This document shows positions 1 to 64,000 of a stretch of 64,000 nucleotides of DNA, one piece after another. Position 1 is the stretch's first letter. Every line of letters starts with the position of its first letter. This stretch comes from Candidatus Nomurabacteria bacterium (GTDB taxonomy: Bacteria > Patescibacteriota > Minisyncoccia > Phycocordibacterales > UBA9973). The notes below the pieces were generated by a model that was given only the letters and a program-made list of their open reading frames with translations, was not told the origin of the DNA and did not search any database. A program made the position numbers and the translations under genes. The stretch lies in assembly GCA_963842815.1 (NCBI GenBank), contig CAWJHU010000001.1, positions 179,020 through 243,019 of the forward strand. Direction: 5' to 3'.

Positions 1-1293
1 GTTGGGGGTCAGACCCGATAAATTAAATTTAATGTTTCCATAGAGATTGGAATAATCATTCATATCAAAATTCTGTTCACTTCCCGGAACCAGAGTCCAA
101 AATGGCACCGAACCCCCGTAGTTTGAAAGTTCTTGATATTCAAAATAAGTTTCAACTGATTTGTTTGTTGTTCCGTCCGTATTTACGTTCGGAGAACAGT
201 AATAACCGTTTAAAACAGCGGAATCAGAGCCTATGGTCGTAGCGGGATTTGTTTGTACTGTCGTATCGTAGCAATTGGTACGAAAACTTTTTACTATACT
301 GCTTCCGCCATAGGCTATATTCAGTGAATTTGAAATTATGGCGCAATAATAATATGTAGTGTTCGGGCTCAAGCCGGTTATTTTTGTGGAGAAAGGTTGT
401 GAAGATGTGGCCCCCAGTGATGCTCCATTATCGTCTGTTTTTATATCTCCCGTTGCCATCATATTCGTGCCATAAATATCATTGCAGTAAATCGGTGAAA
501 TTTTTGCCTTGGAATATCTGAAATATGCTGTGAGCGGAAGTGTTGATGTTGACGAATCAACATAACCTCCAATACCATGCAGAACTGCTGTGGTTTGAGT
601 AATGTCTTTAGCGTCTGAGGTGGAGACAGAAATTTCCGTATCGCACGTGCCGGTTGCGGGGTTGTAAACTTTTGGATAGGGACAAGCTACCGAATTGACG
701 CATTTATTGGCAAATGAATTGTAAATCTGTGAAGAAGGACAGCTTGGCGGAGTAATGCAAGCATTAACCGCAGAACTATAAACCTGTGGAGAGGTGCAAG
801 CCAACGGAAGAACACAAGTATTAACAGCAGGACTATAGACTTTTGGAGAAGCGCAGACCAGAGGAGTAACACAAGTACCGGTTGCAGAACTATATACCTC
901 CGGAGAAGGACAGGAAATATCAATGGATGCTGTGGCTACCGCCCAATCGTTTTCACCAAGACCATTAAAACAATAAATTTTAAAAGTCATCGGAGAAGTT
1001 ATAGAGGGGACAGCTTCGCTTTTTGATGTTGGGGGTGGTGAAATGTTGCCGAAAGAACCACTTATAAAACCATTGGGCAATTCCGACGAAAGAGTACAAA
1101 CCGTAATCGGGTTTGTGTCAGTTAATGACCATGCCAAGGTGGAAGAGCCTTTGTAGGGTACAGATGTTGGGTTGGCGGAAAAAGTTATAGTCGGGGGTGT
1201 TGCCGAAACATTCTGCGCGAAAAATATTCCCATTGCCAGAATAAATATTGCTACCCCGTATGAAATCTTTTCTGTTTTTTTTATGTTCGTCAT
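1..1293 (-). CDS. Secreted cysteine-repeat / Fn3-like surface protein, N-terminal portion (C-terminus runs past window start)
   Basis: ATG at 1293..1291 on the minus strand, then signal peptide MTNIKKTEKISYGVAIFILAMGIFFAQNVSA. My translation of the segments I checked is open to position 1. It shows tandem ~18-aa CxSPxVYSxAxxxC repeats (CPSPEVYSSATGTCVTP / CASPKVYSPAVNTCVLP / CTSPQVYSSAVNACITP / CPSSQIYNSFANKCV) and Fn3-like segments (LSPNTTYYYC...SFRT). It is absent from the ORF track because it is truncated by the window edge. Confidence 0.55.
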   Translation of the reverse strand, partial: MTNIKKTEKISYGVAIFILAMGIFFAQNVSATPPTITFSANPTSVPYKGSSTLAWSLTDTNPITVCTLSSELPNGFISGSFGNISPPPTSKSEAVPSITSPMTFKIYCFNGLGENDWAVATASIDISCPSPEVYSSATGTCVTPLVCASPKVYSPAVNTCVLPLACTSPQVYSSAVNACITPPSCPSSQIYNSFANKCVNSVACPYPKVYNPATGTCDTEISVSTSDAKDITQTTAVLHGIGGYVDSSTSTLPLTAYFRYSKAKISPIYCNDIYGTNMMATGDIKTDDNGASLGATSSQPFSTKITGLSPNTTYYYCAIISNSLNIAYGGSSIVKSFRTNCYDTTVQTNPATTIGSDSAVLNGYYCSPNVNTDGTTNKSVETYFEYQELSNYGGSVPFWTLVPGSEQNFDMNDYSNLYGNIKFNLSGLTPN

Positions 1294-1344
1294 AATTTTC
1301 TACTTTATAACTTTACAAACTTACTTTATGAACTTGATGACTAT

Positions 1345-4278
1345 TTAATAAATTCCGATTGTTTTTTCAAATAAACCTTCCGAAACAACATCGATTGAAC
1401 TTGCTCCTAGGGAGTCAAATTGATTGCCAGGAGTTTCATTAGCCCCTCCTGCTGGGACTAAGTCCCAAAGTTTTAATCTTTCTGGTCCCGTTAGTATTTT
1501 TTTATTTGTAGCATCCCCGGCATCCGATGAAAAATAGACAAAACTTAAGAAACCTGGACCAAGAACACTGTATTTATTAACAGGAGTATGGGTAGCAGGA
1601 TAGCCACTATTCCATGGGTCTGGCAAAGCGGTTCCCGCTTTTATAAAATTATTATAATCGTAAATTATAGGCAACGATGATGGATAAGTCATTCTTTCAA
1701 CGGAATTAACATCAAAATTATCCCAGTTAGCTGGAGGATTGCCAATTCCATTTAAGTCTACATGGGGAAATTTTAATGGCCCCCAAGTTCCACTCGCATT
1801 TATCCCGCCATATGTAAACGTGCCTATCGTTCCTGCTTCCATCCCCCCCAATCCCGGTTCCCACACAGGGCGGCTTATGACAGTCCAAGTTCCTGCCCCC
1901 GTTAAACTTTTCCAAGTTCCTACGCCATTTCCTATGGCCTTCCAAGTAGCAGTTCCTTCCCCTCCTGTTCCCGTAATGGCTGTCCAAGTTCCCGAATAAA
2001 TTCCGTTACCCCAATCCCCATTGCGCGGATTTTCAAGTTGCGCTTCGCAGCCGTTGGGTCCTTTTAGAAGAGTGTTGTACACATAATTTTTTTCATCAAC
2101 TATTTGTTTTGTTAAATTATCAACGCTGGCGATATCGGCTCCATTAACCATTTCCGCAGACAATCTTCCGAATGCGTCTATTTGAGGTTTTAAAAGACTT
2201 TCATATTCATCTCCTTTGGCCGGATAGCTATCATTCAAATCGTCCACTTGTTTTTTTATATACTCAAGAGTGTTTACAACACGCTTCAATGAAATTATTT
2301 TATCTTCATTGTCTTTTATCATTTGATTGTACCCCGTCAATTGATTAAAGTCATTAGTTGCTTCCTTGGCGACATCGGGCAAATAATCCGGACTAGAAAA
2401 ATACGTTTTATCCATAATATCAATATATCTACCTAATATTATATTCATAATATTAATGACTCCTTCTTGGCTTGATATGTTGTCATTCGTATTTGATGTT
2501 GTGTCCATAAAATTGGGCATATAACCTGTTAAAGAAGCAAACTCACGAGAATAATAACCTCTCATATAAAAACCAGCCATTTTGTCACCTTGGGTCCCTC
2601 CTCCCATTAAACTACTTAGAAATCCGCCAACAACAGGGATATTACTAACGATGTTGCTGACAACACCACCAATCGTACTCCCAGTGCTGCTATCGCCCCT
2701 ATCTGCGCTTTTCATTGATGATGTAACGTTTGTTAAAGTTGTTTGCGCGTCTTGTTCCCACCCCGGATGTGGTCCCGGGATGCAATAATCCAATTGATAG
2801 ATTGCCGGAATTAATCCGTAGGCATTGGTAACTCCCGTGCTAGGGTCAGTCGCGTAAGGCTTATCATCTGTTGTGGAATTTAGCTCTTTATTTTGCTGTA
2901 TGAGCTTATCGGAATAAGTTCTCTGTTCATCCACCAGAGCCTGGGTAAGGTCGGTGCGAATATCAAAATCCGGATTGGCCGCCAGCCAAGAACTTGTCAG
3001 TTGAGATGGCGTATAATCTTTTTCCGTTTGAGTTTGATATGCAACGCCTGAATCCACTGTACTGGTAGTGTATAAGGTTCCATCCGCTCCTTCTTCACTC
3101 GCATTAGCAAAACCTTTTTCCATAATAGTGGAAGAAAATTTAGACAAAAGCGCGTCTGTGATGGCGGCAATGGCGTCATTTAAATCCTGCACATTAAAAT
3201 AACTGGTACTCTGATAACTCATTACGTTTTGAGCCGCATAGGCCACCATAGAACCCGGCGTAACGTATTGCCAAGTTCCGCCTCCCTCTACACAAGGGTC
3301 TGGTTTTCCTGCCGCCAAAGCGGTATTTTTTTGTTGTAATGTAACACCTATGGTGCAACGATAATCTCCCAAAAATCCCTGAGCCTGTTGCAGAGTGTCA
3401 TGAAATTGTTGGGCAGTTGATTGAACTGTTCCCGCTAGTCTTTGTTGCAGTTCATTATCAGCCATCAATTGAAAACCAAGAGGATTATTAGCTGGAACTT
3501 GAGTCATAGCTGTCCAAGCATTCCATCCGCCCTGGCTAAAATCCGCCTTAAAAGTTTCACCGGAATATTCCGGAGTTGTTTGTTGAACAAGTTGGTCTAA
3601 AGAATATCTTACATTGTCTTGAAATTTATTATTGAAAGCGGCTGCCGTATTTTGCAACCAACCTTTACTGAATGGACCCACTCCTTTTATTTCCAGACCG
3701 AATTGCAATACTTCATTTTTAGCGATGTCTCCGAAAAATTTGCTCGGATTTTGCACAAAAGCCGGACTGCCATTGAAACCTTTCTTAATCCAGCTGACCG
3801 TGCTTTGTGTTAATTTTTGCAAAAGCATTTTAATCATCAGCCGTCCAATGCTGGCTATGCAAGTAGCATCATCAGAATTTGCTTTATCAGCCGCAGCATT
3901 AGCAGCCGAAGAATTGGCTATTTTCTGTAATAAATCGTTAGCATTTGGGCTATTGGTTTCAATGGAGGTAGCCGTACTTGCTGCTGAACTGGCTGTTTTA
4001 CCTAAACTTCCCGTTATTTCCCCGGGAGCGACAGGGTTGCCGTTGCTATCAACACCTGAACTAAACAAATTTCCAACCCCGCTAAACAAATTATTTATTG
4101 AACTATTTATTACATTCTTACATTGTGGCAGAGCAGCGATAGCCGGACCAAGTCCGGTTGCATACCCTGTCATGCTTTGCGCTTCAGCTTTTTTAGGAAT
4201 CAAACCCAAAGGCATCAGTATTGTGCTTACAATCAATAGAAATGAAATTATTGAATTATTAAGATATTTTTTACCCAT
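1345..4278 (-). CDS. Large secreted protein (977 aa), unknown function, Gly/Thr/Trp-rich C-terminal region (GTW repeats)
   Basis: Long ORF with N-terminal signal peptide MGKKYLNNSIISFLLIVSTILMPLGLIPKKAEA. It is tightly linked on the same strand to neighbouring secreted/membrane ORFs. I recognise no catalytic motif. Confidence 0.7.
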   Translation of the reverse strand: MGKKYLNNSIISFLLIVSTILMPLGLIPKKAEAQSMTGYATGLGPAIAALPQCKNVINSSINNLFSGVGNLFSSGVDSNGNPVAPGEITGSLGKTASSAASTATSIETNSPNANDLLQKIANSSAANAAADKANSDDATCIASIGRLMIKMLLQKLTQSTVSWIKKGFNGSPAFVQNPSKFFGDIAKNEVLQFGLEIKGVGPFSKGWLQNTAAAFNNKFQDNVRYSLDQLVQQTTPEYSGETFKADFSQGGWNAWTAMTQVPANNPLGFQLMADNELQQRLAGTVQSTAQQFHDTLQQAQGFLGDYRCTIGVTLQQKNTALAAGKPDPCVEGGGTWQYVTPGSMVAYAAQNVMSYQSTSYFNVQDLNDAIAAITDALLSKFSSTIMEKGFANASEEGADGTLYTTSTVDSGVAYQTQTEKDYTPSQLTSSWLAANPDFDIRTDLTQALVDEQRTYSDKLIQQNKELNSTTDDKPYATDPSTGVTNAYGLIPAIYQLDYCIPGPHPGWEQDAQTTLTNVTSSMKSADRGDSSTGSTIGGVVSNIVSNIPVVGGFLSSLMGGGTQGDKMAGFYMRGYYSREFASLTGYMPNFMDTTSNTNDNISSQEGVINIMNIILGRYIDIMDKTYFSSPDYLPDVAKEATNDFNQLTGYNQMIKDNEDKIISLKRVVNTLEYIKKQVDDLNDSYPAKGDEYESLLKPQIDAFGRLSAEMVNGADIASVDNLTKQIVDEKNYVYNTLLKGPNGCEAQLENPRNGDWGNGIYSGTWTAITGTGGEGTATWKAIGNGVGTWKSLTGAGTWTVISRPVWEPGLGGMEAGTIGTFTYGGINASGTWGPLKFPHVDLNGIGNPPANWDNFDVNSVERMTYPSSLPIIYDYNNFIKAGTALPDPWNSGYPATHTPVNKYSVLGPGFLSFVYFSSDAGDATNKKILTGPERLKLWDLVPAGGANETPGNQFDSLGASSIDVVSEGLFEKTIGIY

Positions 4279-4292
4279 TTTACTTTATTGTA

Positions 4293-4976
4293 TCATTGTT
4301 TTGATAGAAAAGTCTCTAAATCTCCCACTGCCGTGACTAAATCATTGCTATATTTTTGATATTCGGAAAGTCCGGAAAGCCCAACGATGGGGTCACTTGA
4401 AATTTCCCCCAAATTTGAAACACTGATGCCGGTGTTGTTGGCGCTATTGGCTATGCGCAAATGATAATCCGCCAAACTTTGCGGAACGCTCATATCCATT
4501 ATTTTTTTAGCAAAATCTTCATAGGCGTTTCCAATTGCCGACAATTTGCTGTATTTATCGGCATTGTCTGCCGTTCCGCTTGCAGGACTTGCAGCAAGTC
4601 CGTTGCTTACAATGCTTAATTCATCCCCCAACCCGCTGTTTGCCTGATAGTTTTTAAATAAATTTTTCACATCCTCGTAGTATTTTTGTTTGGAAGCAGA
4701 ATCATCAGTGGTGCTCATTTTTACATCCGCTGCCGAGTAGCGGTCAATCAAATTTGGATTCACTATATTTTGTCCGAGAGAATTGGAAAAACTATTTATG
4801 GCATCGCTGTCGCTTTGTCCGGAAGATTTCAATGCCATATAGCTAGCAAAAAATTGCTGAGCGAATTTATCCGTCTCGGTCATATTTTGTTCTTCTGCGC
4901 TGGCGCTTTCGGATATATTCAATTCTTTCTTTTTATTTTCTATATAGGTGGCATCCGGAGTATTATTGAAAGTCAT
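4293..4976 (-). CDS. Hypothetical protein (227 aa); probably the C-terminal part of a ~330-aa membrane-anchored protein whose N-terminus is ORF 4963..5274 (frame break in an A7/T7 homopolymer at 4976..4982)
   Basis: The ORF overlaps the upstream ORF by 14 nt in a different frame. Removing one base from the T7 run (plus strand 4976..4982) fuses ...WGTGPEQK to MTFNNTPD.... Confidence 0.5.
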   Translation of the reverse strand: MTFNNTPDATYIENKKKELNISESASAEEQNMTETDKFAQQFFASYMALKSSGQSDSDAINSFSNSLGQNIVNPNLIDRYSAADVKMSTTDDSASKQKYYEDVKNLFKNYQANSGLGDELSIVSNGLAASPASGTADNADKYSKLSAIGNAYEDFAKKIMDMSVPQSLADYHLRIANSANNTGISVSNLGEISSDPIVGLSGLSEYQKYSNDLVTAVGDLETFLSKQ

Positions 4977-5274
4977 TTTTTTGTTCGGGTCCAGTACCCC
5001 AAAGAGCTTCTTCCCAATCCGGTATGCCGTCGCCGTCGGTATCCTTTTGAATCAAATCCGCAACGGATTGATTTTCCACCTGAAGAGCGGTTGCGTTTTT
5101 ATTTCCCGTAATGGAAAAACTTTCTCCCCGAGAGGACATAAAGAAAATCACAAAAATAATTATTCCCAGAACAAAAATCATGCCCGTTATTATTGCAAAC
5201 TTTTTGCTCGGCAAATATTTTTTATATTCTTCTTTTATTATTTTTTTTGCTGTTTTTTTGAAAAATTCTTTCAT
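4963..5274 (-). CDS. Small membrane-anchored protein with DTDGDGIPDWEE calcium-binding-like motif (likely N-terminal part of fused gene with 4293..4976)
   Basis: N-terminal basic stretch, then TM helix AIITGMIFVLGIIIFVIFF, then a DxDxDG motif. Confidence 0.5.
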   Translation of the reverse strand: MKEFFKKTAKKIIKEEYKKYLPSKKFAIITGMIFVLGIIIFVIFFMSSRGESFSITGNKNATALQVENQSVADLIQKDTDGDGIPDWEEALWGTGPEQKNDFQ

Positions 5275-5279
5275 ATTTT

Positions 5280-5681
5280 TTATCTGGATGTTCCAAAAAG
5301 ATTTATTGTGTCTAGACTGACAGTTTCAACACATACCGAAGGAGGACAAGGCCTCGTGCAAGTTATCATTGATTGCCCTTCATATTTGCCTAGGATTAAC
5401 CCGCCCATTTTTGGGGTAGTTCTGGTTTTAGAAGTTATATAAGAGGGAATAAAATAATTAATCGGGGTGCTCGTCTGGGAGCCAAGGGGTAAGATTGAAA
5501 TTGAGGTACCAAACATAGGGCATGTGTAGCCAGCATCCTTAAGTGCCTCTATTGGGATAGCGGTTGTTTCAATTACTCTCCCGCCAAAAAACTTTCCCAA
5601 GGAAAAAGAAGCGGAAACTACCCTAGTACTGGCAAATACCAGAAAAACGATTAGCAAAATAAAAATTATGCCTTTTTTCAC
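5280..5681 (-). CDS. Small secreted protein (133 aa), unknown function
   Basis: Signal peptide MKKGIIFILLIVFLVFASTRVVSA. First gene of a same-strand cluster of secreted/membrane proteins. Confidence 0.5.
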   Translation of the reverse strand: MKKGIIFILLIVFLVFASTRVVSASFSLGKFFGGRVIETTAIPIEALKDAGYTCPMFGTSISILPLGSQTSTPINYFIPSYITSKTRTTPKMGGLILGKYEGQSMITCTRPCPPSVCVETVSLDTINLFGTSR

Positions 5682-5713
5682 ATATATATTATAACAATAT
5701 TAAAAGATAGGTG

Positions 5714-6580
5714 CTACTCTTTTTTGTTGATATCTGCGTCTTTTACAAGATAAATCCAATCCATAAGCGAAAGTTCTTCCGCTCTTTTGTTTTTAAGGGT
5801 ATTTTCAGAGGATTTTTTTAGAAAAATTTGTGAATTTTTCAAATTTGACGACAGTTTTTTCCTTTTGTGGGCAAATCCGGCGCGAACTATCTCCCAAAAT
5901 TGTTTTTCATCTATTTTATTTTCGGTAAAAAGTTTTCTGGAAATATTTTTTATGGCAATTACAGCTGAATCCACTTTTGGAGCCGGTGAAAAATATCTTG
6001 CCGGCACCTTCATAATCATTTAGGTTCTCCATATGCTTTTACGGAGATTGAAAGAATACTTTCTTTTTTATCCCGAGCCATTATTCTTTGGGCCACTTCG
6101 TTTTGCACCATCAGAATCATTCTTTCCGGCTGGTTTTTTTCCGTCAGAAATTTTTTCAATATGGCGCCGGTAATGTTGTAAGGAATATTGGCGATAATTT
6201 TATAAAAACATGGCATGAAGTTTTTTTCATGGTCTGGCCGGGATAGGGACCCGGGGATCCGAGGACCTGAAAAAAATTTGCAGGCCATGTTTTTAATATC
6301 AGCGTTCAAAATATCTTCATTCATTAAAATTAATTTTTTATTTTTGATTTCCTCGGAAAATTTTTCTTGAAGCAGTTGAAAAAGATCTCGATCTTTTTCA
6401 ACTGCAATTACGCATCCGGCTTTTTCCAAAAGTTTTTCCGTGAGTACCCCTTTCCCTGGTCCGATTTCCAAAATAATATCTTCGCTCGAAATTTCTCCGG
6501 CTTCAACAATTTTATTGAGCGCAGGAATCTGATTTCAAAAAATTTTGCCCCAATGATTTTTTTGCTTTATGTATCATATG
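5714..6580 (-). CDS. ksgA: 16S rRNA (adenine1518/1519-N6)-dimethyltransferase KsgA/RsmA; two single-base frame breaks at homopolymers plus an in-frame 42-bp palindromic insertion
   Basis: Translations give [14 protein letters not shown] (frame C), then [44 protein letters not shown]..., then (third frame) [23 protein letters not shown]. These are the KsgA motifs GQNFL, EIGPG, NxPYNI and PPKVDS. The breaks are at an A-run near 6537..6546 and an A3 run at ~6019..6021. The inserted peptide [14 protein letters not shown] lies between the conserved D and the NIPYNI motif. Confidence 0.75.
6229..6270. repeat. 42-bp palindromic mini-element copy A (ATGGTCTGGCCGGGATAGGGACCCGGGGATCCGAGGACCTGA), in-frame inside ksgA, flanked by T-run/A-run
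   Basis: Near-identical to 8290..8331 (one G/A difference). It has internal inverted symmetry (GGTC...GACC, CCGGG..CCCGG), is GC-rich in an AT-rich genome, and its length is a multiple of 3. Confidence 0.8.
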
Positions 6581-8585
6581 TAAATTGTTTTTATTCCACC
6601 CTTCTCTCCTTCCTTTTCTAATAAATCTCCCGGAATATCGGAAATAAATTCGGAAGGAGTATTTATTTGGCGCGAACCGAAAATGGTGCGGAAATTCGCG
6701 AAAGATAAAAATAATTTTTCTTTGGCGCGAGTAAGGGCGACATAAAAAAGCCGGCGTTCTTCTTCTCTATCTTCGGCAGTTTTTATTTCACCGTCTCTTT
6801 CGTGCGGGAAAAGTCCGTCTTCCAGGCCGGTGATGAAAACATATTTAAATTCAAGTCCTTTTGAAGCATGCACAGTCATTAATTTCACCGCATTTTTTCG
6901 TCTTTTTTATTTTCCGTAATCATTAGCGAGTCTTGGTCTGAGGCCAGAGATGCATCTTCCAAAAGTTTTTCAATTCCCATTCCATCCTTTAAATTATCAT
7001 ATTTTAAGGCCAAAGTGGCCAATTCCTTTATGTTTTCCAATCTTTCCATATCTTCTTCCGTTCCCGCTTTAAGTTCATCTTCAATGCCGGATTTTTTTAC
7101 CGTGAATTTTATAACATCGGATGCTTTTTTATTTTTTATTTTTTCTTTTATTTCTTCCAGTGTTTTGTAAAAATTATCAATTTTTATTTTTATTTTTATC
7201 GGCAAACTTTCTTTTTCTCCGGCAAAAATTTTAGCAAAGTCACTTTCCCTATTCCCCGTGCCGGGAAATTTATAATTCTTTTTATATCCGAAAGACTTTC
7301 CGGATTAAGGCCGCGCGAAGATAAGCAAGAGTGTCTTTAATTTCTTTTCTCTCAAAAAATTTAACACCCAAAACTTGATATGGAATATTGTATTGAAGCA
7401 TTGCTTCTTCCAGCGCGCGCGATTGAAAATTTGCGCGGTACAAAATTGCAATTTCAGACATCGACTCATTCGATCCTATCTAGTATTTCCAAAATTTTGT
7501 CGCGACAAATCCGCTTCGTCGTTTTCGTCTAGCGCTTCATAAAAACCATTTTTTCGCCATTTTATTTTTGGTAAATAAATTTTTATCCGGCCTGATATTT
7601 ATTTTTCTTTGATTATTTCATTGGCCGCTTCCAAAATATTTTGCGTGGAACGGTAATTTTCTTCCAATAAAATTATTTTCGCTTTCGGATAATCTTTTTC
7701 AAAACTCAAAATATTTTTTAAATTTGCTCCGCGCCAGGAATAAATATTTTGGTCGGCGTCTCCCACCACGCAGATATTTTTATTATTTTCCGGAAAGCAA
7801 GTTTGGACATCAAATATTGCACTTCATTGGTGTCTTGATATTCATCAATGTGAATATATTCCCATTTTTCCTGATAAATTTTTCTGATTTCTTTATTTTC
7901 TTTCAGTAATTTTGTCGCTTTCAAAAGCAAATCATCAAAATCCAAAGAATTTTCTTTCGTTTTTTTTTTTTCATACAAACTCCACACTTGCGCCACGATT
8001 TTACCCAAGTAATCCGTTGCTTTTTCTGCATAATCTGCAAGATGGGTAAATTTCCCTTTTTCCCGGCTGATTATATTTTTTATTTTTTTCGGGTCGTATT
8101 GTTTCGGGTCCAATCCAAGTTCTTTCATGGCTTCTTTTATCAAGGTCGTTGAATCTGATTCATCTAAAATAGTAAAATGTTTGGTCAGCCCCAACAATTC
8201 GCGCATTTTCTTTGATTATATAAACTCCCAGAGAATGAAAAGTGCTAATAAAAGGCCTACTAACAACTTCGCCGGTAATACTTTTTTGAATGGTCTGGCC
8301 GGGATAGGGACCCGGGAATCCGAGGACCTGAGAAAAAGCATTACCGGCGAAGTTTGTTTTTATTGCCGAATTAATTCTTTCTTGCATTTCCTTGGCGGCT
8401 TTATTAGTAAAAGTAACAGCTAAAATTTTCTCCGGCGCCACCCCGTTTTTTATCAGATTTAGTATTCTGTGCGTGATTGTTTTAGTTTTCCCCGCCCCCG
8501 CTCCCGCCACAATCAAAAGCGGTCCCTCCATATGCATGGCCGCTTCCCTTTGTTTGTTATTGAGTTCCGATAAATGGTCTGACAT
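6574..8585 (-). CDS. uvrD: UvrD/PcrA-family ATP-dependent DNA helicase, ~670 aa, split into at least 4 frames by single-base homopolymer indels; carries in-frame 42-bp palindromic insertion
   Basis: The N-terminal fragment has Walker [11 protein letters not shown] and TFTNKAA. The middle has DEYQDTN and [39 protein letters not shown] (translated by me from 7230..7480). The C-terminal fragment has [24 protein letters not shown] and [15 protein letters not shown]. Removing one G from the G4 run at ~8178..8181 restores [18 protein letters not shown]. The inserted peptide [14 protein letters not shown] precedes ISTFHSLGV. Confidence 0.75.
8290..8331. repeat. 42-bp palindromic mini-element copy B (ATGGTCTGGCCGGGATAGGGACCCGGGAATCCGAGGACCTGA), in-frame inside uvrD
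   Basis: Same as copy A, with the same TTTTT...AAAAA flanks. It is translated in a different frame from copy A. Confidence 0.8.
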
Positions 8586-8639
8586 TCATCCAATATAACA
8601 TAAAAACTCATTTTGTTATTGATATTACTAGATTTATCT

Positions 8640-8880
8640 AAAATTCATCTCTAGGCTGGAGGAAGCTAGACTTTCTCCGGTTATCCACACCCCGATTGAC
8701 TTGAGTGAGGAAGTGAGCTACCCTTAATGTAGCCCTGGACAGGAAGTATGGAATAAATTGGCTGAACGGGCGAAACGACAGTAACCATCGTGAGAACCTT
8801 ATCCGCCATATGGCGGGTGCAGTACAATTCAGGTCGTCCTGTAATTCTACCCTTATATACTAATGTTTTTTTTGGGGTAA
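8640..8880 (+). ncRNA. Candidate structured cis-regulatory leader RNA (possible c-di-AMP/ydaO-type riboswitch) upstream of LysM-M23 peptidase
   Basis: A ~350-nt non-coding gap follows the uvrD start. It is unusually GC-balanced and contains the hairpins CCGCCATATGGCGG and the segment ACGGGCGAAACGACAGUAACCAUCGUGAGAACC, which resembles the 3' conserved core of the ydaO riboswitch as I recall it. The downstream cell-wall hydrolase is a typical ydaO target. Confidence 0.3.
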
Positions 8881-8968
8881 GGAGGAAATCTCGCGGTAAT
8901 TAATTTGTTTTATAAAACCTCAATTTAAAATATACAGCTTTATTCTGGCCTTTTCCCTGTTATCTGGG

Positions 8969-10018
8969 GTGTTTTTTGCGCCCTTTACAGCAAAAGCCGG
9001 TTTTTTCTCTGCCCTTCTAGGAAACGAAGCCTCGGCTGATGCAACAGCAACAGATTCTTCCACCAAAAATTGCCAAACGATGAATCTTCTTCAAGCAAAT
9101 GTCTCTTCTGCCCCGATTTTACAAGACAAAGACAACACGGACAATGACGGAGGGGTTAAAAGCGACACAAATGTTAACATTTCTGGGAACGCTCTTTCCC
9201 CCGCAACCAGCCACGTCGGAGCATCGGACAATTTAAACACCGGAGATTCACCCACCGACCAAATAAGTGTTTACGTGGTAAGGAAAGGCGATTCTATTAC
9301 TTGGATAGCGCAGACTTTCGGAGTTTCTGTTGATACCATCTATTGGGCCAATAATATGAAAAAAGGAGACAAGCTTGTCGAGGGAGACACGCTTTTTATT
9401 TTGCCGGTTTCCGGGGTTAAGGTGACAGTTGCTAAGGGAGATACATTAAAAAGCATAGCCAAAAAGTATAACGTGGATGTTTCCGATATAGCCGGCTATA
9501 ATGGAATTCCTGAAAATGCAAAATTGGCAGTTGGAGATGAACTCATTATTCCTGATGGGGAAATGGCGGATGAAGGTTCGGCTGTATCAGTCCCGAAAAC
9601 AAATTCTGGCAGTTATATAAGAACCCCTATTGTTTATATTCCGGGATACTTTATTAACCCTGTTCCTGATTATAAATATAGAAGTCAGGGTCTTCATGAC
9701 CACGGAGAGGCTATTGATTTAGCGGCAAATAAAGGATCATCCATATTGGCTTCAGCCGCCGGAACAATTATTTTTGCCCGCAACGGTTATAACGGAGGCT
9801 ACGGCAACATGGTTATCATTGACCATCCGAACGGAACACAAACTCTCTATGGTCATATGTCAAAAATTTTAATTCATACCGGCGATGATGTTTATCAGGG
9901 ACAATTAATCGGCTTAGTTGGTTCTACTGGCCACTCAACCGGACCTCATTTGCATTTCAGAGTAATGGGAGCAAGAAATCCCGGAGGAGATACCCCTATG
10001 TCCTGGGCAACTCAATAG
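8969..10018 (+). CDS. LysM-domain (x2) M23 family metallopeptidase (cell-wall hydrolase)
   Basis: There are two LysM-like segments (VVRKGDSITWIAQTFGVSVDTIYWANN and VTVAKGDTLKSIAKKYNVDVSDIAGYNGI). The M23 motifs are HDHGEAIDLA ... GSTGHSTGPHLHF. The hydrophobic N-terminus suggests a signal peptide. The true start may lie upstream of the GTG at 8969. Confidence 0.8.
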   Translation: MFFAPFTAKAGFFSALLGNEASADATATDSSTKNCQTMNLLQANVSSAPILQDKDNTDNDGGVKSDTNVNISGNALSPATSHVGASDNLNTGDSPTDQISVYVVRKGDSITWIAQTFGVSVDTIYWANNMKKGDKLVEGDTLFILPVSGVKVTVAKGDTLKSIAKKYNVDVSDIAGYNGIPENAKLAVGDELIIPDGEMADEGSAVSVPKTNSGSYIRTPIVYIPGYFINPVPDYKYRSQGLHDHGEAIDLAANKGSSILASAAGTIIFARNGYNGGYGNMVIIDHPNGTQTLYGHMSKILIHTGDDVYQGQLIGLVGSTGHSTGPHLHFRVMGARNPGGDTPMSWATQ

Positions 10019-10061
10019 AGAAAAAAGAATATTAATGCTTTTTAGAAAATTTCAAAAACAA

Positions 10062-10140
10062 TGTTTTTAAGGGGTTTCGAGCGCGACGGCGCGAGAATTT
10101 CAGGATTTTTTAAGCTTCAAAAAATCCGTACCGGCAAAAA
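10062..10140. repeat. Intergenic repeat copy 1 (79 bp) with GC-rich 17-mer core GAGCGCGACGGCGCGAG, embedded in a ~110-nt long hairpin (arms 10047..10068 / 10136..10157)
   Basis: Near-exact duplicate at 15426..15504. The 17-mer recurs (reverse orientation) at 22186..22202 inside another long hairpin. Internal hairpin GGATTTTTTAAG/CTTCAAAAAATCC. Confidence 0.8.
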
Positions 10141-10157
10141 TATTGTTTTTGAAATTT

Positions 10158-10883
10158 TTATACTCCTGCCAATTTTATTGCACTGTATAAAACAGTGACC
10201 CCCAATATTGTAGCAACTGTGGTCCACATTGTGGGGTGATTATGATGGCTTTCAGGCAGTAAATCCGAGGCTCCAATATACAGAAAAAACCCACTAAATA
10301 TGGCTAAAATCACGCCTAGAGTGGCTTCAGAAACCGAAAAAAACAAAGTAGAAGTTATTCCCAAAACCGGAGCAATGGCATCAACAGAGAGCCATTTGAA
10401 TGCCTGTTTTTGTGTACCAGAATTTTTTAAAATCATATTTACCGTATTTATTCCGTCGGAAAAATCATGTACCAAGACGGCAACAGCTACAATGGCGCCG
10501 ACGGCGCTTGATACTTGAAAAGCCAAGCCGATGGCAACGCCATCCAAAAAACTGTGTATAGACAAACTTCCGGCCCCGAGCAACCCCCTCCTATTAGGAG
10601 GACAATTTTCGCTGTTGTGGTCGGAATGCGAATGAAAGAAAAAAAGTCTGTCCAAAAGCATGTAAACAATAAAACCAAGAGCCACAATGGAAGTAATAAA
10701 AGCGATATCATAACTTTGTTTCCCTAGGCTCAATGCCTCCGGCAATAAATCAAAAAAGGCTACGCCGATAACTGCTCCGGCCGAAAAACCTAAAATCAAA
10801 TGTAACTTATCTTTAAAACGCAAAGCAAAAATTCCGCCTAAAAAAGTGGAAACCAATGTCGCTATGCTTATCAAAATAATCAT
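10158..10883 (-). CDS. ZIP family metal (zinc) transporter, ZupT-like
   Basis: Multi-TM protein with a His-rich loop HSHSDHNSENCPP and the HDFSDG / HNHP motifs typical of ZIP transporters. Confidence 0.65.
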   Translation of the reverse strand: MIILISIATLVSTFLGGIFALRFKDKLHLILGFSAGAVIGVAFFDLLPEALSLGKQSYDIAFITSIVALGFIVYMLLDRLFFFHSHSDHNSENCPPNRRGLLGAGSLSIHSFLDGVAIGLAFQVSSAVGAIVAVAVLVHDFSDGINTVNMILKNSGTQKQAFKWLSVDAIAPVLGITSTLFFSVSEATLGVILAIFSGFFLYIGASDLLPESHHNHPTMWTTVATILGVTVLYSAIKLAGV

Positions 10884-10884
10884 G

Positions 10885-10955
10885 TGCGGGATGGGAGAAT
10901 CGAACTCCCAACCTCAGTTTGGAAAACTGACGTTTTACCATTAAACTAATCCCGC
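10885..10955 (-). tRNA. tRNA-Gly (anticodon TCC)
   Basis: Cloverleaf on the reverse complement. Acceptor GCGGGAT/ATCCCGC, D-stem GTTT/AAAC, anticodon stem TCAGT/ACTGA with loop TTTCCAA, T-arm GGGAG-TTCGATT-CTCCC. Confidence 0.75.
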
Positions 10956-10979
10956 AAACATTTATTTTTTGTCGAAGAG

Positions 10980-11050
10980 TCGGGCTGCTGGGAATTGAAC
11001 CCAGTCTAAACGCTCCCAAAGCGCTTGTACTACCGGTATACTACAGCCCG
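10980..11050 (-). tRNA. tRNA-Pro (anticodon TGG)
   Basis: Reverse complement CGGGCTG..., anticodon stem AGCGC/GCGTT with loop TTTGGGA, T-arm CTGGG-TTCAATT-CCCAG, acceptor closes with CAGCCCG + A. Confidence 0.7.
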
Positions 11051-11064
11051 ATTAGATAAAAGTA

Positions 11065-11475
11065 TCATAAAATTATATCTTCCACAACTTTTATCCTCGC
11101 TTTTTTGTTTTTTATATCTAAAAAAACCACTAATAAATCAACCTGCCATTCCTTTTCTTCGTTCACTTTTTCACTTAAAAGATAAGTTTGAATTGTCCGT
11201 GACATTCTTTTCAATTTCCATGGATGCATATTGTCTTCCGGATGGTAATTGTCCATCGTTTCACGATTAACATCATCCAAGGTTTCACGCGAAACACTTT
11301 TTACCTCAACAAAGTGCAACTTCCCTTCTTTTTCAGCCACGATATCTATTTCTCCCCATTTTTTAGTATAATTACGGCTCAGTATTGAAAAACCATGTTT
11401 CATGAGAAACCTTACGGCGGTGTTCTCGCCAATTTCCCCTATCTTTTGTGTTTCTGAAGTAAAAACCTTTGGCAT
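11065..11475 (-). CDS. yraN: YraN/UPF0102 family endonuclease
   Basis: GEIGENTAVRFLMKHGFSILSRNYTKKWGEIDIVAEKEGKLHFVEVKS matches the UPF0102 GEIDII...FVEVK signature. Confidence 0.7.
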   Translation of the reverse strand: MPKVFTSETQKIGEIGENTAVRFLMKHGFSILSRNYTKKWGEIDIVAEKEGKLHFVEVKSVSRETLDDVNRETMDNYHPEDNMHPWKLKRMSRTIQTYLLSEKVNEEKEWQVDLLVVFLDIKNKKARIKVVEDIIL

Positions 11476-11726
11476 TTTCTCTTTGTTTCATGTAAAACAC
11501 TCAAAATAGTGTTTCACGTGAAGGAAATTACTTAATTTTATGTCTTTTAATATAATATCCTTATTTTGTAACGTATTTTTGATAAATTGGCCATAAAAGA
11601 CAACATTTCAATGTGTCCTTTATGAACATTACCAACATAGTTATCCACAGTTTTTAATAAAATCCTTATGAATAAAGGAGAAACTAAAAGACACATAGTT
11701 GATAACTAAACTTATCCTTTTTTATG

Positions 11727-11798
11727 TGCACCCGGAGGGATTCGAACCCCCAACAACTGCTTCGAAGGCAGGGATGATATCCATTTCACCACGGGTGC
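11727..11798 (-). tRNA. tRNA-Arg (anticodon TCG)
   Basis: Reverse complement GCACCCG-TG-GTGA..TCAT-C-CCTGC-CTTCGAA-GCAGT-...GGGGG-TTCGAAT-CCCTC-CGGGTGC-A. There is one mismatch in the anticodon stem. Confidence 0.6.
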
Positions 11799-11909
11799 AA
11801 GGCTGTTTATTATACTATAATTTTTTTTAATTAACAAAATTGCAATATTTTTACTAAAATATTATAATTGACTGACTTATTATTAATAAAACAAGTATAA
11901 CAAATAATA

Positions 11910-11980
11910 GCGGTTATGGTTTAGTGGTAGAACACGTCCTTGCCAAGGATGAGACGGGAGTTCGATTCTCCCTAGCCGCA
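11910..11980 (+). tRNA. tRNA-Gly (anticodon GCC)
   Basis: GCGGTTA...anticodon stem CGTCC/GGATG with loop TTGCCAA; T-arm GGGAG-TTCGATT-CTCCC; acceptor TAGCCGC + A. Confidence 0.75.
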
Positions 11981-12112
11981 CAAAAAAGTTTTTATGATTA
12001 ATTCAAAAACTTAATATCTAAAATCCCTAAAGAGGTTTCATATGTAACGGACACGCTTGAAAAAGCTGGTTTTGAAGCATACCTGGTTGGCGGATGTGTT
12101 AGGGATATTTTA

Positions 12113-13569
12113 ATGGACAGAGAGCCAAAAGATTGGGACGTAACCACTAACGCCAAACCGGAACAAATCATCAAACTTTTCCCAAAAACGGTCTATGAGA
12201 ATGAATTTGGAACCGTAATGGTTATTCAGGAAGATGTTCCTTATGAAACATTACGTCAAATAGAGGTTACGCCATATAGAATTGAGACAAAATATAGTGA
12301 TTTTAGACACCCAGACGAAGTAAAATTCAGCGACAAATTAGAAGATGACCTTAAAAGACGTGATTTTACTATAAATGCCATGGCCTTTAGAAATACAAAA
12401 GGCAATTCTAGTATAACGGACATGTTTGATGGATTAAAGGACATCAAAGATAAAATGTTAAAGGCAGTAGGGAACCCGGATGATCGTTTTAAAGAAGATG
12501 CTCTCCGAATGTTGCGAGCTGTGCGCATAGCTTTACAGCTTGGTTTTTCTGTGTCCTATGAAAGCAGTGAAAGTATTTTAAAAAATGCAAATTTAATAAA
12601 AAAAATTTCACCGGAAAGAATTCGCGATGAATTTACAAAAATAATTTTATCGGAAAATCCGTCTGTAGGAATTGTAATGCTGCAAAAATTGGATTGCTGA
12701 AAAATATAATTCCAGAATTGGAAGAGGGGATTGATTGTGAGCAAGGAGGGGAGCATATTTACGATGTTTTTAACCATTTGCTTCATGCCTTGCAACATTC
12801 GGCGGACAAGAATTGGCCTTTAGAAGTAAGGCTCGCAGCGCTTTTTCACGATATTGGGAAACCAAAATCTAAACGACTTGCTCCGCAGGAAAATGCTCTC
12901 CGTCATTCGCATTCCATCCTGGAAGGGCAAGATATTTCTGGCCGCAGCGAAGATTCCTCCGAGCATCTTCCTGCTACGCGAAAACAATTTACATTTTACG
13001 GTCATGAAGTTGTTAGTACAAAAATGGCAAAAAAAATAATGGAGCGATTAAAATTTTCCAAAAAAGAGATTGAATTAGTGGAAAAATTAGTTCGCAATCA
13101 TATGTTTTTTTCCGATACGGAATTAATTACGCTTTCCGCGGTGCGAAGAATTATTACCAAAGTTGGCAAGGAAAATATTTGGCTCCTGATGGATGTCCGT
13201 GAGTGCGATAGAGTGGGAATGAAGAAAAAAGAAACGCCCTATCGTCTGCGAAAATATTTTGCCATGATAGAAGAGGCATTGCACGATCCGATTTCTGTCG
13301 GACAGCTGAAAATTAATGGAGAATTTATGATAAAAGAGCTGGGAATTGTCCCCGGACCAAGAATGGGGTGGATTTTACATGCGCTTTTAGAAGAAGTATT
13401 GGATGATCCGAAAAAAAATACCAAAGAACATCTTTCAGAATTAGTTAAATCATTAAATGTACTTCCTGATGATGCCTTAAGGACATTGGGCGAGCGCGGA
13501 AAAGAAAAAAAAGAAGAGCTGGAAGAAAAAGAAATAGAAAAATTACATACAAAACATGGAGTGAGGTAA
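12113..13569 (+). CDS. cca: CCA-adding tRNA nucleotidyltransferase with HD domain. The true start is probably upstream (~12040) and there is one frame break at 12691..12692 (GG vs expected GGG)
   Basis: The head domain is (Y)LVGGCVRDILMDREPKDWDVTT...RRDFTINAMA. The HD domain is LAALFHDIGKPKS...FYGHEVV. Adding one G gives the continuous ...IVMLQKLGLLKNIIPELEE. Confidence 0.75.
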
Positions 13570-13590
13570 AAAATATGTTAAGATAAAAAT

Positions 13591-14499
13591 ATGAAGATTG
13601 GAATTTTTGATTCGGGGGTGGGAGGGCTGATTATTGCCAAGGCAATAAGAAAAGCGATGCCGGAATATGATTACGTTTATTTGGGAGACACAAAAAGAGT
13701 GCCCTATGGCAATCGTTCACACCAGGCTGTATTTGAGTTTACCAAAGAGGCGATGAATTATTTATTTAAGAAAGAAAATTGCGCCATTGTTATCATTGCT
13801 TGCAACACCGTTTCAGCCAGAGCGCTCCGAAGAATCCAACAGGAATATTTGATTGATTACAACAATACCCGCAGATTGATGGGGGAGTCTGTTGAAAGAA
13901 AAATACTTGGAGTTTTAATTCCTACAGCCGAGGAATGCGCCAAATATGGAAGAGTGGGAATTTTAGGAACTTCCGGAACCATAAACTCAAATACTTTTCC
14001 GAAAGAGGTCAAAAAAAAGAATTCATTACTTTTTCACGGCTCGCACTCGAACCTGAATGTGGTTCACGAACCTAATATTGCGTATGCCGAAAAAAGTAAG
14101 AATTCTTTTTCTAGAACAAAAGTTTTTCAAAACTCTGCGCCTATGCTGGTGCCTTTGATTGAAGAAGGGGAGAAAGTTTTGGCCAAGGAATTTCTTAAAA
14201 AATATTTAAAACCATTTTTAAATAAAAAATTGGATGCAGTTGCTCTTGGTTGCACTCATTATCCATTTTATAAGAACGAAATTAAAAAAATTCTCGGCAA
14301 AAAAGTAAAAGTAATTTCTCAGGATGAAATTGTTCCCAAAAAACTGAAAGATTATTTTGTCCAGCATCCGGAACTTGTAAAAAGATTGGCCCAAAATGGC
14401 AAAGCCAAAATTCTTGTTACCGATATAACTCCCAATATAATAAAACTGTCTAAAAAATGGTTCGGTAAAAATGCAAGGCCGGAATTAATTGAAATATAA
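13591..14499 (+). CDS. murI: Glutamate racemase MurI (with ~30-aa internal insertion)
   Basis: MKIGIFDSGVGGL, IIACNTVS and ALGCTHYP motifs. Extra segment NSLLFHGSHSNLNVVHEPNIAYAEKSKNSFS before PMLVPLIEEG. Confidence 0.8.
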   Translation: MKIGIFDSGVGGLIIAKAIRKAMPEYDYVYLGDTKRVPYGNRSHQAVFEFTKEAMNYLFKKENCAIVIIACNTVSARALRRIQQEYLIDYNNTRRLMGESVERKILGVLIPTAEECAKYGRVGILGTSGTINSNTFPKEVKKKNSLLFHGSHSNLNVVHEPNIAYAEKSKNSFSRTKVFQNSAPMLVPLIEEGEKVLAKEFLKKYLKPFLNKKLDAVALGCTHYPFYKNEIKKILGKKVKVISQDEIVPKKLKDYFVQHPELVKRLAQNGKAKILVTDITPNIIKLSKKWFGKNARPELIEI

Positions 14500-14507
14500 A
14501 ATAAAAT

Positions 14508-14591
14508 GCCGTGGTGGCGAAATTGGTAGACGCGCTAGTTTCAGGTACTAGTGGAAGCAATTCCTTGGGAGTTCGAGTCTCCCCCACGGCA
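14508..14591 (+). tRNA. tRNA-Leu (anticodon CAG), long variable arm
   Basis: GCCGTGG..., anticodon stem CTAGT/ACTAG with loop TTCAGGT, long variable arm, T-arm GGGAG-TTCGAGT-CTCCC. Confidence 0.75.
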
Positions 14592-14601
14592 CAAAAAATT
14601 T

Positions 14602-15369
14602 TTACATCTCCAGCCAAATCGGGCAATGGTCGGAACCGTAATAATCGGACATTATGCCTGTACTTTTTATTTTAGGAACAATTTCAGAACTGGCGAAAAA
14701 ATAGTCAAAACGCCAGCCGACATTTCTATCCCTGGCAAAAGTTTTCATGTCCCAATAGGTGTAGGCGCCGATTTTATCCGGATAAAATTTTCTGAAAACA
14801 TCTATAAAATTATTTTTAATTACTTTATCAATCCAAGCGCGTTCAATGGGTAGGAAGCCGGTATTTTCTTCGTTTGCTTTCGGACGAGCCAAATCTATTT
14901 CTTTATGAGAAGTATTTACATCTCCGCAAAAAATAACGTGTTCGCCATTCTTTCGCAATCTCAGGATAAATTTTAAAAAGGCGTCATAAAATTCAAGTTT
15001 GTATTTCAGGCGCGCCGGACCTTGTCCGCCGTTCGGGAAATAAGCAGTGATTATAGTGAAATTTTTATATTTAGCGCCCACCAGTCTGCCTTCATCGTCA
15101 AACTTTTTGATGCCCATGCCATAAAAAACTTCCTTCGGTTTCTCTTTGGAATAAATTGCCACTCCGCTGTAGCCTTTTCTTAATTTGGAAGAAGAAAAAT
15201 AAGAATAATACCCGGGCACATTTCGTGTTTCTTCTGTAAGTTGTTCCGGCTCCGCTTTTGTTTCCTGCAGACACAAAATATCCGGCTTCCCTTCGGCGAA
15301 CAGGGGATTAAAAAATCCTTGTTTGGCGGTGGCTCTTAACCCATTTGTGTTCCACGAAACTATTTTCAT
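14602..15369 (-). CDS. xth: Exodeoxyribonuclease III (AP endonuclease)
   Basis: MKIVSWNTNGLRA...LCLQETK...WDYF...GSDHCP, the Xth/APE1 EEP-family signature. Confidence 0.85.
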   Translation of the reverse strand: MKIVSWNTNGLRATAKQGFFNPLFAEGKPDILCLQETKAEPEQLTEETRNVPGYYSYFSSSKLRKGYSGVAIYSKEKPKEVFYGMGIKKFDDEGRLVGAKYKNFTIITAYFPNGGQGPARLKYKLEFYDAFLKFILRLRKNGEHVIFCGDVNTSHKEIDLARPKANEENTGFLPIERAWIDKVIKNNFIDVFRKFYPDKIGAYTYWDMKTFARDRNVGWRFDYFFASSEIVPKIKSTGIMSDYYGSDHCPIWLEM

Positions 15370-15425
15370 ATATTATTATGATAGCATAAAGTTTCACGGA
15401 TTTATTAGTAAAAAATAGGAAAATA

Positions 15426-15504
15426 TCTTTTTAAGGGGTTTCGAGCGCGACGGCGCGAGAATTTCAGGATTTTTTAAGCTTCAAAAAATCCGTACCGGCA
15501 AAAA
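15426..15504. repeat. Intergenic repeat copy 2 (79 bp) with 17-mer core, inside a long hairpin
   Basis: Near-identical to 10062..10140. Flanking arms AAAATATCTTTTT / AAAAAGATGTTTT are inverted. Confidence 0.8.
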
Positions 15505-15519
15505 GATGTTTTTTATTTT

Positions 15520-16434
15520 TTACTTTCTGCTGTGAAACTTTTTATGCACATCCAATAATTGTTTGTCGGTAACGTGCGTGTAGATTTGAGTGGTGGCAAT
15601 ATTTGAATGCCCTAGCATCATTTGTACACTCCTGATATCTGCGCCATTTTGCAATAAGTCGGTAGCGAAGCAATGTCTGATAATATGCGGAGTAACTTTT
15701 TTTGAAATGCCGGCCCTGATGGCATATTGCTTTACGATTCTCTCAATGGATCTCTTGGTCAATGGGCCGGTTTCTTTTTCAGAAGTTTCCTTTCCTACTT
15801 TTACAAAAAGGGCGTCGTCCATATCTTTTCGCAACGTCAGATATTTTTTAATAGCATTTTTCGCTTCTTGGGATATAAAAACTACGCGAACTTTTCCGCC
15901 TTTTCCGCGAATGGAAAATTGTTCAGAATGGAGATCAATATCATTAGTTAAACTGCAAAGTTCCGAAACGCGGAGACCGGTAGAAAAAAGAAGTTCCAAG
16001 ATAGCTTTATCTCGGAGTGATTTTATATCATTTCCTTTGGGAGCATCCAACAAACGGTGGAGTTCTGTTTGAGAAATTAAATCCAGAGATCTTTCGCTAA
16101 TCTTAGCCAATTCTATCCGCTCGGCGGACATAGTTTCTATTTCTTGCCGTGCCAGATATTTTAAAAATGCCCTGATGGCTATCAGGTAATAATTTTGAGT
16201 TTTCTTAGTTAAAGTTTCGCCGGTTGCCCTATTGTTGCCGGTGGATTGGCGGTTGAGCCAAAGGCGGAATTCTCGCACCACATTGTCGTTTATTTTTGCC
16301 GGATTATCATTTTTTATAAAATCTAAAAAGCGAGTGAGATAATGGTCGTAGTTTCTGACAGTATTGAGCGCTCGGCCTCTTTCTATTTCCACATATTCCA
16401 AAAATTGAGTTTTGAGCTGTTTTAAAGATGCCAT
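15520..16434 (-). CDS. xerD: Tyrosine recombinase XerC/XerD
   Basis: Phage-integrase N-terminal SAM-like domain plus C-terminal R..HxxR..Y motifs (RHCFATDLLQNGADIRSVQMMLGHSNIATTQIYTHV). Confidence 0.8.
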   Translation of the reverse strand: MASLKQLKTQFLEYVEIERGRALNTVRNYDHYLTRFLDFIKNDNPAKINDNVVREFRLWLNRQSTGNNRATGETLTKKTQNYYLIAIRAFLKYLARQEIETMSAERIELAKISERSLDLISQTELHRLLDAPKGNDIKSLRDKAILELLFSTGLRVSELCSLTNDIDLHSEQFSIRGKGGKVRVVFISQEAKNAIKKYLTLRKDMDDALFVKVGKETSEKETGPLTKRSIERIVKQYAIRAGISKKVTPHIIRHCFATDLLQNGADIRSVQMMLGHSNIATTQIYTHVTDKQLLDVHKKFHSRK

Positions 16435-16503
16435 AGTTTAAGTATACCAAATATTGTGCGACATCGCTGTTTTATCTTGCAAATTCAACGACTTTATGCT
16501 AAG

Positions 16504-16776
16504 ATGAAGCCCATGTTAACTACCAAGAAAAAGCAAACAGTTATAAAGAAAAACCAAGTTCACGAGAAAGATACAGGCTCTTCCGAGGTGCAGGTGGCTG
16601 TTTTGTCTACCCAAATAGAGGAGTTAGCCAAGCATTTAAAGAAACACAAAAAAGACAATAGTTCTCGCCGGGGACTCATTAAAATGGTGGCTGACAGACG
16701 CACTCATTTGAAATATTTGGAACGCAAAAACAAGCCCCGCTATAATGCACTCATGAAGAAGATGAATCTCTCCTAG
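16504..16776 (+). CDS. rpsO: 30S ribosomal protein S15
   Basis: ...DTGSSEVQVAVLSTQIEELAKHLKKHKKDNSSRRGLIKMVADRRTHLKYL is the classic S15 sequence. The start is chosen at the internal ATG (16504 or 16513) rather than the track's 16456. Confidence 0.8.
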   Translation: MKPMLTTKKKQTVIKKNQVHEKDTGSSEVQVAVLSTQIEELAKHLKKHKKDNSSRRGLIKMVADRRTHLKYLERKNKPRYNALMKKMNLS

Positions 16777-16796
16777 TTTTTTGCTATACTTAATCT

Positions 16797-17303
16797 ATGA
16801 CAGTTATAAAAAATAAGGAGCAGAGAGTAGGAGTTTTTATTGATACGCAAAATCTATATCATTCGGCTCGCAATTTATACAACGCGCGGGTAAATTTCGG
16901 CGCAGTTCTGAAAGAAGCGGTAGCGGGCAGAAAACTTGTCCGGGCGGTGGCTTATGTCATTACTTCCGAAGCGGGTGATGAGAAAAATTTTTTTGAAGCG
17001 CTGGAAAAACTTGGCATTGAAACAAAAACAAAAGATTTGCAAGTTTACGGTGGCTTTAAAAAAGGCGATTGGGATGTCGGCTTGGCAGTGGATGCCATTA
17101 AGTTTGCGCCCAAATTGGATGCTGTCGTGCTTGTCGCCGGTGACGGCGATTATGTGCCTATGGTTGAATATATTCAGAACATAGGTACGCAAGTGGAAGC
17201 TATTTCTTTCGGCAAATCAACTTCCGGCAAACTTCGCGAAGCGGTGGATGATTTTATTGACCTTTCTTTGAATCCGAAGAAATATTTAATAGGGGTGAGG
17301 TAA
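16797..17303 (+). CDS. NYN-domain (LabA-like, PIN-like nuclease fold) protein, paralog 1 of 3 in window
   Basis: VGVFIDTQNLY ... VLVAGDGDYVPMV matches the NYN/LabA fold signature. Confidence 0.65.
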   Translation: MTVIKNKEQRVGVFIDTQNLYHSARNLYNARVNFGAVLKEAVAGRKLVRAVAYVITSEAGDEKNFFEALEKLGIETKTKDLQVYGGFKKGDWDVGLAVDAIKFAPKLDAVVLVAGDGDYVPMVEYIQNIGTQVEAISFGKSTSGKLREAVDDFIDLSLNPKKYLIGVR

Positions 17304-17338
17304 ACCTAGGTACTAAATTTAATGTGTGGGTAAATGTA

Positions 17339-17367
17339 TTGACATTGTCATTACATTAATATATGCT
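17339..17367 (+). promoter_or_regulatory. Sigma70 promoter (TTGACA-17-TATGCT) with operator-like palindrome TGACATTGTCA for the dinJ-yafQ pair
   Basis: -35 at 17339..17344, -10 at 17362..17367. The palindrome overlaps the -35 and spacer. The ATG at 17376 implies a leaderless or short-leader mRNA. Confidence 0.5.
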
Positions 17368-17375
17368 TGTATTAT

Positions 17376-17651
17376 ATGAATACAACAATACAAATTAGAA
17401 TAGATTCACCTACTAAATTAAAAGCCCAAAAAGCATTTAAGAATATGGGACTAGATTTATCTTCTGGAATTAAATATCTTTTAACTCAAGTAAGCAACTC
17501 AAATAGTCTTTCTTATATTTGTGATTTTGGATATTTACATAAATATACTCCAGAAATGTTGAAACAATTCCAAAAAGAGGAGAAGTTAGCTTTAAAAAAG
17601 AAACCACGTTTTTCTTCAGTTAAGGAAATGTTTGATGATTTAGAAAAATAA
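17376..17651 (+). CDS. dinJ: Type II antitoxin, RelB/DinJ family
   Basis: IQIRIDSPTKLKAQKAFKNMGLDLSSGIKYLLTQV fits a ribbon-helix-helix DinJ-like N-terminus. It is 1 nt from the toxin gene. Confidence 0.7.
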   Translation: MNTTIQIRIDSPTKLKAQKAFKNMGLDLSSGIKYLLTQVSNSNSLSYICDFGYLHKYTPEMLKQFQKEEKLALKKKPRFSSVKEMFDDLEK

Positions 17652-17927
17652 ATGCTAATTCCCGAATACTTAAATTCTTTTAGAAAATCTTATAAAAATT
17701 TCCGTCGGGGTGGAAGAATATCTCGTGCTGATGTGGAGGATATTGTTTTAATGATTACTCAGGGAGAAATTCTCCCAATAAGATGCAAAGATCATAAACT
17801 AACAGGAGAATATGAAGGATATAGAGAGTGTCACATAAAAAAAGATATTTTAATTATTTACAAAATAGATAAATTACGCTCCTTATTAATCTTGAGAAAT
17901 ATAGGCACCCATTCAGAACTTTTTTAA
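17652..17927 (+). CDS. yafQ: Type II toxin, YafQ/RelE family mRNA interferase
   Basis: DHKLTGEYEGYRECHIKKDILIIYKIDK...LRNIGTHSELF is the YafQ signature. Confidence 0.75.
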   Translation: MLIPEYLNSFRKSYKNFRRGGRISRADVEDIVLMITQGEILPIRCKDHKLTGEYEGYRECHIKKDILIIYKIDKLRSLLILRNIGTHSELF

Positions 17928-17947
17928 GAGTATTGAACTAATTAGAA

Positions 17948-18241
17948 TTATTGATTTTCATCAATCTTTAAAAGCAAAGATTCTTCTTCTTTTAAGATAC
18001 TGTCTAAAGAAATTTTATTTTTAGTTTTAAAAGCTTTACTTTTTTCCATTATGTTCTTAGTTAAAACATCAAATATAGATGGGTCTTTAGTTAATATTTC
18101 TGCCATGTCTTTTAATTGGTTATCGCTGAGACTAACTAAAAATCGAAGCCATATTTCCTTTTGACTAGACGAAACATTTGATGCCCTAAGCAAATTTCCA
18201 ATAGGATGAGGTATTTTTTTGTGCTCTGTGTTAATAATCAT
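17948..18241 (-). CDS. Hypothetical protein (97 aa)
   Basis: ORF only. Confidence 0.35.
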   Translation of the reverse strand: MIINTEHKKIPHPIGNLLRASNVSSSQKEIWLRFLVSLSDNQLKDMAEILTKDPSIFDVLTKNIMEKSKAFKTKNKISLDSILKEEESLLLKIDENQ

Positions 18242-18260
18242 GATTGTTTATTATACAAGA

Positions 18261-18911
18261 TTATTGTTCAAAATTCGGAGGGATGACCACCCCTTTGGTT
18301 TCTTCATATGGTTTTCCAACAACTTTTGTTAATTCACCATTATTTACTAAAACAACCTTTGTGGCTCCGTCTGAAAAATGCATTATAAAAGATGTATAAG
18401 AATTCTTATCATCTTCTGCTAACGGAACACCTGGCGTCACTTCTACACTATCTATAAATTTGCCATCACTAAATTGTTGACTAAAATCTATTAAACTTCT
18501 TTTTATTTCAATATCATATGCTTTTCCTATTTGCATATCTTTTATCCCTGGTGTTGCACTCAAAAGTTCAAAGCTTCCGGTTGTTTCATTAAAGAAAATA
18601 CCCTCAGGTAACTGTTCTTTTGAACCATGTTGGTTTAACTCTCCACCTAAGATTTTCGCTATTTTTATTTTTAATTTATGCTGACCTTCATAAAAAAATT
18701 CCTGAAAATCTTTTTTAACTTCGGGAGTATTTCTATGTTGTTGAGCAATTGCTTCTTGTGCAGTAAAAGAAGTTATTACTAAAAGAAGCCCACCTATGGT
18801 TTTCGCAGTCGAAGAGTGCATCTTTTTTAAGAAAGCTGATTCTTTATTTTTTACATTATTTTCAGAGTTTTCTGGAGATTCTATGTTGTTTTTTCTTTCA
18901 AAGGAAAACAT
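18261..18911 (-). CDS. Hypothetical secreted/membrane-anchored protein (216 aa)
   Basis: Hydrophobic segment TIGGLLLVITSFTAQEAIA after a basic N-terminus. Confidence 0.45.
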   Translation of the reverse strand: MFSFERKNNIESPENSENNVKNKESAFLKKMHSSTAKTIGGLLLVITSFTAQEAIAQQHRNTPEVKKDFQEFFYEGQHKLKIKIAKILGGELNQHGSKEQLPEGIFFNETTGSFELLSATPGIKDMQIGKAYDIEIKRSLIDFSQQFSDGKFIDSVEVTPGVPLAEDDKNSYTSFIMHFSDGATKVVLVNNGELTKVVGKPYEETKGVVIPPNFEQ

Positions 18912-19132
18912 GGTAAAACTATATCATAAGTTAAAAAAATATGGAAGATCAGGTGTTTATATTTTTAAAATAACAAAAAGCCCTTATGAATTCAGGTCCA
19001 TATTTTTGCTTTTTTGTTTGAATAATGTTAAGGTGGTAGTAGTTTATTAGTTAATCCGTTCGCCTTTAGATAGAGATAGTGTCTCACTTTATGGTGAAAC
19101 AATACTTTATTCTGAAGGAGAACTAAAAAAAT

Positions 19133-21246
19133 ATGAAGAAAAAAGAGTATTCAGTCGAGATTGGCGGCAAAACATTGACCGCTGTTTTCTCCGATTTAGC
19201 AGAGCAAGCGCATGGTTCGGTAATTTTAAAATATGGCGAGACGATTGTGCTCGCTACTGCCTGTATGTCTAAGGACAAGCAAGAAGGGCTCGGATTTTTC
19301 AATTTAACGGTGGATTATATGGAAAAGTTTTACGCGGCCGGGAAAATTTTAGGATCTCGATTTATGCATAGGGAAGGCAAACCGTCGGAAGACGCGATAC
19401 TGGCTTGCCGGGTCATAGACAGGACTCTGCGTCCGCTTTTTGACCAGTCTATTCGTCATGCGGTGCAAGTGATTACCACAGTTATCTCTTTAGATGTGGA
19501 TGATCCTACAATATTGGCCATTAATGCTGCTTCTCTAGCCTTGGCTGTGTCCGATATTCCTTGGGCAGGACCGATAGGGGCTGTGCGCATTGGGAAATAT
19601 AACGATGAAAATCTAAAAATAAATCCTGCACAGGCTTTAAGGCAAGATGACACAAAGTATAAATTTGACCTGACTATCTGCGGGAAGGGCGGGAATATAA
19701 ATATGATTGAGGCATCAGCTCATCAAATAAAGGAAGAAGAATTGGAAGAAGCATTCAAAGTAGCAAGTGAAGAAATAACTAAATTGGAGAATTTTCAGAA
19801 GAAAATAGTGGCTGAAATAGGTATTCCGAAAAGAGTGATAGAAAAAGAGAAAATTGGAGACGAATCAGTAAAATTATTCAAAGAAAATATTTTGCCCAAG
19901 ATGGAAGGCGCTTTGTTTGCCGGAGTGGGAAAAAAGAAAATAGATGAATTGCATAATGTCTGGAACAAAATGGTGGCAGAGAAATATTCGGATAGAAAAG
20001 ATTTTGCTTTGGAAGACAATCTTTTTGATGATACAGAAAATGATATGTTGCATGAAAAAGCTGTAAATGAAAATAAACGTGCGGACGGACGAGCCATGGA
20101 TGAACTTCGTGATTTGTATGTTCAAGCCGGAGGAATTTCTTCTATCTTGCATGGTTCAGCGGAATTTTTTATCGCGGAGGAACGCATGTGCTTTCCGTGC
20201 TTACTCTCGCCGGTCCTGAAGAAAAACTTTTGGTTGATGGCATGGAAAATAAAGAAGAAAAAAGATTTATGCATCATTATAATTTTCCGCCTTATTCTTC
20301 CGGAGAAGTGGGCAGAATCGGTACGACTAATCGCCGGGAAATAGGACACGGGGCTCTTGCTGAAAAAGCGCTGACCATGGTCTTGCCAAGTGTGGAAAAA
20401 TTTCCTTACACCATGCGCCTAGTTTCCGAATCAATGGCTTCCAACGGTTCCACTTCCCAGGCTTCCATCTGCGCCTCCTCGGTTGCCCTGATGGACGGAG
20501 GAGTGCCCATTAAAGCGCCGGTGGCCGGTATTGCCATGGGATTGATGTATGAGAATGATAATAAATATAAAATTTTGACCGACATCCAAGGTCCGGAAGA
20601 CCATCATGGCGATATGGATTTCAAAGTTGCCGGCACCAGGGAAGGTGTCACAGCTATCCAGTTGGATGTAAAGGTGGAAGGAGTGCCGATAAAAATATTG
20701 GGTGAGGCCATGAAACAGTCCCAGAAAGCGCGACTCCAAATTTTAGACACGATTGAAAAAGAAATTCCTGCGCCGAGAAAAGAAATTTCTCCAAATGCGC
20801 CGAAAATTTTAGTTATAAAAATCAAACCGGATCAAATCGGCATGGTTATAGGTAGCGGAGGAAAAGTCATTAAAGAAATAAAAGAAAAAACCGGAGCCGA
20901 AATAACCATTGAAGATGATGGAACAGTGTATTTAACCGGCAAAGACGACAAAGCCCAAAAGGCCAAAGCTGTCATAGAAGAAATGACCCACGAATTCAAG
21001 GTGGGAGAAATTTTGAAAGGCGAAGTGGTAAAATTAGCGGATTTTGGAGTCTTTGTCCGACTGAATCCTTTTACCGACGGAATGGTGCACATCTCCGAGA
21101 TGGCTCCGTTTCGCGTAGAACGAGTTAGCGATATAATAAGAGAAGGAACGATCGTGCCGGTGAAGGTTATAAAAATTGATGAAGAAAGAGGGAAAATTAG
21201 CTTGTCCATCAAGGAAGCAGATAAAAATTTCTTTAGAAAACCATAA
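19133..21246 (+). CDS. pnp: Polyribonucleotide nucleotidyltransferase (PNPase); single frame break in T6 run at 20165..20170 (T7 restores frame)
   Basis: RNase PH domains, then HGSA(E/I)FF-YRGGTHVLSVLTLAGPEE after adding one T, then KH (MVIGSGGKVIKEI) and S1 (GEVVKLADFGVFVRL) domains. Total ~705 aa. Confidence 0.85.
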
Positions 21247-21255
21247 AAATTTTCA

Positions 21256-22125
21256 ATGGATGAAAATAAATTAAAAAGTAAAAATGTGGAAACCTATGCG
21301 GAAGATATGGCCAAGGCCATTGGGGGCAATAAAGAAGGATTGATAAAAAAAATAATCCACGAAGAAGAAGAACACGAAGCCCAAAAGAAAAATTTATCTC
21401 CTAAATCTCAAAAAAATAGAATATTTATGCTCATCGGCATTATTCTCATAATTTTTGCTTTGGCTATTTTAATTTTTTTGGCATTTTTTAATAAAAAAAT
21501 TAACACTGTTTCCATTGCGCCCCAAATGGCTTCCCTTATTTTTACCGATCAGACCGATTTCAAAGCAATTGATGGATTTAACGAAAATAAAATAACGGAA
21601 ACCATTTTAAACCAAGTTAATAACACTAAAATAAAAATTGGCGGAATTGACGGAATTTATCTGACTGAAAATAATAAAGTTGTAGGGTTTAAAGAATTCA
21701 ACTCGCTCATAAAAAGCAGTCTGACTCCCGACCAGGTTAACTTAATTGGTGATAATTTTTTGCTTGGCGATTTTTACAGCGGATTGAAGCAAACTTCGCC
21801 CACAGCCGGGGATTTATTTATGCTTCTCAAAGTAAATTCTTTTTCCAGTGTATTTCCGATGATGCAAACTTGGGAAAATAAAATGCTTTATGATTTAGGC
21901 GGATTTTTCGGAGTAAATATAACTCCTGACACAAATTATTTATTCACAAAAAGTTTTGAGGACGGCATCGTGGCCAACAAAAACGCGCGAATGCTCAAAG
22001 ATAACAGCGGAAATATCGTATTGATGTATGTATTTGCCGATGATAATTCTATAATCATTTCCAATTCCACGAATGCGGTGAATGAAGTAATTTTGCGATT
22101 GAATTCCAGCAAGATAAAAAAGTAA
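21256..22125 (+). CDS. Hypothetical membrane protein (289 aa)
   Basis: Single TM FMLIGIILIIFALAILIFLAFF after a charged N-terminus. Confidence 0.5.
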   Translation: MDENKLKSKNVETYAEDMAKAIGGNKEGLIKKIIHEEEEHEAQKKNLSPKSQKNRIFMLIGIILIIFALAILIFLAFFNKKINTVSIAPQMASLIFTDQTDFKAIDGFNENKITETILNQVNNTKIKIGGIDGIYLTENNKVVGFKEFNSLIKSSLTPDQVNLIGDNFLLGDFYSGLKQTSPTAGDLFMLLKVNSFSSVFPMMQTWENKMLYDLGGFFGVNITPDTNYLFTKSFEDGIVANKNARMLKDNSGNIVLMYVFADDNSIIISNSTNAVNEVILRLNSSKIKK

Positions 22126-22232
22126 GCAGGCAGAAAACACAAAATTTTAGAGCCCGAGTATTTTTCTGCTGAAAAATCTCTCAAGACTCGCGCCGTCGCG
22201 CTCCGTAGTCTCTAAAATCTTGTGTTTCCTGC
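22126..22232. terminator. Long (~107 nt) imperfect palindrome / hairpin containing the 17-mer CTCGCGCCGTCGCGCTC (22186..22202), third member of the repeat family
   Basis: Arms GCAGGCAGAAAACACAAAATTTTAGAG / CTCTAAAATCTTGTGTTTCCTGCC. It lies between two plus-strand genes. Confidence 0.6.
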
Positions 22233-22285
22233 CTTTTTAAATATAGAATATTTGCTTTTTTTAATGAAAATGCTAGGCTTTAGGG

Positions 22286-22642
22286 ATGTTAGATAAGAAA
22301 AAAATAAAAGAAAAATTGGAAAGTGAAAGAGATGTTCTTTTGGGACAGCTTCGCGATATCGCAAAATTAAATCCGGAAACGAATGAATGGGAGGCGACCC
22401 CGGAAGAATTGAATTCCAGAGAATCGGACCAAAATGATATGGCGGACAGATTTGAGGATTTTGAGGAAAGAAGCATTATGATTAAAGCTTTGGAACCAAG
22501 GCTGAATAATATTTTGAGCGCGCTGAAGGGATTGAATAGGGAATCTTTCGGCAAATGTGAAGTGTGCAAAAAAGAAATTGAGATGGACAGGTTGGAAGCA
22601 AATCCGGCAGCTAAAACCTGCAAGAAGCATTTAAATAGTTAA
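22286..22642 (+). CDS. DksA/TraR-family C4 zinc-finger protein
   Basis: C-terminal CEVCKKEIEMDRLEANPAAKTCKKH four-Cys finger typical of DksA/TraR. Confidence 0.65.
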   Translation: MLDKKKIKEKLESERDVLLGQLRDIAKLNPETNEWEATPEELNSRESDQNDMADRFEDFEERSIMIKALEPRLNNILSALKGLNRESFGKCEVCKKEIEMDRLEANPAAKTCKKHLNS

Positions 22643-22656
22643 AAAATAAAAAATTA

Positions 22657-24231
22657 ATGTCTTTCGCAAGAGTTTATTCGGCACAAGTAAACCTCCTTTC
22701 CGGACAAATCGTAACGATTGAGGTGGATTTATCGCGCGGATTGCACACTTTTAATGTGGTTGGCCTGCCGGATAATGCCGTAAATGAATCCAAAGACAGA
22801 GTCAGTTCGGCTATCAAAAATTCCGGTTTCAAATCTCCCAAAGCCAAAAATCAAAAAATAATCGTTTCTCTTTCTCCGGCGGACCTCAAAAAAGAAGGGC
22901 CGTTTTTTGATTTGGCCATCGCTCTCGCTTATATGTTGGCCTCGGAGGATTTGAAATTTAATCCGGAGAAAAAGATTTTTCTGGGCGAACTCGGGTTGGA
23001 TGGAACGTTGCGCCGGATTCGGGGCGCCTTGCCTTTGGTGCAGGAAGCAAAACGGGCCGGTTATGAAGAAATTTATTTGCCGAAGGAAAATGCCGTTGAA
23101 GCGGCGCTGGTAGAGGGTATAAAAATTTTTGGCGCGGATAGTTTAAAAGAAGTAGTAGAGCATATTGATGAAACGAAACCTGTTCGTGGCACAGAAGAAA
23201 AAAACAAGGAAGATAAAAGAATAAAAGCTCAACCCAAAACGCAGATAATTTACAAAAGAGAAAAAATGAATTCGGATTTTTCCGATATCAAAGGGCAAGA
23301 AGGCGCGAAACGCGGACTTGAAATAGCGGCTGCCGGCGGGCACAATATCGCCATGTACGGTCCGCCGGGCACCGGCAAGACGATGTTGGCCCGGGCTTTC
23401 TCCCAGCTCTTGCCGGATTTGTCCCTGGAAGAAGTTTTGGAAATTACCAGCATTCATTCCGTGGCCGGAGTGTCCCACGGCGAACTCGTGTCTCTTCCTC
23501 CATTTCGTTCTCCGCATCATACTTCTTCCTATGTTTCCATTATCGGCGGAGGAACTTATCCGAAACCCGGGGAAGTGACCTTGGCCCATAAAGGCGTGCT
23601 GTTTCTGGATGAATTTCCCGAATTTGAAAAAAGAGTAATAGAATCTTTGCGTCAACCGCTGGAAGACAATATGGTTTCCATTTCCCGCGCCAAAGGCACT
23701 GCCTCTTTTCCTTCCAATTTTATCTTGGTAGCAGCCATGAATCCTTGTCCCTGCGGAAATGCCGGAAGCAAACAGAAAGCTTGCATCTGTCGGCCGTCGG
23801 ATTTGGACAGATATAAAAGAAAATTATCCGGACCGATAATGGACCGCATAGATTTGTGGGTTTCCGTCGGTAATGTGGATTATAAAAAGCTGGGAGAAGA
23901 CGGAGATAAAAATAAAAGCGAGCAAAGCGATAAAATAAAATATAGAGTAACCAATGCGCGCAAGATTCAAGAAAAAAGATTTGAAAAATTTGGTAGAAAT
24001 ATAAAAACAAACAGTGAAATGAATGTGAAAGATTTGTCCAATATGATAAAACTGAAAGAAGACGTCAGAAATTTGTTGGATGACAGCGCCGAACGTCTGG
24101 CTCTCTCCGCCCGGGCCTATCATCGAGTCATCAAAATCGCCCGCACCATCGCCGACCTTGAAAATTCGGAAGAAATTAATTCAAATCATATTCTGGAGGC
24201 AATACAATATAGACCAAAGGTGAATTCTTAG
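22657..24231 (+). CDS. comM: YifB/ComM family Mg-chelatase-like AAA+ ATPase
   Basis: N-terminal Lon-protease-like domain plus AAA core GPPGTGKTMLA ... VLFLDEFPEF ... MNPCPCG. Confidence 0.85.
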   Translation: MSFARVYSAQVNLLSGQIVTIEVDLSRGLHTFNVVGLPDNAVNESKDRVSSAIKNSGFKSPKAKNQKIIVSLSPADLKKEGPFFDLAIALAYMLASEDLKFNPEKKIFLGELGLDGTLRRIRGALPLVQEAKRAGYEEIYLPKENAVEAALVEGIKIFGADSLKEVVEHIDETKPVRGTEEKNKEDKRIKAQPKTQIIYKREKMNSDFSDIKGQEGAKRGLEIAAAGGHNIAMYGPPGTGKTMLARAFSQLLPDLSLEEVLEITSIHSVAGVSHGELVSLPPFRSPHHTSSYVSIIGGGTYPKPGEVTLAHKGVLFLDEFPEFEKRVIESLRQPLEDNMVSISRAKGTASFPSNFILVAAMNPCPCGNAGSKQKACICRPSDLDRYKRKLSGPIMDRIDLWVSVGNVDYKKLGEDGDKNKSEQSDKIKYRVTNARKIQEKRFEKFGRNIKTNSEMNVKDLSNMIKLKEDVRNLLDDSAERLALSARAYHRVIKIARTIADLENSEEINSNHILEAIQYRPKVNS

Positions 24232-24248
24232 TTATCCACAGGTGGGGT

Positions 24249-24277
24249 GTTGACAGTGAACGCTCGTTCACTTATAC
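24249..24277 (+). promoter_or_regulatory. Sigma70 promoter TTGACA-17-TATACT with an embedded LexA (Cheo-type) SOS box GAACgctcGTTC at 24257..24268
   Basis: The perfect inverted repeat GTGAACGCTCGTTCAC sits between the -35 and -10 boxes, immediately upstream of the small ORF + lexA. Confidence 0.7.
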
Positions 24278-24328
24278 TATTTACATAGGTTAGTCGGGAC
24301 CTTTTATAAAAATAAATAGTATAAATAT

Positions 24329-24523
24329 ATGTCACAAAAACAATATCTTAAAACCATAGAAAGAGAAATTAATAGAATCAATAAAATTATTGATTTGAAA
24401 ATAGTCCGCGGGGAAGAGTATTTTAGAGAAGCCAGAGACCACAAACTTCTCCTGAAAAAATTGCGTTTTCAAAACAGGCAGAACTTTTTTAGGCGCTTGT
24501 TTCCCAAATTTCTTTCACTCTAA
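24329..24523 (+). CDS. Small basic protein (64 aa) co-transcribed upstream of lexA, unknown function
   Basis: The ORF is 5 nt upstream of lexA and sits downstream of the SOS-box promoter. Confidence 0.4.
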   Translation: MSQKQYLKTIEREINRINKIIDLKIVRGEEYFREARDHKLLLKKLRFQNRQNFFRRLFPKFLSL

Positions 24524-24528
24524 ATTAA

Positions 24529-25095
24529 ATGACAAACCAGTATCAAGCAAAATTAGAAACTTTCTACGAAAAAAATAAAAGGATGCCCACCTATTCCGAA
24601 ATGATGGAACTTTTCAGTTTCAAATCCAAAAATGCCATTTTTAAAATCGTAGAAAAACTCGTGGAAGCGGGGATTGTCGCCAAGGACCACTTGGGCAGGC
24701 TCGTACCGACTAAAACTTTTAGCGAAATACCAAAGTTGGGTTTTGTCACTGCCGGACTTCCCGCCAGTGTGGAAGAAGAATTGACTGATACGGTGAACTT
24801 GGATGACTTTTTAATAAAAAATAAACCGTTGACCTATATGTTGGAAGTAGACGGCGATTCAATGATAGACGCGCATATAGAAAAAGGGGATATGGTGCTG
24901 GTGGAGAAGACCAGCCAGGCTAAAGACGGACAAATCGTCATTGCCGAAGTGGATGGGGAATTCACCATGAAATATTTTCACAAAGATGGCCCTAAGGCCT
25001 GGCTGGAACCGGCCAATAAAAATTATAAACCAATCTACCCGACCCAGAGCTTGAATGTGATAGCAGTATTAAAAGCAGTGGTTAGGAAATACTAG
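24529..25095 (+). CDS. lexA: LexA repressor (S24 peptidase)
   Basis: N-terminal wHTH. The C-terminal S24 region is MLEVDGDSMIDAHIEKGDMVLVEK ... (Ser-Lys dyad context). Confidence 0.8.
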   Translation: MTNQYQAKLETFYEKNKRMPTYSEMMELFSFKSKNAIFKIVEKLVEAGIVAKDHLGRLVPTKTFSEIPKLGFVTAGLPASVEEELTDTVNLDDFLIKNKPLTYMLEVDGDSMIDAHIEKGDMVLVEKTSQAKDGQIVIAEVDGEFTMKYFHKDGPKAWLEPANKNYKPIYPTQSLNVIAVLKAVVRKY

Positions 25096-25119
25096 ACTAA
25101 TTTGTGTTAAAATTAGTTA

Positions 25120-26262
25120 ATGGCAGATAAAGATACATTGGGTATTAATTTCAATAAAATATTGCGGATGATGAGTTTGAATAATTTCGCAATGGCATTT
25201 GTGTCTGTTTTCATACCGATTTTTTTATTAAAGCTTGGGTATTCTTTTCAAATGGTTATGTTGTGGATGATCATACAACATATTTCACTCCTAGCCACCG
25301 CTTTTATTACAGTATATGTCTCCAATCACATTGGATTGGTTCATTTATTTCATGTCAGATTTATTCTTCTTTTAACGTATTTTTCTCTTTTATTGTTTTG
25401 GTTGGAAGGTTCCCCAATACTTTTTTATTTTATTCCGATATTAATCGGCGCCGAGGGGGCATTTTATTGGATGCCACTCAATATACTTTTTGTTCGAAAC
25501 ACAGAAGAAGGTAATATGGGCAGTTCTATAAGTAAATTTTTTACTATTCCTAAAATATTAGCCATATTGAGTCCCGTAATTGGAGCACTTATCATAGTAC
25601 ATTTTGGTTTTACCGCATTATTTTCTTTTGCGATGATTTTGTTGTTTTTGGTATTTATACCAATACTGTCACTGCGATCTGAAAAAACTAGATTCATATT
25701 TTCATGGGAAAGAGCTGTGGAAATATTTAATAATAATAAAAAGTATTTTATTCCTGAAGTTATAGATAATATAGCGGAAGATGCGATGGTTATTTGGTCG
25801 ATTTTCATTTATTTTAAATTGGCAAGCACCTTGCAAGTAGGGATTATAGGGGGGATTGTGTCATGTGCATCATTATTTTTTACCCTAACATTAGGGAAAT
25901 TGACTGACAACTGGAATAAACATAAGCTTTTGAAAATTGGGGCAATCCTTCTAAGTCTGATGTGGGTAGTGAACTTTATTATAGGAGGATCTGTCCCAAA
26001 TAAGTGGTTGTTTTATATCGGAACAATTTTGGTAACATTATCCTTAAATGTGTTTCTTGTCCCGTATAGTTCGCTTTTGTTCAATAAAGCTAGAAAAGAC
26101 GATGCTCAATTTATAATTTTGCGTGAGATTCCAGTAGTTCTTGGAAGAATCATTTTATATGGAACGGCGATACTTTTATATAATAAACTACCAATCCTAT
26201 TCTTATTGATAGGAGTAATATTTATATATTTTTGGTTTTTGGACAGTAAAAAATTAGTATAA
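25120..26262 (+). CDS. MFS-type membrane transporter (380 aa, ~10-12 TM)
   Basis: Highly hydrophobic multi-TM ORF. Confidence 0.55.
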   Translation: MADKDTLGINFNKILRMMSLNNFAMAFVSVFIPIFLLKLGYSFQMVMLWMIIQHISLLATAFITVYVSNHIGLVHLFHVRFILLLTYFSLLLFWLEGSPILFYFIPILIGAEGAFYWMPLNILFVRNTEEGNMGSSISKFFTIPKILAILSPVIGALIIVHFGFTALFSFAMILLFLVFIPILSLRSEKTRFIFSWERAVEIFNNNKKYFIPEVIDNIAEDAMVIWSIFIYFKLASTLQVGIIGGIVSCASLFFTLTLGKLTDNWNKHKLLKIGAILLSLMWVVNFIIGGSVPNKWLFYIGTILVTLSLNVFLVPYSSLLFNKARKDDAQFIILREIPVVLGRIILYGTAILLYNKLPILFLLIGVIFIYFWFLDSKKLV

Positions 26263-26264
26263 AC

Positions 26265-26296
26265 TAAAAAATCCCCCAGAAGGGGATTTTTTAGTT
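26265..26296. terminator. Bidirectional rho-independent terminator AAAAAATCCCCCAGAAGGGGATTTTTT
   Basis: GC stem flanked by an A-run and a T-run between convergent genes. Confidence 0.7.
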
Positions 26297-26318
26297 TCTT
26301 TAATCTCGAGATAAAAGA

Positions 26319-26591
26319 TTAGGCAACTGCATCCTTCAAGGCTTTTGCAGCTCGGAATTTTGGAACTTTCTTGGCAGCCACTTTGACTTGCTCTCCGGTC
26401 TTTGGGTTGCGAGCCATTCGGGCAGCGCGTCCTTTTACGGAAAAGATTCCGAAACCAGCGATCGATACCTCTCCGCCTTTCTTCATGGTGCTGATGATGT
26501 TTTCAAAAACTCCATCCACGATTTCCTCGGCTTGTACTTTTGTACCGCCAAGTTTACCGTGTACCCATTCAGCTAATGCTTGTTTATTCAT
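26319..26591 (-). CDS. hup: DNA-binding protein HU
   Basis: MNKQALAEWV...GFGIFSVKGRAARMARNPKTGEQVKVAAKKVPKF is the HU/IHF signature. Confidence 0.9.
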   Translation of the reverse strand: MNKQALAEWVHGKLGGTKVQAEEIVDGVFENIISTMKKGGEVSIAGFGIFSVKGRAARMARNPKTGEQVKVAAKKVPKFRAAKALKDAVA

Positions 26592-26711
26592 ATTTAATAA
26601 GGTTATTTTTATTAATCTTCGACCTTGCCCCGCCGAAGGCGGTGGCCGTTTGTTTAATAATTACTACCAATACATTATATATCAAGGGTTTTTTAAGGCA
26701 AGCCTTGTATT

Positions 26712-28241
26712 TTATCTAGCGTATTCAATGATTCTGGTCTCCCGAATCATCGTGACCTTGATTTCTCCTGGATATTTCAATTCTTGTTCTATTTTAACGG
26801 CAATATCGTGCGCCATTATCTTGGCTTCGGCATCAGAAACTTTTTCCGGAGTGACAAATATGCGGATTTCACGGCCGGCTTGCAAAGCGTAGGATTTTTC
26901 TACCCCAGGAAAAGCGTTTACCAGCGCTTCCAGCTCCTGCAATCTCTTCAAATAATTTTCCACTGAATCTCGGCGAGCTCCCGGACGTCCGCCGGAAATG
27001 GCATCGGCTGTCTGAACGATAACCGCTTCTATGGTTTCATAAGGATAATCTTCATGGTGCGATTTCATGGCGGTAATAATGCGTTCATCTGCTCCGAATT
27101 TTTGCAGAATTCGCATACCTATTTCAATATGTGTACCTTGCACTTCATGGTCCAACGCTTTTCCTATGTCGTGTACCAATGCGCCTGCCTTAGCTATGGC
27201 CACATCTGCTCCAAGCTCTTCAGCCATCATCCCGGCAATGTGCGCCATCTCAATGGAATGCTGAAGAACGTTTTGTCCGTAGCTTGTGCGGAAATATAAT
27301 CGTCCGATGATGGCAATAATACGCGGGTCAAAATTAAATATTCCGCATTCATACACCGCCTGCTCGCCTTTTTCTTTGATTATTTTGTTTATTTCTTCTT
27401 TGGCTTTTTCCACCAGCTCTTCAATCTTGGCCGGCTGAATGCGTCCGTCCAGAATCAAATTTTCAAGCGCCAAACGGGCCACCTGGCGTCTGATAGGGTC
27501 AAAGGAAGAAATGATAATGGAACCCGGAGTGTCGTCCACAATGAGTTCCACGCCCGAAGCTCGTTCAAAAGCCCTTATATTTCGGCCTTCTTTTCCGATA
27601 ATTTTGCCTTTAATTTCATTGTTTGGAATGTTTACAATGGTGGTCATCAATTCTGACGCTGTACTTGAAGCCAAACGCTGAATGGAAGTGGCCAAAATAT
27701 CTTTAGCCCTATTGTCCAATTTTTCTTCATTATTATTTTCAAGTTTTTGGATTCTGATTAAAAGGTCTTCTTCGTATTTTTTTTCAATATCTCGCATCAG
27801 TACTTCCTTGGCCTCTTCTTCGGTCAATTTTGAAACTTTTTCCAATTCAACCCTTTTTTCTGCCTCTATGCCGGACACTTTTTCCTGAATCTTTTTTATC
27901 TCTTCCACTTTGAGTTTTATGTTTTCAGCTTCTTTGTTTATTTCAACCTGCCGAACATCCAAAAACTCATCTTTTTTGATAAGCCTTTTTTCTGTTTCTT
28001 TAAATTCTTCCTCTTTTTTCTTTTCTTCTTCCTTTAATTCCGCCAGCCTTTTTTCTACCTTATTTTTCGCTTCGTCCGTAATCTTTTGCGCTTCTTCTTT
28101 GGCGCCGACCATCATTTGTTTGATGTCTATTTCTATGGATTTTCTTTTCCCCAGGGCGACAATGACTCGGAGATAATATCCGATGCCCGCGCCCAAAAGG
28201 AGTACTGCTACTCCGATTAGAATTATTATTAATGTGCTCAT
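26712..28241 (-). CDS. rny: Ribonuclease Y
   Basis: N-terminal TM, coiled coil, KH domain (KGKIIGKEGRNIRAFE) and HD domain (LVHDIGK...). Confidence 0.85.
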   Translation of the reverse strand: MSTLIIILIGVAVLLLGAGIGYYLRVIVALGKRKSIEIDIKQMMVGAKEEAQKITDEAKNKVEKRLAELKEEEKKKEEEFKETEKRLIKKDEFLDVRQVEINKEAENIKLKVEEIKKIQEKVSGIEAEKRVELEKVSKLTEEEAKEVLMRDIEKKYEEDLLIRIQKLENNNEEKLDNRAKDILATSIQRLASSTASELMTTIVNIPNNEIKGKIIGKEGRNIRAFERASGVELIVDDTPGSIIISSFDPIRRQVARLALENLILDGRIQPAKIEELVEKAKEEINKIIKEKGEQAVYECGIFNFDPRIIAIIGRLYFRTSYGQNVLQHSIEMAHIAGMMAEELGADVAIAKAGALVHDIGKALDHEVQGTHIEIGMRILQKFGADERIITAMKSHHEDYPYETIEAVIVQTADAISGGRPGARRDSVENYLKRLQELEALVNAFPGVEKSYALQAGREIRIFVTPEKVSDAEAKIMAHDIAVKIEQELKYPGEIKVTMIRETRIIEYAR

Positions 28242-28539
28242 AAGCCTTTTCTCGGCCTATAAAAACAAACCACTATATTTGCATTAGATTTCTCTACTGG
28301 CAATTTTTGCAAAGATTTGAAAATTTCCCTTTAAAAACTTCATAAATATATGGAATATTCCTATAAACCGATCGAAAATAAATTTGTAAATTTCAACGAG
28401 TGAAGTATAACAAATTGTACTTATTTTGTCTATGAGTTGCTTTTTTTCATGAAATGTGTAATAATACTGGAGAGTTTAAAATAAAATGTTCTTCTAACAA
28501 ACTAATTTTTTCACTTTTTATTTTTCGGAGGGTTGCCAC

Positions 28540-28761
28540 GTGGAAAAAATGAAAGAAAGAATTCAAGGACTGCTAAACGGAGGAAACTTTACAGGAGCAG
28601 GGAGTTTGTTGTCGAGGGAAGGAGGAATTCTACCTCCAAATGTTTTTAATGATTTCAACAGAAGAATTAAAAACAATTCTATATGCTCCGGAGCAAGAGG
28701 AGGAAATGCTACCGGCAGTAGAACAATTCCCAGCAAAAGAGCACAGCAGGGAAGAAGATAA
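28540..28761 (+). CDS. Small Gly-rich basic protein (73 aa), GTG start with GGAGGG SD 7 nt upstream; followed by strong terminator
   Basis: SD 28527..28532. Terminator CCCCCACCAA...TTGGTGAGGG + T-run at ~28779..28815. Confidence 0.4.
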   Translation: MEKMKERIQGLLNGGNFTGAGSLLSREGGILPPNVFNDFNRRIKNNSICSGARGGNATGSRTIPSKRAQQGRR

Positions 28762-28825
28762 ATAATGTAAAATACAAAACCCCCACCAACTATTATTGGT
28801 GAGGGTTTTATTTTTTTATATTAGT

Positions 28826-29425
28826 TTAAGCTTTTGGCAGAGGGGCTTTTGATTTAGTGACTATTTCGTCAATAATGCCGTATTTTTTAGCTTCTTCTGC
28901 ATTCATAAAGAAATCTCTTTCCACGTCTTTTTCTATCTGAGCCAGAGGCTTGCCGGTATTTTTCGCCAAAATTTTATTTAAATTGTCTTTCGTTTTCAAA
29001 ATATGTTTAGCGGTGATGGCGATGTCCGTCGCTTGGCCTTCTACTCCGCCCAACGGCTGATGAATCATAATTTCCGCGTTTGGTAAAATAAATCTCTTTC
29101 CTTTTTTACCCGCGGACAAAATAATGGCTGCGCCGGAAGCGGCAACGCCTACGCAGAAAGTGGAAATGTCGGGGCGGACATGATTCATCGTGTCTACGAT
29201 GGCCAAGGTGGAAGTGACAGAACCGCCGGGAGAATTTATATAAAGAGAAATATCTTTTTTTGAATCTTCTGATTCTAAAAATAAAAGCTGGGCGATGACA
29301 ATGTTTGCCACGTTGTCGTCAATGGGTCCGGCCAGAAAAACAATTCTTTCCCGCAAAAGCCGGGAATAAATATCATAAGCTCGTTCGCCAAATTGTGATT
29401 TTTCAATAACGGTTGGAATTAACAT
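28826..29425 (-). CDS. clpP: ATP-dependent Clp protease proteolytic subunit
   Basis: [21 protein letters not shown]...INSPGGSVT...MIHQPLGG is the ClpP catalytic-triad context. Confidence 0.9.
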
Positions 29426-29442
29426 ATGGCTTTATTATAACA

Positions 29443-30537
29443 CTATTTTTGTTCTTCCAAAAACTTAAAGACGGCTTCGTTGGTGAGAACATTTTCGGCA
29501 TGCATAGTGGCTCGTTCGGGGTCGGCGTCTTTGTAATGTTCCAAAATATGAGCCACTTCGCTGGCCACTTGTTCTTTGTTTGCGGAAATTTTTTCCACTT
29601 CGGCAATTTTATTTAAAATAAGGGCAAGCTTGGCTTTCTTTTCGGCGTCGGTGCGGAACTCTTTTCTCAAATCCGGAACAGTTTTGTTAAGATGTTTTAG
29701 ATAATCCTCAAATTTCAAACCCATTTGGGTGATGTCGGATTCCATACGATATAAAATTTTATCCAATTCCACCTCAATCAAAATTTCCGGCAGTTCCACT
29801 TTCAGCTCATCAATTATTTTTTCCACGATTTTCAGTCTGGTTTTTTCTTTCAGTTGATTTTCTTTTTCCAGTTTTATATTTTCTTTCAGTTTTGTTTTGA
29901 AATCAGCCACATCTTTAAAGGGCCCCAGTGCTTGCACGAATTCGTCATTAAAATCAGGTAATTCAGGTTTCACCTCATCCCCCGCCTTCTCCGAAGGAGA
30001 AGGGGCCTCTCCCTTTTGGGGAGAGGTTTGGAGAGGAGTTGAATCTTTCACGTGAATTTTTGGCGCGCGTGATTTTCGGATATCCATAATGGTATCTTCC
30101 ACTTCTTTTTCCGTTACCTCCGTGTTTTTGTCCTTCTCTGCCAGTCCGGAAATTATTTTTTTGGCGATTTGCTTATAGTCGGGGAGTTTCATCTCCGGCA
30201 AGGTGGCGGTTTTGATTTTGAAACCGAGTGGATTTTTGCGAGCCAATTTAGTAATGGAAATTTCCGGACGGCTGATGGCGTCGATTTTATTTTCCTCCAA
30301 GATTTTCGGATAGTGTTCGCTCAAAGCAAGCTCAGCCATCTCTCCCAAAATTTGAGCCTCGGGAACTTTAGCCAGCAAAACATTTTCCGGAATTTTTCCT
30401 TTGCGAAAACCGTCTATTTCCAAATTCTCCCCGATTTTTTTCAGGGCTTTGTTGAAATATTTTTCAAAAACATCAGCTTCCAATTCTCCCTCAATTTCCA
30501 CTTCGCTTTTGGGCAGTTTGTTGATTTTTATTTGCAT
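29443..30537 (-). CDS. tig: Trigger factor (short form, 364 aa)
   Basis: N-terminal MQIKINKLPKSEVEIEGELEAD ribosome-binding domain and PPIase-like middle region. Confidence 0.7.
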   Translation of the reverse strand: MQIKINKLPKSEVEIEGELEADVFEKYFNKALKKIGENLEIDGFRKGKIPENVLLAKVPEAQILGEMAELALSEHYPKILEENKIDAISRPEISITKLARKNPLGFKIKTATLPEMKLPDYKQIAKKIISGLAEKDKNTEVTEKEVEDTIMDIRKSRAPKIHVKDSTPLQTSPQKGEAPSPSEKAGDEVKPELPDFNDEFVQALGPFKDVADFKTKLKENIKLEKENQLKEKTRLKIVEKIIDELKVELPEILIEVELDKILYRMESDITQMGLKFEDYLKHLNKTVPDLRKEFRTDAEKKAKLALILNKIAEVEKISANKEQVASEVAHILEHYKDADPERATMHAENVLTNEAVFKFLEEQK

Positions 30538-30600
30538 CCTCCTACTTTATACTAAAAAGTAATATTTTTCAAATATAATAAAAACTTTATTTTTCTATTT

Positions 30601-30768
30601 TTATTTAGCAGTTTGGTTTAGTGAATTAGAAGTTTGATTAACATTCTGGGTATTTTTCATTTCTTGTATTTTCATGAAAAATAGATAAATTCCGCCGATT
30701 ATCAGAATTATAATAATGACTATTGAGCCGAAAAGTGCGCCGTTTGATTTTTTCTCTTCTGGTTCCAT
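30601..30768 (-). CDS. Small single-TM protein (~55 aa from MEPEEKK...)
   Basis: TM FGSIVIIIILIIGGIYLFF. Extended -10 TGCTATAAT close upstream. Confidence 0.3.
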   Translation of the reverse strand: MEPEEKKSNGALFGSIVIIIILIIGGIYLFFMKIQEMKNTQNVNQTSNSLNQTAK

Positions 30769-30909
30769 AACCCAATCATTATAGCAAAAAGAATGCAATT
30801 AATAAAGGGTTATTGCTTTTTAATTTAAAATTGATATAGTCATTTACAGTCAATAAATTATAGAAAGTCGAAGATCTATAATCCTTTATTATTAATTTTT
30901 TAAAAATTT

Positions 30910-32940
30910 ATGTTATCAATTTCGTTTGTTATTTCTATTCTTGCTTTGCTTTTTGCCGGTTATCTGGTTTTTTGGATTAAAAAACAGGATATGGGAACAG
31001 CCAAAATGCAGGAAATATATGAGGCCATTAAAAAGGGGGCCAATGCATTTTTAAAAAGGCAATATAAGACAATTGGGATAATGGTGGTTATTTTAGCTTT
31101 AATACTTTTCGGAGTTTACGCTTTGAATGGCAAGCCGACTTCCGGCCTGCAAGTCAGCCTCGCTTTTATTTTGGGCGCTTTTTGTTCTTGTCTTTCCGGC
31201 CTTGTGGGAATGTGGATTTCTGTCCGCTCAAATATCCGCACAGCTTCCGCCGCTCAAACAAGTTTCAGTAAAGCTCTAACTATTGCCCTCCGCGCCGGAG
31301 CAGTTTCCGGCATTACCATCGTTTCCATGAGCTTAATTGGCATCACCGGACTTTATCATATTTATGGTCTCTTGGGTTATACAGCTATAGAAATTCCAGC
31401 TTTGCTCGTTGGTTTCGGATTCGGAGCCAGCTTAGTGGCTTTGTTTGCCCAGCTCGGTGGAGGAATTTATACCAAAGCGGCAGATGTCGGAGCGGACCTT
31501 GTCGGTAAAGTTGAAAAAAATATTCCGGAAGATGACCCGAGAAATCCGGCCGTTATCGCAGACTTGGTTGGAGATAATGTCGGAGATTGCGCTGGCCGTG
31601 GAGCGGACCTTTTTGAATCAACAGCCGCAGAAAATATCGGAGCGATGATTTTGGGTGTGGCCCTTTTCCCTCATTTTGGAATCAATGGAATTATTTTCCC
31701 GTTGGTCATCAGAGGCTTCGGATTATTGGCAGCTATGGTTGGAGTTTTATCAGCTAGGGCCAAAGAAACAGACGAACCATTGAAAGCTTTGAACAAAGGA
31801 TATTTCATAACCTGCGGTTTGGCCACTATCGCTTTTTATTTTGTAACTATGCACATGTTGGGCAATGTTTTATACTTTTTCGCCGGACTAGTCGGCATAG
31901 CAGCCAGCATTGCTTTCGTTTTTATCACTCAATATTATACGGAACACAAATATAGGCCGGTGCAATCAATTGCCAACGCTTCAAAAACCGGACACGCCAC
32001 AAATATAATTGCCGGACTTTCTGTCGGATTTGAATGCACTGCTGCTACGGTAATAACAATTTCCGCCGCTTTGCTTGGGTCATTTAAATTAGGAGCAATG
32101 ACCGGTTTTGTATCAGGCGGACTTTATGGAACAGCTGTTGCCACTATGGGAATGCTGGCTACCGCCGCTTATGTTTTAGCTATGGATACATTCGGACCGA
32201 TTACCGACAACGCCGGAGGAATTGTTGAAATGTCCGGAGCTTCGGAACAGGTGCGCGCAAGAACAGACAAACTTGATGCTGCCGGAAATACAACCAAAGC
32301 TTTGACCAAAGGTTATGCCATGGGAAGCGCCGCGCTGGCTGCCTTTTTGCTTTTCTCCGCATATTTACAGGAAGCGGGAATCACAACTGTGGATTTGGCA
32401 AAAGTGGAAGTCTTCGTGGCCGCTTTGATAGGAGCAATGTTAATCTTTTTCTTTTCCGGTTTAACTATGAGAGCGGTAGGAAAAGCAGCCGGAAAAATTG
32501 TGGAAGAAGTCAGACGCCAATTCAAAGCTGACCCTGGGCTAATGGCCGGAACCAGCAAGCCGGATTATGCAGCTTGCGTGGATATCACCACCAAAGCAGC
32601 TTTGCGAGAAATGGTTTTGCCGGGAGTGCTTGCCGTGCTGGTCCCAATACTCGTTGGAGTCACCATGAAAGCCGAAGCGGAAGCCGGGCTGATTATGGTT
32701 GGCACCATTGCCGGAATTCTATTGGCTACTCTGATGAACAATGCCGGAGGAGCTTGGGATAATGCCAAGAAATATATTGAAATGGGAAATTTGGGCGGCA
32801 AAGGCAGTGATGCGCACAAGGCAGCTGTTACCGGCGACACCGTCGGCGACCCATTCAAAGATACAGCCGGTCCATCGCTTCACGTATTGGTAAAATTGCT
32901 TGGAACTCTTTCTCTCGCCCTAGTTGCGTTGTTTATGTAG
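30910..32940 (+). CDS. hppA: Membrane-bound proton/sodium-translocating pyrophosphatase
   Basis: 676 aa, ~16 TM, with the DxxGDNVGD and GDTxGD motifs (VIADLVGDNVGDCAGRGADLFES ... VTGDTVGDPFKDTAGPS). Confidence 0.9.
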   Translation: MLSISFVISILALLFAGYLVFWIKKQDMGTAKMQEIYEAIKKGANAFLKRQYKTIGIMVVILALILFGVYALNGKPTSGLQVSLAFILGAFCSCLSGLVGMWISVRSNIRTASAAQTSFSKALTIALRAGAVSGITIVSMSLIGITGLYHIYGLLGYTAIEIPALLVGFGFGASLVALFAQLGGGIYTKAADVGADLVGKVEKNIPEDDPRNPAVIADLVGDNVGDCAGRGADLFESTAAENIGAMILGVALFPHFGINGIIFPLVIRGFGLLAAMVGVLSARAKETDEPLKALNKGYFITCGLATIAFYFVTMHMLGNVLYFFAGLVGIAASIAFVFITQYYTEHKYRPVQSIANASKTGHATNIIAGLSVGFECTAATVITISAALLGSFKLGAMTGFVSGGLYGTAVATMGMLATAAYVLAMDTFGPITDNAGGIVEMSGASEQVRARTDKLDAAGNTTKALTKGYAMGSAALAAFLLFSAYLQEAGITTVDLAKVEVFVAALIGAMLIFFFSGLTMRAVGKAAGKIVEEVRRQFKADPGLMAGTSKPDYAACVDITTKAALREMVLPGVLAVLVPILVGVTMKAEAEAGLIMVGTIAGILLATLMNNAGGAWDNAKKYIEMGNLGGKGSDAHKAAVTGDTVGDPFKDTAGPSLHVLVKLLGTLSLALVALFM

Positions 32941-33041
32941 GAGTTTTTAAAAGTGGAGCAAACATATTGACTTATTATAATATATTATGTATTATATAAA
33001 GTAAATAATGTTGTTTAATAATTTAATAAGGAGATCTTAAT

Positions 33042-33494
33042 ATGATTAATAGTGAAAAAGAGTTAAAAAGTAAAGAGGCTGATTTCGAATTAATACATTT
33101 GACTCAGACAGTACACTCTGTGCATGATGTTCAAATGGCCTGCAAGTGTGAAGCATCAGAGGTAATAAAAACCTTAATCTTTATTGGAAATAATCCAATC
33201 GTTGTGGTTTTGCCTGGAGATAAAAGGGCAAACATTGCAAAGATTGAAGAATTCACCGGAGAACGAGGTTTGCGAATGGCTAAACCAGCAGAAGTGCTAG
33301 CGCTAACTGGTTACGGAGTAGGATCAGTATCACCGTTTGGAATTAATCCTACAATCAAACAAATTGCAGATAATTCTATACTTACACTTTCATCTCTGTT
33401 TCTTGGAAGTGGAAAAAGTGATGTTCTTATAAAAATTAGCCAGACTGAATTTAGTAAGTCATTTCGAGGTACTTTTGCATCGATCTCAGACTAA
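33042..33494 (+). CDS. ybaK: YbaK/ProX-type aminoacyl-tRNA deacylase (trans-editing domain)
   Basis: TLIFIGNNPIVVVLPGDKRANIAKIE...TGYGVGSVSPFG matches the YbaK family. Confidence 0.65.
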   Translation: MINSEKELKSKEADFELIHLTQTVHSVHDVQMACKCEASEVIKTLIFIGNNPIVVVLPGDKRANIAKIEEFTGERGLRMAKPAEVLALTGYGVGSVSPFGINPTIKQIADNSILTLSSLFLGSGKSDVLIKISQTEFSKSFRGTFASISD

Positions 33495-33520
33495 AACAAT
33501 CAATATCTAGAAAGGAGATA

Positions 33521-33781
33521 TTAAATGAAAATCTTGTTTATAAACACAGCAGATACTTCTCGGCATGTTTCGATAGCATAAATTGTTTCTGTAACTACGC
33601 CCTCAATAACATTTTCAACTGCTACTACCCCATACTCAACCTCTTCTTCGTCAGTTGCCTGACAAATTTCAGTATGATTAGGGTAAGGGATAAATTCAAC
33701 ACCTTCTTTTCCACTGAAAAACTTTTCAGCAGCCATAAAACCGAAGGTGGTTTTTCCGGGTCCTAAATAACCTATTTTCAT
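33521..33781 (-). CDS. Prephenate dehydratase N-terminal domain-like small protein (86 aa; truncated pheA relic or stand-alone domain)
   Basis: MKIGYLGPGKTTFGFMAAEKFF...GVVAVENVIEGVVTETIYAI matches the PDT N-terminal region. There is no room for the rest of PDT. It has its own AAGGAG SD. Confidence 0.4.
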   Translation of the reverse strand: MKIGYLGPGKTTFGFMAAEKFFSGKEGVEFIPYPNHTEICQATDEEEVEYGVVAVENVIEGVVTETIYAIETCREVSAVFINKIFI

Positions 33782-33792
33782 AAGAATCTCCT

Positions 33793-35025
33793 TTATTCCA
33801 CTTTCACTCGATGGTGTTGTTTTTTCCCATGGCGAATCATACAGACGCCACCAGAAAAAGAGCTTTCATTTATCACCGCATTAATTGTAGTGATTTTTTT
33901 GTCATTGACATATGCTCCGCCTTGTTCAATCAATCTTCGAGCAGCATTTTTTGAAGGCGCAAGCTTGATTTCAACAAGCAAATCAGCTACAGGAATTCCT
34001 GCACTGACTCTTTCTTTACTAACCGTTGTAGTTGGAAGTCCTGCGTCATCTCCTGTTTCCTGAGAAAAAGTAGCTCTGGCAGTTTTTTGGGCTTTTTTCG
34101 CTTCTTCTTCACCATGGCAAAGAAGGGTCGTTTCAAAAGCAAGCTTTTCTTTTGCTTGGCGAATAGCGGCACCCTCAAGTCGTCCGAGCTCTTTAATTTC
34201 TTCTGTCGGAAGGAAGGTAAATAACAACAGAAATCGAACAACATCGCGGTCATCGCAGTTAATCCAATACTGATAGAAATCATACGGGGAGGTTTTATTG
34301 GCATCAAGCCAAATTGCCCCGGCTTCAGTTTTACCCATCTTCTGGCCTCTGGCGGTTGTAATAAGCGGGAAGGTTAAAGCAAAAACTGCTTGCCTTCTCA
34401 TTTTTTTTGCAAGATCAACACCAGCGAGAATATTTCCCCACTGGTCGTCGCCTCCCATTTGTAATATACAACCGTAGCGGTCAAATAAAACGAGAAAATC
34501 ATAGGCTTGCAAAAGCTGATAATTGAATTCAATGAATGAGAGTCCTTGTTCTTGTTCAAGACGTTTTCTATAACCCTCATTTTTAATCATCTCATTGACT
34601 TTGAAATATTTACCAACGTCCCTGAGAAATTCAATGTAATTGAGTCCGACAATCCAGTCGGCATTATCAACCAACAAGCCCTTCTCGCCATCCAGGGTAA
34701 GATAGCGGTTAAACTGTAAAGATAATTTAGCCATATTGCTGGCAACATCTTCCCGAGAAAGTATTTTTCTTAATTCTGTCTTTCCGCTAGGGTCTCCAAT
34801 CAAACCAGTGCCACCACCAATAATTGCTATTGGTTTGTGGCCGAGTCGTTGAAGGTGAGCCATTGCCATAATAGGCACCAAGCTACCAACGTGGAAGCTT
34901 TCAGCTGTTGGGTCAAACCCAACATAGTAAGTAATTTTGGATTTAGAAAACAAATCGCTCAAACCTTTTTCGTCTGAACATTGTTGCATAAATCCTCTTT
35001 CCTTGAGAATCTCCAATGTGTTCAT
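33793..35025 (-). CDS. tyrS: Tyrosine--tRNA ligase
   Basis: YVGFDPTAESFHVGSLVPI (HIGH region), KMGKT (KMSKS) and a C-terminal S4 domain. Confidence 0.9.
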   Translation of the reverse strand: MNTLEILKERGFMQQCSDEKGLSDLFSKSKITYYVGFDPTAESFHVGSLVPIMAMAHLQRLGHKPIAIIGGGTGLIGDPSGKTELRKILSREDVASNMAKLSLQFNRYLTLDGEKGLLVDNADWIVGLNYIEFLRDVGKYFKVNEMIKNEGYRKRLEQEQGLSFIEFNYQLLQAYDFLVLFDRYGCILQMGGDDQWGNILAGVDLAKKMRRQAVFALTFPLITTARGQKMGKTEAGAIWLDANKTSPYDFYQYWINCDDRDVVRFLLLFTFLPTEEIKELGRLEGAAIRQAKEKLAFETTLLCHGEEEAKKAQKTARATFSQETGDDAGLPTTTVSKERVSAGIPVADLLVEIKLAPSKNAARRLIEQGGAYVNDKKITTINAVINESSFSGGVCMIRHGKKQHHRVKVE

Positions 35026-35290
35026 ATAATCTCCTTTATACTACATTGTTTGTGAAAAGTAAATCATTTATTAGGTTTTTTCGTTGCATTCTCTATATTA
35101 TTGTCAACGAACATACACAAATTTTATTCTACTTAAAAAATCAAGATTGTCAAGTTTTGCGAGTAACGTGCACACATACGGCGGTTTCTTCTATAATAAA
35201 AAATAAGCATATATGTGATTACAACAATCAAAGAAAATGGAGATTTACCTATTTTGAGTATAAAATTTTAATAAATGATATACTTTTTAT

Positions 35291-35851
35291 ATGGCAAATA
35301 ATTTAATTGAGGTTGAAATAAAATTTCAGATACAGGATTTATCTATTTTGGAGGAAAAAATTAAAACTGTTGGAGGCAGAGAACTATTTAAGAATGTTTT
35401 TCAAAAAACAATTAGAATGGACACTTCAGAAGAATCATTGAAAAAGAAAGGAATATTTTTGCGTGTGCGTGATGGGGAAAAGAAAATAATTACCGTAAAA
35501 TCTAAATTGCCAAATTCTGATGAAAATTATAAAGAACGACAAGAATTGGAAATTGAAGTCAGTGATATTGAACTGGCGGGAAAAATTTTAGTTGCTCTTG
35601 GTTTTACTTATAAAAGAATTATGGAAAAATACAGAACGGAATATAAATTATCAGGAACGATATTAACCTTGGATCGTTTGCCTTTTGGAAACTATTTGGA
35701 GATTGAAGGAGAAAAGGATGCAATAGAAAAGGTAATTAAAATATTGGGGTTAGAAAAAGAAACAAGATTAGTCCACAACTATTGGCACTTGTTTGAGGAT
35801 TATAAAAAAGCTAATAATTTGACCGGGGAAAATATAGTTTTTAATAAATAA
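35291..35851 (+). CDS. CYTH-domain protein (class IV adenylate cyclase / triphosphate tunnel metalloenzyme family)
   Basis: EVEIKFQI...ExE signature of the CYTH fold. Confidence 0.6.
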   Translation: MANNLIEVEIKFQIQDLSILEEKIKTVGGRELFKNVFQKTIRMDTSEESLKKKGIFLRVRDGEKKIITVKSKLPNSDENYKERQELEIEVSDIELAGKILVALGFTYKRIMEKYRTEYKLSGTILTLDRLPFGNYLEIEGEKDAIEKVIKILGLEKETRLVHNYWHLFEDYKKANNLTGENIVFNK

Positions 35852-35863
35852 AAAATATCTTCT

Positions 35864-37024
35864 TTATTCCTCTTTCACTTCCACTTTGTCGCCGTCGGTG
35901 GAAGCGACTGCTTTGCCATCGCCTTTGATGTCTATTCTCCAACCGGTGAGCTTGGCGGCGAGACGCACATTTTGTCCGCCCTTGCCGATAGCCAGAGAGA
36001 GCTGGTCGTCAGCGACTTCTATCACCGCTTTATGTTCTTTTTCATCCAGTTCTATGGAAATGACTTTGGCTGGGGAAAGGGAATTAGAAACAAATTGTTT
36101 TGGGTCTTCGGACCAAGGAATGATATCTATCTTTTCGCCCAAAAGTTCTTGAGTAATGGTATTGACCCGAGTGCCTTTTTGCCCGACACAAGAACCGACT
36201 GGGTCAATGTGTTCATCGTTGGAATGTACGGCTATTTTGGAACGGGCGCCCGCTTCGCGCGCTACTGATTTTATTTCCACCGTTCCATTTTCCACTTCCG
36301 GCGCTTCCATGGCAAAAAGTTTTTCTATAAATTTAGGATGAGTGCGGGAAAGGCGGAGGTTGATGCCTCTAGGCGAATCTTCCACCGAATATAAATAAGC
36401 TCGCACCCGCTGGCCTCTCTGGAAAAATTCTCCCGGAATCTGTTCTTCGGCAGGCAAAATGCCCGTGGCGCGATTGAAATCCACATAAACATTTCCTCTT
36501 TCTATTTTCTGCACGAGGCCGGAAACTATTTCTCCTTCTTTGGTGCCATATTCGTCAAGGACGGAAGTGCGTTCAGCTTCGCGGATTCTCTGAATGATGA
36601 CCTGCTTGGCGGTCTGGGCGGCGATGCGTCCATAATCTTCTTTGGCTTCCAATGGGAAAACAACTTCATCGTTCAATTGCACACCTTTTTTTATTTTTTT
36701 TGCGTCTTCCAGCATAATATGATGCTCGCTGTTGAAGCGAACGCGTTCATCGCCTTCTTCTTTGACCGAATATTCTTCCTCCGCATCATTTCCTTCATCC
36801 ATTCTGGCGATAGTATCGTCCACCACTATTTTTATTTGAAAAAAGTCTGTCTTGCCGGTTTCCAAATCAAACTTAGCGCGAATGATTTGTCCTTTCTTGC
36901 CGTAATCTTTTTTATAGGCGGCGGCCATGGCCTGCTCTATGGCATCCAGTATTTTTTCTTTTGGAATTTTCTTTTCTTCCTCCAACTGCTCCAATGCCGA
37001 CTTGAATGTTTTTATATCTAACAT
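35864..37024 (-). CDS. nusA: Transcription termination/antitermination factor NusA
   Basis: N-terminal domain, S1, tandem KH (IGKGGQNVRLAAKLTGWRIDIK). Confidence 0.85.
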   Translation of the reverse strand: MLDIKTFKSALEQLEEEKKIPKEKILDAIEQAMAAAYKKDYGKKGQIIRAKFDLETGKTDFFQIKIVVDDTIARMDEGNDAEEEYSVKEEGDERVRFNSEHHIMLEDAKKIKKGVQLNDEVVFPLEAKEDYGRIAAQTAKQVIIQRIREAERTSVLDEYGTKEGEIVSGLVQKIERGNVYVDFNRATGILPAEEQIPGEFFQRGQRVRAYLYSVEDSPRGINLRLSRTHPKFIEKLFAMEAPEVENGTVEIKSVAREAGARSKIAVHSNDEHIDPVGSCVGQKGTRVNTITQELLGEKIDIIPWSEDPKQFVSNSLSPAKVISIELDEKEHKAVIEVADDQLSLAIGKGGQNVRLAAKLTGWRIDIKGDGKAVASTDGDKVEVKEE

Positions 37025-37169
37025 AGCTGATTTATAGTGAGCTAAGCGAACATATAAATCGCTACCCTGTAAAACAAAAATCATTTTGATTTTTCCTTGC
37101 CTTTGGCAAGGGTTTTACTGGGGTTTTAAAATTATACTCGTTTCACTCGTTAATTTAATAAACAAATCA

Positions 37170-37448
37170 TTACCCTGTTAAATACGATTTGAGCCTATTT
37201 CTTAAAAACTGTTTACCTAAATATGTTTTTAAATATTTTTCACGATGCATTGCATCATGTTTATTTAAACAAACTTCAGAATAAATCAATTCTAAGGGTC
37301 GGCGTTGTTTAGTAGAACTTACTTGACCATTACAATGTTGCTCAAATCGTGATTTCAAATCTTCTGTATATCCGACATAGAAATCCTTATCTTTATCAGA
37401 CCTTAGAACATATATGTAGTAAAACTTTTTTACTTGATTTGAAATCAT
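37170..37448 (-). CDS. GIY-YIG nuclease-domain protein (92 aa)
   Basis: YIYVLRSDKDKDFYVGYTEDLKSRFEQH matches the GIY-YIG motif. The ORF is bounded by the short inverted repeat CCCTGTTAA / TTAACAGGG. Confidence 0.7.
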   Translation of the reverse strand: MISNQVKKFYYIYVLRSDKDKDFYVGYTEDLKSRFEQHCNGQVSSTKQRRPLELIYSEVCLNKHDAMHREKYLKTYLGKQFLRNRLKSYLTG

Positions 37449-37743
37449 TTAACAGGGTTAATAAAATTATATTCACTCCGTTCATTAATTTTAATTAAAA
37501 AGCCCTGTTGCGACAGGACTTGTACAATGCATAGATTAGCATAATGTGTGGTTAAATGCAAGGCATCATAAACCCCCTCCCAGCCTCTCCCTTATCAGGG
37601 CGAAGAGAAGGAAAGAAAAAATTCCCCCTGACAAAAGGGTTAGGGGTTATACCCCATAATATAAAGCTAGAATGGAGCTCAGGGATAAAAGAAGCCAGGG
37701 TGTTTTAGGTTGCAATTTTTTTAATTAATAGTAAAGTATATTT

Positions 37744-38418
37744 ATGGATTCTCTCAAGAAAGTAATCGTATTGTTTTCCGGAGGAAAAGATTCTTCGGCT
37801 GCTGTTGTTGAAATGATACGTGCTGGATATAGAATTAAGTTATTTACCTATTCAGAATTTCCAGGATTAGTTGGTCCAAATGGCGATTCCCCCTCTAGTA
37901 TTAGGTATAAAGAATTGCTAAATTCTTTTCCGCAATATATTGACACTGATCGGGTAATTAGAATAAATTCGTATCTAGTTAGAAAATTAGCAATAGAAAA
38001 AACAAACAGCACTCACATAGTTTATCCAATAGCACTTGCGCTTGCAATACACGTAGATGCAATTTTATATTGCTTAGAGAACGATATTTATGATATTGCT
38101 TCTGGAAATTCTGGATATCAAGCAAAAGAGGATAGATATATTGAACAACAAAGCAACTTCTGTGAACTTATGAGAGCTTTTTTAGCGGAATATGGCATTA
38201 CATACCATACACCAGTCATAAAAAAATCAAAAAAAGAAATAATGGATATTTTGGAACAATGTAGCATTAGTTCAAACTCGCTTGAAGGTAAATCTGTATT
38301 CGGTGCTGTCCCATTTGAAGTAGATAAAGCATTGGATTTTTGGGAAGAATCTATTCCTATATGTAGAAAATATATTGCAAACTTTAGTCATATAGAAAAA
38401 AAAGAAAAAAATAATTAG
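37744..38418 (+). CDS. PP-loop (N-type ATP pyrophosphatase) superfamily protein, QueC/ExsB-like but lacking C-terminal Zn cluster
   Basis: VIVLFSGGKDSSAAVV carries the SGGxDS PP-loop. 224 aa. Confidence 0.55.
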   Translation: MDSLKKVIVLFSGGKDSSAAVVEMIRAGYRIKLFTYSEFPGLVGPNGDSPSSIRYKELLNSFPQYIDTDRVIRINSYLVRKLAIEKTNSTHIVYPIALALAIHVDAILYCLENDIYDIASGNSGYQAKEDRYIEQQSNFCELMRAFLAEYGITYHTPVIKKSKKEIMDILEQCSISSNSLEGKSVFGAVPFEVDKALDFWEESIPICRKYIANFSHIEKKEKNN

Positions 38419-38420
38419 AA

Positions 38421-38882
38421 ATGATGATTTCAGAAAAAAATTATTTAGTTATAAGCAAGAAATTATTAGATACTGCGCGCAAAGATGGCATAGAGCGAAA
38501 ATCAGTAAAACTTGTAATAAAGAAAAAAAATACTGTGCTTATGTTAAAGCGAGCAAAAAATGACCACTTCCCGGATTTATACGAGTTGCCTGGAGGTAGT
38601 CTTAATGAAAATGAAGATATTTTTACAGGAGCTAAAAGAGAACTATACGAAGAAACGGGGTTTCTAATACAAGATTTTATTTCTCAGCTTAAAAACATTG
38701 ATTTTAATTCAATCTCTAACCAAAAAAAATGTCGCCAATATACATTTATTGTTTTACCTATTGGAAAAGACATAATTTTAAATCCAAATGAACATAGTGA
38801 ATATAAATGGGTATCTAGCGCCGAACTGGAAAATTTATATATATTTCCTAAAATTAGAATAATGATTAAAAAAATTCTTTGA
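38421..38882 (+). CDS. NUDIX hydrolase
   Basis: Nudix box GGSLNENEDIFTGAKRELYEETGF (GX5EX7REUXEEXGU). The start is 3 nt after the upstream gene. Confidence 0.75.
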   Translation: MMISEKNYLVISKKLLDTARKDGIERKSVKLVIKKKNTVLMLKRAKNDHFPDLYELPGGSLNENEDIFTGAKRELYEETGFLIQDFISQLKNIDFNSISNQKKCRQYTFIVLPIGKDIILNPNEHSEYKWVSSAELENLYIFPKIRIMIKKIL

Positions 38883-38963
38883 AAATAAATTGCTATTGCA
38901 ATTAATTATAGCAGTCATATAAAAAAGAAAACCTGTGACAGAGTGTTGCATATGCCACAGGTC

Positions 38964-39422
38964 TCACGAACAATATTTTCTACGATGATACTCTCCATGA
39001 AGTAGTTCGTTTACATCATTAAAAGAAACGGTTGTGATTTGTATTTCAAATGACACTCCGTTTTTATATGCAATGAATTGCAGAAGTCGTAGCACTTTCC
39101 CATTAATGCTGGGACATTCTTTTGGTTTTTTGATGTAATCATGATCAAGAAAACCGGAAAATGTTTGTGAAATTTTTTCAAGAACTGCATACGCCTCATC
39201 AATTGATTCCACAAGAATGCGTATGCCATACACATCATCAATGGAGAAAATATTCTTTGTATTTTTCAGACACATCTTTTTCCTTAATATCTCTGAATCT
39301 TTTATGCGGGAAATGATGAACAGATTTTTTACAACAGCACCCACGATACTTTTTACTTCTTCCGCAAGCATATCAATCGTACAACCTATATGCTGTTTAT
39401 ATATTGATATATTATTACACAT
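38964..39422 (-). CDS. Small RelA/SpoT-domain nucleotidyltransferase-like protein (152 aa), possible small alarmone synthetase / toxSAS-like, catalytic completeness uncertain
   Basis: SRIKDSEIL, DVYGIRILVESIDEAYAVL, DYIKKPKE, FEIQITT, HGEYHRRKY are collinear with RelA_SpoT domain motifs (RxKxxxS, D-x-G-x-R, DYIxxPK, EIQIRT, HxxYK). Confidence 0.45.
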   Translation of the reverse strand: MCNNISIYKQHIGCTIDMLAEEVKSIVGAVVKNLFIISRIKDSEILRKKMCLKNTKNIFSIDDVYGIRILVESIDEAYAVLEKISQTFSGFLDHDYIKKPKECPSINGKVLRLLQFIAYKNGVSFEIQITTVSFNDVNELLHGEYHRRKYCS

Positions 39423-39522
39423 GGCTACAGTTGCCTCCTTTCTGTTGTGAATGTGTATACACAGAGAAAATTATTCTCTCTGTTCTCCGTATATTACTCT
39501 AAATTGTTTTAATCATTTTGTC

Positions 39523-39603
39523 AAACTTGCCAAGCGGAACTTATTTCTACAAGCTCCAAACAGGAGCCAATGTAGAAACAAAAAAGATGCTTTTAGTTAA
39601 ATA
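39523..39603 (+). pseudogene. 3' remnant of a fourth CTD-cassette gene (encodes ...[27 protein letters not shown])
   Basis: ~80 nt nearly identical to the 3' ends of 40348..41256 and 44047..44955. It is followed by the same terminator type as after 42271..43152. Confidence 0.7.
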
Positions 39604-39665
39604 AAATACAAACCAAACCCGTAAGTTTGGTTTTTTATTTTTCTTTTATGATAAAATATAAAAAT

Positions 39666-40040
39666 ATGGAAAAAGATTTTGATAAATGGAACGAATTAAA
39701 GAAAAAAATAGATGTTCGTAATTCAGTATATGTGTCTGAAAGGGATATATGGTTTTGTTCCGTTGGTTTAAATATTGGAAGCGAACAAAGCGGCAAACAT
39801 GAACTTTTTGAACGTCCGGTTTTAGTTGTTAAAGAAGTTACATCAAATACATTTATTGGCATACCTTTAACTTCAAACAGAAAGAAAGGCTCCTGGTACG
39901 TGGAAATAAAATCTACTGACTCCTCCGCTATTATTTCCCAAATAAAATTATTTGATACAAGACGGCTTGCCCGTAAAATAGGGGTTATTTCAATTGAAGA
40001 ATTTGAAATTATAAAAAAGAAATTAAAAGATTATATATAA
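39666..40040 (+). CDS. PemK/MazF-family endoribonuclease toxin-like protein (no adjacent antitoxin seen)
   Basis: SGKHELFERPVLVVKEVTSNTFIGIPLTS matches the MazF/PemK fold signature. It occupies the slot held by an NYN gene after cassette 2. Confidence 0.55.
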   Translation: MEKDFDKWNELKKKIDVRNSVYVSERDIWFCSVGLNIGSEQSGKHELFERPVLVVKEVTSNTFIGIPLTSNRKKGSWYVEIKSTDSSAIISQIKLFDTRRLARKIGVISIEEFEIIKKKLKDYI

Positions 40041-40177
40041 ACAACGAAACCCCCGTAAGGGGGTTTCTCGGAGGCCGAAGCCAAAGTTGTCTACAATATA
40101 GCAAAATCAATATTGAAAGTCAAGCAAAAATATGAAGGCCATTAATTTTGGAAGATTGGGTACATAAAAGGCCACAA

Positions 40178-40347
40178 AATAAGGCTAGAATTGGGGTTGG
40201 GGATAAAGGGGGCTAAAGGGCTTGACATTTGGGTTGATTAGGTGTATTATAATACACAGATAAAGGTTTGTCAATTTTCTTCGAAAAATAAAACAGCTTT
40301 GGCGGATATCCCGCACAAGGCATCACATTTAACTTATAGGAGGCGTT
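40178..40347 (+). promoter_or_regulatory. Repeated promoter + 5' leader module, copy 1 (-35 TTGACA 40222..40227, -10 TATTAT 40245..40250, AGGAGG 40338..40343)
   Basis: ~170-bp block near-identical to 42099..42270 and 43863..44046. The untranslated leader between the -10 and the SD is conserved over ~95 nt. Confidence 0.75.
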
Positions 40348-41256
40348 ATGAAAACGTCATTAAGTATATTAGTTCTTTTGGTAATTTTTGCAGTCGTATT
40401 CTTTACTTCTGCTTTCTCGCAACAACAGATTCAAAACAATGTAGTTAGCAGTAATTGGGGTTTCAATGGTGGGTATTATAATAACCTTGATGCCCAATAT
40501 ACTAAATTTTTACGGGACGCCGATGGCGGAGCTGAATTTTGGATGTCTGGCGGAACGTTCTCGTTTGCACCTAGAATAATGGGTACAGACATGTGGTTTT
40601 TAGGGACTTTTTCTTCTCCATGGCTTCTCGGCGATTCGCTTTCCCTTGAAGTTCAACTTCAATGGAAAGCAGGTGATATCAAGCGCGTTTCTGTTCACAT
40701 AGGTCTTACGGATACATCCATAGGCTCATATTACCCGGGGGAATACAAAATAATTACCTTAGATTCATCCAGGCAAAGACTTTCTTGGGATATGTCTGAA
40801 TTAAAAAAAGCAGGATGGCGGTCAATATCCCAAATGGATTTAGCCTTTGACGCAATCACAACGGATTCTTGCAATGTGGTGTTGCGGATGAGAGGAATGA
40901 ATATGGTTTCCACTGACAGTCTCAGTAGAAAAACCGATATTGCTTTTAATCTCATTTCCACCGGAGTCAAAGAAGTTTCTGCTCAAACTCCAAAAGGGTT
41001 TGCTCTGGAACAGAATTATCCCAATCCGTTCAATCCTTCAACGAAAATTTCTTACTCATTAAAAAACACAGAAAAAGTTTATCTTTCAGTGTTCAATACA
41101 TTGGGTCAAGAAATTGCCGTTTTGGTAAATGACACTCAGAATGCCGGATCTCATGAAGTTATGTTTTCCGCATCTAATTTACCAAGTGGAACATATTTCT
41201 ACCGCCTGCAAACAGGAGCCAATGTAGAAACAAAAAAGATGCTTCTCATAAAATGA
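40348..41256 (+). CDS. Secreted protein with T9SS/Por-type C-terminal sorting-domain-like tail, cassette paralog 1
   Basis: Signal peptide MKTSLSILVLLVIFAVVFFTSAFSQ. C-terminal LEQNYPNPFNPSTKISYSL...VFNTLGQEIAVLV...[13 protein letters not shown]...KKMLLIK. Confidence 0.75.
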   Translation: MKTSLSILVLLVIFAVVFFTSAFSQQQIQNNVVSSNWGFNGGYYNNLDAQYTKFLRDADGGAEFWMSGGTFSFAPRIMGTDMWFLGTFSSPWLLGDSLSLEVQLQWKAGDIKRVSVHIGLTDTSIGSYYPGEYKIITLDSSRQRLSWDMSELKKAGWRSISQMDLAFDAITTDSCNVVLRMRGMNMVSTDSLSRKTDIAFNLISTGVKEVSAQTPKGFALEQNYPNPFNPSTKISYSLKNTEKVYLSVFNTLGQEIAVLVNDTQNAGSHEVMFSASNLPSGTYFYRLQTGANVETKKMLLIK

Positions 41257-41282
41257 GAAGACATCTAGAATTACAGTGCCCG

Positions 41283-41316
41283 ACCTTACAAAGGTTTGGG
41301 CATTTTTTTTTATTTA
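41283..41316. terminator. Bidirectional terminator hairpin GCCCGACC...GGTTTGGGC + T-run
   Basis: Between convergent genes. Confidence 0.55.
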
Positions 41317-41326
41317 ATAACTAAAT

Positions 41327-41896
41327 TCAAAAAATAAATTGTTGCAAATCTGTACTGCCAAATACTCTTTGATAATCACAATCTTTTATTAAACCAACTG
41401 AAGTAGAGTTTGAAAACCCAACATATTCAACTTTTTTCCCTTTTGATTGAACATATTTAATTGCTGGTATTAAATCTGTATCCGAGCTAACAATTATTGC
41501 TGTGTCATATTTATTTTCAATTCCATCAATTACCAAATCAATAGCTATTTTTACATCAACTCCTTTTTCTCTTATTTGATGGTCATAAACAATTTTTCCT
41601 CTCTCTATAACAAAACCGTCATTTTCAAGTATTGATAAAAATTTTTGTTGATTAGCCACCATTTCTGAAGATTTTTTGGTATGGTTATAGTTTCTTACAA
41701 TTCCCACATAATACCCCTTACCGCATAAATTTCTATTGGAAGCCAGAAAAAGAGCAAACTCTTTATAATTAAATGCTCTTCCGGCAGGTATAATTTTAGG
41801 TATTATTGATTCATCTTTTGAATTTTTAGATTCCTTGAAAAGAGCTTTATATGTATTGCCTCCATCTATATAAATTTTTACTCTCTCTGGTGTCAT
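41327..41896 (-). CDS. NYN-domain (LabA-like) protein, paralog 2
   Basis: KIYIDGGNTY ... IIVSSDTDLIPAI. Confidence 0.65.
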   Translation of the reverse strand: MTPERVKIYIDGGNTYKALFKESKNSKDESIIPKIIPAGRAFNYKEFALFLASNRNLCGKGYYVGIVRNYNHTKKSSEMVANQQKFLSILENDGFVIERGKIVYDHQIREKGVDVKIAIDLVIDGIENKYDTAIIVSSDTDLIPAIKYVQSKGKKVEYVGFSNSTSVGLIKDCDYQRVFGSTDLQQFIF

Positions 41897-42098
41897 GCGG
41901 AATATTATATCATATATAAAAACAAAACTGCCCTTGTCTTGCGACAGTGGCAGTGAGCTTAGTGATAGTAGTATATCACAGGTAGCAAGAAAAAGTCAAG
42001 TTATAATACAAAAAAATAATTTTGTCAATTTTTTCGTAAATCTCGGCAGAGAAGACAAAAAATAAACAAATATTTAGCAATTTTCAAATCTTCCCACT

Positions 42099-42270
42099 AA
42101 AATAAGGCTAAAATAGGGGCTGGGGATAAAGGGGGCTAAAGGGCTTGACATTTGGGTTGATTAGGTGTATTATAATACACAGATAAAGGTTTGTCAATTT
42201 TCTTCGAAAAATAAAACAGCTTTGGCGGATATCCCGCACAAGGCATCACATTTAACTTATAGGAGGCGTT
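42099..42270 (+). promoter_or_regulatory. Repeated promoter + leader module, copy 2
   Basis: See copy 1. Confidence 0.75.
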
Positions 42271-43152
42271 ATGAAAACGCTCGTAAATATATTTGTTCTT
42301 TTAATAGTTGTTTCTTTGTCTGCTTTATCTCAGCAGAAGATTCAAACTGAGAATGGATGGAATTTCGCTGGAGCTTATGGTTACCTGGATTCTACTCAGA
42401 CTAGGTCCTACGAAACCTCTACAGGCAGTCAAGTATTTAAGTCTTATGGAGAAACGGGAGGGGACTTGGTTTTCCAAACAACTTGGTCTAAAGATTTTAA
42501 GAATTTATTAATGCCTGATACAATTTCCATAGATTTGGAATTTCTAAAAGGAGTTAATAATAGGAAAACCACTTGTATTTTCCTGGCGGTGCAAGAATCA
42601 CCCATTGGACTTTATTATTTTCTTGGAAAGTATCAACCAGTTTCCTCTAGTGGAGAATGGCAAAGGTTCTCTTGGGATATGTCTCTAGCGAAGATTTACA
42701 ACATGAAATCACTTTACCGAGTCTATCTCATTCTTGCTACAGAAACAGCAGATTCCATCACTTACACTGGAATGGAAGTAGAGTTAAAAAACTTGATTGG
42801 TATTGATAGTCTGGGAGTAAAGACTTACATCGACCTTGGTGCTATTGCCACCGGAGTCGATGGAGTTTCTGAAGTAAAACAAGTTCCTTCTGGATTTGTT
42901 TTGGAACAAAACTATCCTAACCCTTTCAATCCTGATACAAGGATTTCTTACTCACTGAAAAATGCAGGAAAAGTTCATCTTTCTGTATTTAACATGTTGG
43001 GTCAAGAAGTTGCAGTTCTAGTGAATGGCACTCAAAACATAGGAGCTCATGAGGCCACGTTTAATGCCTCAAACTTACCAAGTGGTGTTTACTTGTGTAG
43101 GCTTGCGGTTGATAACAATGTCATTACAAAAAAGATGCTTTTGCTAAAATAA
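42271..43152 (+). CDS. Secreted protein with Por-type CTD-like tail, cassette paralog 2 (divergent N-terminal domain)
   Basis: Signal peptide MKTLVNIFVLLIVVSLSALSQ. CTD LEQNYPNPFNPDTRISYSL...VFNMLGQEVAVLV...FNASNLPSGVYLCRL...KKMLLLK. Confidence 0.75.
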   Translation: MKTLVNIFVLLIVVSLSALSQQKIQTENGWNFAGAYGYLDSTQTRSYETSTGSQVFKSYGETGGDLVFQTTWSKDFKNLLMPDTISIDLEFLKGVNNRKTTCIFLAVQESPIGLYYFLGKYQPVSSSGEWQRFSWDMSLAKIYNMKSLYRVYLILATETADSITYTGMEVELKNLIGIDSLGVKTYIDLGAIATGVDGVSEVKQVPSGFVLEQNYPNPFNPDTRISYSLKNAGKVHLSVFNMLGQEVAVLVNGTQNIGAHEATFNASNLPSGVYLCRLAVDNNVITKKMLLLK

Positions 43153-43221
43153 TATTTAAATACTAAACATAAACCAAACCTGCAAGTTTGGTTTTTTATT
43201 TTTCCGTGATAAAATTTATAA

Positions 43222-43737
43222 ATGAATAAAGAAAATAATCTTGCTTTTATTGATGGACAAAATTTACACATAGGAATAATGCAAAATGATTGGAAGATTG
43301 ACCATAATAAATTTAGAATATATTTAAAAGATAAGTATCATGTATCAGAAGCTTATTATGTTTTAGGCTTTATTTCAGAAAAAGAACAAGATTTATATAA
43401 CAATCTTCAAAAGGCAGGGTTTATAGTTATATTTAAAGAACACAATCCTAAGCTTTTAGCTAAGAAAAAAGGAAATGTGGACACCGACATTGTTTTTGAA
43501 GCAATGAAAAATCTTATTGATAACAAAAATTTTGATAAAATAGTTTTGGTTTCTGGCGATGGAGATTATAAAAAATTAGTTGATTACTTAATTACAAAAA
43601 ATAAATTTAAAAAAATACTTTTTCCAATCAAGAAGTTCGCGTCATCTTTATACGATGATCTGGGTTCAGAATTTTTTGATTATTTAGAAAACCTTAAAAC
43701 ATACATAGAATGGCATAAAAAAGAAAAGGGCTCCTAA
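43222..43737 (+). CDS. NYN-domain (LabA-like) protein, paralog 3
   Basis: LAFIDGQNL ... VDTDIVFEAM ... LVSGDGDY. Confidence 0.65.
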   Translation: MNKENNLAFIDGQNLHIGIMQNDWKIDHNKFRIYLKDKYHVSEAYYVLGFISEKEQDLYNNLQKAGFIVIFKEHNPKLLAKKKGNVDTDIVFEAMKNLIDNKNFDKIVLVSGDGDYKKLVDYLITKNKFKKILFPIKKFASSLYDDLGSEFFDYLENLKTYIEWHKKEKGS

Positions 43738-43862
43738 GGCACAAACACCTTTCGGATCCCTTTTCGTATAAATATGCCTTGATTGTATCATGTATCTCGC
43801 ATCTATGCAAGGGATTTTGTCTATTTTATAGGACTTTTGCTCCTTAAGCCAATATCCCCCAC

Positions 43863-44046
43863 AAAATAAGGCTAAAAAGGGGGTTGTGGATAGATTGGGG
43901 ATAACTTAGGCTAAGGGGACTTGACATTTGGGTTGATTAGGTGTATCATAATACACAGATAAAGGTTTGTCAATTTTCTTCGAAAAATAAAACAGCTTTG
44001 GCGGATATCCCGCACAAGGCATCACATTTAACTTATAGGAGGCGTT
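43863..44046 (+). promoter_or_regulatory. Repeated promoter + leader module, copy 3
   Basis: See copy 1. Confidence 0.75.
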
Positions 44047-44955
44047 ATGAAAACGTCATTAAGTATATTAGTTCTTTTGGTAATTTTTGCAGTCGTATTC
44101 TTTACTTCTGCTTTCTCGCAACAACAGATTCAAAACAATGTAGTTAGCGGTAATTGGGGTTTCAATGGTGGGTATTATAATAACCTTGATGCCCAATATA
44201 CTAAATTTTTCCGGGACGCCGATGGCGGAGCTGAATTTTGGATGTCTGGCGGAACGGTTTCATTTTCGCCTACAACAATGGGTACAGACATGTGGTTTTT
44301 GGGGACTTTTTCTTCTCCATGGCTTCTCGGCGATTCGCTTTCCCTTGAAGTTCAACTTCAATGGAAAGCAGGCGATATCAAACGAGTTTCTGTCCACATA
44401 GGTCTTACGGATACATCCATAGGCTCATATTACCCGGGGGAATACAAAATAATTACCTTAGATTCATCCAGGCAAAGACTTTCTTGGGATATGTCTGAAA
44501 TAAAAAAAGCAGGATGGCGGTCAATATCCCAAATGGATTTGGCCTTTAAGGCAAATACAGTGGATTCTTGCAATGTAGTGTTGCGAATGAGAGGAATGAA
44601 TATGGTTTCCACTGACAGTCTCAGTAGAAAAACCGATATTGCTTTTAATCTCATTTCCACCGGAGTCAAAGAAGTTTCTGCTCAAACTCCAAAAGGGTTT
44701 GCTCTGGAACAGAATTATCCCAATCCTTTTAATCCTTCAACGACTATAAGATTCTCTGTTCCCCAAACGGAACAGGTGAGTTTGAAAGTTTATAATTCAT
44801 TAGGGCAAGAAGTTCAAACCCTGGTGAATGAAGTGAAAGGAAAAGGAAATTATGAAGCGACGTTTAATGCTTCTAACTTGCCTTCCGGAACATATTTCTA
44901 CAGACTCCAAGCAGGAGTCAATGTAGAAACAAAGAAAATGATGTTAGTAAAGTAA
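44047..44955 (+). CDS. Secreted protein with Por-type CTD-like tail, cassette paralog 3 (N-terminal ~230 aa near-identical to paralog 1; CTD of a different subtype)
   Basis: Mosaic structure. The body equals paralog 1 and the tail is LEQNYPNPFNPSTTIRFSV...VYNSLGQEVQTLV...[16 protein letters not shown]...KKMMLVK. Confidence 0.75.
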   Translation: MKTSLSILVLLVIFAVVFFTSAFSQQQIQNNVVSGNWGFNGGYYNNLDAQYTKFFRDADGGAEFWMSGGTVSFSPTTMGTDMWFLGTFSSPWLLGDSLSLEVQLQWKAGDIKRVSVHIGLTDTSIGSYYPGEYKIITLDSSRQRLSWDMSEIKKAGWRSISQMDLAFKANTVDSCNVVLRMRGMNMVSTDSLSRKTDIAFNLISTGVKEVSAQTPKGFALEQNYPNPFNPSTTIRFSVPQTEQVSLKVYNSLGQEVQTLVNEVKGKGNYEATFNASNLPSGTYFYRLQAGVNVETKKMMLVK

Positions 44956-44961
44956 AATTTA

Positions 44962-45000
44962 GGGTCTGGAACAATTTATTGTTTCGGACCCTTTTTCGTT
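44962..45000 (+). terminator. Rho-independent terminator GGGTCTGGAACAA...TTGTTTCGGACCC + TTTTT
   Basis: Hairpin + U-tract after the cassette 3 stop. Confidence 0.6.
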
Positions 45001-45054
45001 TCCAGACTTATCAACAGTCTTATTAATTTTTTCAATTTGTGGTGTATAATATAA

Positions 45055-47040
45055 ATGTATTTACTAATTAAAACTAGTTTTAAAAATATGCATACATATA
45101 AAAAATTTTTAATAATCTTTATTTTTACATTTGGAATATTATTGGCGCGGAATGCCTCAGCTACTGCTCCGGATGCTTTTATTTCCGCCGGTTCTTCTGG
45201 CACTGGAACAAATGTCCAAATAACTATCCCGAGCGGGAGTAGAACCACAATCTCTTGGGGGACAAACAATGGAACTAACTGCGCTGCTGATGACACGGAC
45301 CATTCATCTCCCGAAGCGATTAGTTTATATAATGCTTTTTCTGCGGTAGTAGGAAATTTGTGGGCCGGGTCTTATTTAACACCTTATTTGACTAGCACCG
45401 CTTACTATAGTGTGCATTGTTACAATTATTATAATGAAAAAAGTGCCATAGTAACAGCTACGATTTTAATTGGCACAAATGGTTCTTGTTCGTCAACTCC
45501 CTATGGTTGTTCTGCGGGGACAAGTGCTAATAATGCGGAGAGTACCACTTCTTGGACTTGGACTTGCGTCGGTTTGGGCGCGGGAACGAATGCTTCTTGT
45601 TCACAAACAAAACCCACTGGCACCCTAACTGCTGCTAATTGTACAATCCCTGATGGCTCAAATAGTTGCAATTCAACAGTTAATTGGACACAAACCCCCA
45701 ATATAGCTTCTTTTGCTACTATTTATGCTGAATCTCCAAACTGGACTGGTCTTACTTCACTCTCTGTTCCTCCTCCTTCTTCCCCAGATGGAAGTTCAGG
45801 TTCTTTTTCAGCTTCTATCCCATATAATTATGAAAAATTTTATCTTTATGCCCTTAATGGTAGTACTATTCTTTCTACAACTACTGTTACGGCCAATTGT
45901 GCCTCAGCTTCTTCTTGGAGTACCAGTAGCAATACCTGCGTGCCCAAACCCGTCCTAGCTCTTTCAGCTTATCCCGCCACTGTTTATCTCCCAGTAGGGG
46001 CACTCGCGCAATCGGCATCAACAATAACAACAACAGCTGGGAGTAGTGTTACCGGCATTAATTATGCGCAACCTATGACAGACTCTGACAATGGTAAATG
46101 CCTTTTGACTACAAAGTTGCTTGATAGGAGCGATGGGAACAAAGACCTTTCCATTGATACAACTAAGGCAACAAACAGTGACTGTAAGCCTGGATACGTA
46201 AATGTAACCGCAACAGGAAATAATGGAGCAGTTTCTAGTTCAACAACCGTAACTGTCAACATAATGTCCGGCACACTCACACCAAATAATTCATATTGCA
46301 CTATTTCCGAAGGGAAAAGCAGTTGCAATGTGGGCCTGACTTGGAAGGTGACGAATCCCACGGTTCCCGGTCCAATTTCTGCCGTCACTTCTTCCATAAA
46401 AGACGATGGGACCGCTAATAACAATACTCCTGTTTATTACAATGATGATGCGGACAGTAGGTCAGTTGTTGTTCCATACAGCAATACTCTTAAGCCGGAT
46501 GTTCATGGCAGAGATTTTTATCTTTATAACAATGGCTATCCTCTTGCCCAGACTTCTGTTACGGCTAGTTGTGTCTCGGGTCTCAACTGGGACGGAAGCA
46601 AGTGTGCCTTGTCTGTTCCAGTCCTTCCCATTCCCGCTTCTCCTTCCATTGACGCTACCACCGGAGCCTGTGGAGGAAAAATCAATTTGGTTTGGGAGGC
46701 TGTCTCTGGAGCGGCCAGCTACAATGTATATCGCGACAACTTAAGTACTAAATTGGCCGCCGCCGGAAACAGCGCGCATGATTCGTCAAATCCATATGTT
46801 GATACCGGACTTGCGCTCGGCTCCAACCATACCTATGGCATTTCCGCTTCAAATACGAGCGGAACTTCTGCTGTGTCTTGGACTAACAACGGTATTATGG
46901 CTTCAGGCGCTTGCACTCAATTATCCGGAACGCTTTCCGCGGATTCTCCTTCTTCACCGTTGAATTCTCTTCTTTGCATCATTCCCACCGGACAGAGCAG
47001 TTGTTCCGTGAACCTAAGCTGGGACACTGAATTCCCTTAA
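45055..47040 (+). CDS. Large secreted surface protein (661 aa) built from repeated 4-Cys modules and Ig/Fn3-like segments; adjacent to T4P genes
   Basis: Signal peptide ...FLIIFIFTFGILLARNASA. Module GSCSSTPYGCSAGTSANNAESTTSWTWTCVGLGAGTNASCSQTKP. Many C-x-I-P / S-S-C-N motifs. Confidence 0.65.
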   Translation: MYLLIKTSFKNMHTYKKFLIIFIFTFGILLARNASATAPDAFISAGSSGTGTNVQITIPSGSRTTISWGTNNGTNCAADDTDHSSPEAISLYNAFSAVVGNLWAGSYLTPYLTSTAYYSVHCYNYYNEKSAIVTATILIGTNGSCSSTPYGCSAGTSANNAESTTSWTWTCVGLGAGTNASCSQTKPTGTLTAANCTIPDGSNSCNSTVNWTQTPNIASFATIYAESPNWTGLTSLSVPPPSSPDGSSGSFSASIPYNYEKFYLYALNGSTILSTTTVTANCASASSWSTSSNTCVPKPVLALSAYPATVYLPVGALAQSASTITTTAGSSVTGINYAQPMTDSDNGKCLLTTKLLDRSDGNKDLSIDTTKATNSDCKPGYVNVTATGNNGAVSSSTTVTVNIMSGTLTPNNSYCTISEGKSSCNVGLTWKVTNPTVPGPISAVTSSIKDDGTANNNTPVYYNDDADSRSVVVPYSNTLKPDVHGRDFYLYNNGYPLAQTSVTASCVSGLNWDGSKCALSVPVLPIPASPSIDATTGACGGKINLVWEAVSGAASYNVYRDNLSTKLAAAGNSAHDSSNPYVDTGLALGSNHTYGISASNTSGTSAVSWTNNGIMASGACTQLSGTLSADSPSSPLNSLLCIIPTGQSSCSVNLSWDTEFP

Positions 47041-47073
47041 AGTATCTATCCTATTAATTTTTTAAAATTACAA

Positions 47074-48648
47074 ATGATTAATAAAATAAAAAAACAAAAT
47101 ATGAATAAAAAATTTTTAGCGATATTTATTTTTGCGGTCGGAATTCTTTTTGCCAATAACGCTTTGGCAACTAACGGCGCCTGTGGTCCGGCTAATGGAA
47201 CGAACTCCTGCCTTGCCCCTACCAGCTATCTTTGTTCTGCCGGGACAGCTTCAGCAGTTTCCGGAAATGGTTCCTCATGGACTTGGGTTTGCACGGGTAA
47301 TAACTATGGAACCAATGCGTCGTGTTCAGCAAATGTAGTATGTCCAGTCAACGGCACTTGCTCATCCCCGGCTACTCACTATACTTGCGCTGCAGGCACA
47401 AGCACCAGTAATGCGGAAACTTCCAGTTCTTATACCTGGTCCTGCCAGAGTTCCAACGGTGGAACCACTGTATCCTGTACGGAAAGCAAACCGGCAGTCA
47501 ATGGCGCTTGCGGTTCGGCCAACGGACAAAGTTTTTCTTCTACTCCGTCTTCAAATCTTTGCAGTGCGGGTACAGCAACCGGCGTGACAAGCGGAACTAA
47601 TTGGACTTGGTCTTGCCAGGGTTCCAATTATGGAACCAATGCGTCCTGTACGGCGTACAAAACTACTTCCGCCATTACCAGCTCTATTACCGATGCCGGA
47701 GCTGTTTCCACTATTTCTACCAAAACAGTCTACACTGGAAATTCGGGTACCAGCAAATCAGTTGTTATCCCGTATATCAATAGTAATGATACTACCCATA
47801 GCCGAACATTTTATCTTTATAATAATTCCATTCTTCTCAATCAAAAAACTATCACGGCAAGCTGTAGTTCAACTGATTATTGGGATACTGTTTCCAAAAC
47901 ATGCCAGCCAAATACCAATAATAACGGATCCTGTTCAGCCACTCATTATAATTGTATTAAGGGGACAAGCGCTAATAACATAGAAGGAACTGACGCCTAC
48001 ACTTGGATTTGCGAAGGCGGTTCTGGCGGAACTGATGCGTATTGTTCCGAAAACAAAACCGCTCCTTCCGGCACGCTGTCCGTTACTTCCTGCACTATTC
48101 CAAATAACGCATCCACTTGCTCTGCAAAAGTTTCCTGGACCACCGCCAATTTAATTTCTGGCGCCGCCACGGCGGTAACCAGAGACAATCCCGCGAACAC
48201 TACTGTTTCTTCAGCAACCTCCGGCACCAATGTAAGCAATACTGTTAATTATGGGACGAGTAATTTTTACCTTTATCATAATGGAACAGAACTTGCTCAA
48301 GCCACCATTACCGCAAACTGTGTTTCAGGCAATTGGAATAACAGCAGCGGAAAATGCGTAGTTGCTTCTCCTCTTTCTCCGACTGCCGGCATTTTAGTCA
48401 GTCCTTCATCCATAGCCTCGGGCGGAAGCGCAACCGTTACTTGGACTTCAAGCAATACAAACTCTTGCACGGGTACCGGCTTTGATACGGGCGGAGCCAC
48501 TTCCGGCAGTGTTACGGTTAGTCCAACGGCAACCACCACCTATTCAATCGTTTGCGACAATGGAACAGTTCAGGCGTCCGATCAGGCGACGATAACCATA
48601 ACGGGGACAGGCACAGGGACTAAAAAACCGGGATATAAAGAAAATTAA
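47074..48648 (+). CDS. Secreted surface protein (524 aa) with at least 4 tandem ~50-aa 4-Cys modules (CxAGT...WTWxC...NASC) and C-terminal Ig-like domain
   Basis: Signal peptide MNKKFLAIFIFAVGILFANNALA. Repeats spelled out in the translation. Confidence 0.65.
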   Translation: MINKIKKQNMNKKFLAIFIFAVGILFANNALATNGACGPANGTNSCLAPTSYLCSAGTASAVSGNGSSWTWVCTGNNYGTNASCSANVVCPVNGTCSSPATHYTCAAGTSTSNAETSSSYTWSCQSSNGGTTVSCTESKPAVNGACGSANGQSFSSTPSSNLCSAGTATGVTSGTNWTWSCQGSNYGTNASCTAYKTTSAITSSITDAGAVSTISTKTVYTGNSGTSKSVVIPYINSNDTTHSRTFYLYNNSILLNQKTITASCSSTDYWDTVSKTCQPNTNNNGSCSATHYNCIKGTSANNIEGTDAYTWICEGGSGGTDAYCSENKTAPSGTLSVTSCTIPNNASTCSAKVSWTTANLISGAATAVTRDNPANTTVSSATSGTNVSNTVNYGTSNFYLYHNGTELAQATITANCVSGNWNNSSGKCVVASPLSPTAGILVSPSSIASGGSATVTWTSSNTNSCTGTGFDTGGATSGSVTVSPTATTTYSIVCDNGTVQASDQATITITGTGTGTKKPGYKEN

Positions 48649-48711
48649 ATTATTAATTAATAATTGGCAAAAAAATCTCCCATTTGGGGGATTTTTTGCT
48701 ATAATATTAAT

Positions 48712-50460
48712 ATGCAGATTGATAAAGAGCAGTTGAAAAAAGTTATTTTGGAATCGGGAATTATCTCACGCTCCGAACTGGATGAAGCAATTGAAAAAGC
48801 CGAAGCAAAAAAACAAAAGCTCAGCAATATTTTGTTGTCCGACGGAAAAATATCCGAAACCGATTTGAAGCGGATGGAAGCTTTTGTTTTGGAGATACCT
48901 TTTGTCAATTTAGTTAATAAAAAAATAGATTATGCCACCCTTTCTCTTATCCCCGAGCCCATTGCCAGGAATCACAATATTATTGCCTATAAAAAAAGCG
49001 AAACGGGATTGGAAGTGGCCATGCTGGATGTTGATGATTTGCCCATAATTGATTTTATCAAAAAACGCGCGGAAGAAAAAATTTTACCCCGATTGACTGA
49101 TGCAGATTCCATCAAGTTTGCCCTTACCCAGTACAGAAAAAGTTTGCAAGCGGATTTTGACAGTATTATTAAAAAAGAATCCGCTTCGCTTAAAACCGAT
49201 TCCAAAAACGAACCCGAAAAAACGGCGGAAGAATTGAAGGCCCTGGCGGAAGATTTGCCGGTCATTAAAATAGTGGATTCTTTGATTTCCCATGCCATTT
49301 TACAAAATACTTCCGACATTCATATTGAACCCGGAGAAAATGACTTGACCATAAGATACAGAATAGACGGCATCTTGCATGATGCCATGATTTTGGATAA
49401 AAGCGCCGCGCCCGGCATAACCACCCGCATAAAAGTGCTGGCCAATTTGAAACTGGATGAAAAAAGATTGCCCCAGGACGGCAGATTTAAAATAGAACAG
49501 AACGGAGAAAGAGTTTCTTTCCGTGTTTCCACCTTGCCCACTTTTTACGGCGAAAAAACTGTGGTCAGAATTCTGAAAGAAAACGCCCACGGCTTTTCTC
49601 TGGAGACGCTCGGTTTCCACGGCGAAGGATTGGAGCGAATTCATGATTCTTTGAAACAGAGAATCGGCATGGTACTGGCCACCGGGCCCACCGGAAGCGG
49701 AAAAACAACCACTCTTTATACCATGCTGGAAATTTTAAACAGGCCGGAAGTAAATATTTCTACAGTGGAAGACCCCATTGAATATCAAATGCCCAGAGTG
49801 AATCAAACCCAGGTAAAACCGGAAATTGGTCTCACTTTTGCCAATGGACTTCGCTCTCTTCTACGCCAGGACCCGGACATAATCATGGTTGGAGAAATTC
49901 GTGATGGCGAGACGGCTGGGTTGGCGGTAAATGCCTCGCTTACCGGGCATCTTGTTTTGTCCACCATCCATACCAACTCCGCTTCCGGAGCAATTCCGAG
50001 ATTGATAGATATGGGTGTTCTGCCGTTTTTGATAATTTCAACGGTGAAGACCATTATTGCCCAAAGATTGGTGCGAAGGCTTGTATCCAGCAAAGAAAAA
50101 TATTTCTTGTCGGCGGATGAGCTGAAAAATCTGGCAAAACTTGTTGACCTGGACCGAATGCTTCTGATGCTGAAGAATGAAAAAATTATCGGACCGGAAG
50201 ATACCTGGAAAACGGTCCCTTTCTATAAGCCGGTAAAAAATAACGAGTCTCCGGACGGCTATTCGGACCGCATCGGCATTCATGAAGTGCTGAAAGTGAC
50301 GGCTTCCATAAAGGAAATGATTATCCGCGGAAGTTCCCAGGATGAAATAGAAGTTCAGGCGAAAAAAGAGGGGATGATGACCATTTTGGAAGACGGAATT
50401 TTCCAATCGGTTTTAGGGAATACAAGTTTGGAGGAAGTGTTCAGGGTAGTTTCGGAGTAG
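48712..50460 (+). CDS. pilB: Type IV pilus assembly ATPase PilB (GspE family)
   Basis: T2SSE N-terminal domain, Walker A GPTGSGKTTTLY, Asp box, His box. ATG 48712 chosen (MQIDKEQ...). Confidence 0.85.
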   Translation: MQIDKEQLKKVILESGIISRSELDEAIEKAEAKKQKLSNILLSDGKISETDLKRMEAFVLEIPFVNLVNKKIDYATLSLIPEPIARNHNIIAYKKSETGLEVAMLDVDDLPIIDFIKKRAEEKILPRLTDADSIKFALTQYRKSLQADFDSIIKKESASLKTDSKNEPEKTAEELKALAEDLPVIKIVDSLISHAILQNTSDIHIEPGENDLTIRYRIDGILHDAMILDKSAAPGITTRIKVLANLKLDEKRLPQDGRFKIEQNGERVSFRVSTLPTFYGEKTVVRILKENAHGFSLETLGFHGEGLERIHDSLKQRIGMVLATGPTGSGKTTTLYTMLEILNRPEVNISTVEDPIEYQMPRVNQTQVKPEIGLTFANGLRSLLRQDPDIIMVGEIRDGETAGLAVNASLTGHLVLSTIHTNSASGAIPRLIDMGVLPFLIISTVKTIIAQRLVRRLVSSKEKYFLSADELKNLAKLVDLDRMLLMLKNEKIIGPEDTWKTVPFYKPVKNNESPDGYSDRIGIHEVLKVTASIKEMIIRGSSQDEIEVQAKKEGMMTILEDGIFQSVLGNTSLEEVFRVVSE

Positions 50461-50480
50461 CTTCGGAAATTTGAAACAAT

Positions 50481-51698
50481 ATGTTATTTTTATATAAAGC
50501 AAAATCAAAAAGCGGAGAAATTTTTGAAGGAACGATGGAATCAACGGACCGTTTTTCTCTTTCCCGGGAATTGAAATCCCGAGGAAATATTCCCATTTCC
50601 ATAACGGAGAAAAAAGACAATGCTTTTGATTTTTCAAAAATATGGGGGCGGTTTTTTTTAAAAGTAAAAATTGAGGAGCAAATTATTTTCACTAAAAATT
50701 TAAGCGGGATGCTCCGGGCCGGACTTTCTCTCTACAGAGCCTTGTCCGTTTTGAAAAAACAAACGAAAAATAAAGAATTCAACAAAGTTTTAACTTCGCT
50801 TTCCAATGAAATAAATGCCGGCGGGACGCTTTCTTCGGGGTTGGAAAAATTTCCGGATGTTTTTTCAAAACTTTTCGTTTCCATGTCCCGGGCCGGCGAG
50901 GAATCCGGCAATCTTTCCGATGCGCTTTCGGAAGTCGGTTCCAATTTGGAAAAAGCGCATTCGCTCACCAAAAAAATAAAAGGAGCGCTCATTTATCCGG
51001 GAGTAATTCTTTCGGCCATGGTTCTGATAGGGGTTTTGATGTTCGCCTTTGTGGTGCCCACCCTGGCCGGCACCTTTAAAGAACTCGGAGTGGACCTGCC
51101 GGCCTCCACGAAATTCATAATTTTCCTGGGAAACTTTTTTTCCCAATATTTAATTTTATCCTTTGCTCTCATTATCGGGTCTGTTCTGGGAATAGTTTCA
51201 CTTTTGCGGGCCGATTTTATGACTAAATATGTTGATTTTATAATTATCAGACTACCCATTGTGGGGAAAATATCCAAAGAATTGAACACTGCCCGCACCA
51301 CCCGCACCATGTCTTCGCTCTTGCTGTCCGGTGTTTCCATTACTCGGGCCATAGAAATAACCGGAGATGTGGTGCAAAATATTTATTATAAAAAAGTTTT
51401 ACAGCAAGCCAAAGAAGAAATAGAAAAAGGGGCGCCCTTTTCCAAAGCTTTTGAAGAACATCCGAATCTTTTTCCCATAATGATGACGGAGATGATTCAG
51501 GTGGGAGAAGAAACCGGGAAATTGTCGGACATGCTGGTTCAGGTTGCTTCTTTTTATGAGGAGGAAATAGAAAATAAAACCAAAAATCTTTCCATAGTTA
51601 TTGAACCGGTGCTGATGATTTTTATCGGCGCCGCTGTGGGCTTTTTCGCCATCTCCATGATTTCGCCTTTGTACTCGGTGATGGACAATATAAAATAA
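50481..51698 (+). CDS. pilC: Type IV pilus assembly platform protein PilC (GspF family)
   Basis: Two T2SS-F repeats, 3 TM helices, 405 aa. Confidence 0.8.
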   Translation: MLFLYKAKSKSGEIFEGTMESTDRFSLSRELKSRGNIPISITEKKDNAFDFSKIWGRFFLKVKIEEQIIFTKNLSGMLRAGLSLYRALSVLKKQTKNKEFNKVLTSLSNEINAGGTLSSGLEKFPDVFSKLFVSMSRAGEESGNLSDALSEVGSNLEKAHSLTKKIKGALIYPGVILSAMVLIGVLMFAFVVPTLAGTFKELGVDLPASTKFIIFLGNFFSQYLILSFALIIGSVLGIVSLLRADFMTKYVDFIIIRLPIVGKISKELNTARTTRTMSSLLLSGVSITRAIEITGDVVQNIYYKKVLQQAKEEIEKGAPFSKAFEEHPNLFPIMMTEMIQVGEETGKLSDMLVQVASFYEEEIENKTKNLSIVIEPVLMIFIGAAVGFFAISMISPLYSVMDNIK

Positions 51699-51741
51699 TT
51701 TCCCGCCTGCATTAGCTATGCTAAAAGCATTGCGGACAGGT

Positions 51742-53172
51742 TTAATTTTTCACTTCCTGCCAGGAGAGGATTTGATAGTTATCGGAAGTCAGAGGGAAAC
51801 TCGGCGGAGGAGCGTAAAGCATATTGGCATCATAGGAAATATTTCTGGTTGTATAACCGGTTCCATCTGTGTAGGCAAAGCCATATCTGTCGTGGGAAGC
51901 AATCATTCCATAAAGAGAAATAGTGGAACGATTTTGATAAACGCAGTTGTCTCCCGAATAATAAGGTCTTCCCACCTGGTCGTTCTGGGCGATGAGAGCA
52001 GCGTCTATTTTTAAATTATTATCACTTGCCATTCCCACTAGCACTCCTCCTTGTCCGATTAATCCTATGGAATCCGTGCCGTCATAATTGCTGTAGGAAA
52101 GGTCATCATTCACTATAATATTTTTAAATTTTGACATGTCCGTAGGCACCGGCAAATCGGCAGCGGTGATTGTCAGACGGGCGCCATTTATTTGGCCGTC
52201 AACCACCACATGGTCCTCTATAAAAATTATTCCATTGGGAGGGAAAGCATAATTTCCCTGAAGTGTTTGCGTGCCGACGCTCCAGCTTACACTTGTTCCG
52301 GAACAATTTCCCAAATTGGCCCAGGAATTTATTTTGTATAAATCAAAAGTGCCGTCTGTTTTTAAAACTATATGATAGCCGACATATCCGGTTCCGGCTA
52401 CGTCTCTGTAAAATCCGCTTGACTGGGCGCTGGATTTCAGGGTGGCCAAATCCGTGGTAAAACCCGAGAAATCAATAGTAGGCTGGCTTATTAAACGTCC
52501 AGCTTGAAAAACATCCGTCCGGGAAGGCAAAGTTGCCGGGGGAGATGGGTCGGCCGGCGAGATGCAAGTATGAACGCCGTAGGAATTTCCGGTGCAAGCA
52601 TCGCTATCGGTATCCGTATAACTGGTTACACCGCTGGTAATAATATTATGAGCCAATCCGTCAAAACGAATGCCTCCATTTGAACTGATAGGTCCGAAAA
52701 TTTCCGTACCCTGGCCGAAGCGCATATTGGAATTTCCAGCAAAAGCGTATTTGGCGATGGATGGCTTGGCCACTTTGCTTTCTATTTTTCTTAAGGCCGA
52801 AGAGTCTGCCAAAGTAAGGCCGGTGGATTTTATTTTAACTAAAGTTGACCCGGTGGTTGGAGCCGTGATGTCCAGGGAAAATTGTCCGATAGTCGTTCCA
52901 TTTTTATCTTTCATCAAATGCACATAGAGTCCCGCTATTCCTGTTCCATCTTTGAAATCCGTCGGAGCATGGGCTAAATGCCAGCGATAATAATCTATTC
53001 CGGCTTCGGCTGTTTGGAAGGATTGTTCCCGATAAAAAGTTTCTCGTCCGCTTTTTATGGAGATGGCTGCCCAGCCGGCCAGGGCCGCAATTATGCAGAT
53101 GGCCACCGCGCCGAAAACCAGCACATAGATTATGAGAATTCCCTTATTTTTTTGGCTGTTTCTTTTCTTCAT
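51742..53172 (-). CDS. Large pilin-like / pilus-associated protein with N-terminal hydrophobic anchor (476 aa)
   Basis: N-terminal KNKGILIIYVLVFGAVAICIIAALA. Co-oriented with two prepilin genes. Confidence 0.45.
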   Translation of the reverse strand: MKKRNSQKNKGILIIYVLVFGAVAICIIAALAGWAAISIKSGRETFYREQSFQTAEAGIDYYRWHLAHAPTDFKDGTGIAGLYVHLMKDKNGTTIGQFSLDITAPTTGSTLVKIKSTGLTLADSSALRKIESKVAKPSIAKYAFAGNSNMRFGQGTEIFGPISSNGGIRFDGLAHNIITSGVTSYTDTDSDACTGNSYGVHTCISPADPSPPATLPSRTDVFQAGRLISQPTIDFSGFTTDLATLKSSAQSSGFYRDVAGTGYVGYHIVLKTDGTFDLYKINSWANLGNCSGTSVSWSVGTQTLQGNYAFPPNGIIFIEDHVVVDGQINGARLTITAADLPVPTDMSKFKNIIVNDDLSYSNYDGTDSIGLIGQGGVLVGMASDNNLKIDAALIAQNDQVGRPYYSGDNCVYQNRSTISLYGMIASHDRYGFAYTDGTGYTTRNISYDANMLYAPPPSFPLTSDNYQILSWQEVKN

Positions 53173-53789
53173 AAATTATCTTTCAAATTTCTTATGGAAA
53201 CCTGGGTGGTCATGGTTTCCGGCGAAGGCGGTTTGTTGGGGTCTTTATCTGTGACAATTGTTATTTTTATAAGGCGAACAACCGGGATGTTTATCGGAGA
53301 AGAAAGAGGAGAAGTATTCCCGTCGTAATTTTCATCGTAGTAATTAAAAATTGCGCTGTTGGTAACATAGGGAACAATGACGCTTATAATTTCATTGGAA
53401 GAATTATAGGAGAGTGGACTGCCGGTTGGTTTTACCACTCCTTTCTTGAGAGAGCCGTTATCAAGAAAATATCTTACCCTTTCTCTTAGCCCATCGTTGT
53501 TTATGTCCGAATAAAAAGAAAAGGTTGTGGCGTTTGCTTGATTGATGGTATAAGCTCCGGTGTCGGCCGGTCCGGCTGTTCGTATTTCCGCTGTCATTGT
53601 TTTCAGAGCCGTTCTCCCGGCGTCAATATCTCCCAAACCATTTGAAATAAATGTACTATATTGAAAAATATTTTTTGCAAAAAGAGTAGCTGCGATCATC
53701 ACCAATATTAAAATTGAAATGGAAAAAAGAATTTCAATAAGGGTAAACCCGAAATTTTTTCTTATTTTATTTTTTTTATCAGTTTTCAT
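53169..53789 (-). CDS. Type IV prepilin-like protein (N-terminal cleavage/methylation motif GFTLIEIL)
   Basis: KNFGFTLIEILFSISILILVMIAA is a class III signal peptide. Confidence 0.8.
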   Translation of the reverse strand: MKTDKKNKIRKNFGFTLIEILFSISILILVMIAATLFAKNIFQYSTFISNGLGDIDAGRTALKTMTAEIRTAGPADTGAYTINQANATTFSFYSDINNDGLRERVRYFLDNGSLKKGVVKPTGSPLSYNSSNEIISVIVPYVTNSAIFNYYDENYDGNTSPLSSPINIPVVRLIKITIVTDKDPNKPPSPETMTTQVSIRNLKDNL

Positions 53790-53792
53790 AAT

Positions 53793-55133
53793 TTATTGGG
53801 GCGTCAGGGTTATGCTTTTTTGTTGCCAGCCCGGAGAAGAAGAGGAAAGACTGATGGAACTGGTGGAAGTTTGATAGCCTGTTTTTGAAACAGTCAGGGT
53901 ATAATTTCCCGTGCCCAGCCCGTTCCAAAATGCTTGGCCCGGAGCCGAACATCCCGTGGAAGAGGTAGTTTTGGTTTGGTCAAAACCGGATTTTTGCAGG
54001 CGAATAGTTGTTCCATCGGCTATGGCTGCCCCGGTGGAAGTTTTTACGGAAACCAAAAGCGCTCTGTTTGAATGTGCCACCGTCATAAATTGAACTGATT
54101 TATTTTCACCCGGATTAATAGGAAACGAACTGACGGGCATCGTTCCGGCTACATCATAGGTGCTTCCGGAAGGGGAAATTGAATAGGAATCCCATTCCAA
54201 ATTGGGAATAGTTTTTTGGCCCGTGCTATCCGTGGTAAATGTTTGAGAATATTTTAATACCGAAGGCGTGCCTATTAATTTTGCTCCCGATAGGGTAAAT
54301 GGAATACTTGGCAAGACAAGGCAAGTATTATCCACGCTTGAAACATTTAAAGAACCAAGAGTGTCTATGGCAAAAGTAATTTGAGTAACTTGCCTGGTTG
54401 CGACGGTTGAATCCGGCTTGACCGGACTTGAACCGGCTACTCCGCCAACCGGATATGTTTGATCTTGAGAATATCCAGATTTTGTTACCGTAATATTGTA
54501 AGCTTTCGTTCCCGGAATAGCGTCAATTATTTTTAGCCATCCGTCATTGTCCGTTATTTCATCTATTATGGTATCCGGATTTGTATTGGTGTTCACAATG
54601 TGAACGGAAGCCTGTGGAACCGGAGCCCCTGCGGCATTAAAAGCTCTGATAAACAATGCTCCGTTGCTGGAAACGCTTTCAAGGGCGCGCGGAGCAACCA
54701 AAGTTGTAAAATTTAACATTGAAGAATATTTGCAATTTGAACAGGAAATATCCAAGTCCACCATTTTATAGTCAGCCGGGGAAAGGTCGTTCGGGGTTCC
54801 GCCGAGAGTTCCGTCAAAGGGGTCGTCAATGCTTCTGATGGACGTTAAAATGGTAAAAGAATAATTGTCTCTTGTAATGTTTTCGGTTCTGGCGATTTTT
54901 CCGGCTGGCAATCCGCCCAGAATCCCCACGTCGTCGTAGGATAAATTGCGGATAATTTCAAATTTTTCATTGGCGATGGAGGTGGCGACAATTTTTGCCC
55001 GAGATACCGAGACGCCGTCCATCAGCACTCCGAAAGATTTAAAGGCAGCCAGCGCCACCAGAAGAAATACCGCAGTGCCCACCAGGGTTTCAACCAAAGT
55101 AAACCCTCTTTTTTGTTTTTTAGAAAAATTCAT
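53793..55133 (-). CDS. Large type IV prepilin-like (minor pilin / pseudopilin) protein (446 aa)
   Basis: KRGFTLVETLVGTAVFLLVALAAF prepilin motif. Confidence 0.75.
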   Translation of the reverse strand: MNFSKKQKRGFTLVETLVGTAVFLLVALAAFKSFGVLMDGVSVSRAKIVATSIANEKFEIIRNLSYDDVGILGGLPAGKIARTENITRDNYSFTILTSIRSIDDPFDGTLGGTPNDLSPADYKMVDLDISCSNCKYSSMLNFTTLVAPRALESVSSNGALFIRAFNAAGAPVPQASVHIVNTNTNPDTIIDEITDNDGWLKIIDAIPGTKAYNITVTKSGYSQDQTYPVGGVAGSSPVKPDSTVATRQVTQITFAIDTLGSLNVSSVDNTCLVLPSIPFTLSGAKLIGTPSVLKYSQTFTTDSTGQKTIPNLEWDSYSISPSGSTYDVAGTMPVSSFPINPGENKSVQFMTVAHSNRALLVSVKTSTGAAIADGTTIRLQKSGFDQTKTTSSTGCSAPGQAFWNGLGTGNYTLTVSKTGYQTSTSSISLSSSSPGWQQKSITLTPQ

Positions 55134-55175
55134 AGCCGATTATATTTTAGCAAATTATGATATACTTTACTATGT

Positions 55176-55940
55176 ATGAAAAGAAGCAAAATAATTATAG
55201 GCAATTGGAAAATGAACCCGCTTTCTTTAAAAGAAGCGGAAAAATTGTTTACCGGCACGGCAAAATCCGCCTCTTCCATAAAAACAGCGAAAATCGTGAT
55301 TTGTCCGCCGTCTTTATATTTGGAAAAGTTGAAAAAATTATCCAGAAAGATATCTTTGGGCGGGCAGAATGTTTTTTGGGGAGATGTGGGCGCCCAAACC
55401 GGAGAAATATCCGGAGAAATGCTTTACGATATCGGAGCAAGATACGTGATAGTGGGTCATTCTGAACGTCGCGCCAGAGGAGAAAATAATAATGAGGTGA
55501 ATAAAAAAGTGAAAGCCTCAATCGGTACTGGACTGGTACCTATTCTCTGCCTGGGAGAGAGTGTTCGAGATGAAAATCACGAATATCTGAATTTTATAAA
55601 AATGCAGATAGAAGAATGTTTGAACGGAGTTCCCAAAGATTCCATTTCAAAAGTTATTGTTGCCTATGAACCGGTCTGGGCCATCGGCAAAGGAGCCCAC
55701 CCAGCAACCTCGGAAGAATTTCGGGAGATAAATATCTTTATCAGAAAAATTTTAAGCGATAAATTCGGTGTGAAAGCGGTTGGAAACATTAAAATAATCT
55801 ACGGCGGGTCGGTGGATGAAAAAAATACGGAGGAATTTATCAAAGAAGGCCAGGCCGACGGTTTTTTGGTGGGCAGAGTAAGCCTGAATCCGAAAAAGTT
55901 TGCGGAGATTATAAAAATATGCGAAGCATTGAGCAAATAA
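55176..55940 (+). CDS. tpiA: Triosephosphate isomerase
   Basis: IIGNWKMN ... VIVGHSERR ... YEPVWAIGKG ... IYGGSV. Confidence 0.9.
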   Translation: MKRSKIIIGNWKMNPLSLKEAEKLFTGTAKSASSIKTAKIVICPPSLYLEKLKKLSRKISLGGQNVFWGDVGAQTGEISGEMLYDIGARYVIVGHSERRARGENNNEVNKKVKASIGTGLVPILCLGESVRDENHEYLNFIKMQIEECLNGVPKDSISKVIVAYEPVWAIGKGAHPATSEEFREINIFIRKILSDKFGVKAVGNIKIIYGGSVDEKNTEEFIKEGQADGFLVGRVSLNPKKFAEIIKICEALSK

Positions 55941-56983
55941 AAAATTTAAAAGGGAAAATTGCCTTGGTTAGAGTGGATTTCAATGTGCCCATTAAAAATG
56001 GGCGAGTTTTGGATGATTTCAGAATCAGAAAAGCCCTGCCGACAGTTAAATTTCTAGAAAAAAAAGGCGCGAAAATAATTTTGATTACGCATTTGGGAGA
56101 AGACGGCAGTAAAAGTCTTGAACCGGTTATCAAACATTTCTTTAAAATTTTCAAATGCTCAAAATCGCAGGTTGGTTTTTTGCCGAATATCAGAAAATTC
56201 CCCGGGGAAATGAAAAATGACCCGAATTTCGCCAAAAAACTTTCAAAATTGGGCGACATTTATGTAAATGAAGCTTTTTCGGTTTCCCATCGCGCCCATG
56301 CTTCGATAGTTGAGTTGCCAAAATATCTGCCTAGCTATGCAGGTTTACAATTTGAACAGGAAATAAAAAATTTGTCTCAAGTTTTTAAAAAACCAAAACG
56401 CCCCTTTCTTTTTATTTTGGGAGGAGCCAAATTTTCCACTAAAATGCCTTTGATAAAAAAATATTTGAGATTGGCAGACCAGGTTTTTATCGGCGGAGCT
56501 TTAGCGAACGATTTTCTGAAAGCCAAAGGCTGTGAAATAGGGCAGTCTCTCACAGATAATACGAATTATAATTTTAAAGAAATTCTTAAAAACAAAAAAT
56601 TGGTTTTGCCGATAGATGTTCTTGTGAAATCGGGCAATAAATTAATGAACAAAGAAGCAAATAAAGTTAAAAAAGACGAAATTATTTTGGATATGGGGAA
56701 TAAAACGGTGAAAATTCTGGAACAATTGGTTAAAAAATCAAAACTCATTCTTTGGAATGGACCATTGGGCAAATATGAATCCGGAGGGGCAAAAGCAACT
56801 GAAAAAATATTAAAATCAGTGGCAAAAGCAAAAACAGAAAGTATCATTGGCGGAGGAGATATTGTTTCTATGGTATCAAAAATGAAAATGGAGAAAAAAT
56901 TCTCTTTTGTTTCCACCGGCGGCGGGGCCACCTTGGATTTTCTGGCGAATGGTACCTTGCCGGGAATTAAAGCGCTGAAATAA
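55919..56983 (+). CDS. pgk: Phosphoglycerate kinase (compact, 354 aa)
   Basis: VRVDFNVP ... ITHLG ... GGAKFSTK ... GGGA. Confidence 0.8.
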   Translation: MRSIEQIKNLKGKIALVRVDFNVPIKNGRVLDDFRIRKALPTVKFLEKKGAKIILITHLGEDGSKSLEPVIKHFFKIFKCSKSQVGFLPNIRKFPGEMKNDPNFAKKLSKLGDIYVNEAFSVSHRAHASIVELPKYLPSYAGLQFEQEIKNLSQVFKKPKRPFLFILGGAKFSTKMPLIKKYLRLADQVFIGGALANDFLKAKGCEIGQSLTDNTNYNFKEILKNKKLVLPIDVLVKSGNKLMNKEANKVKKDEIILDMGNKTVKILEQLVKKSKLILWNGPLGKYESGGAKATEKILKSVAKAKTESIIGGGDIVSMVSKMKMEKKFSFVSTGGGATLDFLANGTLPGIKALK

Positions 56984-57371
56984 TTTTTTTTGCTGTTTCT
57001 TTTATTTCTCCGTCTTTAGGTTTTCTTCCGGGCCAAAGGGGCAGAGCGTCTCCTTTAAGTCTTGGTATAACGTGTATGTGCAAATGAAAAATTACTTGTC
57101 CGGCATCTTTGTCGTTGTTCATCGTTACGTTCACTCCGTCCGCGCCGATTTTTTTTAAAGCAATACTTACCTTTTGAGCGATTTTCATAATGTAGGCAAG
57201 CGTATTTTCATCCACATCGTAAATATTATTGAAATGTTTTTTCGGCACAATCAAAGTATGGCCCAAATTAACCGGATTAATATCCAAAAAAGCGAGAGCT
57301 ATCTCGTCTTCATAAATTTTTTCTGAAGGTATTTCACCCTTTGCGATTTTGCAAAAAATACAGTTTTCCAT
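56967..57371 (-). CDS. HIT-family (histidine triad) hydrolase
   Basis: CIFCKIAKGEIPSEKIYED ... HLHIHVIPR. Confidence 0.85.
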   Translation of the reverse strand: MENCIFCKIAKGEIPSEKIYEDEIALAFLDINPVNLGHTLIVPKKHFNNIYDVDENTLAYIMKIAQKVSIALKKIGADGVNVTMNNDKDAGQVIFHLHIHVIPRLKGDALPLWPGRKPKDGEIKETAKKIISAL

Positions 57372-57407
57372 TCTGATATTGTATCAAATTATGCTAAAAT
57401 TTGCTCT

Positions 57408-59153
57408 ATGCAGAGATATGATGAACTGTTGCGGACAATTTTAGGGAAAAGAGGTATAAAAACTCCGGAGGAAGCGGAGATTTTTTTGAATCCGGATTTT
57501 GAAAGGGATTTGCACGACCCATTCAAGATGAAAGATATGGAAAAAGCTTGCGTGAAGCTTTTTGAGGCCATAGACAGCAAAGAAAAAATCGTTATTTATG
57601 CGGATTACGATTGCGACGGCATTCCCGGGGCGGTTATTTTGGAAGATTTATTCAAAAAAATCGGTTTTACGAATTATGAAATTTATATTCCCGGAAGAAA
57701 TTCCGAAGGCTACGGGCTTAATCCTTCTGCCATAAAACAATTTGCAAAAGATAAGGTAAAACTTTTAATAACTGTTGACCTGGGGATTACGGCAGTGGCT
57801 GAAGTGGCCCAAGCGGAAGTTGAGGGAATTGAAGTGATTATTACCGACCATCACCTGCCGAAACAGAAAGTTCAGGGTGTAAAAAATTCTCCCGCCTTCG
57901 CCCTCGGAGACAAAAAGACAGGGGACCCACGGCTCCTTAATTTTTTACACCCCGAACTTTCTTTACCGAAAGCTTATGCAATATTAAATCCGAAGGTGGA
58001 TAATTATCCTGAAAAAATGTTATGTGGAGCAGGAGTAGTTTTTAAATTTGTGCAAGGATTTGTAAAAAAATACGGCGAATTTTATAAAATAAATATCGGT
58101 TGGGAAAAATGGCTTATGGATATGGCGGGGTTGGCCACTCTTTCCGACCTGGTTCCTCTTTTGGGAGAGAACAGAGCCATCGCTTATTTTGGGATGAAAG
58201 TTTTAAGAAAATCTTCCCGTCCCGGCCTGCAAAAACTTCTAGCCAAAATGAATATTGACCAAAAATATCTGACCGAAGATGATATCGGTTTTATGGTGGT
58301 GCCCAGACTGAATGCCGCTTCCCGGATGGATGACCCCATGAAGGCCTATGAACTTCTTTCCACAAGCGATGAGGTGAAAGCGGGAGTAATTGCCGGCCAC
58401 TTATCAAAAATAAATGATGATAGAAAAATAATGGTTGCCGGCATTATGCGGGAAGTGAATAAAAAATTTGAAAAACGCAAAATGGGAGAAGTTATCGTGA
58501 TAGGCAATCCGCAGTGGCGGGTGGGGGTTCTCGGGCTGGTGGCCGCCAAAATATCGGAAGAACACAAAAAACCCGTTTTCGTTTGGGGAAAAGATGAAAA
58601 TGACCTTATCAAGGGTTCCTGTCGTTCCGATGGATCGGTGTCCGTTGTGGAACTTATGACCGAAACAAGTGAATTTTTTGCGGAATTCGGCGGACACGAA
58701 TTTGCCGGCGGTTTTACGGTGCACAACGACAAAATTCATTTTTTAGAAGAAGCCCTTTCTCTTTCTTATAATAAAGTGAAGCGCGATAAAACGGAAAGTG
58801 AAATAGTTTATGATATTAAATCCGATTTAGGCGTAGTAAATATGAAAAATTGGAAAGAAATGGAAAAACTTGCCCCCTTCGGTCTGGCTAATCCCAAGCC
58901 AATTTTTCTTTTTGAAGGAGCAAAAATAGAAAATATTAAAAAATTCGGGAAAAACGGTTCCGGAGAACATTTGGAAATTACTTTTTCCGATGCAAGCAAA
59001 AATAAAGTTAAGGCAATTTCTTTTTTCTCAAATAATGAATCTTTTAAAGTTCCTTTATCGGAAAATTTAAAAGTAAATCTTTTGGCCACCTTTGATTTGT
59101 CTAGGTTTAGGGGCAAAGTTGAGTTAAGATTAAGAGTGGAAGACATTTATTAA
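57408..59153 (+). CDS. recJ: Single-stranded-DNA-specific exonuclease RecJ
   Basis: DHH motifs (IYADYDCDG, ITDHH) and a DHHA1 region (GGHEFAGG). Confidence 0.85.
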   Translation: MQRYDELLRTILGKRGIKTPEEAEIFLNPDFERDLHDPFKMKDMEKACVKLFEAIDSKEKIVIYADYDCDGIPGAVILEDLFKKIGFTNYEIYIPGRNSEGYGLNPSAIKQFAKDKVKLLITVDLGITAVAEVAQAEVEGIEVIITDHHLPKQKVQGVKNSPAFALGDKKTGDPRLLNFLHPELSLPKAYAILNPKVDNYPEKMLCGAGVVFKFVQGFVKKYGEFYKINIGWEKWLMDMAGLATLSDLVPLLGENRAIAYFGMKVLRKSSRPGLQKLLAKMNIDQKYLTEDDIGFMVVPRLNAASRMDDPMKAYELLSTSDEVKAGVIAGHLSKINDDRKIMVAGIMREVNKKFEKRKMGEVIVIGNPQWRVGVLGLVAAKISEEHKKPVFVWGKDENDLIKGSCRSDGSVSVVELMTETSEFFAEFGGHEFAGGFTVHNDKIHFLEEALSLSYNKVKRDKTESEIVYDIKSDLGVVNMKNWKEMEKLAPFGLANPKPIFLFEGAKIENIKKFGKNGSGEHLEITFSDASKNKVKAISFFSNNESFKVPLSENLKVNLLATFDLSRFRGKVELRLRVEDIY

Positions 59154-59161
59154 TAAAGATT

Positions 59162-59632
59162 ATGGAAAAAGCAAGAACAATAATTTATACGGATGGAGCG
59201 GCAAGAGGGAATCCCGGCAAGGCAGGTTGGGGCGCTATTTTAATTGACGGAAAAAAAGTTTTTGAAATTGGCGGAGCATCAAAGCATGCGACAAATAATC
59301 AAATGGAGCTTACCGGGCCCATTGAGGCGCTGAAACATATTAAAAAAACGGAAAAAAATGTCTCCATAGAAATTTTTTCCGATTCAAAATACGTTATTTT
59401 GGGAATTACCGAATGGATTTTCAATTGGCAGAAAAATAATTGGAGAAATGCTGCCAAAAAGACGGTTTTAAATAAGGAACTTTGGGAAGAACTTTATGAA
59501 CTTTCAAAATTATTTAAAATCAAATGGATTTATGTGGAAGGGCATAGTGGCCATAAATGGAACGAAAGAGCGGATGAAATAGCCACCAATTTTGCGGATG
59601 GCGTTGCGATGAAACTTAAAAAAGAAAAATAA
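59162..59632 (+). CDS. rnhA: Ribonuclease HI
   Basis: IYTDGAARGNPGKAGWGAIL ... MELTGPIEAL ... SDSKYV ... GHSGHKWNERADEIA. Confidence 0.85.
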   Translation: MEKARTIIYTDGAARGNPGKAGWGAILIDGKKVFEIGGASKHATNNQMELTGPIEALKHIKKTEKNVSIEIFSDSKYVILGITEWIFNWQKNNWRNAAKKTVLNKELWEELYELSKLFKIKWIYVEGHSGHKWNERADEIATNFADGVAMKLKKEK

Positions 59633-59639
59633 TTTTTAA

Positions 59640-61115
59640 ATGCAAGAGAAAATCTTTTATGCATCTTGTTTTGGTTTTGTTCTAGGAGTGCTATTGCGCT
59701 CTTTTGTTTTTATAAATGCATATTTTGCCATTCTGCTGGGATTTATCTCTTTAACTTTGTTCTTATTTTTTATTTTTATTTCAAAAAACAAGTGGGGTGT
59801 TATTGTTTCTATTTTTATTTTCACATTTTCCTTCGGCATTTTCAGATTTCAAATGGTGGATGTTCCTGCGCCGATTATTTTTGAATCCAATGTGAACCAA
59901 AAGGTTTCTTTCTCTGGAGAAATCGTAGATGAACCAAGTATTGGAGAAAATAATCAAAAATTTACCGTGGAAATACAAAATGGCAAAGATAAAACAAAAA
60001 TTTTAACGACCGCAGATATTAATATTGATTTAAAATATGGCGACCGGATAAATTTAATAGGAACTTTGGGAAAACCGGACAATTTTATGACCGACCAGGG
60101 CATTGAATTTGACTATGTGAATTATTTGCGCAAAGACGGAGTGTTTTACGTGATGCGTTATCCGAAAATTGAAATTGTATCTCGGGGGAATGGAAATTTT
60201 ATAAAAAATGCGCTGTTTTATGCCAAAGAAATATTTTTAGCCAAAATGAATTTGGCTATCAGAGAACCCGAATCATTGCTCATGGGCGGGCTTATTCTGG
60301 GGGAAAAAGCTTCCTTTGACCATTCTTTAGCCCAGAGTTTTATAAATACGGGCACCATACACATCGTGGCGCTTTCCGGCTACAACGTAACCATTGTGGC
60401 CGAATGGATTATGAAACTACTTTCCTCTTTCCCAAAAAATATCGGCATCGGGGCTGGAATAATTTCTATTCTGCTTTTTGTCCTGATGACCGGCGGGTCT
60501 TCCACGGCGATCCGGGCAGGCATAATGGCGACTTTGGCTTTATCGGCCCGTCTTATCGGCAGAAATTATGACGTAGCGCGGGCGCTGATTCTGGCCGGGG
60601 TTGCGATGATTTTAATAAATCCATTTGTTCTGGCTTTTGATGTTTCTTTCCAGCTTTCTTTTATTGCCACAGTAGCTGTAATATTTTTTTCACCCAAAAT
60701 TGAAAAGTATTTTTTATGGATTACGCCCCGTTTGGGTTTGCGAGATATCGTATGTGTGACTTGTGCTGCTTATATTTTTGTCATGCCCTTTATTCTTTAT
60801 AAAATGGGGAATCTATCCTTGGTCGCGTTGCCGACCAATGTTTTAATTTTACCCATTATTCCGCTCACTATGATTTTCGGTTTTTTAACCGGATTCGCGG
60901 GACTTGTTTGGTATATGTTTTCTGTTCCGTTTGGTTTTATTTCATATTTAATGCTTCATTATGAATTGGCTGTCATAAATTTTTTCTCCAACGTTCCATT
61001 TGCCTCGTTGTCTATTCCAAATTTTCCATTTTTTCTGGTGTTGTTAATTTATATCTATTTTATTTACAAACTTTTTGGCAGAAGTATAAAAAGTTTTTTT
61101 ATTGCGCCTCAATAA
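59640..61115 (+). CDS. comEC: ComEC/Rec2 DNA-uptake channel, N-terminal (DUF4131) + competence domain part only
   Basis: Multi-TM. The competence-domain segment is LLMGGLILGEKASFDHSLAQSFINTGTIHIVALSGYNVTIVA. No MBL domain in this ORF. Confidence 0.75.
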   Translation: MQEKIFYASCFGFVLGVLLRSFVFINAYFAILLGFISLTLFLFFIFISKNKWGVIVSIFIFTFSFGIFRFQMVDVPAPIIFESNVNQKVSFSGEIVDEPSIGENNQKFTVEIQNGKDKTKILTTADINIDLKYGDRINLIGTLGKPDNFMTDQGIEFDYVNYLRKDGVFYVMRYPKIEIVSRGNGNFIKNALFYAKEIFLAKMNLAIREPESLLMGGLILGEKASFDHSLAQSFINTGTIHIVALSGYNVTIVAEWIMKLLSSFPKNIGIGAGIISILLFVLMTGGSSTAIRAGIMATLALSARLIGRNYDVARALILAGVAMILINPFVLAFDVSFQLSFIATVAVIFFSPKIEKYFLWITPRLGLRDIVCVTCAAYIFVMPFILYKMGNLSLVALPTNVLILPIIPLTMIFGFLTGFAGLVWYMFSVPFGFISYLMLHYELAVINFFSNVPFASLSIPNFPFFLVLLIYIYFIYKLFGRSIKSFFIAPQ

Positions 61116-61692
61116 AATTTTTCTCAATATTTTCCCAATTTATATTCTCAAAAAAAGCATCTATATATTTTTTCTTTTCTGAGGTTGGGTAGTCATAAAT
61201 ATAAGCATGTTCCCACATATCAATACCTAGAATCCAACTGAGCCCATTTAATTGCCCCATGTGCTGTTCATCTATCCAGGCAGGAATAATTTGTTTTGTT
61301 TCTTTGTCCCAATACAACACTGCCCAACCAATACCGCGGGTCATCGCTAAATTTTTGAACATGGGCAGCCATTTTTCAAAATCAGGCACATATTTTTCTA
61401 TGGCTTTTTTAAATTGAGAATTTACCGGCAGCGGTTTTGCTCCTCCTTCCAAAAATTTGAAGTAATATTCATGATTTCTCATGCCGTTGAACTCAAAACC
61501 CAATCTTCTTTGCAATTCGCCTATAACATAAGCATTTTTTTCAGGGTCGGCCATATATTCTGCCATTTTTTCAAAGATAAGATTGGAATGTTTTACGTAG
61601 CCAGCATAAAGTTTCAAATGTTCCTCCACATTCTTTTCCGAGATACCTTTCAGCTTGGGAATATTAAAAGTTTTTTGTTTAAACATATCCAT
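61099..61692 (-). CDS. sodA: Fe/Mn superoxide dismutase
   Basis: LPYAYDALEP-type N-terminus analogue (FNIPKLKGISE...HLKLYAGYV) and C-terminal GIDMWEHAYIYDY. Confidence 0.8.
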   Translation of the reverse strand: MDMFKQKTFNIPKLKGISEKNVEEHLKLYAGYVKHSNLIFEKMAEYMADPEKNAYVIGELQRRLGFEFNGMRNHEYYFKFLEGGAKPLPVNSQFKKAIEKYVPDFEKWLPMFKNLAMTRGIGWAVLYWDKETKQIIPAWIDEQHMGQLNGLSWILGIDMWEHAYIYDYPTSEKKKYIDAFFENINWENIEKNFIEAQ

Positions 61693-61765
61693 AATAACTT
61701 TTATTGTATTACTTATCGGATGAAAATGCTATGAAGTAGCGTATTTCACGTGCTAGTATTACTAA

Positions 61766-62635
61766 ATGTTTGAAAATTGTAAAAAATATTGGTTGACTCT
61801 CTTTGCTTTTTTGCTTTTGGTAGGAAATATTTTTATTTTTTATCTTGATTGGCAAAATTCTCACAGGGTTCTTACTTTTGCCATGCTGGATGTGGGGCAA
61901 GGGGATGGGCTTTTTATTGAATCTCCGACCGGGACGCAAATATTAGTTGACGGCGGTCCTCCCAAAAAAATTTTAAGCCAGCTTGCCCGAGTAATGTCTC
62001 CTTTTGACAGGGAAATAGACGCGCTCATTATCAGCAATCCGGATGCGGACCATATCGGCGGATTTTTGGATGTTTTAAAAATTTATAAAGTGGGTGAAGT
62101 GTTTGAGGCCGGAGCCTTGACCGATTCCAAGACATATCAAAACCTGAGAGATGAAATGAAAAAAGAAAATATTCCCGATTTTCTGGCAAAAAGAGGAATG
62201 AGATTGGACCTAGGCGGGGGAGTAATGCTTGATATTTTATTTCCGGACCGGGATGTTTCTTCCTGGGCGACCAACGACGGTTCCGTGGTGGCAAAACTTT
62301 CCTATGGCAATACTTCCGTGATGTTGACAGGCGACGCCACTTTCAAAACAGAAAAAATAATTCTTGGAGAAAATTCAGCGGCACAACTTCACAGCACAAT
62401 TTTAAAAGTAGGGCACCATGGTTCCCGCACTTCTTCTTCGCCGGAATTTGTGAAAGCTGTTTCTCCGACCTATGCTCTTATCTCGGATGGCAAGGATAAT
62501 AAATACGGCCATCCGCACCAAGAAACGCTGGATACTCTGGCTTTATTCGGTGCAAAAATTTTCAGGACTGATTTGCTGGGCACTATTGTTATGAAATCCG
62601 ATGGCGTAAATCCCTTGTTTTATTTCCAAAAGTAA
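61766..62635 (+). CDS. ComEC C-terminal metallo-beta-lactamase-fold domain encoded as a separate membrane-anchored protein
   Basis: N-terminal TM, then AMLDVGQGDGLFIESPTGTQILVDGG ... ISNPDADHIGG ... LKVGHHGSRTSSS ... GHPH. Confidence 0.7.
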   Translation: MFENCKKYWLTLFAFLLLVGNIFIFYLDWQNSHRVLTFAMLDVGQGDGLFIESPTGTQILVDGGPPKKILSQLARVMSPFDREIDALIISNPDADHIGGFLDVLKIYKVGEVFEAGALTDSKTYQNLRDEMKKENIPDFLAKRGMRLDLGGGVMLDILFPDRDVSSWATNDGSVVAKLSYGNTSVMLTGDATFKTEKIILGENSAAQLHSTILKVGHHGSRTSSSPEFVKAVSPTYALISDGKDNKYGHPHQETLDTLALFGAKIFRTDLLGTIVMKSDGVNPLFYFQK

Positions 62636-62653
62636 TAGTGCTACAATAAAACT

Positions 62654-63841
62654 ATGAAAGACAAACAAATAGAAAAGTTAATAAAAGCCGAAGAAAAAAG
62701 ACAAAAAAAAGTCATTAATCTGATACCCTCGGAAAATTATGTTTCCAAAGATGTTTTAACTGCCCTAGGCTCAATTTTTGATAATAAATATGCCGAAGGA
62801 TACCCTTTTGCCCGATATTACGGGGGGCAAGTGAATGTGGATAAACTGGAAACTCTCTGCCAGGAACGCGCCCTGAAACTTTTTAAATTAAAACCCGACC
62901 TATGGCATGTGAATGTGCAGCCGCTTTCCGGTTCGCCCGCAAATTTATCCGTATATCTAGCGCTTGCCCCCCGAGGGGGCAAGATTATGGGTTTACCTCT
63001 TTCTTCCGGAGGACATCTTACTCACGGACAAAAAGTTTCCATCACAGGAAAAGTTTGGGAACAGTTACCCATCGTTCTAAATTTAAAAACCGAGTTGATT
63101 GATTACGTAAAAATGAAAGAAGATGCAATGCGGGAAAAACCTTCTGTTATTGTCGTTGGTTTTACCGCTTACCCTCGCGTTGTTGATTTTAAAAAATGTC
63201 GCGAAGTGGCTGACGCCTGCGGCGCTTTTCTGATGGTAGATATGTCGCATTTTGCCGGATTGGTTGCGGGAGGAGTTTATCCGACGCCCTTTGAATATGC
63301 CGATGTTGTTACCACCACCACACACAAAACTTTAAGAGGCCCCCGCAGTGCCATGATTTTTTGCAGAAAAGATAAAAAAGTAGGAGATAAAAATATTTCT
63401 AGCCTGATTGATAAGGCGATTTTTCCGGGATTACAGGGCGGTCCGCATTTGGGGCAGATTGCCGGGGTGGCAGTGATGCTGAAAGAAGATGCTACTCCAG
63501 CTTTTAAAAAATACGCCAAGCAAATTATAAAAAATGCCAAAGTTTTTGCCGATGAATTGCAAAAACTTGGCTGGCGCATTGTTTCCGGTGGTACAGATTC
63601 CCATTTAATTTTAATGGATACCTGGATGGATGGAAAGGGCATTTCGGGCAAAGAAGCGGAAGCGAAACTTGAAAAAGCGGGTATTATTTGCAACAAAAAC
63701 ACCATTCCGGGAGAAACTCGTTCTCCATTTGACCCCAGTGGCATACGTATGGGCACTCCGGCCGAAACGACTCGGGGCAGAAAAGAAAAAGATTTCATCA
63801 AAATTGCCAGACAAATGGATAAAGTTTTGAGAGGAAAATAA
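62654..63841 (+). CDS. glyA: Serine hydroxymethyltransferase
   Basis: INLIPSENYVS ... SGGHLTHG ... TTTTHKTLRGPR. Confidence 0.9.
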   Translation: MKDKQIEKLIKAEEKRQKKVINLIPSENYVSKDVLTALGSIFDNKYAEGYPFARYYGGQVNVDKLETLCQERALKLFKLKPDLWHVNVQPLSGSPANLSVYLALAPRGGKIMGLPLSSGGHLTHGQKVSITGKVWEQLPIVLNLKTELIDYVKMKEDAMREKPSVIVVGFTAYPRVVDFKKCREVADACGAFLMVDMSHFAGLVAGGVYPTPFEYADVVTTTTHKTLRGPRSAMIFCRKDKKVGDKNISSLIDKAIFPGLQGGPHLGQIAGVAVMLKEDATPAFKKYAKQIIKNAKVFADELQKLGWRIVSGGTDSHLILMDTWMDGKGISGKEAEAKLEKAGIICNKNTIPGETRSPFDPSGIRMGTPAETTRGRKEKDFIKIARQMDKVLRGK

Positions 63842-63845
63842 TTTA

Positions 63846-64000
63846 TGGCAAGAAAAGGCAAACTCATAGTCATTGACGGCACAGATGGAAGCGGGAAGGC
63901 GACCCAGGTTGCACTTTTGGCGAAGAGATTAAAAAATGAAGGTAAAACAATAAAAATAGTTGATTTTCCGGAATATTATAAAAATTTTTTCGGTGCATTT
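63846..64000 (+). CDS. tmk: Thymidylate kinase (5' part; continues past window end)
   Basis: MARKGKLIVIDGTDGSGKATQ P-loop. Confidence 0.8.

Follow-up and report, generated by a model that had tools for sequence, protein, structure and literature searches.

Introduction

The vlp/vsp loci of Mycoplasma are made up of tandem genes in which the 5′ non-coding stretches and the signal peptides are highly conserved while the mature regions diverge, and their switching relies on promoter poly-A tracts or on site-specific inversions by a linked recombinase. In the Erp genes of Borrelia burgdorferi, the leader-peptide region is also common to the paralogs, and the mature parts are divergent, mosaic and shaped by recombination. 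These Erp/OspE-F paralogs are surface or secreted protein genes with a near-identical promoter region, the ‘upstream homology box’ (PMC7002432). Here, we describe an array of three genes for secreted proteins (P1, P2 and P3) in a Nomurabacteria (CPR) genome, analysed within a 64,000-nucleotide stretch of one contig (the window). The P array resembles the vlp/vsp loci in its tandem layout, conserved 5′ region and divergent mature part, but it has neither a promoter poly-A tract nor an inversion by a linked recombinase. As in the Erp/OspE-F family, the paralogs have a near-identical promoter region; in contrast, the Erp/OspE-F proteins are lipoproteins encoded on cp32 prophage plasmids, have no C-terminal domain (CTD) of the kind found here and are regulated through a known operator, whereas the P genes form a chromosomal tandem array.

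We favour the reading (with a probability of about 60%) that the array is a tandem row of four paralogs of a small protein family, three intact and one truncated, homogenised via gene conversion, in a variable island bounded by nusA and the type IV pilus genes. The common, recently homogenised promoter of these three genes for secreted sugar-binding-like proteins is ordinary gene-family evolution. The original prediction for this locus had proposed a recombination-driven variable surface-protein locus possibly coupled to nucleases; its promoter reuse, recombination mosaic and Por secretion tails held up, and the architecture recurs in an independent MAG. The unrelated body of the second protein did not hold up, and neither the dedicated variation system nor the nuclease coupling was supported.

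Three tandem paralogs and a remnant

The ORF list contains three intact genes of one family on the plus strand, P1 (40348 to 41256), P2 (42271 to 43152) and P3 (44047 to 44955), located where they had been predicted. A 3′ remnant of a fourth family gene (39521 to 39604, plus strand), consisting of the last 27 CTD codons and the stop codon, was found by self-BLAST, and its nucleotide identity is 87.5% to the tail end of P1 and 83% to that of P3. The remnant is followed by a hairpin and T-run terminator (39610 to 39643, plus strand; repeat family D8) that is 90% identical over 40 nt to the terminator after P2 (43171 to 43204, plus strand; same family), which agrees with the proposal of a fourth copy with a P2-type terminator. 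Another terminator follows P3 (44961 to 44992, plus strand), and a terminator made of a hairpin and a T9 run, read from the sequence, lies in the gap between P1 and the convergent NYNa gene (41277 to 41311).

P1 has a signal peptide (residues 1 to 24, AFS|QQQ), a CBM-like beta-sandwich body, a linker and a CTD like that of type A cargo of type IX secretion systems (T9SS; residues 224 to 302). Profile searches and BLASTP show that P2 is a diverged paralog with the same architecture (CTD at residues 215 to 293). The HMM scores of the P1, P2 and P3 tails were 46.3, 49.5 and 48.0 bits for PF18962 (cut-off 27 bits) and 46.2, 53.7 and 50.9 bits for TIGR04183 (cut-off 23 bits), so the expected Por secretion tails are present on all three proteins. 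P1 and P3 are 87% identical in amino acids overall and 95% identical in the body and have divergent tails, which is the near-identical body with different tails described earlier. P2, in contrast to the claim that its body is unrelated, is a diverged homolog of P1 and P3, with 42% identity over the full length in BLASTP (E-value of 1e-69) and 33% in the body. The AF2 models comprise a beta-sandwich, a linker predicted as disordered and a CTD of seven strands, and the body of about 190 aa is modelled with low confidence (pLDDT of 56 to 59) as a CBM-like beta-jelly-roll. A likely role of the P proteins is that of exported adhesins or lectins that bind glycans and vary in their loops.

A repeated promoter and leader block

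A block of about 135 nt containing the promoter and the leader is 98 to 100% identical across the three copies, as seen from direct-repeat families D1 to D8, self-BLAST and alignment, in line with the near-verbatim repeat predicted ahead of the three genes. The self-BLAST E-values of the repeated units were 1e-78 to 1e-93, and neither self-BLAST nor the repeat search found an additional copy of the block elsewhere in the 64 kb. From CTTGACA (at 40221, 42144 and 43920) through ATGAAAACG, the sole difference among the three copies is one −10 base (TATTAT versus TATCAT). All the predicted promoter parts were located in cassette 1, with the −35 TTGACA at 40222, a 17-nt spacer, the −10 at 40245 to 40250, AGGAGG at 40338 to 40343 and the ATG at 40348. 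The 5′ leader of about 91 nt (40257 to 40347, plus strand), with a hairpin at 40295 to 40321 ahead of the AGGAGG, has identical copies at 42180 to 42270 and 43956 to 44046. It had no match in Rfam, and its 3′ two-thirds are not conserved in the related genomes L001, L008 and L074.

Symmetric bidirectional sigma-70 promoters have overlapping −10 elements on opposite strands with reciprocal −7/−11 positions (Warman et al. 2021; PMC10268837). By its sequence, the promoter core of cassette 1 (40222 to 40274; copies at 42145 to 42197 and 43921 to 43973) matches the 18-bp type of such promoters, since it reads TTGACA-17-TATTAT on the plus strand and TTGACA-17-TATAAT on the minus strand with a symmetric −10 common to both, and the predicted transcription start sites at 40257 (plus) and 40239 (minus) are 18 bp apart. 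It differs from the described promoters in having perfect −35 hexamers on both arms, in the presence of the whole element three times and in that the start sites here are predicted. Both sets of hexamers are kept in L001 and L008 with varying spacers. The reverse arm points toward the divergent NYNa in cassette 2 and toward a divergent DUF6922-AbiEii in L001; in L008, nusA is the closest gene in that direction. In addition, the right half of the core recurs as an incomplete copy (42001 to 42032, minus strand; repeat family D6, 81%; TTGACA-17-TATAAC) about 90 nt upstream of NYNa, and this copy is a candidate promoter for NYNa.

Upstream of the core in cassette 1 is a G-rich block (40172 to 40221, plus strand; repeat family D5), with copies at 42095 to 42144 and, as a longer variant, at 43859 to 43920. 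Within it are TGGGGATAA, which resembles a DnaA box, and, at 40193 to 40220, a canonical G4 motif; three G4 motifs were observed in the 64 kb versus 0.07 expected. The equivalent blocks at other loci have TGTGGATAA-like boxes in place of the G4. Both the core promoter and the TGTGGATAA-like box upstream of it show conservation across species, so part of the 5′ block is under functional constraint. Each gene forms an autonomous unit, in which a consensus sigma-70 promoter and a strong Shine-Dalgarno site precede the coding sequence and an intrinsic terminator follows it, and since each copy has its own transcription unit, all copies are probably expressed together.

A recombination mosaic

In a sliding identity profile of the three cassettes, the closest partner switches along the unit. 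The 5′ block shows 0 differences, while the P1/P3 body has a dS of 0.098 (dN/dS of 0.27) and the P1/P3 CTD has a dS of 1.41 (dN/dS of 0.23; all NG86). The block boundaries differ by pair and by genome, as expected from general homologous recombination. Genes for ComEC, RecJ and type IV pili are present in the same window and might play a part in the recombination. The switching profile and the rise from zero substitutions in the 5′ block to a dS of 0.10 in the body and 1.4 in the tail show promoter reuse together with a recombination mosaic, as originally proposed. The best explanation of the identical 5′ block is that the paralogs underwent recent gene conversion, or homologous recombination of the unequal kind, and the same process would account for the partner-switching tails. 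However, strong purifying selection acting on a regulatory element might likewise leave three copies with no substitution over about 135 nt.

We also considered programmed antigenic or phase variation, in which the promoter/leader and the CTD would serve as recombination handles for high-frequency shuffling of bodies and tails and would thereby vary a surface protein. This is quite unlikely. The mosaic profile, the truncated fourth copy and a like 5′ homogenisation in L074 would all fit it, as would the G4 that cassettes 1 and 2 have directly upstream of their −35 and that recalls the pilE G4; however, the G4 is degenerate in cassette 3 and is replaced by the TGTGGATAA-like boxes at other loci, and since the reverse promoter would read the G-rich template into C-rich RNA, the strand is not the one that the pilE model requires. 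Furthermore, no promoterless silent cassettes were found, all copies being complete units, and there was no recombinase among the genes scanned (37170 to 48648), and a single weak and distant inverted repeat in 37 to 48 kb; neither the promoter nor the early coding sequence showed a repeat tract. The dS values of 0.1 and 1.4 also point to rare and old exchange events. Every copy is autonomous, and neither silent cassettes nor a recombinase, inverted repeats or hypermutable tracts turned up, so the dedicated variable-surface-protein system of the original prediction is not supported. A dedicated mechanism of the site-specific or programmed kind, beyond gene conversion and homologous recombination, seems unnecessary to us.

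Family members in related genomes

The family was found next to nusA in seven of 80 related MAGs (L001, L008, L010, L013, L018, L030 and L074), within a few kb of nusA in each. In L074, an independent two-copy array has the order P-NYN-P-PemK, so the architecture recurs in this MAG. Its 5′ block is 97 to 100% identical between copies (over 2950 to 3195) compared to about 45% in the bodies, and the identical block also takes in the signal peptide. The PemK homolog of L074 (46% identical) lies in the same slot. The NusA of the window shares 94% identity with its counterpart in a Paceibacterota MAG and 79 to 92% with those of other Nomurabacteria/Paceibacterota MAGs (a few of which are labelled otherwise).

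Since the source is a MAG contig of 337,777 bp and the CTDs resemble those of Ignavibacteria, the repeats might be assembly duplications, or contaminating Ignavibacteria DNA might have been joined to a CPR contig, which we regard as very improbable. The longest exact repeats between cassettes (159, 201 and 108 nt) are too short to suggest an assembly duplication, and differences occur throughout the copies. The L074 array with its own identical 5′ block also argues against an artefact, and in total eight family genes occur in seven MAGs with different names and assembly styles, at most a few kb from a CPR-type nusA. In addition, the GC content of the P genes (0.37 to 0.39) equals the window mean (0.389) and the genome mean, and the array is embedded between CPR housekeeping genes and type IV pilus genes.

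T9SS-cargo-like proteins in a CPR genome

CPR bacteria are not known to have an outer membrane or a T9SS. By their sequences, the P proteins nevertheless bear every hallmark of Ignavibacteria/Bacteroidota T9SS cargo. As in type A cargo (TIGR04183/PF18962), an SPase I signal peptide with Gln at +1 (the Q-rule) is followed by an N-terminal functional domain and then by an Ig-like CTD of about 75 aa ending in K-x-x-x-K; the HMM scores are well above the cut-offs, and the CTD shares 60 to 77% identity with the CTDs of proteins that by name belong to Ignavibacteriales, Melioribacteraceae and Bacteroidetes MAGs. The differences from known cargo are that the P genes reside in Nomurabacteria/Paceibacterota (CPR) genomes and that the body belongs to a rare family, with only 40 clusters among 1.84 billion representatives. 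Of 41 family sequences, 38 are 275 to 348 aa long and two are fragments; the tail motif QNYPNPFNP is present in all but one, and every copy with visible genomic context is on a Nomurabacteria/Paceibacterota contig. T9SS-cargo-like proteins in a tiny Nomurabacteria genome are an oddity, and the label ‘T9SS-secreted’ is the questionable and interesting part because the genome is CPR.

The T9SS is ‘rarely if ever found outside’ Bacteroidetes, and the Q-rule is typical of Bacteroidetes and Ignavibacterium album (PMC5837995). One explanation would be mimicry directed at a diderm host, whose T9SS and glutaminyl cyclase would process and display the CPR cargo, or else an unrecognised machinery in Nomurabacteria that recognises the CTD. 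Either would account for the Q-rule and the close CTD matches, for the Gln after the predicted cleavage site in essentially all family members versus 11% of other CPR ORFs with hydrophobic N-termini, and for the further CTD proteins with A|Q that lie close to nusA at L005 and L070, both of them CPR loci. It also fits the purifying selection on the CTD (dN/dS of 0.23), which is retained in nearly all 40 clusters though the bodies have drifted to 19 to 25% identity. However, we know of no route for a CPR protein into the periplasm of a host, the CPR cell would itself remove the N-terminal signal, and the CTD may be no more than an Ig-like module that is stable and retained for folding or anchoring, which makes this explanation unlikely.

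RNase-type genes between the paralogs

The three RNase-type genes predicted between the paralogs were all recovered by profile matches. They are a solo PemK/MazF-like endoribonuclease gene (39666 to 40040, plus strand; PF02452 PemK_toxin, 49.9 bits; GC of 0.30) and two genes for NYN-domain proteins, the LabA-like predicted RNase NYNa, convergent with P1 (41327 to 41896, minus strand; 71.1 bits; GC of 0.29), and NYNb (43222 to 43737, plus strand; 63.8 bits; GC of 0.26). NYNa and NYNb are just 23% identical. A GC-rich hairpin GAAACCCCCGTAAGGGGGTTTC in the gap between PemK and cassette 1 (40046 to 40067) is a possible bidirectional terminator.

Toxin-antitoxin cassettes are interspersed in repeat arrays such as chromosomal integrons. 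Similarly, small toxin-type genes (PemK and NYN) lie here amid direct repeats and could penalise deletions, but there is no integrase among the genes scanned and no attC-like inverted repeat among the repeats found, and PemK has no adjoining antitoxin ORF. The RNase-type genes, which are AT-richer and foreign in composition (GC of 0.26 to 0.30 versus 0.37 to 0.39 in the P genes), may be toxin/defence-type island genes that fill the slot from one terminator to the next promoter in a variable hot spot bounded by nusA and the type IV pilus cluster. They are more likely to be passengers or stabilisers than components of a single machine.

Alternatively, secreted-protein genes and downstream RNase genes might form two-gene modules, coupled by terminator read-through or by antisense control from the reverse promoter; each pair would then serve in defence or addiction and at the same time stabilise the repeat array. 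The reverse promoter arm does point into PemK and NYNb in the antisense direction, the stretch from terminator to RNase start codon showed no promoter of its own, and both NYN proteins are matched by PADLOC models (NYNa by HEC-09 with 52 bits and NYN with 40 bits). However, six single-copy P loci have no adjacent nuclease, NYN homologs occur close to nusA in L026 and L012 with no P gene found there, and the GC contrast suggests separate origins; in the array itself, no RNase gene lies behind P3, and NYNa is convergent to P1 with promoter-like sites of its own. Such modules are therefore unlikely, and the nuclease coupling of the original prediction is unsupported.

Some regularity nevertheless counts against the view of the RNase genes as island passengers. 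The remnant-PemK and P2-NYNb pairs have homologous tail, terminator and 5′ flanks up to the start codon (39578 to 39665 versus 43126 to 43223, 75%), and L074 has a like arrangement with NYN and PemK. PemK and NYN in the same slot in two genomes, with flanks homologous to the start codons, are more regular than random island insertion, which hints at a real linkage, and the nucleases are present in both multi-copy arrays seen and in none of the six single-copy loci.

Three paralogous genes share a near-identical 5′ block

The original prediction placed three secreted-protein genes behind one reused promoter and leader. The ORF list shows these genes, all on the plus strand, at 40348-41256 (P1, 302 aa), 42271-43152 (P2, 293 aa) and 44047-44955 (P3, 302 aa). 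The repeated 5′ block was demonstrated by repeat finding, by self-BLAST of 39.4-45.1 kb against the window (E-values for the block of 1e-78 to 1e-93) and by alignment of the upstream regions. It extends from the base preceding the -35 element to ATGAAAACG, and its three copies differ at one base only, in the -10 element; neither repeat finding nor self-BLAST against the window revealed a further copy in the 64 kb. The promoter parts lie where they had been placed, with TTGACA at 40222, a 17-nt spacer, TATTAT at 40245-40250, AGGAGG at 40338-40343 and ATG at 40348, and promoter, Shine-Dalgarno site, start codon and terminator are present in all three copies. The C-terminal domains (CTDs, or tails), which had been matched to the Por secretion consensus from the sequence alone, pass the HMM check for P1, P2 and P3 with 46.3, 49.5 and 48.0 bits for PF18962 (cut-off 27) and 46.2, 53.7 and 50.9 bits for TIGR04183 (cut-off 23). 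The 3′ remnant of a fourth family gene was likewise found, at 39521-39604; it corresponds to the last 27 tail residues, and the terminator behind it is 90% identical to the one that follows P2.

The genes are recombined mosaics

The three proteins had been described as mosaics, and a sliding profile of identity along the three units (cassettes 1-3) bears this out, since the closest partner changes along the unit. In this profile, the upstream G-rich block of cassette 1 equals that of cassette 2 (94-100%) and is different in cassette 3, while promoter and leader are 98-100% identical among all three. In the body, the part between signal peptide and linker, P1 is near P3 (about 97%) and P2 is only 35-60% identical. 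Over the first 120 nt of the tail, P1 and P2 agree at 78% versus 55% for P1 and P3; over the last 60 nt, P1 is nearer to P3 (80%). One part of the description had to be corrected: the P2 body is not unrelated, as the full length of P2 can be aligned with P1 (42% identity, E 1e-69) and the two bodies are 33% identical. P1 and P3 differ at a single base of the promoter-leader block, in the -10 element, and nowhere in the signal-peptide codons; dS between them is 0.098 in the body (dN/dS 0.27) and 1.41 in the tail (dN/dS 0.23). The unequal divergence of these segments means that they have separate histories, which requires recombination. Since the longest exact repeats measure 108-201 nt, there is no pointer to assembly duplication.

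A comparable array is found in Candidatus Nomurabacteria nzgw486 (L074, one of the numbered nusA loci from 80 related MAGs), in the order P gene (3128-4042), NYN (4223-4855), P gene (5195-6118) and PemK (6312-6698). Its P genes have in common a block at 2950-3195, 97-100% identical, which comprises promoter, leader and the entire signal peptide; their bodies have ~45% nucleotide identity, against 84-94% where the tail starts. Because the L074 leader is unrelated in sequence to that of the window, homogenisation of the 5′ end took place independently in the two genomes, with differing boundaries. This pattern fits general gene conversion, but neither a fixed site of recombination nor a conserved RNA element. 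Thus, in the window as in L074, divergent and mosaic coding regions are preceded by a near-identical promoter and leader, as expected of a paralog family with a shared upstream box, and the closest analogue for the evolution of the array is such a family, the Borrelia Erp genes (PMC7002432). We regard the array as concerted evolution in a family of secreted-protein genes, a clear case but a conventional one. Its main value is as a worked example for CPR bacteria, in which gene-family dynamics have been little studied. In L074, the segment 5′ of the family promoters (2902-2970) recurs in part at 6818-6884, a third copy with 87% identity that precedes a radical SAM/SPASM gene (6948-8042); the upstream element is thus not limited to the family.

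Apart from the correction to the P2 body, the observation was confirmed, and its interpretation as a variable surface-protein locus is supported in part: recombination and the sharing of promoters are real and recur, but nothing points to a system of programmed variation. Antigenic variation of the pilE/pilS or vlsE type needs one expression site and promoterless silent cassettes, and it was rejected because all three copies are complete. No relevant inverted repeats were found in 37-48 kb, no recombinase domain was found among the genes scanned in 37170-48648, and no repeat tract was seen on reading the sequence of the block. Phase variation of the Mycoplasma vsp/vlp type was rejected because neither a linked recombinase with inverted repeats nor a homopolymer/SSR tract was seen. 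An integron-like cassette array was also rejected, with the integrase gene absent among the scanned genes and attC sites absent among the listed repeats.

RNase-type genes are interleaved with the array

Pfam-type domain scores confirmed the interleaved RNase-fold genes, namely a PemK/MazF-like gene at 39666-40040 (PF02452, 49.9 bits) and two NYN genes, NYNa at 41327-41896 on the minus strand (71 bits) and NYNb at 43222-43737 (64 bits). The two NYN proteins are only 23% identical, and the GC content of the three genes (0.26-0.30) makes them AT-richer than the P genes. In terms of a type II toxin-antitoxin system (MazEF/PemIK), the PemK toxin domain is present, but an adjoining small antitoxin gene in the same operon is not: in the window, no flanking ORF of at least 20 aa is a plausible antitoxin gene. 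Likewise, the L074 PemK has no neighbouring ORF among those of at least 80 aa. No PADLOC model matches the P proteins or PemK; the NYN, NUDIX and RelA_SpoT proteins match candidate-system models only.

A functional module made of a P protein and a nuclease is a live alternative to a passenger role of the nuclease genes. The stretch of tail, terminator and flank preceding PemK is homologous to that preceding NYNb up to the start codons, the same flank homology occurs before NYN and PemK in L074, and both of the multi-copy arrays seen (window and L074) have these nuclease genes. However, the adjacent nuclease is absent from six single-copy relatives, L026 and L012 have NYN homologs close to nusA but no P genes, and in the window P3 has no nuclease behind it and NYNa is convergent. 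The coupling of P genes to nucleases is unproven, and we rated the RNase genes as island passengers, which might be co-transcribed or help to keep the array stable.

An AT-rich three-gene island (37744-39422) has nusA and a GIY-YIG gene on one side and the array on the other. It encodes a QueC-like PP-loop protein (37744-38418, with the match limited to the N-terminal ~30 residues), a NUDIX hydrolase (38421-38882; PADLOC PDC-S07, 54 bits) and a convergent RelA_SpoT-domain protein of 152 aa (38964-39422; PDC-S33, 35 bits). The RelA_SpoT and NUDIX pair could be a small-alarmone-synthetase toxin with its NUDIX partner. Homologs of the island were not found in the 80 relatives. The stand-alone GIY-YIG nuclease-domain gene adjoining nusA (37170-37448, minus strand, 92 aa) is 79-84% identical in L011 and L078, which makes it a conserved neighbour and not island cargo.

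The promoter core is conserved and predicted to be bidirectional

The part kept between species, as judged from the window, L001 and L008, is a 55-nt core from CTTGACA to TTTGTCAAT. Its plus strand carries TTGACA-17-TATTAT and its minus strand TTGACA-17-TATAAT, with predicted TSSs at 40257 and 40239, 18 bp apart, and with positions -7 and -11 reciprocally paired. For cassettes 2 and 3, the TSSs are predicted at about 42180 and 43956 on the plus strand and at about 42162 and 43938 on the minus strand. Symmetric bidirectional promoters of this layout are a common type (PMC10268837, Warman et al. 2021), and the core, with overlapping -10 elements on both strands and the 18-bp TSS distance, matches them as a predicted member. 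L001 and L008 keep both hexamer sets with divergent spacers. In cassette 2, the reverse promoter arm faces NYNa, and a partial copy of the core's right half (42001-42032) lies nearer to NYNa than the cassette 2 core does. In L001, the reverse arm faces DUF6922-AbiEii, and in L008 the nearest gene on that side is nusA. The reverse arms of cassettes 1 and 3 would read antisense towards PemK and NYNb, respectively.

A TGTGGATAA-like motif, which resembles a DnaA box and often reads CTGTGGATAACT, is found 5′ of the -35 element in most family promoters across genera, at distances of about 20-50 nt as read from the sequences. It lies upstream of the window cassettes at 40198-40206, 42121-42129 and 43885-43904, and also upstream of the family genes in L008, L010, L018, L030 and L074. 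Exact copies of TGTGGATAA occur at 8681, 11641, 24232 and 62836, that is, four in 64 kb versus about 0.5 expected in random sequence; with one mismatch allowed, 25 versus 17.7 expected is not significant. The motif may be a common regulator site. The G-rich block of the window, G4 motifs included, is built of TGTGGATAA variants. Canonical G4 motifs lie at 40193-40220 and 42116-42143, each 2 nt 5′ of the -35 element of cassettes 1 and 2, and the 64 kb holds just three (shuffled-sequence mean, 0.07). A pilE-type G4 recombination trigger was rejected, since the motif is degenerate in cassette 3 and equivalent blocks in the other loci carry TGTGGATAA variants instead; the G4 motifs were taken as a by-product of the TGTGGATAA boxes.

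A riboswitch or structured leader was rejected as well. The leaders give no Rfam match at the gathering threshold or at E<=5, their z-score is only -1.9 to -3.0, and L001, L008 and L074 have not kept the leader, the sequence 3′ of TGTCAAT being unrelated there and hairpins being present in some leaders and missing in others. When metagenome contigs were scanned with the conserved promoter pattern, only the L001 and L008 contigs were re-found.

The family resides in CPR genomes

The NusA of the window (35864-37084, minus strand) shares 94% identity with that of a Candidatus Paceibacterota MAG and 79-92% with those of dozens of MAGs from Candidatus Nomurabacteria/Paceibacterota, some few of which bear other labels. 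The remainder of the window, which encodes RNase Y, trigger factor, H+-PPase, TyrRS, PGK, SHMT, PilB, PilC, pseudopilins, ComEC and RecJ, is consistent with a CPR chromosome. This origin, of which the original prediction was unaware, changes the question: Bacteroidota and related groups, and not CPR bacteria, are where T9SS cargo would be expected.

Relatives were found through synteny by a NusA-based scan of genome contigs. Using tblastn with the window proteins, family genes were located a few kb from nusA in 7 of the 80 loci (L001, L008, L010, L013, L018, L030 and L074), in MAGs that differ in name and assembly style. The usual layout is nusA, a short variable stretch, the P gene or genes, large surface proteins and type IV pilus genes. 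What the variable stretch contains differs between loci: L001 has AbiEii/DUF6922, L010 has an IS200-like gene, L074 and L018 have radical SAM/SPASM genes, and the window has the NUDIX, RelA_SpoT and QueC-like genes. The GC content of the P genes (0.37-0.39) is the window mean. Residence in seven MAGs, matching GC content and a common layout make chimerism of the contig very unlikely. A body-derived pattern matched zero relatives among the genome contigs although the collection contains some, which is a limit of the pattern method; a scan of viral contigs gave nothing, so that phage origin is without any sign. In L010, the IS200-like Y1 transposase gene (3069-3746, minus strand) lies between nusA and the family gene, which is consistent with an insertion hot spot.

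The family resembles T9SS cargo

The bodies match no Pfam family. A profile of the three bodies retrieved only 40 clusters at E<=1e-3 from 1.84 billion representative proteins, and a body search of a word-indexed database returned the window's own proteins and two metagenome contigs too short to show any gene context, nothing else. Among the family sequences, 38 of 41 are 275-348 aa long and two are fragments; the tail motif QNYPNPFNP is present in all but one. Two AlphaFold models, of low to moderate confidence (pLDDT 59 and 56), both show a signal helix, a beta-sandwich and, joined to it by a disordered linker, a tail of seven strands; the second of them, an AF2 run with 5 sequences, brought no gain in confidence (pLDDT 55.6). 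The bodies may be carbohydrate-binding modules (CBMs) of the jelly-roll kind. The tail is under purifying selection (dN/dS 0.23) and is kept across the family, while the bodies have drifted to 19-25% identity.

By inspection and a crude regex, 43 of the 48 family members have Gln at the predicted +1 position ([AS]|Q); the remaining five look like artefacts of the regex or of the start codon. As a control, the same crude regex found [AS]|Q in 21 of 193 other CPR ORFs with hydrophobic N-termini. The mean Q-values reported for this rule are 71% for Bacteroidetes and 77% for Ignavibacterium album (PMC5837995). A search with the CTD only gave 3224 matches at E<=1e-10, the best being 60-77% identical; those with a taxon name are all called T9SS sorting-domain (or C-terminal target) proteins and come mostly from Ignavibacteriales, Melioribacteraceae, Ignavibacteriaceae, Chloroherpetonaceae or Bacteroidetes MAGs. 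On three independent sequence-based counts, the SPase I signal, Gln +1 and the type A CTD, the family looks like Ignavibacteria/Bacteroidota T9SS cargo.

CPR bacteria are not known to have an outer membrane or a T9SS. T9SS components had no match among the Pfam-scanned genes of the 64-kb window, and our literature search found no paper tying T9SS C-terminal domains or tails to CPR/Patescibacteria. What is new here is that T9SS-cargo-like proteins are maintained in a CPR lineage; the array itself is of a familiar kind. More widely, several Nomurabacteria genomes have a conserved T9SS-cargo-like family beside nusA and the type IV pilus cluster, and at least two other CTD-bearing protein types are likewise placed in related MAGs. 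On a reading that we consider distinctly unlikely as a whole, Nomurabacteria would keep and diversify true T9SS cargo of the Ignavibacteria/Bacteroidota style, handled either by the T9SS and pyroglutamylation of a diderm host or by an undescribed CPR route of CTD-dependent sorting. If a host handled the cargo, the host clade would be named and a new symbiont-host interface revealed; hosts and surface biology are known for only a minority of CPR lineages. A CPR sorting route would operate in an envelope that lacks an outer membrane, and under either reading the tandem recombining array would mirror an arms race at the interface. Were the CTD functional in CPR bacteria, it might indicate a specific host group or, alternatively, extend CTD-dependent sorting past diderm FCB-group bacteria.

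Other tail-bearing proteins were seen in CPR loci on the same side of nusA: a 493-aa protein in L005 (1917-3398, minus strand) and two tandem Sortilin/BNR-repeat proteins in L070 (2115-3260 and 4448-5644, both minus strand), all with A|Q after the signal peptide. In the window, two large secreted proteins of 661 and 524 aa (45055-48648), without a Pfam match, consist in part of repeated Cys-containing ~50-aa units (…SWTWTC…GTNASC…; repeat family D4); their genes lie immediately 5′ of pilB/pilC, and homologs occur in about 30 of the 80 relatives. The RecJ and ComEC genes (57408-61115) are near the type IV pilus genes, with which they likely form a DNA-uptake gene set.

What the first reader, a model, noticed from the sequence alone, without database searches (positions are those of the whole stretch)
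45055..55133. Type IV pilus locus flanked by giant modular Cys-repeat surface proteins
pilB and pilC are followed on the opposite strand by three prepilin-like genes (GFTLIE-class N-termini; 206, 446 and 476 aa). They are preceded by two secreted proteins (661 and 524 aa) made of tandem ~50-aa modules, each with 4 conserved Cys and a W-T-W core (C..AGT.....SWTWxC.G.NYGTNASC). I do not recognise this module. The partial gene at 1..1293 carries a related Cys-repeat/Fn3 theme. They are candidates for pilus-associated adhesins mediating host or particle attachment in an episymbiont-like organism.
Basis: partly seen in the sequence, partly recalled or inferred. Interest (0 to 1): 0.55.

Follow-up and report, generated by a model that had tools for sequence, protein, structure and literature searches.

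The report
Variable secreted repeat proteins beside pilus genes
A tiny-celled (Nomurabacteria-like) bacterium carries an ordinary type IV pilus gene cassette, and next to its motor gene sit two secreted, disulfide-rich "beads-on-a-string" proteins built partly from a widespread but unannotated 50-residue module; whether they work with the pilus is plausible but not shown.

Summary
The genes are real. pilB and pilC are confirmed. Of the three opposite-strand genes, two are true prepilins and the 476-aa one lacks the GFTLIE signature. This is a conserved Paceibacteria cassette (pilB-pilC-446-206-476-tpiA-pgk). The pilin block is inverted here, as in Ca. Nomurabacteria GW2011_GWC2_35_3.

The two upstream proteins are not giant (661 and 524 aa) and not mainly W-T-W modules. 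Protein A has one copy and B has four. The rest is ~100-aa Ig-like modules.

The W-T-W module (M1) is a real family:
- About 5,970 cluster representatives, up to 45 copies per protein.
- No Pfam, NCBIfam or PDB match.

M1 is combined with many unrelated domains and is mostly not pilus-linked. It was absent from 80 pilB loci.

What is conserved is a position and a tail. In nine related loci the gene directly 5' of pilB encodes a fast-diverging secreted modular protein ending in [KR][KR]Px[FY]xE[NDQ] (B: KKPGYKEN). A conserved terminator plus a separate pilB promoter divides the two genes. Tail-bearing proteins also occur away from pili.

Verdict: variable surface proteins. A pilus association is possible but unproven.

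The parts
44961..44992 (+). Terminator-like hairpin (14-bp stem plus T-run) closing the preceding T9SS-tail gene. It marks the upstream boundary of the A/B unit.
   Evidence: sequence
45055..47040 (+). Protein A (661 aa; an independent gene call starts at 45088, giving 650 aa). It is Sec-exported and modular. It has no C-terminal tail and ends inside a truncated M2 module.
45478..45615 (+). The single M1 (W-T-W, 4-Cys) module of A, aa 142-187
   Evidence: E 1.2e-21
45616..45951 (+). M2 Ig-like module, copy 1 of A (aa 188-299)
   Evidence: E 2.3e-42
46267..46617 (+). M2 Ig-like module, copy 2 of A (aa 405-521)
   Evidence: E 1.5e-43
46924..47037 (+). Truncated third M2 module at the C-terminus of A (aa 624-661). 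It is cut off by the AT-rich region upstream of B.
47074..48648 (+). Protein B (524 aa; an independent gene call starts at 47101, giving 515 aa = P0001). It is Sec-exported and modular, and is the pilB-proximal 'slot' protein.
47173..47664 (+). Three tandem M1 modules of B (aa 34-89, 93-140, 143-197)
   Evidence: E 6e-21, 8e-23, 5e-19
47665..47916 (+). Degenerate M2 module of B (aa ~198-281). It lacks the first Cys pair.
   Evidence: E 2.3e-26
47923..48060 (+). Fourth M1 module of B (aa 284-329, short-loop form)
   Evidence: E 1.7e-23
48067..48369 (+). Complete M2 Ig-like module of B (aa 332-432). This copy was modelled at pLDDT 96.7.
48370..48618 (+). C-terminal Ig-like domain of B (SW.S...SC...TTTY.I.C pattern)
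48619..48645 (+). Extreme C-terminal tail TKKPGYKEN, of the class [KR][KR]Px[FY]xE[NDQ]-COOH
48668..48698 (+). Conserved A-tract/GC-stem/T-tract hairpin between B and pilB; terminator-like
   Evidence: -17.6 kcal/mol, z -4.1; conserved in 6 loci
48697..48705 (+). Extended -10-like element TGCTATAAT, 6 nt before the pilB ATG at 48712
   Evidence: consensus match; not tested experimentally
48712..50460 (+). pilB, the T4P extension ATPase. The ORF is open from 48664; relatives align from about residue 9-17.
50481..51698 (+). pilC, the T4P platform protein
51742..53172 (-). 476-aa large pilin-like protein and third gene of the conserved block. It has an N-terminal hydrophobic helix without the GFxxxE signature. 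Its C-terminus ...SWQEVKN is conserved.
53169..53789 (-). 206-aa minor prepilin (GFTLIE)
53793..55133 (-). 446-aa modular prepilin (GFTLVE) carrying CarboxypepD_reg / prealbumin-like domains

Best explanation
A and B are Sec-exported proteins with no membrane anchor. They are disulfide-stapled 'beads-on-a-string' proteins of a Nomurabacteria-like (Paceibacteria) organism. They occupy the variable slot between nusA and a conserved type IV pilus cassette.

Shown:
- The modules are M1, a 46-56-aa all-beta unit with four invariant Cys and an invariant Trp, and M2, a ~100-aa Ig/FnIII-like sandwich.
- The two modules are shuffled rapidly between close relatives.
- B, the pilB-proximal protein, ends in a conserved C-terminal tail.

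Inferred:
- After signal-peptidase-I cleavage the chains fold outside the cell with two disulfides per M1, probably C1-C2 and C3-C4.
- They form an extended stalk and act as variable surface-binding or fibril proteins.
- M1 and M2 are structural spacers, not the ligand-binding part.
- The tail [KR][KR]Px[FY]xE[NDQ] is the element that retains or displays the protein at the surface.

The pilus genes next door are an ordinary CPR T4P core cassette. It has its own promoter and its own candidate tip proteins: the 446-aa modular pilin and the 476-aa protein. A functional tie between B and the pilus is possible, but the only direct evidence for it is adjacency conserved within one clade.
For: Nature of the proteins:
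- Signal peptides and the lack of any C-terminal hydrophobic anchor can be read from the sequences.
- S+T+N+G make up about 44-52% of residues, and there are 20 and 26 Cys.

Modules:
- M1 model: pLDDT 94.7, all-beta. C4, C21, W37, C39 and C50 are invariant in 91 copies.
- M1 arrays of up to 45 copies are combined with CARDB, PKD, cellulase, RCC1, Hint, RHS and pilin N-termini. That behaviour fits a stalk module.
- A thioredoxin-like gene and a DsbB gene sit next to pilB in relative L013, so extracytoplasmic disulfide formation exists in this group.

Fast divergence:
- pilB is 89% identical in L095, but the slot protein is only 38% identical over 293 aa and has no M1.

Tail:
- It is present on the slot protein in the window, L095, L091, L010, L011, L012, L092, the P0062 contig and, as an EEF variant, L022.
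- It follows different domain types.
- Only 9 of 1,902 ORFs of >=150 aa in all loci held at that point (these include duplicate copies of the same locus) match the tail pattern, and 6 of those are slot proteins.

Separate transcription:
- The hairpin plus TGnTATAAT upstream of pilB is conserved in 6 loci.
Against: - There is no experimental or structural evidence for surface retention, binding, or any role of the tail.
- The disulfide pairing is inferred from loop-length variation, not read from coordinates.
- A lacks the tail and ends in a truncated module, so it may be decaying.
- The conserved adjacency to pilB in every genome with pilB >=74% identical, and the similar aromatic-x-Glu ending of the large pilin-like protein, argue that the pilus link may be more than positional.
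Confidence: 0.5

Rival explanations
1. Pilus cargo or tip adhesin; this is the first reader's idea, refined. B and its positional equivalents are non-pilin proteins exported by Sec. They dock through the C-terminal [KR][KR]Px[FY]xE[NDQ] peptide onto the minor-pilin tip complex. They are then displayed on, or secreted by, the type IV pilus. Known parallels are CofJ on CofB, TcpF on TcpB, and PilY1 on the minor pilins.
For: - A tail-bearing modular protein sits directly 5' of pilB, co-oriented and 13-110 nt away, in nine loci. pilB identity across them runs from 62 to 89%, while the domain content changes.
- Three of five tail-bearing proteins picked from the homolog list without knowledge of their context turned out to be pilB neighbours.
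- Both families of the large pilin-like last gene end in a conserved ...[ST]W.E.. C-terminus that resembles the tail.
- M1 arrays occur fused to pilin N-termini.
- Precedent exists for terminal-peptide docking on tip pilins (PMC6048534, PMC9565799, PMC10120004) and for non-pilin tip adhesins (PMC7541494).
- Pilus-borne lectin-like domains have been reported in Saccharibacteria (PMC11623550).
Against: - The adjacency is confined to one clade, where the whole neighbourhood is syntenic.
- About 22 other Patescibacteria pilB loci have nusA or other genes in that place.
- A terminator and a separate promoter lie between B and pilB.
- Tail-bearing P0073 and P0083 have no pilus genes within 10 kb.
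- In L009 the tail protein abuts tpiA with no pilus genes between them.
- The resemblance between the two C-terminal motifs covers only three or four residues.
Confidence: 0.25
2. Hotspot passenger. The nusA-pilB interval is a recombination hotspot where accessory genes accumulate. A and B are generic CPR surface proteins with no relation to the pilus, and their tail is a general CPR cell-surface retention signal. This overlaps with the best explanation and differs from it only in denying any pilus tie.
For: - In the window the interval (37.1-48.66 kb) also holds QueC-like, NUDIX, RelA/SpoT-like, PemK toxin and NYN genes, plus three T9SS-tail genes of low GC.
- Other relatives hold unrelated giant proteins there. 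L017 has an NHL propeller protein without the tail, and L022 has a Big_7 protein.
- Tail proteins occur elsewhere in genomes.
Against: The protein immediately next to pilB is tail-bearing in all 8 loci of the clade, despite turnover of everything else in the interval.
Confidence: 0.2
3. Glycan or polymer binding. M1 is a small carbohydrate-binding module, and A and B tether the cell to polysaccharide particles or to host cell walls.
For: - The aromatic W-x-W motif is conserved.
- M1 co-occurs with cellulase (PF00150) and other glycoside-hydrolase-associated domains in some proteins.
Against: - The only invariant Trp is more likely a core residue of a 50-residue domain.
- Copy numbers up to 45 fit a spacer better than a binding module.
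Confidence: 0.05

Closest known systems
Type IV pilus loci of Patescibacteria/CPR (e.g. Nanosynbacter lyticus TM7x T4P-1/T4P-2; PMC11623550)
   Same: - PilB ATPase and PilC platform.
- Several minor pilins, some with large accessory domains (here the 446-aa pilin with prealbumin-like domains).
- Poor conservation of pilins against good conservation of the motor.
   Different: - The window shows only pilB, pilC and three pilin-like genes.
- No major pilin, PilD, PilM/N/O or PilT lies within 64 kb.
- The pilin block is inverted relative to most Paceibacteria.
Non-pilin pilus proteins PilY1/PilC (PMC7541494) and the T4bP-secreted proteins CofJ and TcpF (PMC6048534, PMC9565799, PMC10120004)
   Same: - Sec signal peptide rather than a prepilin signal.
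- Encoded beside pilus genes.
- A variable 'business end' with a short conserved terminal element that could dock on tip pilins.
   Different: - No sequence or domain homology; no Pfam hit, including the PilY1/Neisseria_PilC domain.
- The terminal element is C-terminal here, whereas it is N-terminal in CofJ and TcpF.
- Docking has not been tested.
Modular type IV pilins (Streptococcus sanguinis PilB/PilC; PMC8179133, PMC9934059)
   Same: Extra adhesive or structural modules are grafted onto pilus components. M1 arrays are found on true prepilins elsewhere (P0043, P0044, P0048, P0068), and the window's 446-aa pilin is modular.
   Different: A and B themselves have no class III (prepilin) signal.
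Bacterial Ig-like/PKD/CARDB extender domains of large adhesins; DUF7154 (PF23673)
   Same: - M2 is an Ig/FnIII-like sandwich used in tandem as an extender.
- One M2 protein reaches the DUF7154 threshold (27.1 against 27 bits).
   Different: - A and B do not themselves hit any Pfam model.
- M2 carries two conserved Cys pairs.
C-terminal sorting signals (LPXTG, PEP-CTERM, PGF-CTERM, GlyGly-CTERM, MYXO-CTERM; 10.1101/2023.06.07.544157)
   Same: A short conserved C-terminal motif on secreted surface proteins that is independent of the preceding domain.
   Different: - There is no transmembrane helix and no basic cluster after the motif.
- The motif is the very end of the protein.
- No NCBIfam model matches it.

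Membership tests
Type IV pilus assembly locus | PilB-type extension ATPase (T2SSE) with an N-terminal MshEN domain | tested here: met
   PF00437 E 1.7e-119; PF05157 E 1.4e-9
Type IV pilus assembly locus | PilC/GspF platform protein with two T2SSF domains | tested here: met
   PF00482 E 2.3e-62, 2 stretches
Type IV pilus assembly locus | Pilins with a class III signal (G/FTLxE, N-methylation motif) | tested here: met
   The 446-aa and 206-aa proteins pass PF07963 and TIGR02532. The 476-aa protein does not.
Type IV pilus assembly locus | Major pilin, prepilin peptidase PilD, PilM/N/O, retraction ATPase | tested here: not met
   None was found in the 64-kb window. The motif scan found only two prepilins, and Pfam scans of most ORFs of 150 aa or more showed none. 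The rest of the 337.8-kb contig was not available.
PilY1/PilC-type non-pilin tip adhesin | C-terminal PilY1/Neisseria_PilC beta-propeller domain | tested here: not met
   No Pfam or NCBIfam family at E<=0.1 for A or B
PilY1/PilC-type non-pilin tip adhesin | Physical association with the minor-pilin tip complex | not testable with these tools
   Needs complex modelling or biochemistry
T4P-dependent secreted protein (CofJ/TcpF type) | Encoded with the pilus genes and secreted in a pilus-dependent way through a terminal docking peptide | tested here: inconclusive
   Adjacency holds in nine loci and a conserved terminal tail exists. But the gene is a separate transcription unit, and dependence cannot be tested.
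Modular type IV pilin | Prepilin N-terminus on the module-bearing protein | tested here: not met
   A and B have Sec-type signal peptides and no GFxxxE. The feature is met by the separate 446-aa gene, and by the M1-bearing proteins P0043 and P0068 elsewhere.
Any curated domain family for the W-T-W Cys module (M1) | Significant match to a Pfam, NCBIfam or PDB sequence or fold | tested here: not met
   - No hit for A or B.
- No Pfam hit at E<=10 for three M1 copies of B or a two-copy consensus.
- Profile against PDB: 0 hits at E<=10.
DUF7154 (PF23673) for M2 | Score above the Pfam gathering threshold | tested here: inconclusive
   P0093, with three M2 copies, scores 27.1 against a cut-off of 27. 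The window's M2 copies do not hit.
Sortase/exosortase-type C-terminal sorting signal | Motif followed by a transmembrane helix and a basic tail | tested here: not met
   The tail is the last 8-9 residues and nothing follows it. No NCBIfam CTERM model hits.

The most novel reading that the evidence does not exclude
The extreme C-terminal tail [KR][KR]Px[FYW]xE[NDQF]-COOH is a Patescibacteria-specific signal. Through it, Sec-exported proteins are loaded onto, or secreted by, the type IV pilus. The same aromatic-x-Glu ending on the large pilin-like tip protein would mark a shared docking site. The slot next to pilB would then hold a rapidly shuffled 'cargo adhesin' that sets host or particle specificity of these episymbiont-like cells.
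Probability: 0.17. Interest if true: 0.8.

Novelty: new variant of a known kind. Interest (0 to 1): 0.45.

Why it matters
How ultrasmall CPR bacteria recognise and hold on to hosts is largely unknown, and type IV pili are the main suspects (PMC11623550).

- If the tail-bearing slot proteins are pilus cargo, they would be the variable specificity determinants. The tail would then be a simple sequence handle for listing all such cargo in any CPR genome.
- Independently of that, M1 is a sizeable domain family (about 6,000 cluster representatives) with no match in the Pfam, NCBIfam or PDB copies searched. It has a confident predicted structure and no clear fold relative, so it is worth a domain model and an experimental structure.
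- If neither holds, this is an ordinary CPR pilus cassette next to ordinary hypervariable surface proteins.

Tried and rejected
- **Pfam and NCBIfam on A, B, isolated modules and a consensus dimer:** nothing.
- **M1 and M2 profiles against PDB sequences:** nothing for M1. For M2 only an insignificant antibody-VH resemblance, E 0.09.
- **Site-specific inversion of the pilin block:** no flanking inverted repeats. The same orientation in L095 shows it is a fixed lineage arrangement.
- **A-B-pilB operon:** rejected as a firm claim after finding the conserved hairpin and the TGnTATAAT before pilB.
- **Homolog search with B's C-terminal 92 aa alone:** found nothing. An 8-sequence alignment worked.
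- **PilX_N identity of the 476-aa protein and its counterparts:** no HMM support. It is therefore described only as pilin-like.
- **'Related' Cys theme in the partial gene at 1-1293:** rejected.
- **Chimeric assembly as the explanation for T9SS-tail genes next to CPR genes:** unlikely, since an independent Logan contig reproduces the junction.
- **Literature searches for the module or the tail in CPR:** nothing relevant.
Full report
**What is in the sequence**

- pilB is the ORF at 48664-50460, with a likely start at the ATG at 48712. It scores T2SSE E 1.7e-119 with an MshEN N-domain.
- pilC is 50481-51698 and has two T2SSF domains.
- Genes of 476, 206 and 446 aa follow on the minus strand.
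- Only the 446-aa protein (RGFTLVE) and the 206-aa protein (FGFTLIE) carry the class III signal and pass the N_methyl models.
- The 446-aa pilin also has CarboxypepD_reg and prealbumin-like domains, so it is a modular pilin.
- The 476-aa protein begins KNKGILIIYVL, lacks Glu5 and matches no HMM.
- No other prepilin, and no PilD, PilT or PilM/N/O, was found in the 64-kb window.

**The two upstream proteins**

A (45055-47040) and B (47074-48648) start with paralogous Sec-type signal peptides: KKFLIIFIFTFGILLARNASA|T and KKFLAIFIFAVGILFANNALA|T. Neither has a C-terminal hydrophobic anchor. S+T+N+G make up about 44-52% of residues, with 20 and 26 Cys.

- The W-T-W module (M1) occurs once in A and four times in B.
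- Most of the remaining length is a second, ~100-aa module (M2). Its consensus is SGTL...SCTI..G.SSC...L.W.T.NP...FYLYNN..LA..T.TA.C.SGT.WNGS.C.
- A has two complete M2 copies plus a truncated one at its very end. B has one complete and one degenerate copy.
- B then has an Ig-like domain and ends ...TKKPGYKEN.
- So the description 'made of tandem ~50-aa modules' is only partly right, and neither protein is giant.
- The partial gene at 1-1293 lies on the minus strand. It has a different 18-aa Cys repeat, and neither module HMM matches it.

**The M1 module**

- Ninety-one diverse copies give the consensus NGxCGxANGxxxxxxPxxxLCxxGTASxVxGxGPWxWxCxGxNGGxxASCSA. C4, C21, W37, C39 and C50 are invariant.
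- A profile of them finds 5,970 cluster representatives at E<=1e-3 (3,531 at 1e-10) among 1.84 billion proteins, with up to 45 copies per protein.
- Nothing in Pfam, NCBIfam or PDB sequences matches it, even with a consensus dimer.
- AlphaFold2 with that alignment gives a confident all-beta 55-residue model, pLDDT 94.7.
- The first Cys-Cys loop varies from 6 to 16 residues, and the last two Cys bracket a hairpin. I infer C1-C2 and C3-C4 disulfides; this was not read from coordinates.
- M1 is combined with many unrelated domains: CARDB, PKD, cellulase, RCC1, Hint, RHS, beta-propellers and an archaeal class III signal. In four of 120 hits it follows a bacterial prepilin N-terminus.

**The M2 module**

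**Is the module linked to pili?**

The module itself is not.
- Eighty loci centred on pilB relatives in GTDB species representatives contained no M1 within 10 kb.
- Five M1 proteins on long contigs had no pilB or pilC nearby. They came from a proteobacteria-like contig, an archaeon-like 1.2-Mb contig and two Paceibacteria contigs, among others.

**What is conserved around pilB**

- The same loci define a widespread Paceibacteria cassette: nusA(-) | pilB pilC 446 206 476 tpiA pgk, all on one strand.
- In the window the three pilin genes are inverted and have no flanking inverted repeats.
- The closest public relative is Ca. Nomurabacteria GW2011_GWC2_35_3 (L095). It shares pilB at 89%, pilC at 86% and the 476-aa protein at 75%, and it has the same inversion.
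- Other close relatives carry a different pilin set of about 155, 158, 175 and 420-606 aa. These are L091 (pilB 85%), L010-L012 (75-77%) and L092 (74%). Pilin cassettes are therefore exchanged within the clade.

**The slot next to pilB and the C-terminal tail**

In every locus with pilB >=74% identical, the gene directly 5' of pilB encodes a secreted modular protein. It is co-oriented and lies 13-110 nt away.
- The loci are the window, L095, L091, L010, L011, L012, L092 and the P0062 contig. In that last locus pilB identity to the window could not be measured, because no DNA was returned.
- All of these slot proteins carry M2, some also carry M1, and several have CARDB, beta-helix, TSP1 or InlB-B-repeat domains.
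- All end in the same kind of extreme C-terminal tail: KKPGYKEN, NVPIFKED, KKPIFKED, KKPLFQEQ, KKPSFIEN, EKAGFKEN, KRPFFIEN, KAPGYIED.
- L022 (pilB 62%) has a 1,713-aa Big_7 protein there ending ...IFFEEF.
- Only 9 of 1,902 ORFs of >=150 aa in all loci held at that point (these include duplicate copies of the same locus) match the tail pattern, and 6 of those are slot proteins.
- The tail follows different domain types.
- It is frequent on CPR proteins with the C-terminal Ig-like domain, with consensus KKKPxFIEN. Where the source names the organism, these are Nomurabacteria, Kaiserbacteria or Patescibacteria.
- No NCBIfam sorting-signal model matches, and no transmembrane segment follows the tail.
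- The slot protein diverges fast. Against L095 it is 38% identical over 293 aa and has no M1, while pilB is 89% identical.
- Protein A has no tail.

**Evidence against a functional tie to the pilus**

1. Between the slot gene and pilB there is a conserved element: an A-tract, a GC stem and a T-tract hairpin, then TGnTATAAT, then the ATG 5-9 nt later. In the window the hairpin is at 48668-48698 (-17.6 kcal/mol, z -4.1). The element is conserved in six loci. This reads as a terminator abutting a separate, almost leaderless pilB promoter, so co-transcription is not implied. This rests on consensus matches only.
2. The clade is syntenic over the whole neighbourhood. tpiA-pgk-HIT-recJ is at least as constantly adjacent, so adjacency may simply be inherited.
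3. About 22 other Patescibacteria pilB loci have nusA or unrelated genes in the slot. L017 has an NHL-propeller protein there without the tail.
4. Tail-bearing P0073 and P0083 have no pilus genes within 10 kb. In L009, a close relative, the tail-bearing protein abuts tpiA with no pilus genes between them.
5. In the window the nusA-pilB interval (37.1-48.66 kb) also holds a toxin, NYN genes and three T9SS-tail genes, as a hotspot would.

**Evidence for a tie**

- Three of five tail-bearing proteins chosen from the homolog list without knowledge of their context were pilB neighbours.
- Both families of the large last gene of the pilin block end in a conserved ...[ST]W.E.. C-terminus. Examples are SWQEVKN, SWKEVE and TWIEF, which resemble the tail's [FY]xE[ND].
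- There are known precedents: secreted proteins that dock on tip minor pilins through a short terminal peptide (CofJ-CofB, TcpF-TcpB; PMC6048534, PMC9565799, PMC10120004), and the non-pilin tip adhesin PilY1 (PMC7541494).

**Conclusion**

The pilus cassette is an ordinary CPR type IV pilus core with its own candidate tip proteins. A and B are variable, secreted, disulfide-stabilised modular surface proteins.
- The new lead is the conserved slot and the C-terminal tail.

I put about 0.5 on 'variable surface proteins, pilus tie unproven'. I put about 0.25 on true pilus cargo or adhesin, and about 0.2 on pure hotspot passengers.

Noticed in passing
window 39521-44955: Three paralogous 293-302-aa secreted proteins carry a T9SS type-A sorting domain (TIGR04183, E 1e-13 to 1e-14). 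They lie at 40348-41256, 42271-43152 and 44047-44955. They share 93-96% identical 5' regions, including about 170 nt upstream. A fourth C-terminal-domain remnant is at 39521-39607. They are interleaved with two NYN genes and follow a PemK toxin gene; GC is 0.31-0.35. T9SS is described only in Bacteroidota, so its sorting domain in a Nomurabacteria-like contig is odd. An independent Logan contig reproduces the junction with A, B and pilB.
   Followed up: partly
window 48668-48714; L095 3622-3681; L091 2902-2978; L092 12221-12301; L011 9999-10054; L012 9962-10040: A conserved intergenic element lies before pilB: A-tract/GC-stem/T-tract hairpin, then TGnTATAAT or TATACT, then the ATG 5-9 nt later. 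It suggests a terminator fused to an extended -10 promoter with a nearly leaderless pilB mRNA. A (TATAAT 4 nt before the ATG at 45055) and B (TAAAAT 5 nt before the ATG at 47074) look similar.
   Followed up: partly
window 51742-55133; L095 6676-10052: The three-gene pilin block is inverted relative to the arrangement in about 15 other Paceibacteria loci. There are no flanking inverted repeats. The inversion is shared with Ca. Nomurabacteria GW2011_GWC2_35_3.
   Followed up: yes
L091 6085-9454; L010 13092-15888; L011 13103-16350; L012 13046-16221; L092 16796-20127: Close relatives (pilB 74-85% identical) carry a different minor-pilin cassette between pilC and tpiA: about 155, 158, 175 and 420-606 aa. 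This indicates cassette replacement within the clade.
   Followed up: partly
window 51742-51765 (C-terminus of the 476-aa protein) and its counterparts in L013-L046, L010-L015, L091, L092: Both families of the large last gene of the pilin block end in a conserved C-terminus, ...PPPSFPLTSD.Y..ISW.EV. or ...SGPSGGW.I.SWKEVE. The aromatic-x-Glu ending resembles the tail of the slot proteins.
   Followed up: partly
window 5714-8585, 12113-13569, 19133-21246: Several housekeeping genes appear split by frameshifts: KsgA (5714-6019 / 6016-6471), UvrD (fragments 6574-8585), the CCA-adding enzyme (12113-12700 / 12694-13569) and PNPase (19133-20344 / 20188-21246). These are either pseudogenes or indel errors in the assembly.
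   Followed up: no
window 1-1293 (minus strand): This is the N-terminal part of a secreted protein. It has an Ig-like domain followed by at least six 18-aa repeats of the form C.SP.VY....N.C..P. It is unrelated to M1 and M2.
   Followed up: partly
window 46924-47040: Protein A ends inside an M2 module (...CSVNLSWDTEFP*), directly before the AT-rich region upstream of B. It looks like a truncation caused by insertion or duplication of the B gene start. A, B and the pilB ORF are all in the same reading frame.
   Followed up: partly
L013 9021-9951: A thioredoxin-like gene and a DsbB gene lie directly upstream of pilB in one Paceibacteria relative. Extracytoplasmic disulfide machinery therefore sits next to the pilus genes there.
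   Followed up: no
M2 alignment A2 (window 48067-48369 as first sequence): The M2 profile weakly resembles antibody VH domains (C...W...FYLY.N.L...T....C against C...W...YLQMNSLRAEDTAVYYC; E 0.09). This is probably convergence within the Ig-like fold.
   Followed up: no
window 15520-17303: A tyrosine recombinase (Phage_integrase, E 7e-45) lies next to a third NYN-domain gene. NYN genes recur three times in the window.
   Followed up: no
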